Positions 1 to 64,000 are shown, counted from the first letter of the stretch. The stretch: 64,000 nucleotides of DNA from Heptranchias perlo (GCF_035084215.1 NC_090362.1:14260001-14324000); one strand, 5' to 3'. A program made the numbers and translations. Notes: generated from the sequence alone by a model not told the origin.

Positions 1-2630
1 TCTTTGCCCTCTCTTCTCCCTCCTCTTTGCCCTCTCTTCTCCCTCCTCTTTGCCCTCTCTTCTCCCTCCTCTTTGCCCTCTCTTCTCCCTCCTCTTTGCC
101 CTCTCTTCTCCCTCCTCTTTGCCCTCTCTTCTCCCTCCTCTTTGCCCTCTCTTCTCCCTCCTCTTTGCCCTCTCTTCTCCCTCCTCTTTGCCCTCTCTTC
201 TCCCTCCTCTTTGCCCTCTCTTCTCCCTCCTCTTTGCCCTCTCTTCTCCCTCCTCTTTGCCCTCTCTTCTCCCTCCTCTTTGCCCTCTCTTCTCCCTCCT
301 CTTTGCCCTCTCTTCTCCCTCCTCTTTGCCCTCTCTTCTCCCTCCTCTTTGCCCTCTCTTCTCCCTCCTCTTTGCCCTCTCTTCTCCCTCCTCTTTGCCC
401 TCTCTTCTCCCTCCTCTTTGCCCTCTCTTCTCCCTCCTCTTTGCCCTCTCTTCTCCCTCCTCTTTGCCCTCTCTTCTCCCTCCTCTTTGCCCTCTCTTCT
501 CCCTCCTCTTTGCCCTCTCTTCTCCCTCCTCTTTGCCCTCTCTTCTCCCTCCTCTTTGCCCTCTCTTCTCCCTCCTCTTTGCCCTCTCTTCTCCCTCCTC
601 TTTGCCCTCTCTTCTCCCTCCTCTTTGCCCTCTCTTCTCCCTCCTCTTTGCCCTCTCTTCTCCCTCCTCTTTGCCCTCTCTTCTCCCTCCTCTTTGCCCT
701 CTCTTCTCCCTCCTCTTTGCCCTCTCTTCTCCCTCCTCTTTGCCCTCTCTTCTCCCTCCTCTTTGCCCTCTCTTCTCCCTCCTCTTTGCCCTCTCTTCTC
801 CCTCCTCTTTGCCCTCTCTTCTCCCTCCTCTTTGCCCTCTCTTCTCCCTCCTCTTTGCCCTCTCTTCTCCCTCCTCTTTGCCCTCTCTTCTCCCTCCTCT
901 TTGCCCTCTCTTCTCCCTCCTCTTTGCCCTCTCTTCTCCCTCCTCTTTGCCCTCTCTTCTCCCTCCTCTTTGCCCTCTCTTCTCCCTCCTCTTTGCCCTC
1001 TCTTCTCCCTCCTCTTTGCCCTCTCTTCTCCCTCCTCTTTGCCCTCTCTTCTCCCTCCTCTTTGCCCTCTCTTCTCCCTCCTCTTTGCCCTCTCTTCTCC
1101 CTCCTCTTTGCCCTCTCTTCTCCCTCCTCTTTGCCCTCTCTTCTCCCTCCTCTTTGCCCTCTCTTCTCCCTCCTCTTTGCCCTCTCTTCTCCCTCCTCTT
1201 TGCCCTCTCTTCTCCCTCCTCTTTGCCCTCTCTTCTCCCTCCTCTTTGCCCTCTCTTCTCCCTCCTCTTTGCCCTCTCTTCTCCCTCCTCTTTGCCCTCT
1301 CTTCTCCCTCCTCTTTGCCCTCTCTTCTCCCTCCTCTTTGCCCTCTCTTCTCCCTCCTCTTTGCCCTCTCTTCTCCCTCCTCTTTGCCCTCTCTTCTCCC
1401 TCCTCTTTGCCCTCTCTTCTCCCTCCTCTTTGCCCTCTCTTCTCCCTCCTCTTTGCCCTCTCTTCTCCCTCCTCTTTGCCCTCTCTTCTCCCTCCTCTTT
1501 GCCCTCTCTTCTCCCTCCTCTTTGCCCTCTCTTCTCCCTCCTCTTTGCCCTCTCTTCTCCCTCCTCTTTGCCCTCTCTTCTCCCTCCTCTTTGCCCTCTC
1601 TTCTCCCTCCTCTTTGCCCTCTCTTCTCCCTCCTCTTTGCCCTCTCTTCTCCCTCCTCTTTGCCCTCTCTTCTCCCTCCTCTTTGCCCTCTCTTCTCCCT
1701 CCTCTTTGCCCTCTCTTCTCCCTCCTCTTTGCCCTCTCTTCTCCCTCCTCTTTGCCCTCTCTTCTCCCTCCTCTTTGCCCTCTCTTCTCCCTCCTCTTTG
1801 CCCTCTCTTCTCCCTCCTCTTTGCCCTCTCTTCTCCCTCCTCTTTGCCCTCTCTTCTCCCTCCTCTTTGCCCTCTCTTCTCCCTCCTCTTTGCCCTCTCT
1901 TCTCCCTCCTCTTTGCCCTCTCTTCTCCCTCCTCTTTGCCCTCTCTTCTCCCTCCTCTTTGCCCTCTCTTCTCCCTCCTCTTTGCCCTCTCTTCTCCCTC
2001 CTCTTTGCCCTCTCTTCTCCCTCCTCTTTGCCCTCTCTTCTCCCTCCTCTTTGCCCTCCCTCCTCCCTCCGCTTTGCCCTCCCTCCTCCCTCCGCTTTCC
2101 CCTCCCTCCTCCCTCCGCTCTCCCCTCCCTCCTCCCTCCGCTCTCCCCTCCCTCCTCCCTCCGCTCTCCCCTCCCTCCTCCCTCCGCTCTCCCCTCCCTC
2201 CTCCCTCCGCTCTCCCCTCCCTCCTCCCTCCGCTCTCCCCTCCCTCCTCCCTCCGCTCTCCCCTCCCTCCTCCCTCCGCTCTCCCCTCCCTCCTCCCTCC
2301 GCTCTCCCCTCCCTCCTCCCTCCGCTCTCCCCTCCCTCCTCCCTCCGCTCTCCCCTCCCTCCTCCCTCCGCTCTCCCCTCCCTCCTCCCTCCGCTCTCCC
2401 CTCCCTCCTCCCTCCGCTCTCCCCTCCCTCCTCCCTCCGCTCTCCCCTCCCTCCTCCCTCCGCTCTCCCCTCCCTCCTCCCTCCGCTCTCCCCTCCCTCC
2501 TCCCTCCGCTCTCCCCTCCCTCCTCCCTCCGCTCTCCCCTCCCTCCTCCCTCCGCTCTCCCCTCCCTCCTCCCTCCGCTCTCCCCTCCCTCCTCCCTCCG
2601 CTCTCCCCTCCCTCCTCCCTCCTCTCCCTC
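1..2630. repeat. 23-bp polypyrimidine minisatellite with two variant blocks; runs off the window start
   Basis: Unit TCTTTGCCCTCTCTTCTCCCTCC x89 (1-2047), three transitional units (2048-2116), then GCTCTCCCCTCCCTCCTCCCTCC x22 (2117-2622). The 23-aa periodicity in all three forward ORFs confirms the period. Confidence 0.97.
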
Positions 2631-3319
2631 AATACTGTTTTTTGCCATTGCTGATGCAAATATCTTGACACTGAATGTCAGCAAACAGTCCTATCTTTGC
2701 CTGACATCCACAAGTGCACCAGCGGCAGGGTTCACTGGATCGATCAGGAGACGGATACCTGGCTGATTTATTTTTTTCACTCCTCCCCAAGCCTTGGACC
2801 CTGAGACCAATTTTGGCGCCCTACCACCCAGGCTGAGGTCAGCCACCTGTGCGCAGATTGAAGAGAATTAGTTATGTAACAGAATATTAATAATTGGCCA
2901 AGAAAGCGTGCAAAGGTTGAACCACAGAGCCTGGTGTTAGTGAATTTATTTCCATATTGAGTGGTCCATTTTCTTGCTAACTGTTTTAATTTGTTTACTG
3001 TTTGAGGGAAGTGCTGGAGAAGACAGCCATAAATAATTGAACCAGTTACATTTCATTCAGCAGCTTCAGCTTGCTTGGTGCCAAAACATGGCTTAAAAGC
3101 AAGCTGGGAAAAGGTAACGGGAGTATTTGGTGAACTGATAGATTGTGACACTCTTTGAGAAGAGAGAGGCCATGGAGGTTATCCTATCATTCTGCCTGTC
3201 TGTTCCAAAATAACTTGAACGGCTTCAAACTGTTCAACCAAACTTTACCAGCTGCCTATCTGGTAGATCCAGTCACGCCTTTTTTTCCTTGAAGTTGCAT
3301 TTGACTTTGATTTTCAAAG

Positions 3320-3710
3320 ATTTCCTCTCTCCACTCCTAAAGGTGCTAACTTTTGCCGGTGTACAGTCTGTGAGCCATAGGTACTTTGTGCAAGGCCATT
3401 CTTCCAATATGAGCTTCGACTGAGTGTTGGCAGGCTATTGGACTGCAGAGGGCATCACAGCCCAACCCAGCCCAGTCTGCTCCTTATCTGCATTGAACAA
3501 ATAGCAAGTGGTCATTGGATAGGTTGGGGGAGGGATCCCTGGCTGATTTCGCTTTTGCTCTCCCCCACCCCCTTCCCTAGCTTTGAGGCCAACGGTAGCA
3601 CTTCCACCATCTGGGTTGGGATCACGGTACAAGCTTGGGGCCCTCGCTGGTCTGTGTGGCTCATTACAAACAGTGGGCAAAGCATTTACCTGCCAAGCCA
3701 TGGGGGAATC
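3320..3710 (-). mobile_element. Old unclassified SINE-like dispersed repeat (representative copy)
   Basis: Blocks such as GGCCATTCTT, GGGCATCACAGCC and CCTGGCTGATTT recur in degraded form at about 2640-2860, 7720-7935, 24010-24350, 27590-27830, 29830-30200, 37040-37640, 41870-42100, 45570-45810, 46560-46800, 54390-54700 and 63260-63630. A B-box-like CCCAGGTTCGATCCC head is seen near 46580. Confidence 0.55.
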
Positions 3711-4279
3711 GTGAAGTATTCTTTGGACCGTTGATGTCCTGAAATTAGTAAAACCTTCCTGCTTTAATTGAACCAGATTGGAGTTGACAGGAGCAATTCA
3801 GACACAGTCTGCGTGCTGCACTTGTTAGCACCGATCCTTTGACAGCCCGTTAAACAACGAGGAGGTGGCTGGATAAACAGGTAGATATGAGGGGAGGCAG
3901 TGTTGTGGAAGTGGGATACTGAAAATCTCTTTGAGCCAGTTGTATATGGAATAGTGTACACAGAGAGTGTCCAAACTAGAGCCTTTGGGTCACATGCAGC
4001 CCCTCATCAGCCCGGTCACTCGGTCCTGTTTGCACTTGCGATTCTTGTTCGCTGGCTAGTTTGAATTTTGAGGTTGGGAAAGGTGATCCTGTACCCACTC
4101 ATAGCACAATAGCTCTCCTTAAAAGAGCGAAACAATAATTGCATGCAGCGAGGTTATCCGGGAACTAAACTGGGGTGTGGAAGTCTTGAAGCTGCATTTA
4201 AGTGGCGCCACGTGGCTCCCAAAACCTGCCAATCGGCTCGGCAAGGTCCTGAGAACTCTCACGGTATATCTCGCGTACA

Positions 4280-4415
4280 TTAGTTTGTCCTGTTTGAATC
4301 TTGTGCGTCTCGAGGTTTGGAAAGGGCTGGTTTTAGCACTGTTGCCTCATTGGTGGACAAATCTAAAATCGGTACATCCAGATCTGTAGTATCAGCGACT
4401 TGAAATGTATGTAAA
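4280..4415. repeat. Old dispersed repeat with a second copy at about 35520-35660
   Basis: Both copies share TGTTTGAAT..TGTG...GAGGTTTGGAAAGGGCTG...TGGTGGA...AGATCTG..AGTATCA..ACTTGA. Confidence 0.6.
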
Positions 4416-6079
4416 TTAACGGGAGCACTGACAAACTTTATCTGGGACCCCGAGACATTGTGGTACGGGCACTGTGCAGCCCACAAAGACAAAATGCTTG
4501 GTCAGTCTTGGTCTAGAGGTTTTCTGTACAGCCTGGGGGGCTTGCTGCAAATATTGACCCACTCCTGGGGGCACCCATCTTAATTTCTGAAAGAGAGTGT
4601 CAGCTACCCAAAGGAAAACAGTGCTGTGATTGCAGAAAATGTTTGTGTGTGTGGGTGTGTACACGCATGTACATGTACTAATCGGCCAACAAATACAGGA
4701 AAGTGTTTCTAATCCATTGTGCATCTGTATCTATATGTAACATAAGTCTTGCATTTAGCATGCGCTAACATCCTGTAACACATTCCCTATCACGCATCTC
4801 CTCTGACTCGCTGTAGCGCCAAGGGTGATCTGCTAGTGTGTATGTCCATCCGTTCGTCTGTTGTGTTCTACCCCTAGGGCAGGTCCTAACTCGAATCTCA
4901 CACATGAGATTCTTGAGCCACTTACTAGGAAGAGTAGCTAGTAGTTGATTTTCCATCACTGGCCTCATGGTTTTTATCTTTGGCGTTCCTTCTCCTAGGT
5001 GGGCTGCAATCAAGGCTAAAGAGCCCCACCTACCCTTTACGATGGGGGTGGGGGGCAGCCGCATCCATTGGATGCAAGTCCCCCTCCCTCCCGCTCACCT
5101 GCAGACGTCAACCCAATATTAAGAGCCAGCACTCCGTACGCTGGGGCTGTCTAGAGTGGAGACAGGGATCTGATGACCCTTGTGGACCCCTGTTTGAAAA
5201 GCTATGCAATATGTACACCGTGCAATCCAGTATGTCAGGAACATTTAAAATTGGGGCTCCAATTACTTATCGACTTGTCTCTGTTGCGTAAATTTAGAAT
5301 TAGTATTGACTGAATTGGTTCTTTACATATGTTGACTGTTTTAAAGGTTGGGACTATTTTTTTTTAAAAATTAGCACAGGATGCATGAACTTAGCTGAGG
5401 ACAACTAGTTTTACAATGTTGGCCCAGTTGGGAAGATTCAGGATGGACGTATTGCTATAAACAAACCACAATAAGCACAATAGCACGGTCTCATCCTGGT
5501 CCCTCCGACAGAGGAAAAGGACAGTAATATTCAGGATTGTCATTACATTTATTTAGTGCATTGGTACCAATAATCTGTAGGAAAAATCACATTTAAACCA
5601 ATGCACTTCAATTTGTGATGCTCTTAATTCATCCCGTCCGATAGCTGCCACCACCAGTGACAGACCCTGTACCCATCAGTACCTCACCCGAGTGTTATAC
5701 AGCTCAGAATGCTCTCGCCAGTCACAACCCACGTTTGGAAGGGCCGACTCTGTAATTGTACTGCTGGGTGTTTTTCCACAGTTGAAGTGGGCAGAGTGCA
5801 AGAGTTTCACACACACCAATGATTGCTAAATACTGTAAGCCCAGTGACAGCATTTGTACTATGGAAAGGAACAGTGAGCAGTAACCTCTTTAGGTGGGTG
5901 TTGGTGAGTTGTTCTAATTTCTCATAAACAGAATTAGATAGCAAAGGGACCAGATGGCACACTTTCATCTCTGGAACCTGGGTTCGATTCCAAAACTGAC
6001 TGATAGGATTTGTTCTCTCCACTCTCACTTCCCCCCCCCTCTCGCACCCCATTCCCTCTCCCAAGCCCCCCCCCCCCCC

Positions 6080-6230
6080 GGTTTGATGTGACAGTGTAGA
6101 GGGAGCTTTGCTCTGTATTTAATCTGTGCTGTACCTGACTGTGGAGAGTATGTAAAGCTATAACTGGGTGCCTGAATGTGAGGTGTGTCCTAACACCCGA
6201 CAATCCTCACCTTAATTAGCACAAACTTCA
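6080..6230 (-). mobile_element. Monomeric, diverged copy of the host element of the 67-bp minisatellite
   Basis: GTTTGATGTGACAGTGTAGAGGGAGCTTTGCTCTGTATTTAATCTGTGCTGTACCTGAC is one degenerate unit. It is followed by flank similar to 50681-50755 and 52168-52235. Confidence 0.7.
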
Positions 6231-6750
6231 CTTTTGGGGGGAGGGGGAGGTGGGTACGGGGGAAGCTGAGCTTGTGTGTGGCAGATTTTTAAAAAGTTAT
6301 TAAAAAATCTGGGCTTTGCTGACGGAAATGAAGTGGGCTATAAACAGGATGCAAAAGCCAAAAAAAAATGTAGAATGTAAAAAACTCGGCAATTATGATA
6401 AACTTGTCATGAATGCAGGCTTATTTGCTACAGGAAGTGGTCCTTTTGGATGCTGATAAAATCATTGTTGTTTGCTGCCAGTTAATGAGTTCCATGGGTT
6501 GGCCACAGAAACAAATACTGATGCTCTTCCATTTTTCCTTGCGCTGGAGGTAGTGCGTTTAGTTCCTCGTGTGTTTTATTTGTGCTTTTAGTTATATTGC
6601 GTCAAACTGCATTCGTTGTGTCAGTGGTACAATGTAATAGCGAGTGAGGCTGACTAAGTGTCTTGGGTTGTGGGTGGTGTGAGCACTGATTCCAGCGGTG
6701 GTGTACTGCCACATTTGGAGCTGTGCCACAGGCTGGTGGGTTCGTTTTTA

Positions 6751-7199
6751 ATTTCATTCTTTAGATGTGGGTGTTGCTGGCAAGGTCTGCATTTATTGCC
6801 CATCCCTAGTTGCCCCTTGAGAAGGTGGTGGTGAGCCGCCTTCTTGAACCGCTGCAGTCTGTGTTGTGAAGGTGCTCCCACAGTGCTGTAAGGGCAGGAG
6901 TTCCAGGATTTTGACCCAGTAACGATGAAGGAACGGCCAATATATGTCCAAGTCGGGATGATGTGTGACTTGAAGGAGAACTTGGAGGTGGTGTTGTTCC
7001 CATGCCATCTGCTGCCCTTGTCCTTCTAGGCGGTGGAGGCTGTGGGTTTGGGAAGTGATTGCGAGTTGCTGCAGTGCATCCTGTGGATAGTGCACACTGC
7101 AGCCTCGGTGCGCTGGTGGTGGAGGGAGTGAATGTTTAAGGTGGTGGATGGGCTGCTGATCACATGGGCTGCTTTGTCCTGGATGGTGTCGAGCTTCTT
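6751..7199 (-). mobile_element. Non-LTR retrotransposon (LINE family B, CR1/L2-group) 3' fragment
   Basis: Minus-strand translation KKLDTIQDKAA..NIHSLHH.RT.AAVCTIHRMHC. The 3' tail GGGATGGGCAATAAATG matches the copies at 18104, 48722 and 59540. Confidence 0.85.
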
Positions 7200-7561
7200 C
7201 GACAGTTGATGAAGGCGGAGCACTGTTGGGGTGTGACTCAAGTTGAAGTCCTGGCCGCTGATGGAGCAAGGAGCAGATTTTGAAGGGTTTCTCCTGCTTC
7301 TACCAAGGAAGTTCAGGGTTTCCACAGACTGAGCTATGTACCTCAGAGCCTCAATCCATATTCTGTCTTAGTCAGAGGGGAATATCACCTGGAGGAAAGT
7401 AGTTTTTTGCTGCTCAACATCGATAAAGAGAGGGACAATGTTTTCCTAAACCAGTGGCAGTCTCCAGGACTCTCAAGCCAGGGACTATGGCTTCAGGCCC
7501 TTCACCTAGATTTCTCGATTTAAAAGCTGCTGTCTGTCTGTGTACCACACGGACCAGGAGT

Positions 7562-7600
7562 GGGTTCTGACGAAAGGTCTTCGACCTGAAACGTTAACCC
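7562..7600 (+). ncRNA. Minimal type I hammerhead ribozyme motif
   Basis: Stem I GGGTT/AACCC, core CTGACGA (7567-7573), stem II AGGTC-TTC-GACCT, GAAA (7588-7591), self-complementary AACGTT in place of stem III, GTT triplet. Confidence 0.75.
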
Positions 7601-7695
7601 TTTCTTTCTTTCTCCACAGATGCTGCATCACTTGCTGAACTTCTCCAGCATTTTCTGTTTTTATTTCAGATTTCCAGCATCCGCAGTATTTTGTT
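7562..7695 (+). mobile_element. Penelope-like element terminal (pLTR) fragment, family 2
   Basis: Hammerhead motif followed by TCTCCACAGATGCTGC..TGCTGA..TCCAGCATTTTCTG. Related degraded copies lie at about 30580-30680 (-) and as an inverted pair at about 50760-50940. Confidence 0.7.
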
Positions 7696-9602
7696 TGTGA
7701 TCCAGGATTGATTTATTGTGCTCCCTAGGCTGTGCTGAGTTACTCAATCTCAACAGGGTTGTTCTTCGCGGAAAAGAGAGGGTGAAAATTGGCTAGGGTC
7801 CCGCTCCTGATAGCAATACAGGAAGTGTGTGAGTGTCTCTGGATCCTGAGTGGGGACAGGGTTGGGTTCTGTTGTGATGTGCTGTGGTAGCCTGTTGTCG
7901 AGGCTTAGGCATGAATGATGGAGACTTGGGTGAAGTATCTGCGAACGTTGGCGCAATTTCGGGGAGCCCTCCTGAGAATTCCGACCCACTCCTGGGGACC
8001 CCGTCGCAACTTCTGAAAGATGTCAGCTGCTCAAAAGAAAAACAGTGCTAAGATCACGGGATGTTTATCAGTTTACAGCAACAGAAACAAGGTGCCGTTA
8101 CTGCACTGAGGTAGAGCTGTGTCACACTTACAAGTTTCAGTGTAGAGATCCCTGTCCGCCATATGGACATGACTTATACCATATGCTCCAGGCTTGACAT
8201 CACTTTTTAAAAAAAAAATAAATTGTGAAGTAAAATAGTTTTTGTGAGGAGGGGGGGTGGCGGGTGGAAGTCATTATACAGCGCTGTTTTTCAACTGCTG
8301 TGAAGTGGTTTGTTTGAAATGAGCTTACTATGCAGCTGAATTTTGCAAAACATTTCTCGAGCTGCCTCATGGCCTTTCGATTTGTAGAGTAGTGCAGAGA
8401 CGCTGCTGATGGTGCAAATGGCAGAGTTCGGTCGCACGACGCGGCAGTGTAGCACTGCGAGCGTAAACGGAAGGTAACGCTGTCATCTCGGCTTGCCGCG
8501 TAACTCCGCCGCTTCACACTTCCGTTGCGTTTTTGGTTTTTCCGCTGTCGGTGGGTATGGGGTGGGGAGCGGGGGGGGGTGGGGGGGATCTCCCTCGGCC
8601 TCCCAGACTGTCTCTGTCAGTGCCGCAGCTTTAGAATTGTGGTTATGAGTGACATACAGCGTGTTTTCCCGTGACCCTTTAATTCTTCCATCTCTTGCTC
8701 GCTGCCCAGACCCCCTCGCATTTCGCAATGATATAAGTGCTCTATCAGTGGATGTTTTTGTTGATCTGTGTCCTCCCATCCCCATACCCCTCACCGCCCC
8801 CCCACCCCCCCCGCTAGAAAAAATAACTTCTGCGCTCAAGGGGAAACCCTGAATAACAACACAATCTGGAGCATCTTTACGGGATCAGTAATTACAGCTT
8901 GCAGGATGCCAAATAACATATTTAGGAACAAGCAAGGGTTCGACATCAAGGCCCCGCTTGATTATGCAATGGAATTGTTTTGGAGTCTGTTTTTTAAAAA
9001 AAAGGGTAAACCAGAAAGTCTTGCAGCTGACTCGACCGCTAACAGATGGCATTGAGTTTTTAAAAAGGAGGAAAGATCTGTAGCTGTTAAGCTTAAAGTT
9101 GTAAAATGCAACTGGTGATGAGTTGCAGCTTGTTCTCTGTTTTCTACATGTCTTTTTAAAAAAAATATGTTTACTCGGTTTAAGAAAACAGCACCAAGAG
9201 TGTCCTGTGTTAAATTGGGGGGGAGGGGGTCCTGTACAGTTTTGAACGCAGTTCTCCTGGTCTGCCCTGAGGTTGTGTCATTCTTGGCTCAGTGGTCACA
9301 CTCACCTCCCCGAGTCAGAAGGTCGTGGGTTCAGTCTCACTTCAGGACTTGAATGCTTAATCAAGGCTGGCACTTCAGTACAGTACTGAGCGAGTGCCGC
9401 ACTGTCGAAGGAGCCGTCTTTCGGATGCGATGTTAAAACCGAGGCTCCCTCTGCATGCTCAGGTGCATGCAAAAGATCCTGTGGTCCTGGACAATATTTA
9501 ACCCTTAGTTATCACCACCAAGAACAGATTAACTGGTCATTCTTTCATTGCTGTTTGTGGGACCACGCTGTGCACAAATTGGCTGCTTAGTTTGCCTACA
9601 AA

Positions 9603-10122
9603 GAACACTTCAGCAGTCAAGGACATTCAGCCACCGACCTTCGGGTAAGCGTACTCCAAGGCGGCCTTCGAGACACACGACAACGCAAAATCGTCGAGCA
9701 GAAATTGATAGCCAAGTTCCGCACCCACGAGGACGGTCTCAACCGGGATCTTGGGTTCATGTCACGCTACACGTTACCCCACCAGCGAACAAATGTTATC
9801 TGTTTTTAATATAACGGGTCATTTGCTGTCTTTCTCTTCCTTCCGGATGTTTCTATGTTTCTGCCTCTCTTTTTTTTGGTGTTTGTATATTCGGTGGCCC
9901 TGTAGGTAACACCTCTCTGTCTGAACGCTCTGATTGCCTTGGCAACGGGCAGTTGGAAAGACTATCTGTAATCACCAGATATTGTTCTGTGATTTATAAA
10001 TGCGATAGGTTCGAGGATTTAATTTCCACATTCATCTGAGGAAGGAGGAAGCCTCCGAAAGCTTGTGATTTTCAAATAAAATAGTTGGACTATAACTTGG
10101 TGTTGTAAAATTGTTTACAATT
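9603..10122 (+). mobile_element. Penelope-like element 3' fragment (GIY-YIG C-terminus, 3' UTR and pLTR with hammerhead motif)
   Basis: The frame from 9603 reads EHFSSQGHSATDLRVSVLQGGLRDTRQRKIVEQKLIAKFRTHEDGLNRDLGFMSRY, the HF..GH...E...I...GLN pattern of Penelope GIY-YIG ends. The pLTR matches the palindromic copies. AAAGAACA is duplicated at 9600-9607 and 10125-10132. Confidence 0.88.
10032..10068 (+). ncRNA. Minimal hammerhead ribozyme motif in Penelope pLTR
   Basis: TCAT-CTGAGGA-A-GGAGG-AAG-CCTCC-GAAA-GC-TT-GTGA. Confidence 0.65.
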
Positions 10123-10390
10123 AAAAAGAACAAGTCAGACACATGAAAGGTGCTATATAAATGCCAATTTTTTTCTTTAAGTCTTCGGGAACTGCCGTAT
10201 GGTTCTAATAATTTTTCAAAGTCCTCTTCACCCCCTCCCCTGTAAGGTGGGCATTGACGCTATGTTGTTTGACTGTTGCTCTCTCCTGCGCCATCATAGG
10301 CTGATCTCAACCCCACCACCCACCCACACCTCCACCAAGCTGCTTGGCACATTCTCCCCTGCTGCCTTGCTTCTTCCGTCCCTTCTTCAA

Positions 10391-10780
10391 TCAACAGCAA
10401 CTTGCATTTATATAACGCCTTTAACGTCCCAAGGCGCTTTGCTGGAGTGTAATCAGACAAAATTTGACACTGAGCCACATAAGGAGATATTAGGACAAGT
10501 GACCAAAAGCTTGGTCAAAGAGGTAGGTTTTAAGGAGAGTCTTAAAGGAGGAGGGAGAAGTAGAGAGGATAAGGGAGGGAATTCCAGAGCTTAGGGCCGA
10601 GGTATCTGAAGGCACAGTCGCCATTGGTGGAGCGACTAAAATCGGGGATGCGCAAGAGGCAAGAATTGGAGCAACGCAGAGATCTCGCAGGGGTGTAGGG
10701 CTGGAGGAGGTTACTGACATAGGGAGGAGCGAGGCCATGGAGGGATTTGAAAACAAGGATGAGAATTTTAAAATCGAGGC
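10391..10780 (-). mobile_element. L2 LINE 3' fragment
   Basis: Reverse complement of the L2 end: TTTAAAATTCTCATCCTTGTTTTCAAATCCCTCCATGG...AGGCGTTATATAAATGCAAGTTGCTGTTG. Confidence 0.85.
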
Positions 10781-11282
10781 CCCAGCTTGAGATCAGCTAA
10801 CATCACAGTCCAAAGATCAAACCTGGGACCTTTTTGTGCTCAGAACCACAGCTGGCAATATTTTAAGCCAGTGCGCAAGCTCTGTTTGCCTCGTTTATGA
10901 AGTCACTGCCTCTCGACTCTCTCCTTCCTCCCTTTATAGTATGGCATGTGGACCAAGCTTACAGTTTTGTGACACTGACAGCACTTTGCCAGTTGATGCT
11001 CTAAATAGAGGTGATTGCAGTAACTACCGACTCTGTACAATTTTAATTTTAAATGCGTCACAGCCCAGGATTAGCGGCAAGCCTGCATCAACACTGCTCG
11101 TGACGTTGTGTCAGGGTCCTAGGGGAGCACAGCTGGGGCAGTTCATTGCAGGAGTGAGGTGATGAATACTGGGTGTGCTCTTCCCTGTTTATTGTAGAAA
11201 TTGTGGAATGTCCCAGTTACTTGTGCTGAACTTGTTGAAAACTATTCACTCCCCCCTTGTATTGCAAGTTACTTTGGCATTG

Positions 11283-11620
11283 TCAGCTTGACTCAGTGGG
11301 CAGCACTCTCGCCTCTGAATCAGAAGGTTGTGGGTTTGTTCCACCCCAGCGATATGAGCACATAATTCAGGCTGACACTTCAGTGCAGTACTGAGGGAGT
11401 GCTAAACTGTCGGAGGTGCCGCCTTTCAGAAGAGATGTTAAACCGAGGCCCCGTCTGCCCTCTCGGGTGCACGTAAAAGACCCCATGGCACTATTTGAAG
11501 AAGAGCAGGGGAGTTCTCCCCGGTGTCCTGGCCAGTATTTATCCCTGAACCAACACCACTAAATATTGATTAACTGGTTATTAACTGGTCATTATCACAT
11601 TTCTTTTTGTGGGACCTTGC
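11283..11620 (+). mobile_element. Deu-domain SINE (SacSINE1-like), 3' truncated
   Basis: tRNA-like head plus Deu core GAGGTGCCGCCTTTCAGAAGAGATGTTAAACCGAGGCCCCGTCTG. Confidence 0.85.
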
Positions 11621-11898
11621 TTGGTATAGTTCAAAGCTGCACAGACTGTTCAATGCTGAATGGTTATGCCATGAAAGCTGCTCTGGTAGCAATAAGGAGG
11701 ATGAACGGTGAGGTCACACGGAGCAACATGGTCCAGTGCCTGAGGAGTAAGAGCCCTGAATATAGAGGGGCTCACTCTTCAATTACAGCTGCTTATATAT
11801 TTTAGTTTCATTTGTTGGGGGGAGGAGGGAATTTTGAGCTAATTGAGGTGAGAAGTGTTATTATTTCTGATATTAGATGTCAGCACCAAACGCTCAGC

Positions 11899-14300
11899 GG
11901 GCAGGTACAGCACGGGTTAGATACGGAGTAAAGCTCCCTCCACACTGTCCCATCAAACACTCCCGGGGCAGGTACAGCACGGGTTAGATACGGAGTAAAG
12001 CTCCCTCCACACTGTCCCATCAAACACTCCCAGGGCAGGTACAGCACGGGTTAGATACGGAGTAAAGCTCCCTCTACACTGTCCCATCAAACACTCCCAG
12101 GGCAGGTACAGCACGGGTTAGATACAGAGTAAAGCTCCCTCCACACTGTCCCATCAAACACTCCCAGGGCAGGTACAGCACGGGTTAGATACAGAGTAAA
12201 GCTCCCTCTACACTCTCCCATCAAACACTCCCAGGGCAGGTACAGCACGGGTTAGATACAGAGTAAAGCTCCCTCTACACTCTCCCATCAAACACTCCCA
12301 GGGCAGGTACAGCACGGGTTAGATACAGAGTAAAGCTCCCTCCACACTGTCCCATCAAACACTCCCAGGGCAGGTACAGCACGGGTTAGATACAGAGTAA
12401 AGCTCCCTCCACACTGTCCCATCAAACACTCCCAGGGCAGGTACAGCACGGGTTAGATACGGAGTAAAGCTCCCTCTACACTCTCCCATCAAACACTCCC
12501 AGGGCAGGTACAGCACGGGTTAGATACAGAGTAAAGCTCCCTCCACACTGTCCCATCAAACACTCCCAGGGCAGGTACAGCACGGGTTAGATACAGAGTA
12601 AAGCTCCCTCTACACTGTCCCATCAAACACTCCCGGGGCAGGTACAGCACGGGTTAGATACGGAGTAAAGCTCCCTCTACACTGTCTCATCAAACACTCC
12701 CAGGGCAGGTACAGCACGGGTTAGATACGGAGTAAAGCTCCCTCTACACAGTCCCATCAAACGCTCCCAGGGCAGGTACAGCACGGGTTAGATACGGAGT
12801 AAAGCTCCCTCCACACTGTCCCATCAAACACTCCCAGGGCAGGTACAGCACGGGTTAGATACGGAGTAAAGCTCCCTCTACACAGTCCCATCAAACGCTC
12901 CCAGGGCAGGTACAGCACGGGTTAGATACAGAGTAAAGCTCCCTCCACACTGTCCCATCAAACACTCCCAGGGCAGGTACAGCACGGGTTAGAAACAGAG
13001 TAAAGCTCCCTCCACACTGTCCCATCAAACACTCCCAGGGCAGGTACAGCACGGGTTAGAAACAGAGTAAAGCTCCCTCCACACTGTCCCATCAAACACT
13101 CCCAGGGCAGGTACAGCACGGGTTAGAAACAGAGTAAAGCTCCCTCCACACTGTCCCATCAAACACTCCCAGGGCAGGTACAGCACGGGTTAGATACAGA
13201 GTAAAGCTCCCTCTACACTGCCCCATCAAACACTCCCAGGGCAGGTACAGCACGGGTTAGACATGAAGTAAAGCTCCCTCTACACTGCCCCATCAAACAC
13301 TCCCAGGGCAGGTACAGCACGGGTTAGACATGAAGTAAAGCTCCCTCTACACTCTCCCATCAAACACTCCCAGGGCAGGTACAGCACGGGTTAGATATAG
13401 AGTAAAGCTCCCTCTACACTGTCCTATCAAACACTCCCGGGGCAGGTACAGCACGGGTTAGATACAGAGTAAAGCTCCCTCTGCACTGTCCCATCAAACA
13501 CTCCCAGGGCAGGTACAGCACGGGTTAGATACAGAGTAAAGCTCCCTCTACACTGTCCCATCAAACACTCCCAGGGCAGGTACAGCACGGGTTAGATACA
13601 GAGTAAAGCTCCCTCTACACTGTCCCATCAAACACTCCCAGGGCAGGTACAGCCTGGGTTAGATACAGAGTAAAGCTCCCTCCACACTGTCCCATCAAAC
13701 ACTCCCAGGGCAGGTACAGCCTGGGTTAGATACAGAGTAAAGCTCCCTCTACACTGTCCCATCAAACACTCCCAGGGCAGGTACAGCACGGGTTAGATAC
13801 AGAGTAAAGCTCCCTCTACACTGTCCCATCAAACACTCCCAGGGCAGGTACAGCACGGGTTAGATACAGAGTAAAGCTCCCTCTACACTGTCCCATCAAA
13901 CGCTCCCAGGGCAGGTACAGCACGGGTTAGATACAGAGTAAAGTTCCCTCTGCACTGTCCCATCAAACACTCCCAGGGCAGGTACAGCACGGGTTAGATA
14001 CAGAGTAAAGTTCCCTCTACACTGTCCCATCAAACACTCCCAGGGCAGGTACAGCCTGGGTTAGATACAGAGTAAAGCTCCCTCTACACTGTCCCATCAA
14101 ACGCTCCCAGGGCAGGTACAGCACGGGTTAGATACAGAGTAAAGTTCCCTCTGCACTGTCCCATCAAACACTCCCAGGGCAGGTACAGCACGGGTTAGAT
14201 ACAGAGTAAAGTTCCCTCTACACTGTCCCATCAAACACTCCCAGGGCAGGTACAGCCTGGGTTAGATACAGAGTAAAGCTCCCTCTGCACTGTCCCATCA
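11899..14300 (+). repeat. 67-bp minisatellite array (about 36 units) inside a dispersed host element (about 11828-14430)
   Basis: Unit GGGCAGGTACAGCACGGGTTAGATACAGAGTAAAGCTCCCTCTACACTGTCCCATCAAACACTCCCA. Period is 67 (GCAGG at 11901 and 11968). Confidence 0.97.
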
Positions 14301-14797
14301 GTGTTCTTCAGTCTCAGCCACAGGAGCGCCCCCTACTGCCACCAGTGCAACATTTTCCCATTTTCCACATCAGCTGTCCTTCGGGTGCTTTGTGAGTTAG
14401 CCAGTTTAAAGCTGAATCGGGGCAGTTTGTGCTTTGAGCAACGGCTGCTTTATGTGCTGTTTATTCAGCCCACACCACACCTTTTAGTGGGTTCTTCAGC
14501 GATGACTCATGCGCAAAACAAACCAATGTGGGGAGGGGAGAAGAACATTTTATCTGCTTAATTGAACATGATCACAGGAGAAGCTATTCATTGTTCAAAG
14601 GGATGGGCTTGTTTCACTTGCTCTTGTTTTGTGAATTGATGTTTCACATTTCCTCCACTCCTCGGTTCCACAGGTGCAAGCTGCCATCCAGTACCTCACC
14701 TAACTGACCATTCTTCTAAACAGTGACCATCATTGGAAGGGTATTTTACAATGGCAGAGTATAACGGTCATGCCCACTCTTATTCCCCCTGTAAAAA

Positions 14798-15125
14798 TTT
14801 ATATAGCACTTTTCACGACTTCAGGACGTTCCAAAGTACTTTTTGAAGTGTTGTCACTGTTGTAATGCAGGAAATGCGGCAGCCAATTTGCGCACAGCAA
14901 GATCCCACAAGAGCAAAGATCATCTGTTCTTTTTGGTGATGTTGGTTGAGGGATAAATATTGGCCAGGTCACCGGGGAGAACTCCCCTCTTCTTAGAAAT
15001 ATTGCCACGGTTTCTTTGGGTTCTTTAACATCCACCTGAGAGGGCAAATGGGGCTTCACTTTAACGTCTCACCTGAAGGATGGCACCTTCGACAGTGCAG
15101 CACTCACTCAGTAGTGCACTGGAGC
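14798..15125 (-). mobile_element. Deu-domain SINE
   Basis: Reverse complement of the Deu core and the L2-like tail. Confidence 0.85.
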
Positions 15126-15919
15126 CACTGGGTGGCAAGCAGTCCAGGATTGTCTCTCTTTCCCCCCCCCCCCCCCCTCGCTCCCTAGCCCGGAGCATTG
15201 AGGCCATTAGGAGTGTTGTAGCTGACAGGAGTGTTGTCGCTGACCTGAGTGTTCCAGGCTAGGGAGTGGAAAATTAGCTGAGGTTCCCAATCTTGATCAC
15301 TCCTCTAAATTTGAAGTTGCTTATCTGAATTATCTGTTAATTCCAATGGAAATGGTACAAAAAAAATTGCCTCCTGTTGTTTTATTTAAATTGCTTAATC
15401 CAAATTACTGGATAATTCAATTTTTTTCAAACAAAAAACAACTTTGAATTAATAGGAACCGAGGCTATATACTGACCCCTTCTGGAAACTCTGTGTTGGT
15501 GTCATAAAGGGACAGGATTGGCTTCAGCTCTGATGCCTTCTGTGGTCACAAAGCCTGCAACACTCCTGGTCTGGCCCAGTGACTTGAGTGAGGTACAAGA
15601 GGGTTGTCAGTGCTCTGTGGAACATATGCAAGCAGTGGGAAGAGTGGGAGGACCTATTGACTTGTTGGCGTTGATCTTAGCCAGGATATCAATGTTGAAA
15701 TCTGTTCCCTTGCCTGCTACTTTCTGGACTGATCCCCAGTACTGCAGCGTGCGTACAATGTTTTAGATTCTGGCTGTTACTTTTTGTGATGTGCGTCCAT
15801 TGGCTCAGTATTACTTGTAGGAGTGTGATTTTTTTTGTTTAATTGGGAAACCTAGTTGAAGGGTCAGATCCCATCATGCAAAACACCCCCATGGTTGGAA
15901 AGAGTAAGAGCGAAGAAGA

Positions 15920-16170
15920 GACACTATATTTTGAAGAAGAGCAGGGGAGTTCTCCCCGGTGTCCTGGCCAATATTGATCCCTCAATCAACATCACTAAAC
16001 ACAGATTATCTGGTCATTATCTCATTGCTGTTTGTGGGATCTTGCTGTGTGCAAATTGGCTGCCATGTTACCTACAGTACAACGGTGACTACACTTCAGA
16101 AGTACTTCATTGGCTGTAAAGTACTTTGGGATGTCCTGAGGTCGTGAAAGGCACTATACAAATGCAAGTT
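15920..16170 (+). mobile_element. Deu-domain SINE, 3' half
   Basis: GAAGAAGAGCAGGGGAGTTCTCCCCGGTGTCCTGGCCAATATT...GGCACTATACAAATGCAAG. Confidence 0.85.
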
Positions 16171-16541
16171 TTTTTTTTCTTTTAAAATCAGGAAGTTGTG
16201 GTTAGATGACACTAAGCTTGGGTTTTGAAAGCTTGTAATTTGTAGGAGGAAGGGAAGGCTGAGGAAGGGGAGAAGTTGCCTAATTTGGAGGTATTGGGAA
16301 GAATGAGTTGCAGTAGGAGACGGTGCTTTGAGTATTGATTTCAACATGGGGAGAAGGCACGTAGGAGAAGCAGTGTAGGTATTTGGAGGTTAGGAGGAAT
16401 GAGAGAGGGAAGATCAGAGAAGCAATGACCATAGTAGCAGTGATAAAACAGGTAAGAAAGACTGTGACGGAGAGAATGATTGGAAGCCAGAAGTGAAAGG
16501 GTTACCTGTCTGTGTTCTTTATTCTGTTCTCTGTCCGAGAG

Positions 16542-16754
16542 AAATGTAAGGTATCTTACAACACCAGGTTATAGTCCAACTGTTTTATTTGAAAATCACA
16601 AGATTTCGGAGGCTTTCTCCTTCGTCAGGTGAGCGACGAAGGAGAAAGCCTCCGAAAGCTTGTGATTTTCAAATAAAACAGTTGGACTATAACCTGGTGT
16701 TGTAAGATTCCTCACATTTGTCAACCCCAGTCCATCACCGGCATCTCCACATCA
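16542..16754. mobile_element. Penelope-derived inverted (palindromic) pLTR pair with a one-sided ~35-nt extension
   Basis: Arms at about 16542-16626 and 16635-16719 are reverse complements with few mismatches. They are followed by GTCAACCCCAGTCCATCACCGGCATCTCCACATC. Confidence 0.88.
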
Positions 16755-17671
16755 GGCCTGTCCTAGAGAGTGAGAGAGAAGCTGTGCCTCCCCAGGTACA
16801 GGTGCAGTTTGATGTGGATTGGAGTTTGGGAGTCTTGTTTAACATTACGTGTTGGATTGAGTTGGTTGTGTGCTGTCTTCTGGAGTCAGGAAGCAGCCCG
16901 ATAATCCATTTGCTTGCCGGATTGGGCCAATGCCGTTAATGAGTGTCATGCCTGGAAAAGAAATGCATTTGGCTTGGGTAAGTGGGCAGCTGTTGGGGTT
17001 GAGCTCTGGGTTGGTTCACGTTGCTGTCTTAAGTTTCCTGCATTGAGGGGAAATAAAAACATTGGCACCTCTGAATGAATTGTGTACATATAAGCATAAC
17101 TACATTCCTCTGAATTTTGAACGTTCTTCATTGTATTCTTGCAGATATTTCCCCATTGTGTTTTTTCTTTCACTTCCTATCCTAAAGCCGATGGCCCCCC
17201 CCCTGCATACCTTTCCACTGGCACCGGCAGCTCTCTGGTACCTCACTCAAATGGGTGCTCTTCACGTGCAAGCCTAGTCAATGATTGTGGGGAGGTAGGC
17301 TGTTTTTCGTGGCGGCATCACAGCAAGCCCTTGTCCTCAGGCGCACTTCAAATGTTCTCGTGTCGTACCACGACATTTTGTAAATTCTGCATTCTATAAG
17401 TGTACGTTGAGAGAATGTCATCGCTTGCAGTGTTTGTTTCCTGCAACAATTGGGCATTGATCTGGAATATATGTTTGAAGAGTTGGTCTAAGGGGATACT
17501 ACAAGACCAGAATTGATTTGTGCAGGAGAGTTGGGTGATGGGAGGCTTGGGTGGAGTGTGATCCTATTTTTAAAAACAGGACAACTTCAGCTGGTTTTTA
17601 TTGCCAGGAATGTGTTTGTGCATTTTCAGTTTCCCAGTTTTCTGCCCTCCTATTCTGAAGGTGCTTCCCCG

Positions 17672-17917
17672 ATTTCCTTCTCTCCACCATTGGCAGCCGT
17701 GCCTTCAGCCACCTAGGCCCTCGGCTCTGTAATTCCTTCCCTAACCCTCTCCGCCCCTCTCTCCTCCTTAAATCCTATCCGTTTGACCAAGATTTTGTCA
17801 CCTGTCCTAATATCTCTTTATGTGGTTCGATGTCAAATTTTGTTTGATAACCGCTCCTGTGAAGCGCCTTGGGACGTTTTACTACATTAAAGGTGCTGTA
17901 TAAATGCAAGTTGTTGG
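17672..17917 (+). mobile_element. L2 LINE 3' fragment
   Basis: CCACCATTGGCAGCCGTGCCTTCAGCC...AAGGTGCTGTATAAATGCAAGTTGTTG. Confidence 0.8.
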
Positions 17918-18103
17918 TGCTGACTCTTGCTGAAGAACGATTCCACAGGTACTGGGTACTCCTTGCTACCTAAGCCAAGTGCCTATTTTTCATCAGTGTG
18001 GGCAGGATATTTAACAGTGGGGGGGGCGAAGGTTTAGCGCAGCAGATCCTGTCTATAGTGAATGCTCCCAAGATCCTTGCAGCTGTCATTTTATTCAGTG
18101 ATT

Positions 18104-18255
18104 TTTTTTTTATTCGTTCATGGGATTTGGGCGTCGCTGGCAAGGCCGGCATTTATTGCCCATCCCTAATTGCCCTTGAGAAGGTGGTGGTGAGCCGCCT
18201 TCTTGAACCGCTGCAGTCCGTGTGGTGAAGGTTCTCCCACATGTCTTGGTGAGGA
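18104..18255 (-). mobile_element. LINE family B 3' end
   Basis: Near-identical to 48722-48870, including the T-run tail. Confidence 0.85.
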
Positions 18256-18290
18256 ATTGTATTACGGGGAAAAGAATGTGAGAAAAGTAA

Positions 18291-18630
18291 GAAACTTGCA
18301 TTTACATAGAGTTTTATTAAGTGTATCAAACATCCCAAAGCACTTCATGTACACTGAATTGGTTTGAAGTGCGGTTTGTGTTGTTGTGGCACACAGTAAG
18401 GTCCCACAAACTGTAATGAGATAAATGAGCAGTCAGTGTGTTTTGGTGATATAGTGTCAGGGTCTTTAATATCTACCTGAACCATTGGAGCAGGCAGAGA
18501 GGACATCTGTTTAGCATCTAATCCGAAGGACAGCGCAGCACTTTCTCAACACTGCACTGGAGTGCCAGCCTCGATTATATACTCGAGTGAGGCTTGAAAC
18601 CACAACCTTGTGACTCTGAGGCAAGAGTGC
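18291..18630 (-). mobile_element. Deu-domain SINE, degenerate
   Basis: AACTTGCATTTACATAG...CCCACAAAC...CACTGCACTGGAGTGCCAGCCT...CACAACCTTGTGACTCTGAGG. Confidence 0.75.
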
Positions 18631-20487
18631 GTGTTCCCAGGGACACCCCCTCCTGCGGATTAGTGCGCGCTGCCAGGGACCCCCTCCCCCCGGCGGATTA
18701 GTGCGCGCTCCCAGGGACCCCCCCCCCCCTTGGATTAGTGCACGCTCCCGGGGACCGGCCCCCCCTCCTGCGGATTAGTGCGCGCTCCCGGGGACCGGCC
18801 CCCCCTCCTGCGGATTAGTGCGCGCTCCCGGGGACCGGCCCCCCCCTCCTGCGGATTAGTGCGCGCTCCCAGGGACCGGCCCCCCCTCCTGCGGATTAGT
18901 GCGCGCTCCCGGGGACCGGCCCCCCCTCCTGCGGATTAGTGCGCGCTCCCGGGGACCGGCCCCCCCCTCCTGCGGATTAGTGCGCGCTCCCGGGGACCGG
19001 CCCCCCCTCCTGCGGATTAGTGCGCGCTCCCGGGGACCGGCCCCCCCTCCTGCGGATTAGTGCGCGCTCCCAGGGACCGGCCCCCCCCTCCTGCGGATTA
19101 GCGCGCGCTCCCAGGGACCCCCCCCCTCCTGCGGATTAGCACGCGCTCCCAGGGACCCCCCCCCCCCCCCCGCGGATTAACGCGCACTCCCAGGGACCCC
19201 CCCCCCCCTGCGGATTAGCGCGCGCTCCCAGGGACCCCCCCCTGCGGATTAGTGCGTGCTCCCAGGGACCCCCCCCCCGCAGATTAGTGCTCCCAGGGAC
19301 CCCCCCCCTCCTGCGGATTAGCGCGCGCTCCCAGGGACCCCCCCCCACCTCCTGCGGATTAGCGCGCGCTCCCAGGGACCCCCCCCCCTCCCTCCTGCGG
19401 ATTAGTGTGCGCTCCCAGGGACCCCCCCCCTCCCTCCTGCGGATTAGTGTGCGCTCCCAGGGACCCCCCCCTCCCTCCTGCGGATTAGTGTGCGCTCCCA
19501 GGGACCCCCCCCCTCCCTCCTGCGGATTAGTGTGCGCTCCCAGGGACCCCCCCCCCACCCACCTCCTGCGGATTAGTGCGCGCTCCCAGGGACCCCCCCC
19601 ACCTCCTGCGGATTAGTGCGCGCTCCCAGGGACCCCCCCCACCTCCTGCGGATTAGTGCGCGCTCCCAGGGACCCCCCCCCCCACCTCCTGCGGATTAGT
19701 GCGCGCTCCCAGGGACCCCCCCCCACCTCCTGCGGATTAGTGCGCGCTCCCAGGGACCCCCCCCCCTCCCTCCTGCGGATTAGTGCGCGCTCCCAGGGAC
19801 CCCCCCCCCTCCCTCCTGCGGATTAGTGCGCGCTCCCAGGGACCCCCCCCCCCCTGCGGATTAGTGTGCGCTCCCAGGGACCCCCCCCCCCCCCACCCAC
19901 CTCCTGCGGATTAGTGCGCGCTCCCAGGGACCCCCCCCCCCACCTCCTGCGGATTAGTGCGCGCTCCCAGGGACCCCCCCCCCCCCTGCGGATTAGTGCG
20001 CGCTCCCGGGGACCCCCCCCACCTCCTGCGGATTAGTGCGCGCTCCCAGGGACCCCCCCCCTCCTGCGGATTAGTGCGCGCTCCCAGGGACCCCCCCCCC
20101 TGCGGATTAGTGCGCGCTCCCAGGGACCCCCCCCCCTGCGGATTAGTGCGCGCTCCCAGGGACCCCCCCCCTCCCCCCTGCGGATTAGCGCGCGCTCCCA
20201 GGGACCCCCCCCCCCACCTCCTGCGGATTAGTGCGCGCTCCCAGGGACCCCCCCACCTCCTGCGGATTAGTGCGCGCTCCCAGGGACCCCCCCCCCTGCG
20301 GATTAGCGCGCGCTCCCAGGGACCCCCCCCCCTGCGGATTAGTGCGCGCTCCCAGGGACCCCCCCCCCCTCCTGCGGATTAGTGCGCGCTCCCAGGGACC
20401 CCCCCCCCCTCCTGCGGATTAGTGCGCGCTCCCAGGGACCCCCCCCCCTGCGGATTAGCGCGCGCTCCCAAGGACCCCCCTCTGCGA
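18631..20487. repeat. GC/CpG-rich minisatellite array, copy 1 (about 35-48-bp units, roughly 45 units)
   Basis: Core CCTGCGGATTAGTGCGCGCTCCCAGGGAC plus a variable C-run, with CCGG, CACCT and TCCCT variants. Confidence 0.95.
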
Positions 20488-20772
20488 ATATAGGCAAATG
20501 TAAGTTCCAAAGGACCTTATGTCCCAATTGCAGGACTGAGAGTTATCCAAGGAAAAATCTATTATTGCAGAAAATGTGTTTTTATTAGTGTACAGCAACA
20601 GGAATAATGTGCTAGTGTGTCAACACATTCCAAAAAGTGATGAGTGCAGAATCCTTGAGACAACCATGTTTGCAGCACACGCTATGCTCTGCCCTAGCCA
20701 GACCGATATCTGATGACCTTGGAGATTCCCTGGGATCCTTTCAAGGACCTCAGTTTGAAAACCTGTGTTTTA
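20488..20772. mobile_element. Old non-autonomous DNA-transposon-like repeat abutting the GC minisatellite (duplicated at 22882-23166)
   Basis: TTGCAGAAAATGT.TTTTATTAGTGTACAG.AACAG is shared with about 44995-45150, and more loosely with about 4540-4650 and 7960-8090. It ends in GTTTGAAAACCTGTG, resembling hAT-type MITE ends. Confidence 0.45.
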
Positions 20773-21267
20773 CAAGCCTGTAGATTGTAGAATGAAGTGC
20801 AGACTGTAGAATGTAACGGCTAAAAACTGTTTGAGTTCCTGGGAGCGAATGAGTTTGAACGATGAGTCTTGATTTCAATACAGTGAGGATGTCGGAGAAA
20901 TGTATTTTTTTTTTTCTTCAACCACCTAAATGTCCATAGTATTTGCGATTATGCAGAGGGTCACCTCAGTGTCTTACAGAGCAGTGGCTACCCAGGGAGC
21001 AGGGGGAGGAAGAGAAGGTTGAGGAGGGGGCAAAAGCATAGTCGAAGGGAAGAGTCTTGAGGCATCTGACGGCAAGGAGGGGAGTGTGAAGACTCGGAGT
21101 ACTGAAGGAGAGGGTTGGAAAGGCTGAAGCAAGGTGGCTGGAGAGGCATCCACAAATAGTGGGGACAGAGGGAGCGGGGAAGGAGAGGTTGGCTGGTGTG
21201 GGAGGACTATACTGAGGCAAACAGCTGGAGAAATGGGGCAAGGAGAGGTGAGGATGTGGAGGGATTT

Positions 21268-22880
21268 GTGCGCGCTGCCAGGGACCCCCTCCCCCCGGCG
21301 GATTAGTGCGCGCTCCCAGGGACCCCCCCCCCCCTTGGATTAGTGCACGCTCCCGGGGACCGGCCCCCCCCTCCTGCGGATTAGTGCGCGCTCCCGGGGA
21401 CCGGCCCCCCCTCCTGCGGATTAGTGCGCGCTCCCGGGGACCGGCCCCCCCTCCTGCGGATTAGTGCGCGCTCCCAGGGACCGGCCCCCCCTCCTGCGGA
21501 TTAGCGCGCGCTCCCAGGGACCCCCCCCCTCCTGCGGATTAGCACGCGCTCCCAGGGACCCCCCCCCCCCCCCGCGGATTAACGCGCACTCCCAGGGACC
21601 CCCCCCCCCCTGCGGATTAGCGCGCGCTCCCAGGGACCCCCCCCTGCGGATTAGTGCGTGCTCCCAGGGACCCCCCCCCCGCAGATTAGTGCTCCCAGGG
21701 ACCCCCCCCCTCCTGCGGATTAGCGCGCGCTCCCAGGGACCCCCCCCCACCTCCTGCGGATTAGCGCGCGCTCCCAGGGACCCCCCCCCTCCCTCCTGCG
21801 GATTAGTGTGCGCTCCCAGGGACCCCCCCCTCCCTCCTGCGGATTAGTGTGCGCTCCCAGGGACCCCCCCCTCCCTCCTGCGGATTAGTGTGCGCTCCCA
21901 GGGACCCCCCCCTCCCTCCTGCGGATTAGTGTGCGCTCCCAGGGACCCCCCCCCACCCACCTCCTGCGGATTAGTGCGCGCTCCCAGGGACCCCCCCCAC
22001 CTCCTGCGGATTAGTGCGCGCTCCCAGGGACCCCCCCCCACCTCCTGCGGATTAGTGCGCGCTCCCAGGGACCCCCCCCCCACCTCCTGCGGATTAGTGC
22101 GCGCTCCCAGGGACCCCCCCCCACCTCCTGCGGATTAGTGCGCGCTCCCAGGGACCCCCCCCCCTCCCTCCTGCGGATTAGTGCGCGCTCCCAGGGACCC
22201 CCCCCCCTCCCTCCTGCGGATTAGTGCGCGCTCCCAGGGACCCCCCCCCCCCTGCGGATTAGTGTGCGCTCCCAGGGACCCCCCCCCCCCCACCCACCTC
22301 CTGCGGATTAGTGCGCGCTCCCAGGGACCCCCCCCCCCACCTCCTGCGGATTAGTGCGCGCTCCCAGGGACCCCCCCCCCCCTGCGGATTAGTGCGCGCT
22401 CCCGGGGACCCCCCCACCTCCTGCGGATTAGTGCGCGCTCCCAGGGACCCCCCCCCTCCTGCGGATTAGTGCGCGCTCCCAGGGACCCCCCCCCCTGCGG
22501 ATTAGTGCGCGCTCCCAGGGACCCCCCCCCCTGCGGATTAGTGCGCGCTCCCAGGGACCCCCCCCTCCCCCCTGCGGATTAGCGCGCGCTCCCAGGGACC
22601 CCCCCCCCCACCTCCTGCGGATTAGTGCGCGCTCCCAGGGACCCCCCCCACCTCCTGCGGATTAGTGCGCGCTCCCAGGGACCCCCCCCCCTGCGGATTA
22701 GCGCGCGCTCCCAGGGACCCCCCCCCCTGCGGATTAGTGCGCGCTCCCAGGGACCCCCCCCCCCTCCTGCGGATTAGTGCGCGCTCCCAGGGACCCCCCC
22801 CCCCTCCTGCGGATTAGTGCGCGCTCCCAGGGACCCCCCCCCTGCGGATTAGCGCGCGCTCCCAAGGACCCCCCTCTGCG
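21268..22880. repeat. GC/CpG-rich minisatellite array, copy 2 (roughly 40 units)
   Basis: Same unit and variant order as copy 1, but 4 instead of 9 CCGG-type units. Confidence 0.95.
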
Positions 22881-25226
22881 AATATAGGCAAATGTAAGTT
22901 CCAAAGGACCTTATGTCCCAATTGCAGGACTGAGAGTTATCCAAGGAAAAATCTATTATTGCAGAAAATGTGTTTTTATTAGTGTACAGCAACAGGAATA
23001 ATGTGCTAGTGTGTCAACACATTCCAAAAAGTGATGAGTGCAGAATCCTTGAGACAACCATGTTTGCAGCACACGCTATGCTCTGCCCTAGCCAGACCGA
23101 TATCTGATGACCTTGGAGATTCCCTGGGATCCTTTCAAGGACCTCAGTTTGAAAACCTGTGTTTTACAAGCCTGTAGATTGTAGAATGAAGTGCAGACTG
23201 TAGAATGTAACGGCTAAAAACTGTTTGAGTTCCTGGGAGCGAATGAGTTTGAACGATGAGTCTTGATTTCAATACAGTGAGGATGTCGGAGAAATGTATT
23301 TTTTTTTTTCTTCAACCACCTAAATGTCCATAGTATTTGCGATTATGCAGAGGGTCACCTCAGTGTCTTACAGAGCAGTGGCTACCCAGGGAGCAGGGGG
23401 AGGAAGAGAAGGTTGAGGAGGGGGCAAAAGCATAGTCGAAGGGAAGAGTCTTGAGGCATCTGACGGCAAGGAGGGGAGTGTGAAGACTCGGAGTACTGAA
23501 GGAGAGGGTTGGAAAGGCTGAAGCAAGGTGGCTGGAGAGGCATCCACAAATAGTGGGGACAGAGGGAGCGGGGAAGGAGAGGTTGGCTGGTGTGGGAGGA
23601 CTATACTGAGGCAAACAGCTGGAGAAATGGGGCAAGGAGAGGTGAGGATGTGGAGGGATTTGGTGAGTGCACGAGTCTGAAAGGCACGGTGCTGCAGCCC
23701 AATTAAAGTATCCTGTTGATCGCACTTTGCATAATCCCATTTTGTTTATTTTGAATTTTAGCCAAGATTTTTTTTTTGTGCTGATTAAAATTTGTTTAAT
23801 AGATTTTCAAAATTTTCATAAGAGTGTGAAATCCTGAATCTTAAATGACATTTTACTTGTCTGCTGCAAGAATCTGGTTCGTGCACAAACGAGGATGTTT
23901 ATAGTATTAACACCTTTTCATTTTTTTTTTTGGCAACACTGAATCTCATCAACTGAATAAAAAGAATATTCTCTTCCTCTGGTGTTCAGGTCCCTGTGGA
24001 CTGTCTCTGCCTCCCCAGGCTCATTGAGTAAGTGCACTGTCTAACCTAATGATGATGAGCCATACAAACCAGGAAGCCCCCAGGTTCAAACCCTGGGCTG
24101 TATGGAGGCAGAATCCCTGAAATTGACCTTGGCACCATTGGATTAGAGAGGGGGAAAATATGAGCTAAGCTCCCTGCTCCTGATTGCCACCCTTTAAAAC
24201 CTGCTGAAATGTTTGTGCGTATGTAGATGTAGATTGGGTTGAGCTGTGATGCCTTCTGTAGTCGAATATCCTGCCAACACTAGGTCTCAAGCTCCCATTG
24301 TAAAGGAGGAGTCACGTATCGGAGACTCCTGATGCTCATGAATCCTCAACAAGAGGAGAAAATTGTTAATAAAAAGCCATCTCCCCACAGCCCCCTCCCT
24401 CACGCACCCCGTTTTATAATTGATTTTTGTTTTTATTTTCGTTGGGGAATGCTTGACCGAAAATTAATCGAGTCGTGCGACCGATTTAACAAAATAACCT
24501 GTTTACACGGCTGGCTTAGATTCAATTTTTTATTCACTGATGTAAATTGAATCCTGCTGTTGCAGATTAAAGCCCGCTTAGACACAGCAAGTGAGCTCCT
24601 GATCAGTTCACAGCACAGAATGTTAATTCTGAGGCCTGTACACGCACCCAGTGTGTGCGTGTGGGGAGGGAAGGGAAGGCCATTGCGTCACACACAGCCC
24701 CTGACCTACATTTCCGTACCTACGATTCAGTACCACGTCGCTAAGTTCTTTATGTAGATATAAACTCAAATTAAACTGTATTGGTACGGAGTAGACTTGT
24801 AATAGGAATCCTGAGGCCGCTGTTTGTTTGCTTCTGAGTTTGAATCAAACAGCGTTACTTAATTTTTTTCCTCCGCATCTTCCCCTTCACCTCGTCTAAG
24901 TGTCATAAAAGGTTAAATTATGAGGTCAGGCTGCATAAACTTGGCTTGTATTCGCTTGAGTATAGAAGATTGTGGGAGTGATCTGATCGAGATGCTTAAA
25001 GTGATAAAGGGATTGATAGGGTAGATACAGAGAAACTATTTTCTCTGATGGAGGAATCAAGAGTGAGTACATAATTTTAAAATTACAGCTAGGCCATTTA
25101 GGATGGAAATCAAGCATTTTTCATACAAAAGGGTAGTGGAAATCTGTAATTCTCTGCCCATAAAGGTTGTGGATGCTGGGGGACAATTGGAACTTTCAAG
25201 ACTGAGATCGATAGTTTTTTTTAATG

Positions 25227-25445
25227 ATTGTAAACAATTTTACAACACCAAGTTATAGTCCAGCAATTTTATTTTAAATTCACAAGCTTTCGGAGGCTTC
25301 CTCCTTCCTCAGGTGAACGTTCACCTGAGGAAGGAGGAAGCCTCCGAAAGCTTGTGAATTTAAAATAAAATTGCTGGACTATAACTTGGTGTTGTAAAAT
25401 TGTTTACAATTGTCAACCCCATTCCATCACCGGCATCTCCACATC
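25227..25445. mobile_element. Penelope-derived perfect 184-bp palindrome with 35-nt extension and 12-bp TSD
   Basis: 25227-25318 is the exact reverse complement of 25319-25410. Extension 25411-25445. TTTTTTTAATGA is at 25216-25227 and 25446-25457. Confidence 0.93.
25319..25359 (+). ncRNA. Minimal hammerhead ribozyme motif (mirror copy on - strand at 25278-25318)
   Basis: GTTCAC-CTGAGGA-A-GGAGG-AAG-CCTCC-GAAA-GC-TT-GTGAAT. Stem I is GTTCAC/GTGAAT. Confidence 0.72.
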
Positions 25446-25829
25446 TTTTTTTAATGAGGTGAGGGTATCAAGGGATATGGAGCTAAGGCATGATCAGCCA
25501 TGATCTAATTGAATGGCGGAGCAGGCTCAAGTGGCTGACTGGCCTCCTCCTGTTCCTGTATCTTGCCAGAGGTGTAGTCCCATGGTTACCGGTTGCCACC
25601 AAATGTGTGAGCTTAGACATTGAGTTTTTGGCGGGTGTCAACGTCACATCAGATCTCCTCTCCATCTGAAGTCCGAGCGTGCACATGGCCAAACAGGCAC
25701 TCACTCGTTTTTGGGTTTATTGAGCAGGAGCTGTAACCCTGGGGTGTTTACCCTTCGCTAGTGTTGACACTGAGCAGGACTCCCCCGCCCGCCCAGTATT
25801 GGCATTGGGCAGTGTCAGTATACATGGTA

Positions 25830-26280
25830 TCAGCCGTGGCTCAGTGGGTAGCACCTTCTGAGTCAGAAGGTTGAGAGTTCAAGTCCCACTCCAGAGACTT
25901 GAGTGCATAATCCAGGCTGACACTCCCAATGCAGTACTGAGGGAGCGCTGCGCTGTCGGAGGTGCCGTCTTTCGGATGAGACGTTAAACAGAGGACGTCT
26001 GCCCTCTGAGGTGGATGAAAAAGATCCTATGGCACTATTTCGAAGAAGAGTATGGGAGTTCTTCCTGGAGTCCTGGCCAATATTTATCCCTCAACCAACA
26101 TCACTAAAACGTTATCGGGTCATTAGCACATGTTTGTGGGATCTTGCTGTGCGCAAATTGGCTGCCACGTTTCCTACATTACAACAGTGACTACATTTTA
26201 AAAAGTACTTCGTTGGCTGTAAAGCGCTTTGGGACGTCCTGAGGATGTGAAAGGCGCTATATAAATGCAAATTCTTTCTC
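25830..26280 (+). mobile_element. Deu-domain SINE (SacSINE1-like), near full length
   Basis: GCCGTGGCTCAGTGGGTAGCAC / GAGTTCAAGTCCC head, Deu core, tail AAAGGCGCTATATAAATGCAA. Confidence 0.9.
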
Positions 26281-27005
26281 TCTAATATAAAGCCACCTAT
26301 TACAGTAGGGTGAAGTACAGTTGGTTACAAGCTGGAAGCCGGTCCTGGGTAGTGGTGGCATTAATTTAAAGTGATGTGTAAGAGATTGTGACATTCATGG
26401 GATGACTGAAACATGATACTTTTCTTTGCAGTGTAATGGTCTCATTGTAGTTATTAATTTAGTGACGCACACAGTGAGACATTTGGGAGGGAGGGAAAAC
26501 AATGCAAAAAGTGGTTATTAATTGCATTTTTTTTTAAATCTAAGTTTGTAGGGAATGAGGGCCCCGATTCCACTAGTGACAGGGATGCAGCCCTCTCCCA
26601 ATGTTCCCAATGGCAAGCAACGTAATTCTTCCACTGCAGTAATAGGTGACTGCTACTGCATATGGTGCGTCATGCGAAGACAGCCATTTATACGTGATAA
26701 AGATCTGCTTCTGAAGGCGTCTTGTGTTGTGTAAACACTGTAGTGAATGCTGGTATATGAAGTGATAGAATTGAGCTGTTTGCGAGTGTTTGCTGTACAG
26801 TAACCTCAATTAAAAGGGATAGCATCACTTCTGTTATCTAGAATGAAATGCACTGTAAGTGAAACCAGCACAACATTCTCTGTTTACAAGCTCTGGCATC
26901 ACCTAACTACAATTACTTGACTTATCTCATCTTCTCTCCTACTCTTCTTAACCTTGGTGGTGCCCTGCACTGTGGGGCTTGGTCCTTCCCTTAGATTTCT
27001 TAATA

Positions 27006-27520
27006 GAAGAACAACAACAACGTACATTTATATAGCGCCTTTAACGTAGTAAAATGTCCCAAGGCGCTTCACAGGAACGTTATAAAATATAATTTGACAC
27101 CGAGCCATGTAAGGAGATATTAGGAAGGGAAAGAGGCAGGTTTTAAAGGTGGAGAGAGGGGCGGAGAGGTTTAGGGAGGGGATTACAGAGCTTAGGGCCT
27201 AGGCGGGTGAAGGCACGGCTGCCAATGGTGGAGCGATTAAAATCAGGGAAGCACAAGAGGCCAGAATTGGAGGAGCGCAAAGATCTCGGAGGGTTGTAGG
27301 GCTGGAGGAGGTTACAGAGATGGGGAGGGGCGAGGCCGTGGAGGGATTTGAAAACAAGGATGAGAATTTTAAAATTGAGGCCTTGCAGGACCAGGAGCCA
27401 GTGTAGGTCAACGAGCCCAGGCATGATGGATGAACATGACTTGGTAGGATACGGGCAGCAGAGTTTTGGATGAGCTCACGTTTGCAGAGGGTCCAAGGTT
27501 GGAGGCTGGCCAGGAGAGCC
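27006..27520 (-). mobile_element. L2 LINE 3' fragment
   Basis: Minus-strand ORF PGLVDLHWLLV.QGLNFKILILVFKSLHGLAP, the L2 ORF2 C-terminus, with an (AAC)n tail. Confidence 0.88.
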
Positions 27521-28456
27521 TATGAAAGTTGAGTAAATTTGTTTGAGGAGCATAACACCATGCCAGTAAAATTGTTCGTTATGCTTGGACATCACAGCAA
27601 AGCTTAATCTTCTCTCCTCATTCACACGGGCTCTTTCCAGCCTTTGTCACTGGATAGCCATCGGGAGTCTGGCTGATTTTCACCCCTCCTATTGAGGCTT
27701 GTTTTAGCTCCCCACTGCTACCCTGGCTGAGAGAGAGTAAACTTGACACACCCCAAGCATCGAACCTGGGACCATCCAGGTCAGTGGCTCAGCTACACAT
27801 TGCCTCAACCAGCTTGGGCCACTGGGGGAATAGAACGCGTGCACTGAAGTATCAGAGCCAATGTATCAGTGGTGAATACTGTAGCATTACATGGCCACTT
27901 ACAACAGTGGTATTTCATGAGAAGCTTACAGTGCAACCAATTTGCTTAAATGAACGGCAATGTCGTATCATTACAGAGGGCCTTACTCTAGGGTTGCATT
28001 TTGGTCACCAAAATTGATGAGTCTCCCCCAAAAATAATTGAGCCTTTACATGTCTGGAATTCACAGTTAATCTCTTCAGGTGTCTGCTTAATTCAACCTT
28101 TTGCTCAGGCTACTTGGATGATGTGACTTGCTTTTACCAGTGATGGCCACCAAGTTGTAGTGGCTGCTTAATCTGGGCTCCCAAGAAAAATAATTGACAC
28201 GAAGAGTGGATTTTTATTTTTGTTTTTGATCTCTTTGAGCTTAGTCAGTTTGGCAGATTCTTCTGTTCATTTTCCCTTCCCCAGCCTGAGATCAGCTATA
28301 TGGTTCCTGCACCGTCATCCCAGCTAAGATCAGCCTGCCCCAATAGAACAGGGACTGTTCTGGTCTATATGACTCAGTGCCGCAATGGATGATGTACTTT
28401 ACCTATTGATCCATGAGAGGAGCTAAGAAATCTTAATTGTTCAGGCTTATTGTGGT

Positions 28457-28706
28457 TAGAATCATCGAATGGCCTCCTTTTGTGCTGCATCATTTGTGCC
28501 TGTGCAGGCTCTTTGGTAGAGCTTTCCAATTGGTCCCACTCCCCTGTTCTTTTTTCCCCATAGCCCTGCAGATTGTTTTCCCTTCCGTGTATATACCCAA
28601 TTCCCTTTTGAATCTGCTTCCACCACCCTTTCAGGTAGTGCGTTCCAGATCATCATAACCTCGCTGCGTAAATTTTTTTTCCTCATGTCGCCTCTGGTTC
28701 TTTTCA
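28457..28706 (-). mobile_element. CR1 LINE 3' fragment just upstream of the exon acceptor
   Basis: Minus-strand MRKK..VMMIWNALPERVVEADS. It resembles 58855-59122. Confidence 0.75.
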
Positions 28707-28774
28707 GGGAGTGAGAGGATTGACATATCTTGTATTTATATTACTGGGTAATGGTTCCTTCATTTTTCTTTCAG

Positions 28775-29323
28775 TATGCAGTGGTATGGACATCAGAAAT
28801 CAAGTGGGTGATCTCCGGCAGCTGGAGAACTGCACCATAATAGAAGGCTACCTGCAGATTCTACTCATCTTCAATGGTAAAGCAGAAGACTTTCGTGCCC
28901 TCCGATTCCCAAAGCTGACCGTCATCACCGATTACCTGCTGCTGTACCGCGTCTACGGATTGGAGACGTTGAGGGACCTGTTCCCGAACCTTACTGTCAT
29001 CCGCGGGATACGCCTTTTCTTCAACTACGCCTTGGTCATCTTTGAAATGACTCACTTGAAAGAGATCGGACTGTACAGCCTCCAGAATATCACACGGGGC
29101 GCTGTTCGGATTGAGAAGAACCATGACCTCTGTTACCTGTCCACCATTGACTGGTCCTTTGTTCTGGATTCTGTGGAAAATAACTACATAGATCGGAATA
29201 AGCAACAGAACGAATGCGGGGATGTCTGCCCAGGAACCATGGAGGACCGGCCACTTTGCACAAAGACCAGTGTGTACAACCAGTACAACTATCGTTGCTG
29301 GACTGCAAACCACTGCCAGAAAG
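28775..29323 (+). CDS. Internal coding exon (exon 2 equivalent) of an insulin-receptor-family tyrosine kinase (INSR/IGF1R/INSRR family; best guess INSRR-like): receptor L1 domain and start of the furin-like Cys-rich region
   Basis: Translation (V)[30 protein letters not shown]...[22 protein letters not shown]...CYLSTIDWS...ECGDVCPG...[11 protein letters not shown]. Acceptor CATTTTTCTTTCAG ends at 28774 and donor AAAG|GTAGGC has GT at 29324. Length 549 bp, phase 1-1, same boundaries as exon 2 of the family. Confidence 0.96.
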
Positions 29324-30577
29324 GTAGGCTGACTTCGAAATCTCGGTTGATATTTTCACCCTGTGAATTAGTTAATGGTTTAAACCCAAGCACAGTGCGC
29401 TCCTTGAATCACCTCCCAAATGTCTTGTCTGAAGCAAAGGTCTTGGCTAAGTCCCAATGTGGTGCCATTTACGCAGTGAACTGAGTGGATCTCCATTTTG
29501 AGAGCTGTAGTGGTTTGAAGCCTTTTGCTATCTTCTGTGTTACGTGCTACTTACTCTCCTTTGAACTATCCACCTGTATTTCATTTGAGAGTGTTTATGT
29601 ACAATTATTCCAGGAGGTGCTGTTTATATTAGACCAAAGTACGATGTGCAGCCTTTTTGTTGGGGTTTTGCAAGTCCCCTTCGGGTGGTGTAGAGTTCTG
29701 GCTGCAGGATCACTTGAAGGGAAGCTGTTCAGTCAGAAAACCATGCATCCTGCAGAAGAGGCATTCTTATAGACCCGAAGCATTTGTGACCACTAATACT
29801 TCACTCCAACAGACTTTTTAACCCTTTTTTTATCGCATGCCCCCTCATCAGTTTGCTCCCTGACTCCTTATTCCATAGGCCTGGCATACCCTGGTCTCTC
29901 AGCCAAGTAGTCACTCTTCCTGAGTGAGCCTTGACCACGGAGCATCATAGCCAGGCTTAACCCTCTCCTCACTCGACCCCACACAGCATCCCTTTCCAGC
30001 AGGGGTCACTTATCAGAAGTGGGAGCAGGGACCTTGATGAACTTTACCCCCCACCCCCCATTCCCTAGCCTAGGTCAGTTGTGTGTCCCATTTCCACCTA
30101 TATTTGTATTGCCCAGTGGCTGAGATAAGTTAACAGGGCATAGGCCTGGGATCAAACTTGGGAAATTCCTGGCCACTGGGTGGTGGATTTACCAATCGAG
30201 TGAAAAGGGCCACTATGATCCTTGAAATACTTCCTCATATTTCTGAGACCCACCTAGCAGTATTCACCTAAAATGACAAGCTTTCTAATGCGTTTTGTGT
30301 GGCAGCCTTTGCTTTATAAGAATGTTGCTCAGCTTTTGTTGGAAGGATTGGTTTCACTGTTGGTTCTGGGAGTTGGTGTGCTCTTGATGCACAGTTCATG
30401 TTTAGCAGATTGCAGTTGTGTCTGACCCTTCAGTGAATGCTAATTTGTAGCAATCTTTTTCCCCCTTCGCTCCCTCCTTCTAACCCCCTCCCAGTCCATG
30501 ACCATCGAATTTTAGTGCCGACAGATTAATTGTTCAAATCTGCAACTGTATTGAAAAACCACTAATCTATAAAGTAA

Positions 30578-30680
30578 AAAAAACAGGAAATGCTGGAAAC
30601 ACTCAGCAGTTCAGGCAGCATCCGTGGATAGAGAAACAGAGTTAATGTTTCAGGCCGATGACCTTTCGTGAGAACTGGAA
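30578..30680 (-). mobile_element. Penelope family-2 pLTR fragment with a degenerate hammerhead
   Basis: The reverse complement GTTCTCACGAAAGGTCATCGGCCTGAAACATTAAC...GATGCTGCCTGAACTGCTGAGTGTTTCCAGCATTT matches 7562-7655. The core is mutated. Confidence 0.7.
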
Positions 30681-31014
30681 GCAGTAAAGATTTAACAGTT
30701 TTATATAGTTCCATAAAGTACTTTCATTGTTAATGGGAAATAACCATTTCTAATCTATCTGTTTGTGTTGTGTGGGAAACCTGCCTGGCTTTTTTATAAC
30801 TTCAATTTTGAGTTGGTCAAATACATTAAGTATATAGAATTACCGTAGGGGAAGTGATGTGCTACAGAACATTGCTGCAGAGCAAGTTACAAGAGTCTTT
30901 GCGCCTCTGTAGGATTCAAAGCTTCCTACAACCGATGAGTAAAACCCCACAATTATGGAGCGGTCTGTGGATCAACAGGAAGATCAGGGAATTTGATCTG
31001 GGACAATGCAGGGA

Positions 31015-34000
31015 CAACATAGGAACAGGAGTAGGCCATTCAGCCCCTCGTGCCTGCTCCGCTATTTGATAAGATCATGACTGATCTGTGATCTAACTCC
31101 ATACACCTGCCTTTGGCCCATATCCCTTAATACCTTTGGTTGCCAAAAAGCTATCTATCTCAGATTTAAATTTAGCAATTGAGCTAGTATCAATTGCTAT
31201 TTGCGGAAGAGAGTTCCAAACTTCTACAACCCTTTGTGTGTAGAAATGTTTTCTAATCTTGCTCCTGAAAGGTCTGGCTCTAATTTTTAGACTGTGCCCC
31301 CTACTCCTAAAATCCCCAACCAGCGGAAATAGTTTCTCTCTATCCACCCTATCTGTTCCCCTTAATATCTTATAAACTTCGATCAGATCACCCCAATTTG
31401 TGTAATCTCTTCTCATAACTTAACCTTTGAAGTCCGGGTATCATTCTAGTAAACCTACGCTGCACTCCCTCCAAGGCCAATATGTCATTCTGAAGGTGCG
31501 GTGCCCAGAACTGCTCACAGTACTCCAGGTGCGGTCTAACCAGGGTTTTGTATAGCTGCAGCATAACTTCTGCCCCCTTGTACTCTAGTCCTCGAGATAT
31601 AAAGGCCAGCATTTCATTTGCCTTCTTGATTATTTTCTGCACCTGTTCATGACACTTTAATGATCTATGTACCCGAACCCCTAAGTCTCTTTGGACATCC
31701 ACTGCTTTTAACTTTTTACCATTTAGAAAGTACCCTGTTCTATCCTTTTTTGATCCAAAGTGGATGACCTCACATTTGTCTACATTGAATTCCATTTGCC
31801 ACGGTTTTGCCCATTCGCCTGATCTATCAATATTGCTTTGTAATTTTATTTTTTCATCTACACTGCTTACAATGCCACTAATCTTTGTGTCATCGGCAAA
31901 CTTAGATATGAGACTTTCTATGCCTTCATCTAAGTCGTTAATAAATATTGTGAATAATTGAGGCCCCAAGACAGATCCCTGCGGGACTCCACTAGTCACA
32001 TCCTGCCAATGTGAGTACTTACCCATTATCCCTACTGTCCGTCGCCTTTCGCTCAGCCAACTTCCTAACCAAGTCCGTACTTTTCCCTCGATTCCATTGG
32101 CTTCTATCTTAGCTAACCGTCTCTTATGCGGGACCTTATCAAATGCCTTCTGGAAGTCCATATAAATAACATCCATTGACATTCCCCTGTCCACTACTTT
32201 AGTCACCTCTCCCAAAAAATTCAATCAGGTTTGTCAAGCACGACCTACCTTTCACAAATCCATGCTGGCTCTCTCTTATTAACTGAAAATTCTCGAGGTG
32301 TTCAGTCACCCTATCCTTAATTATAGACTCCAGCATTTTCCCCACAACAGATGTTAGGCTAACTGGTCTATAATTCCCCGGTTTCCTTCCCTCTCCTCTC
32401 TTAAAAAGCGGAGTGACATGTGCAATTTTCCAATCTAGAGAACTTTGAAAGATTCTAGTTAGGGCATCCGCAGTGTGCTCACCTACTTCCTTTAAAACCC
32501 TGGGATGGAAACCATCTGGTCCTGGGGATTTGTCACTCTTTAGTGCTGTTATTTTCTTCATTACTGTTGCTTTACCTATGTTAATTTTATCGAATTCCTG
32601 TCCCCGATTCAATATAAGTTTTCTTGGCATTTCCGGCATGCTATCCTCTTTTTCGACTGTAAATACTGACGCAAAGTAATTGTTCAACATGTCCGCCATT
32701 TCCCCATTGTCAATGACAATATCCCCACTTTCAGTTTTTAAGGGGCCAACACTGCTCCTGACCACCCTCTTTTTCCTAATATAACTATAAAAGTTCTCCG
32801 TATTGGTTTTGATATCCCTTGCGAATTTCTTTTCATACTCTCTTTTTGTAGCCCTTACTATCTGTTTTGTGACCCTTTGTTGATCTTTGTATCTTTCCCA
32901 TTCGCCAGGATCTGTGCCATTTTTTGCCTTTTTGTATGCCCTTTCCTTATGTCTTATACTGTCCCTTACCTCTTTAGTTGTCCATGGCTGTTTTTTTTGG
33001 CAAGTAGAGTTCTTGCCCCTCAGGGGTATAAACTGATTCTGTATCACGTTAAATGTTTCTTTAAACATTTCCCACTGATCATCAGTCGTTTTACCCATTA
33101 ACAGATTTGCCCAGTTTACTGTGGACAGTCTCTGTCTCATCCCATTGAAGTCGGCCTTGCCCAAGTCTAGAATCTTAGCAGCTGATTCACTTTTTTCCCC
33201 TTTCAAACTCTACATTGAACTCGATCATGTTATGATCACTATTGGATCGATGTTCACGCACAGTTAAGCCGTTAACTAAATCTGGTTCATTACTCATTAC
33301 TAAATCTTGCCCCCTTGTTGCCTCTAGGACATACTGCTGTAGAAAACTATCCCAGACACACTCAAGAAATTCACTACCTTTCTGACAGTTGCTAGTCTGC
33401 TTTTCCCAATCTATGTGAAGGTTAAAGTCCCCCATTAAGACCACTATGCCTTTCTTACACGCTTGTCTAATCTCTGCATTTATACAATCTAGCACTTCAG
33501 AGCTGCTGCCAGGGCTCCTATATACAACTCTCACTATAGTCTTAGATCCTTTCCTATTTCTCAATTCAACCCATAAGGTCTCTGTTGGCTGCTTGCCTCT
33601 CGTTATATCCCCCTTTATCATTGAAGTGATTTCATCTCTAATCATTAAGGCTACTCCTCCCCCTCTTCCATTTTCCCTCTCTCTCCTGTAGACCTTATAA
33701 CCCGGTATAATTAGTTCCCAATCCTGACCATCCTGCAGCCAAGTCTCAGTAATAGCTATCATGTCATACCCTCCAATTTGAATTTGAACCTGTAGTTCAT
33801 TTAATTTATTCCTTATACTCCGTGCATTTGTATATAGAACTCTTAGTTGGGCCACACACCCTAGCCTGATCTTCAGCTTTGATGCTGGGTTAATTGCCTT
33901 ACGCCTTCTAGTTTTTATTTTATCTGTCGTGCCTAAAGTACATTTTCTTTCCGCTGCTCTACGCTTTTCCCTTTCACTTGTTCTTGAACAACTGTTTGTA

Positions 34001-34381
34001 CTATTTGTATTGTAGATTTCCCCTGGGTCTTCCCCTCTCTTGCTGCTCTTAACTTTATTCCCTTCTGACTCCCCGCTCAGGTTCCCATCCCCCTGCCACT
34101 CTAGTTTAAACCTTCCCCAACAGCACTAGCAAACACCCCTGCGAGGACATTGGTCCCGGTCCTGCTCGGGTGTAACCCGTCACGCTTGTACAGGTCCCAC
34201 CTTCCCCAGAACTGGTCCCAATGTCCCAGGAATTTAAATCCCTCTCTCCTACACCATCCCTGCAGCCACGCATTCATCCTGTCTATTCTCCTGTTCCTAT
34301 ACTCACTAGCACGTGGCACCGGTAGTAATCCTGAGATCACTACCTTTGAAGTCCTGCTTTTTAATTTATCTCCTAACTCCT
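31015..34381 (-). mobile_element. CR1 LINE, 5'-truncated: end of ORF1 (SGNH esterase), decayed ORF2 (APE endonuclease and RT) and 3' UTR
   Basis: ORF1 end ISGLLPVPR..NAWL..WCRREGFKFL.HW..RDGLH (34101-34381), ORF2 from about 33855 to 31093, and a CR1 3' UTR ending in CCTACTCCTGTTCCTATG. Confidence 0.95.
31093..33855 (-). pseudogene. CR1 ORF2 (endonuclease-reverse transcriptase), frameshifted into four pieces
   Basis: ORFs 33187-33855 (YTNARS, ITETW, GDFN, SDH), 32199-33206 (KSPGPDG, NYRPVSLT), 31388-32224 (DFQKAFD, PQGSVLGP, FADD) and 31093-31416. Confidence 0.92.
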
Positions 34382-34519
34382 TTATGAACTGTTCATTTAT
34401 TTTTGGGGTTCAAAGGAGGTGGACATTATGGGGGTGATCAATATATTTTATCAGTTGCTTAATGTGAGCTCCCAACTTTGTTTTTTCAGACTGACATTGA
34501 AGTAGGTGAAAGTAAAAGG

Positions 34520-34770
34520 GAAAGACTCGGACTTACGTAGCACCTTATATCTCTCAAAAAAAATCTCAAAGTACTACGTGTATGATTAATTATTTTGAAG
34601 TGCAGTGACTTATGTAGGCAAACATGGCACTTGTTTTTGCACAAAGCGGAATCCTTCAAACAGCAGTAAGATGCCTGACTTGTTTTTTTTCTGGGTTGAG
34701 GTGATTTGAAGGGAGATTATTGACCAGAACACTTGAGACCTGCACCTCTTCGAGTCATACCATGGGATCT
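34520..34770 (-). mobile_element. Deu-domain SINE, strongly degenerate
   Basis: TTTTGAAGTGCAGTGACT..GTAGGCAAAC...ATCCTTCAAACAGCA...CCATGGGATCTTT. Confidence 0.6.
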
Positions 34771-37700
34771 TTCTCTGTATTTGTTTTTTTTTTTTAAAAG
34801 TGTCAACGCAATTTGGATCTTATCGTGTTTGACTTGTAATCTGAAGCGGTCTGTTCTACTTTAATGAGTATGCTAGAAATGGTCATAGGCATACTTGAAC
34901 GCACTTCTGTATAGCACAATGGAACAAACCCTTAATGAATGTTCAGTATATTCATTAGAATTTGTAGATAATATCGAATACTGATCTTTTTTCCCTCTTT
35001 GACAAAGTGGCATTGATTTTTATCAAGGGTTCCTTTGTGAGACACAAAAATGGACCCCCAGAGGAGGATGCCCATAGGGATTAGGTAACAGAATAATGGA
35101 TACCCGAGACTGGGTTATAGGACTGAAATCTAATCGAGTGGTTCAGATGATGTCAGAAGCCATGATGGTGAAGCTGTTTGTCACTTGAGCTCAAAGATGA
35201 GATTGTCCCCTCAAACTCTCCCCATAATCTGGCAGTTTTATGTTTACTTTTAGCCGCCCTCTCCTCTCCTGTAGAAGCTGCCTCTCGTTGGGGTACAATT
35301 CTACAGACCCAAGCAAACCTTTCCATGACCCTCCCCAAGTGACCATTCTTCAAGTGACTCCATTCAAACAGTCTACTGACACTCTCTGTCTAACCTTGCA
35401 ACATGGACCACCTGGGTGAGGGAATTCCTACTGCAGCTGAGCTGTGGCTATTTGACCCCTTGGCAATCTGGCTCTCGAAGCCCAGAGAACTCAGTCCTGT
35501 TTACACTTTTCCAATTCGCTGGTTTGTTCATGTTTGAATTTTGTGGGCCTGGAGGTTTGGAAAGGGCTGTTCTTGATACTGTTTCCACCTCACTGGTGGA
35601 AAAATTCTAAATCAGAAGTCCAAGATCTGCTAGTATCAACAACTTGAGAAACATGCAAACATGGATTTTAACCTTTATAATTGGTTGAGGCTGCAAGGCC
35701 CACACTGTGGCCCATGGAGAATAAAGTCTGCCGTCCTGCTACTTCCCCCTATCAGTATCCTAGTGGCCTCTGAGAGTGACTTTACCAATTGGTGACAAAC
35801 TAGGGGCAGTTTTATTACTGTAGTCCATACCTGCTGGATATTGGGATGAGACTGTTCCAATTTCACGAAGGGTGTTTGCATCCAACAGAGAGGGGGGGAA
35901 AGAAAAATGAGCACCCCAACAGTGCGGCTGGGATCAAGCCAGACTGCCCAAAGTGAAAGAAGCACATCTGATCGACTGCACTGGAATGGGAAGGGGGAAA
36001 ATACTGAGGGGTGTGAGGGATTGAGTCTCCCAATGTTCCCAATGGCAGGGAGCATGATAATCGTCTTCACTCACATCCTTTGATACTCTTAACAATCAGG
36101 CATCGCCTTGTCCTCCCCTCTTCTATTGGTGGCCGCTGGTTCAGCCATTACCAGCTGTTTGGAACCCACTGCCCAGTTCTCTCTGTATCACCACGACCCT
36201 CCTCAAAAATCCTTCTCTTCAACCATGCCGTTGGTATCTATCTTCCCATTTTTTTCCCCTTTTGGTTTTCTTGCTTGACATCCACTGTTTTGTCCTTTTT
36301 TTAATGTTAACAGTCTGGAGATGTCTTCCTGCAGATGGATAACACCGTGACGATGGTGATCAGGAACAGGCAACAAAAGGAAAGAAATAATGGGGGGGGG
36401 GAGGGGGGAAGGGAGAGTCCCCAAAAAAACTAACTTGTGTATGTTTTTCTGGGCTGTTGGAATTCCAAACCTTTGTTCCTTTTTCTCCAGTGTGGAAGAA
36501 AGGTAGTGTCAAAGATTAATGATTAACAAACTGAAGAATGGGTGTATTCTAAGAAGGGCCATTTAAAATTCATAGCGCTGAGATTTTGCCTCCTCGGTGC
36601 TTGTTTTGATGTTGGAGTGTTTCCCCTGCTTATTGTAACTTGAGCGGTTCCTGTGCCACCTCCTTCACTAGGAGGACCTCCAAAAGATGGAAAAGATGGC
36701 CGTGAGAACATGCTGACCTAATATAACATCCTGATTTTTATCAGCCCCCGCCGATGTTGTTGACTGTTGCTGGGGCAATGGATCCACAGGTGCTAGCTGG
36801 CCTCCAGTATCTTGCCCAAGTGGCTATCATTGTGTGAACCTCGATGGTGAGTGTCACCAGCCTATTTGGCCCCAACGGCCTTGTAGCCCAGCACGATCCT
36901 ATACTCACCTTCTGGTATTTATGCTTGCTAGAGAATAGCGATCAAGCTTTCCATAGAAAGGACACAAGACCTCACTGGGAGATGGACGAAATGGTTCCTT
37001 TTTGGGAGGAGCAGTCTTGCTGTTATCTTCCACACAATATAGGTGAAGTCTTTACTTCCTCTCCCTCTTGAAGGCGTTGACAGTACCATGGCCACTGGCG
37101 TCCTTTTGGTACCTCGTCTAAGTGGCCATTCTTCCAACCTTGAGCCTTGTCTTTGCATTTCAACAGGCTTTCGACAGTGGGGGGGCATCACAGCCAAAGC
37201 CTGATCCTGCCCTGATCAGGACGCTTTCTAGTATGAGTCACTGGATAGTGATCAGCAGCAGGAACCGTGGTTTTTTCTTCTTGTTTCCCTAGCTCTAGGG
37301 CCAATGGTAGCGGCCACACTGCTGTCCTAGCTGACATCAATTTATCAGAAGCATACACCGTTTGCAGTTGGCTTAGCACCCCTACTCTAGAGCAGGGAGA
37401 GCCAGGATAGGCTTCCCACTCCCGATTATTATCGAGTGACACCCCCCCCCCAGCTAGAAAGTACACATGTGGGTATAAAATCAGCGCAGCAGCGGGTTTG
37501 GCTGTGATACACCTCACAGTCAAACGCCCCGCCAACCTCATTGGGCTCCCAAATAAAGAATGGCTAGGTGGCAGAGTGCAGCCAGTGCCCATGGAGCCGT
37601 ACCCCAATACGAGCCAATGCCTCGAGGAGAAGAGGGCGCAAAACGAGGGATCTTGTGGAAGAGTTTATAAGAATGAATGGGGTGTTGTATTTTTATTTTG

Positions 37701-38218
37701 TGTAAGGTAACGGGATCCAAAGTGCCCATGAAGAGGAAAACTCAATGCACCTTCTGCATTCACCAAGGCCTAATTATCTAGAAAGCAATAGATAACATCC
37801 CTGGTATCAAATATTTAACATGGAGAGCTATTTAAACTGTAAACCCAAGGATACCTCATTGGGAGGATTGAATGCCGCCTGGCCTGTCATTTTGTCTAAA
37901 GTTCCATTCACGCTCATTCCCATTGCAGGACCTAGTGTGAGATACGATCGATTGCACGAGTGAGGTGGATGCTGTATCTCTCATTCTATTCTGATTGTTG
38001 AAGGACATAAATCTTCTGCAGGAACCTTAACCCTTTGACTATATTTAGGGCTGGAAAAAATAATGTGCACTCAGACGCATTAACCTGTATCCATGGCGAT
38101 CCTTGATTTTCTTTGTTTAAACAACAACCTTCGCTAAATGTGGTGGGTGCAATTTGTTTTTTGCTTGTGAATTTTGTACTCCTTACAAATGAAGGATGTT
38201 GGTGCTGGGGAATGAAGC

Positions 38219-38384
38219 TAGATACAGAGTAAAGCTCCCTCTACACTGTCCCATCAAACACTCCCAGGGCAGGTACAGCACGGGTTAGATACAGAGTAAA
38301 GCTCCCTCTACAGTGTCCCATCAAACACTCCCAGGGCAGGTACAGCACGGGTTAGATACAGAGTAAAGCTCCCTCTACACTGTC
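38219..38384 (+). repeat. 67-bp minisatellite, about 2.5 units, in host element about 38168-38530
   Basis: Units are essentially identical to the 11899 consensus. The 3' flank is homologous to 14300-14430 and to the reverse complement of 49990-50075. Confidence 0.92.
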
Positions 38385-39825
38385 ATCAATGTGCCTCAGT
38401 CTACCCTCAGAAGAGCGTCCCCTACTACACCAATGTGACATTTTTCATTTCCCACACCAGCGAGCCTGTGGCCTCTCTGAGCGAGATTGCCAATTTAATG
38501 CAAAACTGGGTGCAATTTTGTGCTGTCGACCAATGCCCACTGCGAACTAGGTTGAGACTATGTGCTAGATTTCACTAATTGAGGCAGGGTTTTGATGGGG
38601 CGGGACTGCCACCCTTCCCTCCTCTCCAACTCTACTGCAAGGCCAAACCATTTTCTTGAGTCGGGGTCATTGGCTGTATAGTGCGGGTTCTCAGCAGGAT
38701 CCCTGCTCCCAAGAGGCAGCCTACCAAGGCTGGAGGGGAATGAGGCGGTGTTGCAGCAGAAAAGGCAGCGAGGTACCTTAGGGGGGTGGAGAGGGGAGCG
38801 GGGGCAGCAGCAAAGACTGAGGCCTATAAAAAGTAAGGGCTGGAAGCCAGATAGGAGGGCGAGGTGGCCCGTACTGCACCCTCATTCACGGACATCGGAC
38901 CAATTACCAGCACCGTCCACTGGTGGGGGGGGGGGGAGCGGATGGATGAGGAATGGGCTGGGAGACTGGGCCCCCTGTCCACAGCCAGTTACATGCAGTG
39001 GCAGGGAATGGGGTAAAGGGAGACAAGCAAGGGTTCAGGCAGGTGCAGCAAATCCAGGCCAGGGCAGCGTGGTGGCAGTAGGCCTCACCGTCCCATTACT
39101 TTCCGCTGTTGTCCTCCCCGATTTGTGACAGAATAGCAGAGGGAAATTGCGTCCCTACATGTAGCAGAGAGAAGACTTTTCGTCCCATGAAGTCTGCCTT
39201 GAATTGGAGCTCCCGAGGTGAAAACCCCATGTCCAATGGATCAGAGGGAGAAAACCAGAGATTGGGAATGAGTGAGGGGAAAAGGGAATAGAGGGATATA
39301 AGGTCAGGGTGGGAAGAAGTAATTAGAGTGGGAGGAGGCTCGTGTGGAATGGCCTGTAGATTCCATGTAATTCAATCAAAAGTTTGGACAAAACTTGACT
39401 GGGCCATTCTGGAAGAACTTGCCACAAACTTCTGTTACCAGAAAGAGTTAATTGAAGGTGAATCAGCCTTTCCAATTTTCTCCTCTCCTCAATCTGAAGG
39501 TGCTGACTCATTTTTGTGCCTTCGGCACCTTGCCCAAGTGAACATTATCCCTCACCGACTTGCCTCACTCTCAAACCTGTCGGCACAGGAGCACCAGATT
39601 AGCCATATTCTGGGTGAAATGGAACACCGCACTGGTTTTGGGTGCAGCCAAGCAGTAACGACAAAACATGGCGGATAAAAGTTTTCATACACGCGATTTT
39701 GAAGAAAAAAAGAGGAGCCTGTGCTGACCAGCAAGGAGGCCTGTTCCACAAGTGGGCCAGGTCAGTTTTTCTCAAAGCCCAGTCTGTGCAGGCAGTGGTC
39801 ACTCCCCAACCGAGCACATTACGTA

Positions 39826-40210
39826 GAATTTTACAGCACAGAAACAGGCCATTCGGCCCAACAGGTCCATACCGACGTTTATGCCCCACACGAGCTTCCT
39901 CCCTCCCAACTTCATCTAACCCTATCTGCATATCCTCGTATTCTTTTCTCCCTCATGGAGTTGAGGTCGAAGATCAGCCATGATCTTATTGAATGGCGGA
40001 GCAGGCTCGAGGGGTCGTATGGCCTACTCCTGCTCCTATTTCTTATGTGTTTATCCAGCTTCCCCTTAAAGGCATCTATGCTATTCGTCTCAACCACTCC
40101 TTGTGGTAGCAAGTTCCACATTCTAACCACTTTCTGGGTAAAGAAATTTCTCCTGAATTCCCTATTGGATTTATTAGTGACTATCTTTTATTTATGACCC
40201 CTAGTTTTTG
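39826..40210 (-). mobile_element. CR1 3' fragment containing a nested ~90-bp opposite-strand CR1 tail (39957-40047)
   Basis: The outer copy aligns to the uninterrupted 42235-42520. The inner piece matches 62386-62477. Confidence 0.85.
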
Positions 40211-40231
40211 GATTCATTGCCGATACTTTGG

Positions 40232-40625
40232 ATGCGGTAATGTAGTGGTTATGTTATTGGACTAGTAATCCAGAGAATGCGAGTTCAAATCCCACTATGA
40301 TTTGGGAATTGGTGGGGAGAAGTTTGAGAATTCGAATTCAGTTTTTTAAAAAAAATAAATAAATAAAAAGCTGGCATCAGTAAAAGTGTCCATGAAGCTG
40401 TCGGATTGTCACAGAAACTCAACTGGTTCACTAATGTCCTTTTAGGGAAGGAAACCTGCCATCCTTACCCGAACTGGGCCTACATGTGACTCCAGTCCCA
40501 TACCAATGTGGTTGACTCTTTAACTGCCCTCTGAAGTGGCCTAGCAAGACACTCAGTTGTACTTGGGGATGGGCAATAAAATGTCGGCCTTGCCAGCCAT
40601 GCAACATCCTGGGACTGAATTTTTA
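40232..40625 (+). mobile_element. tRNA-derived SINE sharing its 3' tail with LINE family B
   Basis: Head GTAGTGGTTATG..GGACTAGTAATCCAGAG..GAGTTCAAATCCC. The tail GGGATGGGCAATAAAATGTCGGCCTTGCCAGC matches the reverse complement of about 48730-48790. Confidence 0.8.
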
Positions 40626-41508
40626 AAAAAAACACACTTCTGGAACCACCTGGAGTACAAGGGCAGGCGTGGTACAGTCACTGCCCCGCCTGCCCTAGAA
40701 TGACATTAACAGCTGTGTGCCAAACATTCTTCTGTTCGTGCAAAAAGACAGCCACTCCTCACCGCGCGCCCGTGTGAATTACCAATGCCTATCACTTTTA
40801 CCGAACGAGCCAACATCGCTGCCAGTCATGGAGGCCGCGGTTTCGTACCAAATTGAAATTGTCTTAAGTTGGGGCTGCTGGTCAAAGGGTGATATTTTGT
40901 AACTGTGATATTTTGCGCATTTTTTTTCTCTTTTAAGAACTTCTATTTTTAAAAAAAAAAGTGTAGAGGTGTGAAAAGAAAATGGAGATTCAGGCAGAGA
41001 GCCAGGAGGTTAAGTTTCCAGGGCTCTTGTCAGCTAACACTGCTCTATTCCTGTATTAGACAAACATGCTCGTGAAGATACATAAGCAAATTAAACTAGA
41101 TGTAAAAACAGATTGATTATAAACAACACAGACACCGTGTTCCTGGCTAGTTTAGTCTAAATGCAAACAACAACATACAGATACCCCCAAGGTTATTGCT
41201 GGGATTTCTGCAGACTTTGTATATATGTATTCTAATTATTTTTTAGGAAAGTTGTATGTAATTTTTGGGTAAACTAGACTAAACTTGACTTTTTCCACAT
41301 GATGGTGCCCAGACATTCTGTGCAAACAGGCACCTGGACTTCCCTAGGAGAGGCGCAGATGTGCACAACAGACGGCTCCCAGGATCGGTCCCTGCTCTGT
41401 GATAGGTGAACGCATCTCAGCTGGGACGGGGGTGGGTGGGGGGGGGAGCGGGGTAGGGGTAGGGGTGTGACAACTGATCAGTGTCACTGGGCTCAGCAAG
41501 GTAAATCA

Positions 41509-41536
<28 letters not shown>
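41509..41536. repeat. (GT)n microsatellite
   Basis: About 14 GT units. Confidence 0.95.
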
Positions 41537-41541
<5 letters not shown>

Positions 41542-42234
41542 ATCAAGGTCACTTAGATGAGACACTGGAGACTGCCCGGCATCAGTGAAACCAGCCTTCG
41601 CTCCACTGACCTGATTTAGCACAGATAGAACCTGGGCTCTTCCTGGTATATACTGGGCAGTGTTGTGTGCTGCTGAATAACCGGGGTAGGTTGCTAAGTT
41701 TAATAGGATTATGCATCTTCCTGATGTGGCCTGGTTTTTAAGTGGCAATTTTCTCCCCTCAAAAAGTCAGTTCCTTGATGGGGTCTGATTTCCACAGATG
41801 TAAACCCCCCACCCCACCAGTGTCACCTGTCCATTCATTTATGCGTGCTATTCGACCACAGAAAGCAGCAAAACCCATCTTTATCTGCCCTTGCCCAACG
41901 TCCACACACAAGCAGTTCCCGCAGGGGTCACTGGAAAAGCGACCAGGAGTGGGAATCTGGGCCGATTTGCCTCTCGCTACCCCAAGGCCACTGAGGCCTA
42001 TTGTACTACCCCCTACCACCAGCTACCTGATCGATGAGGAACAGCACCTGGAGCCATCCTGGTCTGTACATATCAGCATCACGCTGCCTGGGACATTTAT
42101 TTGGCGGTCCATAATTTTACAGGATGCTGTTTTGATTTCACTTGTGTAAAATCCCATTAACAAAGTAATGACTTTGTTAAAGCCGCACTTGTAGAAACCG
42201 CACATATGCACACGAACCAGGGAAGGCCATGTTG

Positions 42235-42660
42235 CATAGAATTTTACAGCACAGAAATAGGCCATTTGGCCCAACAAGTCTATGCTGGTGTTTATGCTCC
42301 ACATCAGCCTCCTCCCACCTGACTTCATCTCACCCTATCAGTATATCCTTCTATTCCTTTCTCCCTCATGTACTTATCTAGCTTCCCCTTAAAGGCATCT
42401 ATGCTATTTGCCTCAATCATTCCTTGTGGTAGTGAGTTCCACATTCTCACCACTCCATTGGTAGAGATTTCTGCTCTGTTCCTCCTTGGATTTATTAGTG
42501 ACTGTCTTATATTTATGGCCCCTAGTTTTGGACTTCCCCGCAAGTGGAAGCATGTTCTCTGTGTTTCCCCTATCAAACCCCTTCATAATTTTAAAGACCT
42601 CTACCCAGGTCTCCTTTCAGTCTTTTTTCTAGAGAAAAGTGCCCCAGCCTGTTCAGTCTT
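42235..42660 (-). mobile_element. CR1 3' fragment
   Basis: Minus-strand VVRMWNSLPQG.IEANSIDAFKGKLDKYMREKGIEGY. Confidence 0.85.
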
Positions 42661-42679
42661 GTATGTATCATATGATAAC

Positions 42680-42805
42680 ACTGCTGTAGGGGATACTTTT
42701 GAGGTCGGGGCTGAGACACATTGATGGGGCAGTGTAGACGGAGTTTTACTCTGTGTCTAATGCGTGTTGAACCTGACCTGGGAGTGCTTCTTGGGGATAC
42801 TGGGT
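42680..42805 (-). mobile_element. Monomeric, diverged copy of the 67-bp host element
   Basis: One degenerate unit (TTGATGGGGCAGTGTAGACGGAGTTTTACTCTGTGTCTAA...ACCTGACCTGGGAGTG) plus a flank matching 38385-38430. Confidence 0.75.
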
Positions 42806-42819
42806 TAGTTGGGGCTTTG

Positions 42820-42956
42820 TTTCAATTCCAGCCCAGAGTGAAAAGATGAAAGTTTATATTGCTGGTTGTAAGGGTTCTATGCAAAATGAGTTTGGACAGA
42901 CTCAACCCAGTCCCTAGGGGGAATGTGCCTACACAAGACTGACCCAATTCAGCACC
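42820..42956 (+). mobile_element. Possible LF-SINE-like fragment
   Basis: TTCAATTCCAGCCCAG...TATGCAAAATGAGTTTGG..CTCAACCCAGTCCCTAG resembles my recollection of the LF-SINE body. A related head lies near 48343. Not verified. Confidence 0.4.
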
Positions 42957-42990
42957 AGTTAACATTCTCACCCCTTAGAATGGTAAATAA

Positions 42991-43425
42991 GTTCCGTTCA
43001 CCCATCACCCCTATTCTCGCTGACCTACATTGGCTCCCAGTCCTCCAATGCCTCAAATTTAAAATTCTCATCATTGTGTTCAAATCATGGCCCTGCCCCC
43101 TCCCTATCTCTGTCATCCTCCTCCAACCTCCAAGATTTCTGCGTTCCTCCAATTCTGGCCCCTTGTTGAACCTCCCCTTCGCCCCACCGTTGGCGGCCGT
43201 GCCTTCTGCTGTCCAGGCCCTAAGCTCTGGAATTCCCTCCTTAAACCTCTACCCCTCTCTGCTCCTTTAAGATGCTCCTTAAAACCTACCTCTTTGACCA
43301 AGCTTTTGGTCACCTGTCATAATATCATCTCCTTTGGCTTGATGTCAATTCTTTTGTCTGATTACACTGCTGTGAAGCTCTTTGTTACGTTTAACTGCAT
43401 TAAAGATGCTACATAAATGCCAGTA
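42991..43425 (+). mobile_element. L2 LINE 3' fragment
   Basis: SPITPILADLHWLPVLQCLKFKILIIVFKS followed by the L2 3' UTR. TTAGAATGGTAAAT occurs at both about 42975-42988 and 43427-43440, consistent with a TSD. Confidence 0.88.
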
Positions 43426-44214
43426 GTTAGAATGGTAAATGGAAAATATCAAAGTTGCGCAGCAGGGATGACTTTTCTAAGACTCATTGTTGGAGTAGAG
43501 TGGAGAGGATTTCTGTGCTCTACCTGACCGATGTTGGCGCTGCATGTCCGATAATGGGGAGAATCATCTCCTCCCCAGCACTTGCCTCCCTCACCTGGGT
43601 GAACATCAGACTTGTTAAAAAAAAAAGTTATTAAAAAGAAGAAATTGTTCAGAGACCTGAGGAACTGAGCTCTAAACGTAGTTAAATGAAGTCGCCACTT
43701 TGGAGTCCAGAGAGGTTACAGTCTGTTTGTGGAAATGGGATTTTCCTTCTACTTGCGTAGGTATATATTGTGTAAGCAGGAACAGAACACACTGTGATTT
43801 TTAAGAACTCGACTGCCAGTCTCAGTCAACAGAGTGCGTTCTGTCTCCGATCGAGCGATCCACCCCGAGCCAGAGGCTAGTTTGTTTGTACGTTGGTGTT
43901 GGTGTTTTGGAAAATACCAGCCTGTTTATCAGTGGGAGGGGGGGGGGGAAACAGACTTTTGGCTTCTATGGTATGGGGAGGTTAGAAAAAATATACAACC
44001 AACCTCCCAGAACTTGCAGCTTGTTAAACTCGAACATTTGTATATTCTGTGTCAACATTACCTGAAAGCTGCTTATTTTTATTAAAAATAAAGTGTTGAG
44101 AATGGAGTGAATCTTTCTGTTTTCTCGTCCTGGGTTGCTGGCCCAAGTTTACATGTAGAAGTACAGCATGGTCTTTGTGTAGGACTGTATCACAAGCACT
44201 GTGAATTTGTGCAT

Positions 44215-44332
44215 CCGTCCTAATGTCTCCTCCTTTGGCTTGGTGTTGATTTTTTGTCTGATAACGTTCCTGTGAAGTGCCTTGGGATGTTTTACTATGT
44301 TAAAGGCGCTATATGAATGCAAGTTATTGTTG
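44215..44332 (+). mobile_element. L2 3' tail
   Basis: CCTAATGTCTCC..TTTTTGTCTGATAACG..AAAGGCGCTATATGAATGCAAGTTATTGTTG. Confidence 0.75.
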
Positions 44333-45814
44333 ATGTGTGAGTGACTTTGATACTTTAGTGTGTGCGTGCGCGTGCATTAGTGGTGTTGGTGTTAGTGTAC
44401 GTGTTTGGTGTGCGTGCGTTAACAACGGATGATTAGGGATTTGTGTCTTGACATCAGGCCACATGCACTCCATCCGACTCTGCTCAGTCTGGGAGCTAGC
44501 AGGAAAATCCAGCTTGAAAAAAAGCCTCCAGTGCCATCACATTTACAAAACCTGGTGTGTTTATTTTTGGCAGTGCTACCGGCTGAGAGGAACCCGTGTG
44601 TTGAGAGCTGGTGGGTTTACCGTAAAAACACCTTCCAAATTCACACCTTTTCTCGATGTTAATTGGGTGCGGAAATGTATTAATGATGATGAAGGTCCTT
44701 TAGCACAGCAATGTGCGGCAGCTAAGAGGCAATCTCATCGAGCTACTCATGGTTTTAAATGGTATGGATAAGGCAAGGCTGAAACAGTGCTTTAAATTAA
44801 GTCAGAGTACGAACCTTTAAATATGTGAAAAGTACATTTCAAACCAATGTTAGGAAGAACTTGAGTGAGAAATGTTTGGAATAGTCTGTGCCAGGTGCAG
44901 TAGGAGAGGCAAAAGCATCGGGAGTGTTTGAAATGCAGCTGGAAGCTATAATGGGAGAGTTAGGGTACCAGAGGGATAGGCTTCAGTGGGAGAGTTAGCT
45001 ATCTAAAGAAAAAGTGCTATTTTTGCAGAAAATGTTTTTATTAGTGTACAGTAACAGAAATGTGCTAATAAGTCAACAAGTATGTCCTCTGGCTCCCTGG
45101 GATCTCCTCGTGGGCCCCTTAAAGTTCAGGGACTCCGGTTTTTAGACCTGTGCTATAATATAACGGAGCCCTTAACAGCCTCTGATCCTGTCAAGCAGGA
45201 AGTGCAGTGGGCCCTGACTAATGGCACTCGGAACATTTTGTGCAGGTTAATTTAGTATTGTTCAGGGGCTTGTTATTTATTTGTCCACCGTCATCTGTTG
45301 TGTTATGCAATGTGTACGGATCGCTGTGTTGCTGCTTATGGCGAGCAAAAGCTTTGTAATTGATGGCAGTGGAAATCCACATCCAATTGTCTAAATACAC
45401 AAGACCCTGCAGGCTAATGGAGTTCTTCCCTCATCTCTGGACCAAACGCCTGGTGTATTTTGTTGTAATGATTTTTCTCCCTGCCTTGCTGAACCCGTTA
45501 ACTCTACGGCTTCCAGTTCCTTCCCATTATTTATGTGCAATCCATGACTTGAGAACTCTCTGTGTGGTCATCGTCCAGCGCCTCCCCAAGGGACCATTCT
45601 TTGTGTGTGAGCCTCGACAGTCGGTGTCGGCCTGGCTTTTTGACTGTGGCGGGCATCGTAGCCAAGCCTGTTCCTGTCCTCGCCTGACATCGACACGTAC
45701 GTGCTTTCCCCTACGGAGCTGCTGGCTAGCGATCAGGAGCAGGAGCCCCTCCCTGATGGGGGTTTTACCCCCCCCAAATACCAAGGGCACCACAGCCAAT
45801 TGCAGTGCCCCATA

Positions 45815-46232
45815 AAGAAAGAACTTGCATTTATATAGTACCTTTCACATCCTCCGAACACCCCAAAGCACTTTACAGCGAGTGTAATACTCTTGAAGTG
45901 AAGTCACTGTTGTAATGTAGAAAACACAGCAGCCAGTGTGCGCACAGCAAGATCCCACAAACACAGTGACCAGATAATCTGTTTTTAGGTGTGTGTTGAA
46001 GGATAAATATTTGCCAGGACACCGGGGAGAACTCCCCTGCTCTTCAAAATAGTACCATGGAATCCTTTATGTCCACCTGAGAGGACAGACGGGGCCTCGG
46101 TTTAACGTCTCATCTGAAAGACGGCTCTTCCGACAGTGCAGCACTCCCTCAGTACTGCACTGGGAGTGTCAGCCTGGATTATGGACTCAAGTCTCTGGAG
46201 TGGGACTCGAACCCACAACCTTCTGAATCAGA
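45815..46232 (-). mobile_element. Deu-domain SINE
   Basis: Reverse complement of the tail, Deu core and B-box (GGGACTCGAACCC). Confidence 0.9.
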
Positions 46233-46865
46233 TCAGCTAACTGAGCGCAGAGCAGGGATCAAACCTGGGGCCTTCCTGCTCTGTACGACTGAGCTGCTCC
46301 CTGCTGTAATCGAGCGGAGCCATTGGGGAGGACTTTAAACGCCTGCAAAATTGCTTACTAGGATTTCATTGAGAAAAAAAGGAGCTTATGAAATTTTCAT
46401 ACTGTGGCCACTTGAACTGTGAAAAGCAGCCAGCAGTCCAATTAGAGATTGTGTCCTTCCAAATTGGAGTTGTTTCTAGAGAAATCATTTTGAGCTGTAT
46501 AAAACTAGGGTGAGGCCCCCCCCGCCCCTTCCCCGATAACCTAGTGGGCAAAGACACCACTCGCTACAGACCAGAAGGTCCCAGGTTCGATCCCTGATCT
46601 CGGCTCGAGCAGCAATCAGGGCACTGTCCAGTTGGCCTCAGTGCCCCCAGGGAAAAATAAGCCAGTGTTCCTGCTCCTGATTGCTCACCAGTGGCTCTTG
46701 CTGGAAAGGGTGTGAAGGTGCCTGACCACAGAAGGCATCACAGTTGAAAGCCCAGGCGTGTCTTTAACCCACAGGCCCTCCTCACGTGCTGAATGGCCAG
46801 ATTGGGAGGTCTCGGCGGGCTGTTTCTACCTGCGGAGCTGCACCTACGTGAGAATCTACACTGTC

Positions 46866-47400
46866 GTAGGAACAGGAGGAGGCCATTCAGCCCCTCTCGC
46901 CATTCAGTAAGATCATGGCTGATCTGTACCGCAACTGCATTTACCTGCCTTTGTTCCCTACCCCTTGATACCTTTACCCAACAAAAATCTATCGATCTCA
47001 GTCGTGAAAGTTTCAGTTATTCTCCAGCATCTTTTGGGGGAAGAGAGTTCCACATTTCTACTACCCTTTGTGTGAAAAAGTGTTTCCTGATTTTACTCCT
47101 GAATGGCCTGGCTCTAATTTAAGGTTATGCCCCCTTATTTTGGATTCCCCCATTAGAGGAACTAGTTTCTCTGTATTTGGTCTATTCTAATCCTTTTATC
47201 ATTTTAAGCACCTCAATTAGATCATCCCTCAACCATATAAACTCCAGGGAACACAACCCAAGTTTATGCAACCGGTCCTCATAATATATCCCTTTAAGCC
47301 CCAGTATCATTCTGGTGAATCTGCGCTGTACCCCCTTCCTGAGGTGCAGTGCACAGTACTCCAGATAGGGTCTGACCAAGGCTCTGTACAGCTGAAGCAT
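46866..47400 (-). mobile_element. CR1 3' fragment with internal deletions
   Basis: Minus-strand MLQLYRALVRPYLEYC..VQRRFTRMI.GLK..YEDRLHKLGL, plus the CR1 3' UTR. Confidence 0.85.
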
Positions 47401-48255
47401 CATTGTATTCCATCCGTCAGGAGACGAGGGGAGAGAATCACAGCAAAGAGATTGTTTTTCGTCAACTCCAGTTGTTTTTCTACGCACTGGTTTCCTAGTC
47501 ACTTGTTACCTCAGCTCACCCTTTGTGCAGTTCTAGGAACTGCTTGCACACATTCTCTAACATCCATTGATGGGAATTTATGTTTCCAGAGCAGCCCCAC
47601 AGAGTGAGCCCTTTCGTTTGCCCTATTGCAAAGGACGGCTGCAAAAAAAAAAACCATGCTGAAATGTCACTGTAAATGTCAAGTACAAAAGCAGGCAGGG
47701 AAAGGTGCCTTCGAGCAGTAGGTGGACAGGCCCCGGTAGTCTGAGACTGATACCTCTGCTTCTCTAGTGATGCGGTTTCTTATCCGCATTGGAGCGGAAT
47801 CTGGCTGAAGTCGTGGGCCTTCGTTTGGACTCTGTGGCCTGTGGGGGAGGGGGGTAAATTGGCCAGTATTACAACTCCTGATATCCATTGACTTCCTACT
47901 GGAAAGGGCACCTGTATTGGAAATGAGGACAGGAATAAGCTCAGCTGTGCTGCCCTCCACAGTCAAATAGTTTGCTGGTATTTACAATCAAGGCTCATTT
48001 TTTTTTAAAAAAAGGGAGGTAGCTGGCAACCACATGGCCAAAAGCCAGCATGAGATCGAGGCTTAAGGTGGGAAGAAAATTGGGCAGGCTGGAGGAATTA
48101 TCTGTTTTTAAAAACACGAGCTTGCAGTTCAGTACCTTACATTGCACCGTAATCCCCAAGCCCAAATAATACAACACCAAGAACCTGGGAGAGCACCCAC
48201 CCTGGTTAACTCTTGCTCCTACCAGGCACCAGTGCCAAAAGCATGAGTTTAAAAA

Positions 48256-48258
<3 letters not shown>

Positions 48259-48297
<39 letters not shown>
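48259..48297. repeat. (AC)n microsatellite
   Basis: About 19 AC units. Confidence 0.95.
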
Positions 48298-48302
<5 letters not shown>

Positions 48303-48424
48303 CTCAAATTGAGTAAATCTGACAAGAACAGATTGATTCGACCTGGGTTCAAATCCATTGTGCTGGGATGACGATCACCTCAGTCTGCTGGCTGTAATTG
48401 TCGAACGTAAAGTACGTTTGAGGA

Positions 48425-49963
48425 AATGGTGTCCCGCAAGGATCCGTGCTGGAATCACTGTTGTTCACCGTATACAGAAATGATTTGGAGGCATGGTGTT
48501 GAAATTTACAGATGATACCAAATTGGGGGTTTAGCTAATAATGTGGAGGACTGCGCCAAAATACAGGGAGAAATAAACAGGCTTGCAGAGTGGGCGGATA
48601 ATTGGCAAATGAAATTCAATATAGAGAAGTATGAGGTGATTCATTTTGGTAGGAGGAATAAGGAGGCCACTTATTGGAAAGTAAGAAACTAAATGGGGTA
48701 GAGGAGCAGAGAGATCTTAGAATTTTTTTTTATTCGTTCAAGGGATGTGGGCGTCGCTGGCGAGGCCGGCATTTATTGCCCATCCCTAATTGCCCTTGAG
48801 AAGGTGGTGGTGAGCCGCCGCCTTGAACCGCTGCAGTCCGTGTGGTGAAGGTTCTCCCACAGTGCTGTTAGGAAGGGAGTTCCAGGATTTTGACCCAGAG
48901 ACAATGAAGGAACGGCGATATATTTCCAAGTCGGGATGGTGTGTGACTTGGAGGGGAACGTGCAGGTGGTGTTGTTCCCATGTACCTGCTGCCCTTGTCC
49001 TTCTTGGTGGTAGAGGTCGCGGGTTTGGGAGGTGCTGTCGCAGAAGCCTTGGCGAGTTGCTGCAGTGCATCCTGTGGATGGTACACGCTGCAGCCACAGT
49101 GCGCCGGTGGTGAAGGGAGTGAATGTTTAGGGTGGTGGATGGGGTGCCAATCAAGCGGGCTGCTTTGCCCTGGATTGTGTCGAGCTTCTTGAGTGTTGGA
49201 GCTGCACTCATCCAGGCAAGTGGAGAGTATTCCATCACACTCCTGACTTGTGCCTTGTAGATAGTGGAAAGGCTTTGGGGAGTCAGGAGGTGAGTCACTC
49301 GCCGCAGAATACCCAGCCTCTGACATGCTCTTGTAGCCACAGTATTTAATATAGATACATAAATTGCTAAAAGTAGCTACATGAATTGATCAGGTCATAA
49401 AGATTGCAAACAAGGTACTGGGGTTCATTTGTAGAGGAACAGAATACAAAAGCAGAGAATTAAAGTTAAATTTAGATAGAACCTTGGTTAGACCACACTC
49501 AGTACTGAGATCAGTTCAGGTCTCCATACTACAGAAAGGATAGTGAAGCACTGGAAAAAGTGCAGAAAAGATTTACAAGGACGTTACCAGACTTGAGAGG
49601 ATGCAACTATCAGGAAAGATTGAGCAGGTTGAGGGTTTTTTTTCCACTGGAAAAGAGAAGACTAAGAGGAGACCTGATGGGAGTTCGATAGGGTGAACGT
49701 GTAGAACTTTCAACTTGTGGGTGAATCCAGATCAAGGAGGCATAAATATAAGATGGTCACTAAAATAAAGAATTTAGGAGGAATTTCTTTACACAGAGTG
49801 GTGAGAATGTGGAACTCGCTGCTACATGGAATGGTTGAAGCAGATAGTATTGATGGATTTGAAGGGAGGCTTGATGCCTCCTGAGGGAGAAGGGGGCAGG
49901 GTGGGAGGAAGCTTGTGTGAAGTATAAACACCGGCATAGACCAGTGCTGTAGATTCTATGTAG
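48425..49963 (+). mobile_element. Degenerate CR1 RT-to-3' fragment interrupted by LINE family B (48722-49347)
   Basis: GVPQGSVL..LFT, KFTDDTK and WQMKFNIEK before the insertion. GTEYKS..RTLVRPH and RVVRMWNSL after it. Confidence 0.8.
48722..49347 (-). mobile_element. LINE family B 3' fragment, nested
   Basis: ORF ..QRLGILRRVTHLLTPQSLSTIYKAQVRSVMEYSPLAW..LDTIQ.KAARLIG with a T-run tail at about 48723-48731. Confidence 0.9.
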
Positions 49964-50086
49964 TTTCTATCTGGTTTCTAGTGAGCAAGGGCCTACAGCA
50001 CAATATTGCCCCTAATTTGGCACTGATTGACAATATCAAGCAGGCAGGCTTCAGGCTAGGTGTGGGAAATGGGAAAAAAAACAATT

Positions 50087-50681
50087 TAGAGGGAGCTTTA
50101 CTCTGTATTCAACCCGTGCTGTACCTGCCCTGGGAGTGTTTGATGGGACAGTGTAGAGGGAGCTTTACTCTGTATCTAACCCGTGCTGTACATGTCCTGG
50201 GAGTGTTTGATGGGACAGTGTAGAGAGAGCTTTACTCTGTATCTATCCCGTGCTGTACATGTCCTGGGAGTGTTTGATGGGACAGTGTAGAGAGAGCTTT
50301 ACTCTGTATCTAACCCGTGCTGTACCTGCCCTGGGAGTGTTTGATGGGACAGTGTAGAGAGAGCTTTACTCTGTATCTAACCCGTGCTGTACCTGCCCTG
50401 GGAGTGTTTGATGGGACAGTGTAGAGAGAGCTTTACTCTGTATCTATCCCGTGCTGTACATGTCCTGGGAGTGTTTGATGGGACAGTGTAGAGGGAGCTT
50501 TACTCTGTATCTAACCCATGCTGTACCTGCCCTGGGAGTGTTTGATGGGACAGTGTGGAGGGAGCTTTACTCTGTATCTAACCCATGCTGTACCTGCCCT
50601 GGGAGTGTTTGATGGGACAGTGTAGAGGGAGCTTTACTCTGTATCTAACCCATGCTGTACCTGCCCTGGGAGTGTTTGATG
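50087..50681 (-). repeat. 67-bp minisatellite, about 9 units, in host element about 49990-50755
   Basis: Reverse complement of the 67-bp unit. Both flanks are homologous to those of the 11899 and 38219 arrays. Confidence 0.95.
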
Positions 50682-51740
50682 CTGACATTGGATGCCTGAA
50701 ATGGAAATTGTTCCATTCCTAATCACTGACATCCTTCACCTTGATCAGTGCATTCAATAATGCGGGAAATACAGAGTAGGTCAATCAACATCTGAAAGAG
50801 GAGAAAAAAACACAGTTCACGATTCAGGTGCAGACCTTCTGCTCGAGACCACCGGGAAAGTTGGGGTCGGTTCTGACAAAAGATCACACCTGAAATGTTA
50901 ACCTTCACTATCAGGTACTGACTGACCTGTGCGTTTCCTGAAAATATGTTTTAAAAATTTCACGATGCAGTAGGGCAGGTCCAGTGATAAACGATCTTTG
51001 GTGCGTCTGAGAGACTGGCATTTAAACAACGAAGATGCCTTTCGGGGGTGGGGGGTGTTGGGGGGTGGGCAGGGAAATAGAACATACTTTCTTCTATTTT
51101 AAAAAAAAATGAAGCTGTGCATGAGATTGACCTGACAGCACAAAAATGGAACTGGGAGGAGGGTATTGGGAAGAAGAATTCAGCAAGAAATTGGCAAAAC
51201 AAAGGGCAGGGCGGAGGAACCAAATATTAAAACCAGAACTCAGACACAAGAAAATTCAGTCCTTTTCTTTGTGATTGCAGTATCTGAACTAGTTGCTTTG
51301 AAGACGGTGCCTGTGGTTTTATATACGTAGACTGGATGTAGATCAGTAATCCAGAAAAAATTGGAACCCCTCATGGCGATGTCCACAAATTCTGATGTCA
51401 TCCTGTCGCCAGCTGGCCAGCAGTTGTACACTCCTCATCTTGTGCACAGCCCGACCATTGTGTGTTTTATTTTTAAACTCTCCTTCCCCCTCTCATTCTC
51501 TCCCTTCCCCTCCTCTGCCCTCCTCTCCAGAGGCGCTGACTGCTTGCTGGGCTCCAGTTCCGTGGGTTCTGCTCACTCTCCAGTACCTCGGCCAAACCCA
51601 CCACTTGCCACCTTTTGAGTCCGGACTGCAGGTCTCCGCACACTACGGAGACACGGAGAGCTTCTTGGCCGATTCTTTCCTCGTCCGACATCCACTTCCC
51701 AGAGTGAGTCACCGAATAGTGCTCGGGACGTTCTGAGTTT

Positions 51741-52168
51741 GGGACAGTGTAGAGGGAGCTTTACTCTGTATCTAACCCGTGCTGTACCTGCCCTGGGAGT
51801 GTTTGATGGGACAGTGTAGAGGGAGCTTTACTCTGTATCTAACCCGTGCTGTACCTGCCCTGGGAGTGTTTGATGGGACAGTGTAGAGGGAGCTTTACTC
51901 TGTATCTAACCCTGTACCTGCCCTGGGAGTGTTTGATGGGACAGTGTAGAGGGAGCTTTACTCTGTATTTAACCCGTGCTATGGCTGCCCCGAGTGTTCG
52001 ATGGGACAGTGTAGAGGGATCTTTACTCTGTATCTAACCCGTGCTCTCCCTGCCCTGGGAGTGTTTGATGGGACAGTGTAGAGGGAGCTTTACTCTGTAT
52101 CTAACCCGTGGTGTACCTGCCCCGAGTGTTTGATGGGACAGTGTAGAGGGATCTTTACTCTGTATTTG
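51741..52168 (-). repeat. 67-bp minisatellite, about 6 units with variants; host flank to about 52235
   Basis: Reverse-complement units with local variants (GGGATCTTT, GTGTTCGAT, GGCTGCCCCGAG, short deletions). Confidence 0.93.
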
Positions 52169-52800
52169 GATACTCAAAATGGGAAAGAGTTCCATTCCCC
52201 AGCCCTAACATCCCTCACCTGATGAACACAAAATTCGCTCACTAAAAGAAATGGTATGTGAAATAAATTGAGCTTTTCTCGGCCTCACTGCCCCCTGGTG
52301 GAGAAGTGCCTGAATTCACCTGACAGTCTGGCTGAGATTGAAAACTCGATCTGGGAGGGGATATGGGGAGAGGAGCAGAGGTGACATGTTTGTAGACATC
52401 TGGGATCCTGGGTCACAGCTGCTGCGTTTGCACAGAGCAGCATCGGAATGCACACACGATCATTCCTCTGACTCTGCACTAGGATAGGAAGGTGCAAATG
52501 CAGTCCAGAGTGCAACAGGATAGCCTCATATTGTGCACTCTTAATGTAGTACTCAAAATGTTCACCAGTGACCTGTACGTAAAGAAAGAACTTGCGTTTA
52601 TGTAGTTCCTTTTACTTCAGGATGTCCCTAAATGCTTCTCAGCCTAGAATTAGTTTTGATGTGGAGATGCCGGTGATGGACTGGGGTTGACAATTGTAAA
52701 CAATTTTACAACACCAAGTTATAGTCCAACAATTTTTATTTGAAATCTACAAGCTTTCGGAGGCTTCCTCCTTCGTCAGGTAAATGTTCCTGACAATGTT

Positions 52801-53273
52801 CCATTTTGAGTATCCAAATACAGAGTAAAGATCCCTCTACACTGTCCCATCGAACACTCTGGGCAGCCACAGCACGGGTTAGATACAGAGTAAAGCTCCC
52901 TCTACACTGTCCCATCAAACACTCCCAGGGCAGGTACAGCACGGGTTAGATACAGAGTAAAGCTCCCTCTACACTGCCCCATCAAACACTCCCAGGGCAG
53001 GTACAGCACGGGTTAGATACAGAGTAAAGCTCCCTCTACACTGCCCCATCAAACACTCCCAGGGCAGGTACAGCACGGGTTAGATACAGAGTAAAGCTCC
53101 CTCTACACTGTCCCATCAAACACTCCCAGGGCAGGTACAGCACGGGTTAGATACAGAGTAAAGCTCCCTCTACACTGCCCCATCAAACACTCCCAGGGCA
53201 GGTACAGCACGGGTTAGATACAGAGTAAAGCTCCCTCTACACTGTCCCATCAAACACTCCCAGGGCAGGTACA
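52801..53273 (+). repeat. 67-bp minisatellite, about 7 units, inverted relative to 51741-52182
   Basis: Starts with CCATTTTGAGTATCCAAATACAGAGTAAAGATCCC, the reverse complement of 52148-52182. Confidence 0.93.
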
Positions 53274-53281
53274 CTCCTGAC

Positions 53282-53322
53282 ATTTACCTGACGAAGGAGG
53301 AAGCCTCCGAAAGCTTGTAGAT
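53282..53322 (+). ncRNA. Minimal hammerhead ribozyme motif (mirror copy on - strand at about 52745-52785)
   Basis: ATTTAC-CTGACGA-A-GGAGG-AAG-CCTCC-GAAA-GC-TT-GTAGAT. Stem I is ATTTAC/GTAGAT. Confidence 0.75.
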
Positions 53323-54907
53323 TTCAAATAAAAATTGTTGGACTATAACTTGGTGTTGTAAAATTGTTTAGAATTAGTTTGTATGAGTAGTCACTGATGT
53401 TGTATAGACAAATGAGGCAGCTAACTTGTGCATGGAAAGATCCCACAGGCAGCAGTAATCTGTTTTTTTGCTTGTGGTGGTTGAGGGGAAAAAATTGACC
53501 AAAGCAACGGGGAGAACTCCCCTGCTCCTCTTTGAAATCGTGCCACGGGATCTTTTACATCTGCCCGAGAGGTCCAACGAAGACTCTGTTTAACCTCTCA
53601 TCCGAAAGACAGCACCTCCAACACTGCAGCACTCCCTCGGGTCTGTACTGGAGTATAAGGAGAGCAAGTCTCTTTATTGCACAGTGTTCACAGCATAATA
53701 TCCAGATTCAGTGAGATGGAAGCGCATTTGAAACTGGTGTAAGATGATTGTATTTTAAATAGTGATAAATTTTAATATTAGAACATTTGCTCATTTAAAA
53801 ATACTGGTTTAAAGTACAGAACTTAGTTTAAACTGAGGCTAAAGACGTTGTGTGGGTAGGTTGTGTTTTTATCAGCTCTGAAGCAGAGCCCATTAAGCCC
53901 AGGAAAAGGGGACGATGTCCCTTAAAGTTAATTATCCAGTAAAAAATTCCTGAAGGATCAGTCATCTCTCCGTACGGCAGATGGATAAACCACAGGAATC
54001 GATTGTCGTGGCCTATGGACAGGCTTGATCATCTCGAAGGAATGTGTGTGACTGACTGCTGCTCTCTGAGCGTGTTTTCACAGGGCACTTCATTCTTTAA
54101 CTTGCCTGCCTGTGGGAATGAAAACAACAGAGTCTTTTTGGAGAATGGTATTTGAGGCTGAATCGTGACACCTGTTTTTTTTTTCTCTCTTTCTGATGCA
54201 GGTAGCCACAAATGCACGTAGTGTACTGTACAACTCAGCCTTGTTTACACAGGAGACTTCAGACATGGTGGGGTTGGGGGGGGGGAGATTTGGTGCAGAT
54301 TATCCAGAGTAAGGTTCAAAGTTTTACTGTAAACCTGATTCTTAAAAATAGAATTTTTAGTGTGCTGCAAAGCTGGAAAGACCAGGAGAGCCAGTGCCAA
54401 GTTCAAACCATTGCTGAGGTAACTCAACTATGTTGGGGCTACAATTATCCCCATTGCCTCTGGGCTGGGAGGGGCGGGGGGGGGGGGGGAAAATACAACC
54501 TGGGTTTCAGCTCCTGTGCTGGTGTGGGTGGACCACAATTGGGCTGGATTGTGATGCCCCTCAAGGTTGAATATCCCAGTGACATTTGCTGTCTTGGGCG
54601 AGGCATGCAGGGCGGTCAGTCGGGTGAGGTAATGAAGTGTTGCTGGTGGCCGTGGAACTGTACTCCAGTGAGAGGCTGCACTTTCAGAAGAGAGCAAAAG
54701 AAATGATTGGATTGGTATTTTGATTCTTTGGAAAGATCGTCATGCAATCGGTCAGTGATTCCTTCAGGTTTTTGTGCCAACTCACTATAGAAGAACGTTG
54801 CTCTTCAGTCAGTATGACTGTATGATATGCTTCTGAGATATTCTTAATTCATCACTGCAAATTGTTCCCACTATTGCTAGCACTCCCCCATATGTACTTT
54901 ACTTTAG

Positions 54908-55353
54908 TCTGCCGTGGCTTAGTGGGTAGCACTGTCGCCTCTGAGTCAGAAGGTTGTGGGTTCAAGTCCCACTCTAGACTTGAGCACAGAATCTAGACTG
55001 ACGCTCCCAGTGCAGTACTGAGGGGAGTGTTGCTCCACTGTCGGAGGTGCCGTCTTTCGGATGAGACTTTAAACCGAGGCCCCGTCTGCCCCCTCAGGTG
55101 GACGTAAAAGATCCCATGGCACTATTTCGAAGAAGAGCTGGGGAGTGCTCCCCGATGTCCTGGCCAGTATTTATCCTACAACCAGCGTCACTAAAACAGA
55201 TTATCTAGTCATTATCATATTGCTGTTTATGGGAGCTTGCTGTGCGCAGATTGGCTACAGCTTACAACAGTGACCACACTTCAAAAGTACTTCATTGGCT
55301 GTAAAGTGCTTTGAGGTTGTTAAAGGTGCTATATAAATGCAAGTCCTTTCTTT
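54908..55353 (+). mobile_element. Deu-domain SINE, near full length
   Basis: A/B-box head GCCGTGGCTTAGTGGGTAGC..GGGTTCAAGTCCC, Deu core and L2-type tail. Confidence 0.9.
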
Positions 55354-55569
55354 CTTGCATTTACTTAGCGCTTTGTCACATTGTGACATCTCAAAAGTAT
55401 TTCTCGCAAGATCGAGGCAGATAAGGACGGCCATTCGGCCCATCTAGGCTCATCTATCTTAAAAGATGCAGCAATTTCCCCCATCCTGGGATCCAACTGT
55501 TTAATTCCAGGGCTTCTGGCTCCATTGCCCCAGCTGGCATCCGTTCCTGATGTTGGTCACTCTGCGTGA

Positions 55570-55970
55570 GTCGATTTTAAAATTCTCAGCCTTGTGTACA
55601 AATTCCTCCATGGCCTCGACCCCTTCCTATCTTTGTAACCCCCTCCAACTCTACAGCTTTCCAAGATTTCTGAGCTCCTCCAATTGTGGCCTCTTGTGCA
55701 TTCCTGATTTTAATCGCTCCATCATTGGTGGCCGTGCCTTCAGCTGCCTAGGCCCTAAACTCTGGAATTAACTCCCTAAACCTCTTCGCCTCTCTACCTC
55801 CCTCTCCTTTAAGATGCTCGTTAAAACCTACCTCTTTGACCAAACTTTTGGTCACCTATCCTAATATCATCTTATGTGGCTCGATGTCAAATTTTGTTTG
55901 GTAGTGCTTACATGAAGCGCCTTGGGACGTTTTACTACGTTAAAGGCGCTATACAAATGCAAGTTGTTGT
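55570..55970 (+). mobile_element. L2 LINE 3' fragment
   Basis: GATTTTAAAATTCTC...TTTAATCGCTCCATCATTGGTGGCCGTGCCTTCAGC...AAAGGCGCTATACAAATGCAAGTTGTTG. An older copy follows at about 56480-56937. Confidence 0.85.
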
Positions 55971-57340
55971 GAAGAACTTCCTGACATCAGTCTGAAATTT
56001 GTCTCTTACCGGTTTGAATATGTGTCTTTGTCCTACAGTCAACAATTTAATTTAAGGTAACTTTCCAGATTTACCATATCTATACCATTTCTGACCCATT
56101 AGGTCACCTCACGCTCGTCTCCTTTCAAGGTCAAAAAGCCCTTGTTTCTACTTTCTTTGCTCACAACTGTTTGAGTGCAGCAGCTTGAGTTGAGTTGGTA
56201 TGAAGCTTTCGTACCGTCACCATTAGACACTCACTGAAATCCAATGACAACACTGTAAATCAAAATGGTATCCTGATATCCCCAGAATTAGAACAAGTGT
56301 CACGGGGAGCTTGGCTCAGCATGGTGTTTGGACTGGATTTCTCCAGTGCATTCCAACCTTTACCCCCCCCCCAAACAAACGTACTCTCATCCAAATTTCT
56401 GCTGTCCATGTCCCATCCAACATTAACTTCCACTTGCTCATCACTCCCACTCCACACCCCCCTACCCTGTTGCCCCACCTCCCATCCTGATCCTCACTGA
56501 CCTACACTGGTTCCACGTTCCTTTCCTGCCCCCCCCCCCCACCCACCCAGTGCATCCAAATTAAAATCCTTTGTCTTGTCTACAAATCCCTGCGTGGCCT
56601 CACCCCCCACACCCCTGTTTTTCCTCTGCAAACTCCTTCACCCATACGTCCCAGCCCGTACCCACTGGTTCTCCAACCATGGCCTCCTGTGCATCCTCTT
56701 TCCCCACCCGCAGTCCACTCCTCCGTCGGTGGCAGAGCCTTCAGCTCTCTCGGTACTAACCTCTGGAACTTCTACACCCCTTGCTGCTTCTCTCCTCACT
56801 TTTAAAGCCTCCTCAGAAACCTGCCTTTTCAACTGTGCTTGCAGTCCTCTCTCCTAATTCTCTCCCAAGACTGCTCCGTATGAGGCTTCTTGAGCCGCTG
56901 TGTTTAAGGCTCTGTGGGGGGGAAAAAAAATGCAAGTAGTCGAGTGAACTGTGACGTCCGAAAGCTCTCGTGTAGATGGATGAATGGTATGTTTCTCTCC
57001 CTTACCCTCCCCTATGCAGCTTACAAGTGGGGAGTATAGTAGGAGTCTGATCTTGCCCCTGTATCCATGCTGTCTTTGACAAATTTTCGGGTGAGCTTGC
57101 TATTTCTTTTACAGAGTTTGGTTTGATGTCTTAACTCTCACTGTTTAGGCAAGTTGGGGTCTGGGAGGAATTCCTGGGTGCTCTGATCATCCTTATTCCT
57201 TTTCATGCTGCCCCAAACACCTTAAAACTGCAGCTGTGCACAAAACCTAACGACACCTACATAATTTGAAAGTGGTCCCAGGGGAGCAACACTGAAACAG
57301 AGACCATAAACTTTCATTCTCCCTCCCTCCCTCCACTGAA

Positions 57341-57545
57341 GAGAACTCCCTGCTCTTCAGATTGTGCCTTGGGATCCTTAACATCCACCTGGGGCCTCAT
57401 TTTAACATCTCATCTAAAGGCTGCCATTTCTGATGTTGCAGCGCTCCCTTTACGCTACACTGGTGTCCCGACATTATGTGCTCAAGTCCTGGAGTGGGGT
57501 TTGAACACGGCCTTCTGACTCGGGACTGAGAGTGCTCCCGACTGG
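57341..57545 (-). mobile_element. Deu-domain SINE 5' half, degenerate
   Basis: GAGAACTCCCTGCTCTTC..GGGATCC..ACATCCACCTG..GGAGTGGGGTTTGAAC..CCTTCTGACTC. Confidence 0.7.
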
Positions 57546-58854
57546 GATGCAATAGAAGCAGATATTAGTATATGGCAGTGGTTCTCCCAACATTGGGGTG
57601 GGCCCTACTGGGCCAGGTGGGGTGTGGGCGGCAGAGGTTAAACTGAGTCATTATAGGATGGATGTGACATCCCCCAGGTGCAGATGGTTGAAATGACCAT
57701 ATTCCGTGGACCACAGTGCCTGCTTGCTACTTTTCCCCCCATATTAGTTGAGTTGCTCCTGGTATTCTCTAAAAGGATGTCAGCTTCTCAGTTGAATATT
57801 TAACTTTTTTTAGTTTCCTTGTCTTCAGCGGGTGTGGGCGGAGGGGGTTGTAAGAGGGAATGAGTCCATGCGGCTTCTTACAAACATGTGTATGACACAA
57901 CTGCCATTAAAGGGAGAACTCTGCTCTTTGTTTGTTTAGAAAAACTCTCACCACTAGCCTGGCAGAGTCACAGCTGCCTACAGCAACTGCGCAGGGCCTT
58001 GTGCTATCTGTTTAAAGTTTTATCTCGCTGTGAGGTCTCCCACATCCTCCCTTCCGTCTCCTGGCATTGTACAAGGTGACTAATCGCAGAGTCTTCAAAG
58101 CATTAAGGAGCTGTGCTTCTGGACTGATGTTTGCATGCTTTGCGGAGGAGTTTACACTGCAGTCGGAGCCCGAGCTCAGGAAGCCTGATTCAAGGTGCCT
58201 TTATTTTCTGTGCTTGGATACCAGGTTATAGGATCCTGCATCGGGAGAGCAATGTCTGCATGCTGCTCTGCCACTTTAACACTCTGTGTCAGGAGGGTGC
58301 CTTTGTAAGTGTGATGGACTTCCCTGTATAATACTGAGGACCAGCATTCAAAGAAGCAAGACCTGCTCCCGCCTGGCGTCTCGGGGAGATGGCAGAATCG
58401 TACAACCATGTTTCTGTGGGTCTGCGATTGCCTTCGATTCCTGGAATCAGGGCGTGCTTGCACTATAGAATGGAACCAACCGAGGGGGGATAAATGGCTG
58501 TACTCCCAAATGGTGTAAAGAAAACACCCCACCTTATTACTCCAGAATAGATCTGGTATGACCGATCTGGGTGTTGACTTTTATCCTATTTTATTCAGGA
58601 TCACACCGTTCAGAGCCACTGGCTTGCAGAGGGTTTTATGCCTGGCAGTCTCTCACTAAGATTCCATTAAAGTTCGGAAACACACCCAGCAGTACAGTTT
58701 ATAGATTTTGTCCTTCCAAACTTGGATTGTGTCTGGAGAGAGTATATCCTAATCAATTTTTGCCTCTGAAGTGCCTTGAGATGTATTATTGTGTTAAATT
58801 ATTGTCTCTTTCCACTGGCGGGAGGGTCGGTAAACAGAAGACACAGATTTTAAG

Positions 58855-59122
58855 ATAATTGGCAAAAGAACCAGGAGGGGAAATGAGGATTTTTTTTTTA
58901 ATGCAGCGAATTGTTATGGTCTGGGATGCTCTGCCTGAAAGGGCAGATTCAACAATAACTTTCAAAAGGAAATTGGATAAATACTTTAAAAAAAAAAGAA
59001 AAACATTTGTAGGGCTGTGGGGAAAGAGCAGGGCGAGTGGGACTAATTGAATAGCTCTGTCAAAGAGCAGACACAGAAACGATGGGCTGAATGGCTGTCT
59101 TCTATGCTGTATCATTCTATGA
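58855..59122 (+). mobile_element. CR1 3' fragment
   Basis: GEMR.FF.QRIVMVWDALPER..SI.TFKRKLDKY, with 3' UTR GATGGGCTGAATGGC..TTCTATGCTGTATCATTCTATGA. Confidence 0.8.
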
Positions 59123-59539
59123 AATCTGCGGTGTAAATGAGAGTTGATGGTGATGCTGATCTGCTTTTACATTGAATGCAGTAAGGATGCTCCCGACTCT
59201 GCTCTCCTGCAGCCAATGACCCCCCTCCCCTGTATATACTTTGGGGTCACTGTCAGCTGCAGGGAACCTACGTCCAGGCGCTGGGAACCTTGGTACGGCA
59301 CAAACGGGGTGCAACAGTAGCTTTGGACTGGAGTGAAGTAGGGGGCGTGGTCACTGGCCAGACCATCTTGCGGTGATGAATTAAGAAGCTCGTAACTCAA
59401 TTATTGGCTTGTGTGGTTTTCCTTACTTTGTAAAATGACAACCTTGCTGCTGCTACGTACTGCGAACGGGTTTACACCACGAGTCAAATTAAATCCATAG
59501 ATCATTCACTGCAAATTGGTGAGGGCTTGTAGATTTTTA

Positions 59540-60600
59540 AAATTCATTCATGGGATGTGGACGTCGCTGGCATGGCCAGCATTTATTGCCCATCCCTAAT
59601 TACCCTTGAGAAGTCGGTGGTGAGCCTACTCGAACCATTGCAGTCCATGTGATGACAGTTCTCCTACTGTGCTGTTAGGTAGGGAGTTCCAGGATTATGG
59701 CCCAGCGACGATGAAGGAACGTCGATATATTTCCAAGCCGGGATGGTGTGTGACTTGGAGGGGAACGTGCAGGTGGTGGTGTTCCCAATCACCTGTTGCC
59801 CTTGTCTTTCTAGGTGGTAGAGATCGTGGGTTTGGCAGGTGCTGTCGAAGAAGCCTTGGCGAGTTGTTGTAGTGCGTCTTGTAGATGGTACATACTGCAT
59901 CCATGGTGCGCCGCTGGTGAAGGGAATGAATGTTTTGGGTGGTGGATGGGATGCCAATCCAGTGGGCTGCTTTGTCCTGGATTGTGTCAAGCTTCTTGAG
60001 TGTTGTTGGAGCTGCACTCATCCAGGCAAGTGGAGAGTATTCCATCACACTCCTGACTTGTGCCTTATAGGTAGTGGAAAGGCTTTGGGGAGTCAGGAGG
60101 TGAGTCACTCCCCGCAGAATACCCAGCCTCTGACCTGCTGTTGTAGCCACAGTATTTATGTGGCTGGTCCAGTTAAGTTTCTGATCAATGGTGACCCCCA
60201 GGATGTTGATGGTGGTGGATTCGGCGATGGTAATGCCATTGAATGTCAAGGGGAGGTGATTAGACTCTCTCTTGTTGGAGATGGTCATTGCCTGGCACTT
60301 GTCTGGCGCGAATGTTACTTGCCACTTATCAGCCCAAGCCTGGATGTTGACCAGGTCTTGCTGCATGTGGGCACGGACTGCTTCATTATCTGAGGAGTTT
60401 GCGAATGGAACCGAACACTCTGCAATCATTAGCGAACATCCGCACTTCTGACCTTATGATGGAGGGAAGGTCATTGATGAAGCAGCTGTAGATGGTTGGG
60501 CCAAGTCACTGCCCTGAGGAACTCCTGCAGCGATGGGCTGAGGCAATTGGCCTCCAACAGCCACTACCATCTTCCTTTGTGCTAGGTATGACTCCAGCCA
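59540..60600 (-). mobile_element. LINE family B, RT C-terminal half to 3' end
   Basis: Minus-strand WLESYLAQRKMVV.V.GQ..AGVPQGS and QQDL.NIQAWADKWQVTFAP.KCQAM..ILGVTIDQKLNWTSHI..YKAQVRSVMEY. Confidence 0.9.
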
Positions 60601-61518
60601 CTGATTGCCTCTCGGTGGACCACTCGGTTTGAACTGGAGAGTCCGAGTTAAACTCTCAGATACGACAGGCGTCATTGTCTTCCCCGAATATAAAAATCGG
60701 GGTGAGAGTAGAGGGCAGCAGGGGGTGAGATTTTGGAATGAGATTTAACACCTAATGAAAATTCACAGAAAGCCCAAATAATTAACGAGTGAGGCATCGA
60801 CACCTTGAGACACAAAAAAAAAAGGTGGTGGGGAAAAAATGGACTTGCTTTGAATGAAGACAAGTTGCTTAATTGCCATTGTCTGTTGATTTGAACTGAA
60901 ATTGTGAAGAAAAAAATGTCTCCCGTCCTGTTTTATCAAAAAAATTGTGCCATTCGTATCACTGGATAATTCAATTTTTTTGAGCCATAAAATAGGTGCT
61001 TGAATTAACCGAAGTAGGCCGTACATGAGCATATTTTAAAGTCATTGTACAGCTCTGTCACACAGTACGTACAGCAGAATACATCATCACATTGGTTGTC
61101 AGTGCCACTGCGCACACATTGGGACTTTGTATTGTTCAGAAGTCGGAATACTTTGACAAGTCCTTGGGATTTGGCTGACTCGGTCAATGTGCACCTGCAG
61201 CCCTTATTGGGGCATTGGGAAGGGGGCCATTCGATTTCTCGAGTGTCCTGATTACCATTTTGAGCTGCCTGCCCCCCAGAGTTGTCCGCTGAGCCAGTGG
61301 AAGCAGCGCTGCGACGAGAAGAGAAATCTTGGAGATGCCAATACTACACGGCAGAGGGATCCCCCCTCCCCCCCCAATCCATACCTGCTGGCCAGTTCTG
61401 GAGATGGTGGCTGTCATGGTAACCATGAATCCCCAAGGGTTGCTAACTCAGCAGTAACTCGTAGGGATTTGTTTTTATAAATTTGGGTTTGGTTCCTTTG
61501 ATACCAGTTAATCACTAA

Positions 61519-61808
61519 GACGTTAAACCGAGGCCTCGTCTGCACTCGCGTCTCAGCTGGATGTAAAAGATCCCACTGCATTATTTTGAAGGCGAGCAGG
61601 GGAGTTCTCCCCGGTGTCCTGGGGCCAATATTTATCCCTCAACCAACACAGATTATCTGGTCGTTATCACATTGCTGTTTGTGAGATCTTGCTGCACGCA
61701 AATTGATTGCTGCGTTTCTTACATTACAACAGTGAATACACTTCAAAAGTACTTTGTTGGACGTCTTGAGGTTGTGAAAGGCGCTATAGAAATGCAAGTC
61801 TTTCTTTC
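61519..61808 (+). mobile_element. Deu-domain SINE, 5' truncated
   Basis: GACGTTAAACCGAGGCC...GAAAGGCGCTATAGAAATGCAAGTCTTTCTTT. Confidence 0.85.
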
Positions 61809-61888
61809 ATTAACGACAAGCCAACCAGCTTTCCCTGTTTATCTTTTGTTCTTTCACAATTATTTTTTTCTCGTCATCCTGTATGTAC

Positions 61889-62485
61889 TTTTCAAAAGGC
61901 ATTTGATAAGGTGCCACATAAAAGGTTGTTACACAAGATAAGGGCTCATGGGTCTCCTTATCTAAGGAAGGATATACTTGCCTTAGAGGCGGTGCAGCGA
62001 AGGTTCATAGATTAATTCCTGGGATGAGAGGGTTGTCCTATGAAGAGAGGTTGAGTAGAATGGGCCTATACTCTCTGGAATTTAGAAAAATGAGAGATGA
62101 TCTAATTGAAACATATACGGTTATGAGGGGGCTTGACAGGGTAGATGCTGAGAGGTTGTTTCCCATGGCTGGAGAGCCTAGAACTAGAGGGCATAGTCTC
62201 AGGATAAGGGGTCGGCCATTTAAGACTGAGATGAGGAGGAATTTCTTCACTGAGGGTTGTGAACCTTTGGAATTCTCTCCCCCAGAGGGCTGTGGATGCT
62301 CAGTCGTTGAATGTATTCAAGGCTGAGAGAGACAGATTTTTGGACTCTAGAAGAATCAAGGGATATGGGGATAGGGTGGGAAAGTGGAGTTGAGGTCGAA
62401 GATCAGCCATGATCTTACTGAATGGCGGAGCAGGCTCGAGGGGCCATGTGGCTTAATCCTGCTCCTATTTCTTATGTTCTTATGT
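61889..62485 (+). mobile_element. CR1 fragment (DFQKAFDKVPH region joined by a large deletion to the 3' end)
   Basis: TTTCAAAAGGCATTTGATAAGGTGCCACAT, then MRGLSYEERLSRMGLYSLEFR..., ending in a TTCTTATG-repeat tail. Confidence 0.88.
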
Positions 62486-62546
62486 GTTCTGCATTTTATC
62501 TATTTTTCCTTCTCGTAAGTATTATCTCCCTATCTTTTTAAAGATA

Positions 62547-62956
62547 AGAAAGATCTCGCATTTAGATAGCGCCTTTCACGACCTCTGGATCTCCCAAAGT
62601 GCTTCTCAGCCAATAAAATACTTTTGAAGTCTTGTTACCGTTGTTACGTAGGCAAACGTGGCTGTCAATTTGCAAGCAGCAATATCCCACAAACAGCATT
62701 GAGGTAAACGATCAGTTGAATGAGGGATAAGTGTTGGACAGGACTTCAAATAGTGCCATGGGATCTTTTATATCCACTGAACAGGCAGGCAAGGCGTCCG
62801 TTTAATGCCTCCTCTGAAAGACGGCACCTCCCAACAGTGCAGCACTCCCTCAGTACTGAACTGAAGTGTCAGCCTAGATTATTTGCTGAAGTCCTGCAGT
62901 GGGACTTGAACTCACAACCTTCTGATTCAGTGGTGAAAGGTGTTACCACTGAGCCA
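62547..62956 (-). mobile_element. Deu-domain SINE
   Basis: Reverse complement from tail to head (GGGACTTGAAC..ACCACTGAGCCA). Confidence 0.85.
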
Positions 62957-64000
62957 ATCTGGCACTTCTTAAAATTCTCTCTGTTCCTCTCCTGAACTTG
63001 CTGGCCCGTGCTGGGGTACAGTTCCGTGGGTGCTGGCATTCCTCAATTGCCTCACCCAAATAGTCAGTTTTCAAAGTTGGGAAACCTAAGTGAAGGTCAA
63101 GAGCCATAGTGCAGCAGCAAGGTTGAGGAGAGAAGGTGAGGCAAATTAAGAAGGAATGATCAGGCAAAGCCAAGTATCTATGCTGAGGTTATTGTTTCAA
63201 GATACGTATCCATCAGCTCTCTTCATGGTTCAATTGGGAAATGCCCAATCCAGTGTTGAGCTGTATGGGTCAGGAAGGTATCAGGTTTGATCCTGTCAGT
63301 ACTGAGTTAGCTGATCTTAGCTGGCGATGGCGAGAGATGTTATTCAGTTGGCCTCAATGCCCCTTCACTTGGCAGGGCAAAAATTAGGCAGGGTTCCCAT
63401 TCTAGATTGCTATTGATTGACCTGTGTTGCAAAGAGAGCGCATGTCTACGTACTTAAGATGCAGACATTAATAGGCTCAATTATGACCCCCCACCACCCC
63501 CAGCCCTGTGGTTGTATACTTTGCTGGCACTCATTGTCTAGGTTCAGATATGAAGGTCGAGGTGCCTAAGGGCACGTGTTGAACTGTAGCACAGCATGAG
63601 TTGTGCCTTCAGGACAGGAGGGGAGAGAACCTGGAGGGGAATTTTTTTTTAAAAGATTGAACACAATTACAGTACAACAAAGGCAAACAGAAAACTTTTA
63701 ACAAAGGGGCATTAGACTGAAACATAATCCGCAGGGAGTCAGCTCTTAAGGGGTGAATGAAGTCGGTTGTCAGTACAGTTAATCCTCTCACTCAGAGCGG
63801 CTGACGACATCCGTCATATAATTCCCCAAAGACGGCTTCTAGAAAAGTCACGTGGGTTTTATTTTCCAATTATTCAAGGGAAATTGAGGTTTTTCTTCAA
63901 TGTCCCGTGACTTCTCCAACACGCTGCTGCTGCTGCTGTAACTATCACCACGACACCCATTGTATCTCTGTGCAGATCCAGTCCAGTTTCCCACCGTAGG

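Follow-up and report, generated by a model that had tools for sequence, protein, structure and literature searches.

A 67-bp tandem repeat with near-identical arrays in old, diverged copies of its parent element in the shark Heptranchias perlo

Introduction

Satellites have been proposed to reach new loci by carriage on transposable elements (TE), as eccDNA or by interlocus conversion (PMC11610590; here and throughout, published work is referred to as far as the accessible part of each text goes). The closest precedent for spread to pre-existing homologous loci is found on the X chromosome of Drosophila simulans and D. mauritiana, where an Rsp-like satellite has spread into clusters of the 1.688 satellite and where both interlocus conversion/SDSA and eccDNA have been proposed as routes (10.1101/846238). 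The 67-bp repeat described here resembles that system in that near-identical young arrays sit at pre-existing, older repeat loci. Rsp-like arrays also have one characteristic and one variable junction, some of them with deletions, which may have a counterpart here in two arrays (C and E below). The Rsp-like invader and its target are unrelated sequences; it gets in through microhomology and then hitchhikes on sequence of the target (10.1101/846238). The target of the 67-bp repeat, in contrast, is its own parent element, with the unit itself supplying the homology, and its hosts are single old copies dispersed in a vertebrate genome.

Multilocus minisatellites that derive from transposable elements and were seeded by short direct repeats are known as well (PMC6947457). 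In Alu, B1 and MaLR elements the unit is an internal segment of the element located between short direct repeats and expanded at several loci, and the 67-bp unit is of the same kind. In five Alu-derived arrays the units resembled one another more than they resembled any other locus, indicating a local origin (PMC3389668); in contrast, the distance between units of different loci here equals that within loci. The Cast satellites of Tribolium and the central repeats of non-autonomous transposable elements likewise form short, dispersed arrays in gene-rich DNA with extensive inter-locus exchange (PMC11610590), but the flanks of the arrays reported here are old and have not moved with the array, and the arrays occupy a fixed position of their host and not A/T-rich sites.

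The 67-bp repeat is not described in the accessible parts of several shark genome or SINE papers (PMC10620051, PMC5499810, PMC13100897, PMC11406177) or of PMC5753468. A literature search that included a full-text motif search returned no account of it; subscription papers, Repbase/Dfam and supplements may hold one. What sets the repeat apart from the precedents is that the target is the parent of the satellite itself and that most of the host copies in this window are occupied.

Results

The window analysed here, that is the whole stretch of 64,000 nucleotides from Heptranchias perlo (GCF_035084215.1 NC_090362.1:14260001-14324000), contains five arrays of the 67-bp repeat as determined with TRF: B (11899-14300, 35.9 copies), C (38219-38384, 2.5 copies), E (50087-50681, 8.9 copies), F (51740-52165, 6.5 copies) and G (52818-53273, 6.8 copies). 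An earlier note on this DNA had listed the first four together with single monomers at about 6081 and 42721, all of which were confirmed, and had missed array G at 52818. As we delimit it, array B comprises 36 units at 11884..14300 (+), with the first 15 bases of unit 1 being an old, diverged remnant. The repeat makes up 6.3% of the window and is located around a gene of the insulin-receptor family.

This gene is represented by an exon at 28777-29328 (+) that matches the Receptor L domain and leads from the L1 domain into the cysteine-rich region. Its best solved relatives are IGF1R and INSR, with a score slightly nearer to IGF1R than to INSR; the adjoining exons were looked for and the next one was not identified. 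A LINE with APE endonuclease and RT domains, frameshifted and split over three frames, lies at 31388-34125 (-), and another RT fragment is present near 59698-60453. A commoner SINE-like family, which we take to be SacSINE1-like, has at least 11 copies in the 64-kb window. Besides the 67-bp arrays, the window contains a 4.2-kb array of a unit of about 40 bp with variable poly-C tracts (18626-22874); its left end directly adjoins one of the SINE-like copies (18389-18630), and no monomer of its unit was found elsewhere in the window. A 23-bp purine/pyrimidine-skewed unit is present in 114 copies with 99% matches at 1-2625 and runs off the start of the window.

Profile searches of the window revealed that the 67-bp unit belongs to an old dispersed element of about 350 bp, of which seven copies with the unit region were found. 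Arrays B, C, E and F are located at one fixed position of this host, so that four of the seven copies are occupied and four of the five arrays lie inside host copies, with G as the exception. Host copy C (38165..38570, +) contains 2.5 units at 38219-38389, host copy E (49975..50765, -) contains nine units at 50081-50681 and host copy F (51740..52240, -) 6.4 units at 51740-52167. For B, the right flank is in register (14296..14450, +; leave-one-out E 1.3e-8), and the weakly supported left flank has an internal deletion of about 18 nt (11827..11883, +). The monomeric copies are A (6081..6236, -), with a left flank and a poly-G end, D (42670..42850, -), with a short right flank, and H (43400..43615, -; nhmmer E 8e-9), which has both flanks and a unit shortened by deletions. 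H as well as a fragment I that consists of the right flank only (35715..35870, +; leave-one-out E 1.7e-5) were absent from the list of the earlier note.

In leave-one-out profile searches, 11 of 13 flanks were matched with E values from 4e-20 to 0.1, four of them only at 0.014-0.1. The left flanks of B (11899) and D (42721) gave no match in these searches, and the left flank of B is identified by a 33-bp, 82% match to copy A (6081). Two further host candidates at about 3019 and 7418 were dropped, since their E values (3.4 and 1.4) were no better than those of the reversed-window control.

Several features of the host copies were seen in passing. Monomer A ends at 6060-6090 (-) in the first 8 bases of another unit, followed by poly-G in place of the host right flank, so that A may be what is left of an older array. 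Visual inspection of the alignments showed an 11-bp direct repeat at the left host end (e.g. 38168-38182) and again in the right flank (about 38514-38524). Read on the opposite strand, the host may resemble the body and 3´ part of LF-SINE, a vertebrate tRNA SINE, and the 67-bp unit may have similar tandem repeats in the assemblies of other sharks. Neither Rfam nor tRNA scans of the whole window yielded a match, and no tRNA head joined to the host copies was found. One of six flanks scanned has a tRNA B-box-like motif at about 5970-5985, 100 bp from monomer A, which could be the head of the host after a deletion or part of an unrelated element.

The unit is the host segment between two CATCAA hexamers located 67 nt apart, in agreement with the direct micro-repeats that had been proposed to bound it. 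Of the features expected for a minisatellite of the Haber-Louis type, an internal segment that also occurs as a monomer was found (three monomer and four array copies share flanks), as was a direct repeat of 5-10 bp bounding the unit (CATCAA at both ends). Locus-specific units were not found: the majority consensus of each of the five arrays is identical to the global consensus at 67/67 positions (0/67 differences), so that the near-identity of expanded units across loci, already apparent before, holds for all five arrays. With gaps excluded, the units differ from this consensus by 0.6% in C, 1.8% in G, 2.9% in B (70/2412 differences), 3.1% in F and 3.3% in E, and units exactly equal to the consensus number 5 of 36 in B and 0 of 9 in E. 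Distances between units are 0.023-0.063 between loci and 0.016-0.053 within loci.

The flanks of the array hosts are far more diverged. Pairwise distances are 0.27-0.47 for the left flank (6 pairs) and 0.29-0.41 for the right flank (3 pairs), values based on small MAFFT alignments, in which misalignment has probably raised them to some extent; pairwise distances were used instead of trees because the array consensuses are identical. Leave-one-out flank differences range from 13/66 to 58/182 for the four array hosts, and compared with the 0/67 differences between consensuses this gives Fisher p values of 1e-9 to 6e-5 for each host. The hosts are about ten times more diverged than the units. The statement in the earlier note that both flanks are shared between loci and diverged was right with regard to divergence and needs amendment for copies A (6081) and F (51740), in which the right flank is missing.

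The unit of monomer A differs from the unit consensus at 14/73 and that of D at 12/73 positions (16-19%), and the two differ from each other at 20/73; both were found via unit similarity, which biases them towards conservation, and the sample amounts to three monomers in one 64-kb window. Unit position 18 is T in all three monomers (by eye in H) and in no array unit, and position 33 is A in both scorable monomers (A and D) and in no array unit, with G18/G33 being shared by all arrays. Three units of array E carry A at diagnostic position 18. Three changes fall on the lineage leading to the array consensus versus 11 and 9 that are private to the monomers (relative-rate p 0.03 and 0.08), which is suggestive of a frozen master lineage. 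Independent slippage from local monomers fits poorly with identical consensuses next to old flanks: even if old monomers were just 12% diverged, four of them expanding independently would all yield the consensus with a probability of about 1e-15.

The earlier note had named three outcomes that would speak against its reading, namely units as diverged as the flanks, monomers as near to the consensus as array units, and a young transposon that already carried the array. Unit divergence lies far below flank divergence, the monomers are clearly further from the consensus than the array units, and the flanks are old.

The junctions between arrays and hosts differ from locus to locus. In comparison with a window-derived reference, 62 nt are missing at the left junction of C, 43 nt at the left junction of F and 59 nt at the right junction of E, as expected from the earlier description of junctions at differing positions that lack tens of bases. 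The right junction of C and the left junction of E are in register; one in-register and one deleted junction are thus present in each of C and E, a pattern absent from B. Deletions were found at 3/7 array-host versus 0/5 monomer junctions, an excess that is not significant (p=0.20). Microhomologies of 2-3 bp were seen at the junctions by eye.

At the edge of B, five differences fall into the first 15 bases (P 6e-5 at 3%), and at the edge of E, four fall into the 28 bases of the last unit (P 0.009). Both remnants fit conversion tracts that ended inside the original monomer; degenerate array edges are also expected under ordinary tandem turnover (PMC11610590). The remnants stop before positions 18 and 33, and the original bases of the hosts at these positions are unseen. 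Array F shows a gradient, with 15 events in 233 bp beside the host versus 1 in 203 bp distally (p 6e-4; the split was chosen after viewing), and the location of diverged units near the host and of consensus units distally suggests that F was refreshed from outside.

Within the arrays, private variants are arranged in block order, including higher-order copies of two and three units. Some block-copied multi-base variants have the look of single events (B21-22, 13206-13390; E4, E7 and E8, 50150-50480). Four variants are common to several arrays versus 2.8 expected from recurrent mutation (P 0.31), and since this is no excess, exchange among these five arrays is unsupported. A clear signal of GC-biased conversion was not detected either, with 16 weak-to-strong versus 14 strong-to-weak events (50 versus 34 by copy). 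The stop-free translation of array B, compared with longer proteins only, yielded 13 candidates, none of them significant. An exact unit-motif scan of prokaryotic genomes found 0 loci and a comparison of the unit with a plasmid collection no match; a single 21-bp unit match in a Sphingobacterium genome (L001 3000-3020) has no tandem structure and was rejected as a chance match.

Array G (52796..53274, +) consists of 6.8 units preceded by about 20 bp of the host flank of F, which is all that it has as a left flank. It is an inverted copy of F or of F's ancestor located about 630 bp away, with the F junction and private variants in common, and is bounded by an 8-bp direct duplication (52788-52795 and 53275-53282). 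G lies at the tip of a palindromic remnant (52645..53380, no strand assigned) with arms at 52692-52787 and 53280-53375 that are identical at 95/96 positions and with a 12-bp target duplication (52645-52656 and 53369-53380). Other remnants of this kind, which are about 220 bp long, were seen as empty palindromes at 25216-25457 and 16539-16754 and as a single arm at 10028-10123. The arms of the empty palindromes are 90/90 identical and nearly identical, and the remnants are 84-93% alike across loci. Duplications of 12 bp were found at two of the three palindromes checked and a degenerate one at the third.

A hammerhead-like fold of the minimal type was obtained for two of three copies folded (z -1.8 and -0.75); Rfam hammerhead models did not match the remnant, and a relaxed scan of 52600-53500 gave two chance-level matches. 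No Penelope ORF was found among the 17 of 81 window ORFs that were scanned; RT matches lie elsewhere, two of them beside an APE endonuclease domain. Penelope-like elements have minimal hammerheads and inverted pLTRs that capture host DNA; by comparison with the published elements, the palindrome around G, with its inverted arms, its target duplication and a possible hammerhead-like core, looks Penelope-like (PMC4209133, PMC3846280). The likeness concerns G only, and in contrast to those elements the insert has an 8-bp duplication of its own; it may have been inserted later, in the course of repair. With G there is a case of array DNA being copied into a break, here at a non-homologous site, and it is therefore an instance of copying, not of homing.

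Discussion

Taken together, we consider it moderately probable that arrays in old hosts are seeded or overwritten by homology-guided ectopic copying from a pool of arrays, and that their copy number is set by local slippage. The 67-bp unit would have arisen once or early, by a duplication of the Haber-Louis type between the two CATCAA micro-repeats, and a large pool of arrays with one dominant sequence would have formed; the five identical consensuses in 64 kb suggest that this pool is genome-wide. When the DNA breaks within or close to an existing array or an old host copy, the broken end would copy several units from an array elsewhere, presumably guided by the homology that remains in the unit and possibly by way of interlocus gene conversion or SDSA-type templated repair. 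Such repair would often leave one precise junction and one with a deletion, and consensus units would replace the middle of the old monomer while old remnants stay at the edges. Slippage or unequal exchange would then set the copy number and spread private variants, and later events would refresh parts of the arrays.

The identical consensuses, the old flanks, the edge remnants and one ectopic array copy are direct observations, and there is good support for units of non-local origin. Homing itself is likely, judging from one window. The arrays may have entered the hosts directly as multimers, or they may have been born in place by duplication and overwritten afterwards; the data of this window would fit either course. 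None of the 11 copies of the commoner SINE-like family has an internal 67-bp array. For classical homologous recombination, on the other hand, 67 bp with an identity of 80-85% would be a short substrate. Since parts of the arrays are between 0.5% and 6.4% away from the same consensus, the data point to repeated seeding or refreshing from a persistent pool rather than to a single master spread. The recent spread of one master unit suggested in the earlier note is upheld insofar as an ectopic array copy (G) was seen; a single spread is too simple in view of this range.

A more far-reaching version of this model is that the repeat is an endonuclease-free homing minisatellite, which is both break-prone and the commonest template for repair, converts monomeric copies of its parent across a vertebrate genome (4/7 in the window) and keeps its sequence nearly frozen, possibly with the help of LINE or Penelope-like RTs. 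We put this forward as a tentative idea, about which we are more doubtful than confident.

The donors might also have been free multimers, either circles of eccDNA or transcripts of the arrays that a LINE or Penelope-like RT had copied, which integrated into host copies or primed on them. Satellites are found on eccDNA in flies and beetles (10.1101/846238; PMC11610590) and unrelated sequence can be captured between solo pLTRs (PMC3846280), and both the location of G inside a Penelope-like palindrome with an 8-bp duplication and the arrival of the founders of B, C, E and F without donor flank would be in line with such donors. However, neither a poly-A tail nor a target duplication was seen by eye at B, C, E or F, and the flank and private variants of a donor 630 bp away are present in G, in line with the copying of a local template. 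We regard free donors as unlikely.

Another explanation, which seems to us quite improbable, is that the arrays are old, arose in place and are closed, with unmutated units out-replicating mutated ones so that the ancestral sequence is kept. The micro-repeat seed for such arrays is present in the host, the variants are almost all private, and the branch leading to the array consensus is short (3 changes as against 11 and 9), which would permit some constraint. According to Moran arithmetic, however, about 4 differences would be fixed in an array of 3 units even at a 50% penalty per mutation, and about 6 differences in arrays of 7-9 units at a 10% penalty; penalties appear to be weak, since variants in B reach 10 and 12 of 36 units. 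In addition, the same changes at positions 18 and 33 would be needed in every array, and the unit is without unusual folding: two units folded as DNA were no better than shuffles (z -1.1 and -0.8), which also leaves a hairpin-driven explanation unsupported.

Selection on the unit region, for instance as an exapted binding motif, could hold arrays and monomers near one sequence, and A and D are indeed nearer to the consensus in the unit (16-19%) than in most flanks (23-48% leave-one-out). But A and D differ from each other in the unit as much as the closer flank pairs do (20/73), H is without much of the unit, and ascertainment accounts for part of the contrast between unit and flank, which makes selection a very remote explanation.

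Transposition of a younger host subfamily that already carried the array, comparable to SVA, Helitrons and MITEs with central repeats, would account for the G18/G33 common to all arrays, and the left flanks of array hosts are on average 0.39 apart (6 pairs) versus 0.43 from A and H (8 pairs). Flanks as young as the array and shared junctions were not found, though: array-host flanks differ by 27-47% and units by 2-6%, and the junctions vary by locus, so that we think such a subfamily hardly credible. Multi-copy tandem repeats are prone to mis-mapping, and polishing with reads from other arrays might have pulled the units towards a genome consensus; this is scarcely probable given how few units in B and E equal the consensus (5/36 and 0/9), the ordering of private variants in blocks that include higher-order copies, the private variants common to F and G, and array C, which is 171 bp between unique flanks.

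With homology-guided copying as the favoured reading, the repeat bears on the long-standing question of how satellites reach new loci and how they remain alike across them, which is usually clouded by target sites of unclear age. Here, each array lies in a dated carrier, with the old flanks serving as a clock and the monomers representing the state before invasion. If the window is typical, the repeat would make up a large share of the genome and could mislead both assembly and the dating of repeats. With the genomes of related species, it would become possible to measure in a vertebrate how fast interlocus conversion proceeds, how it depends on distance, how long its tracts are and which type of donor it uses.
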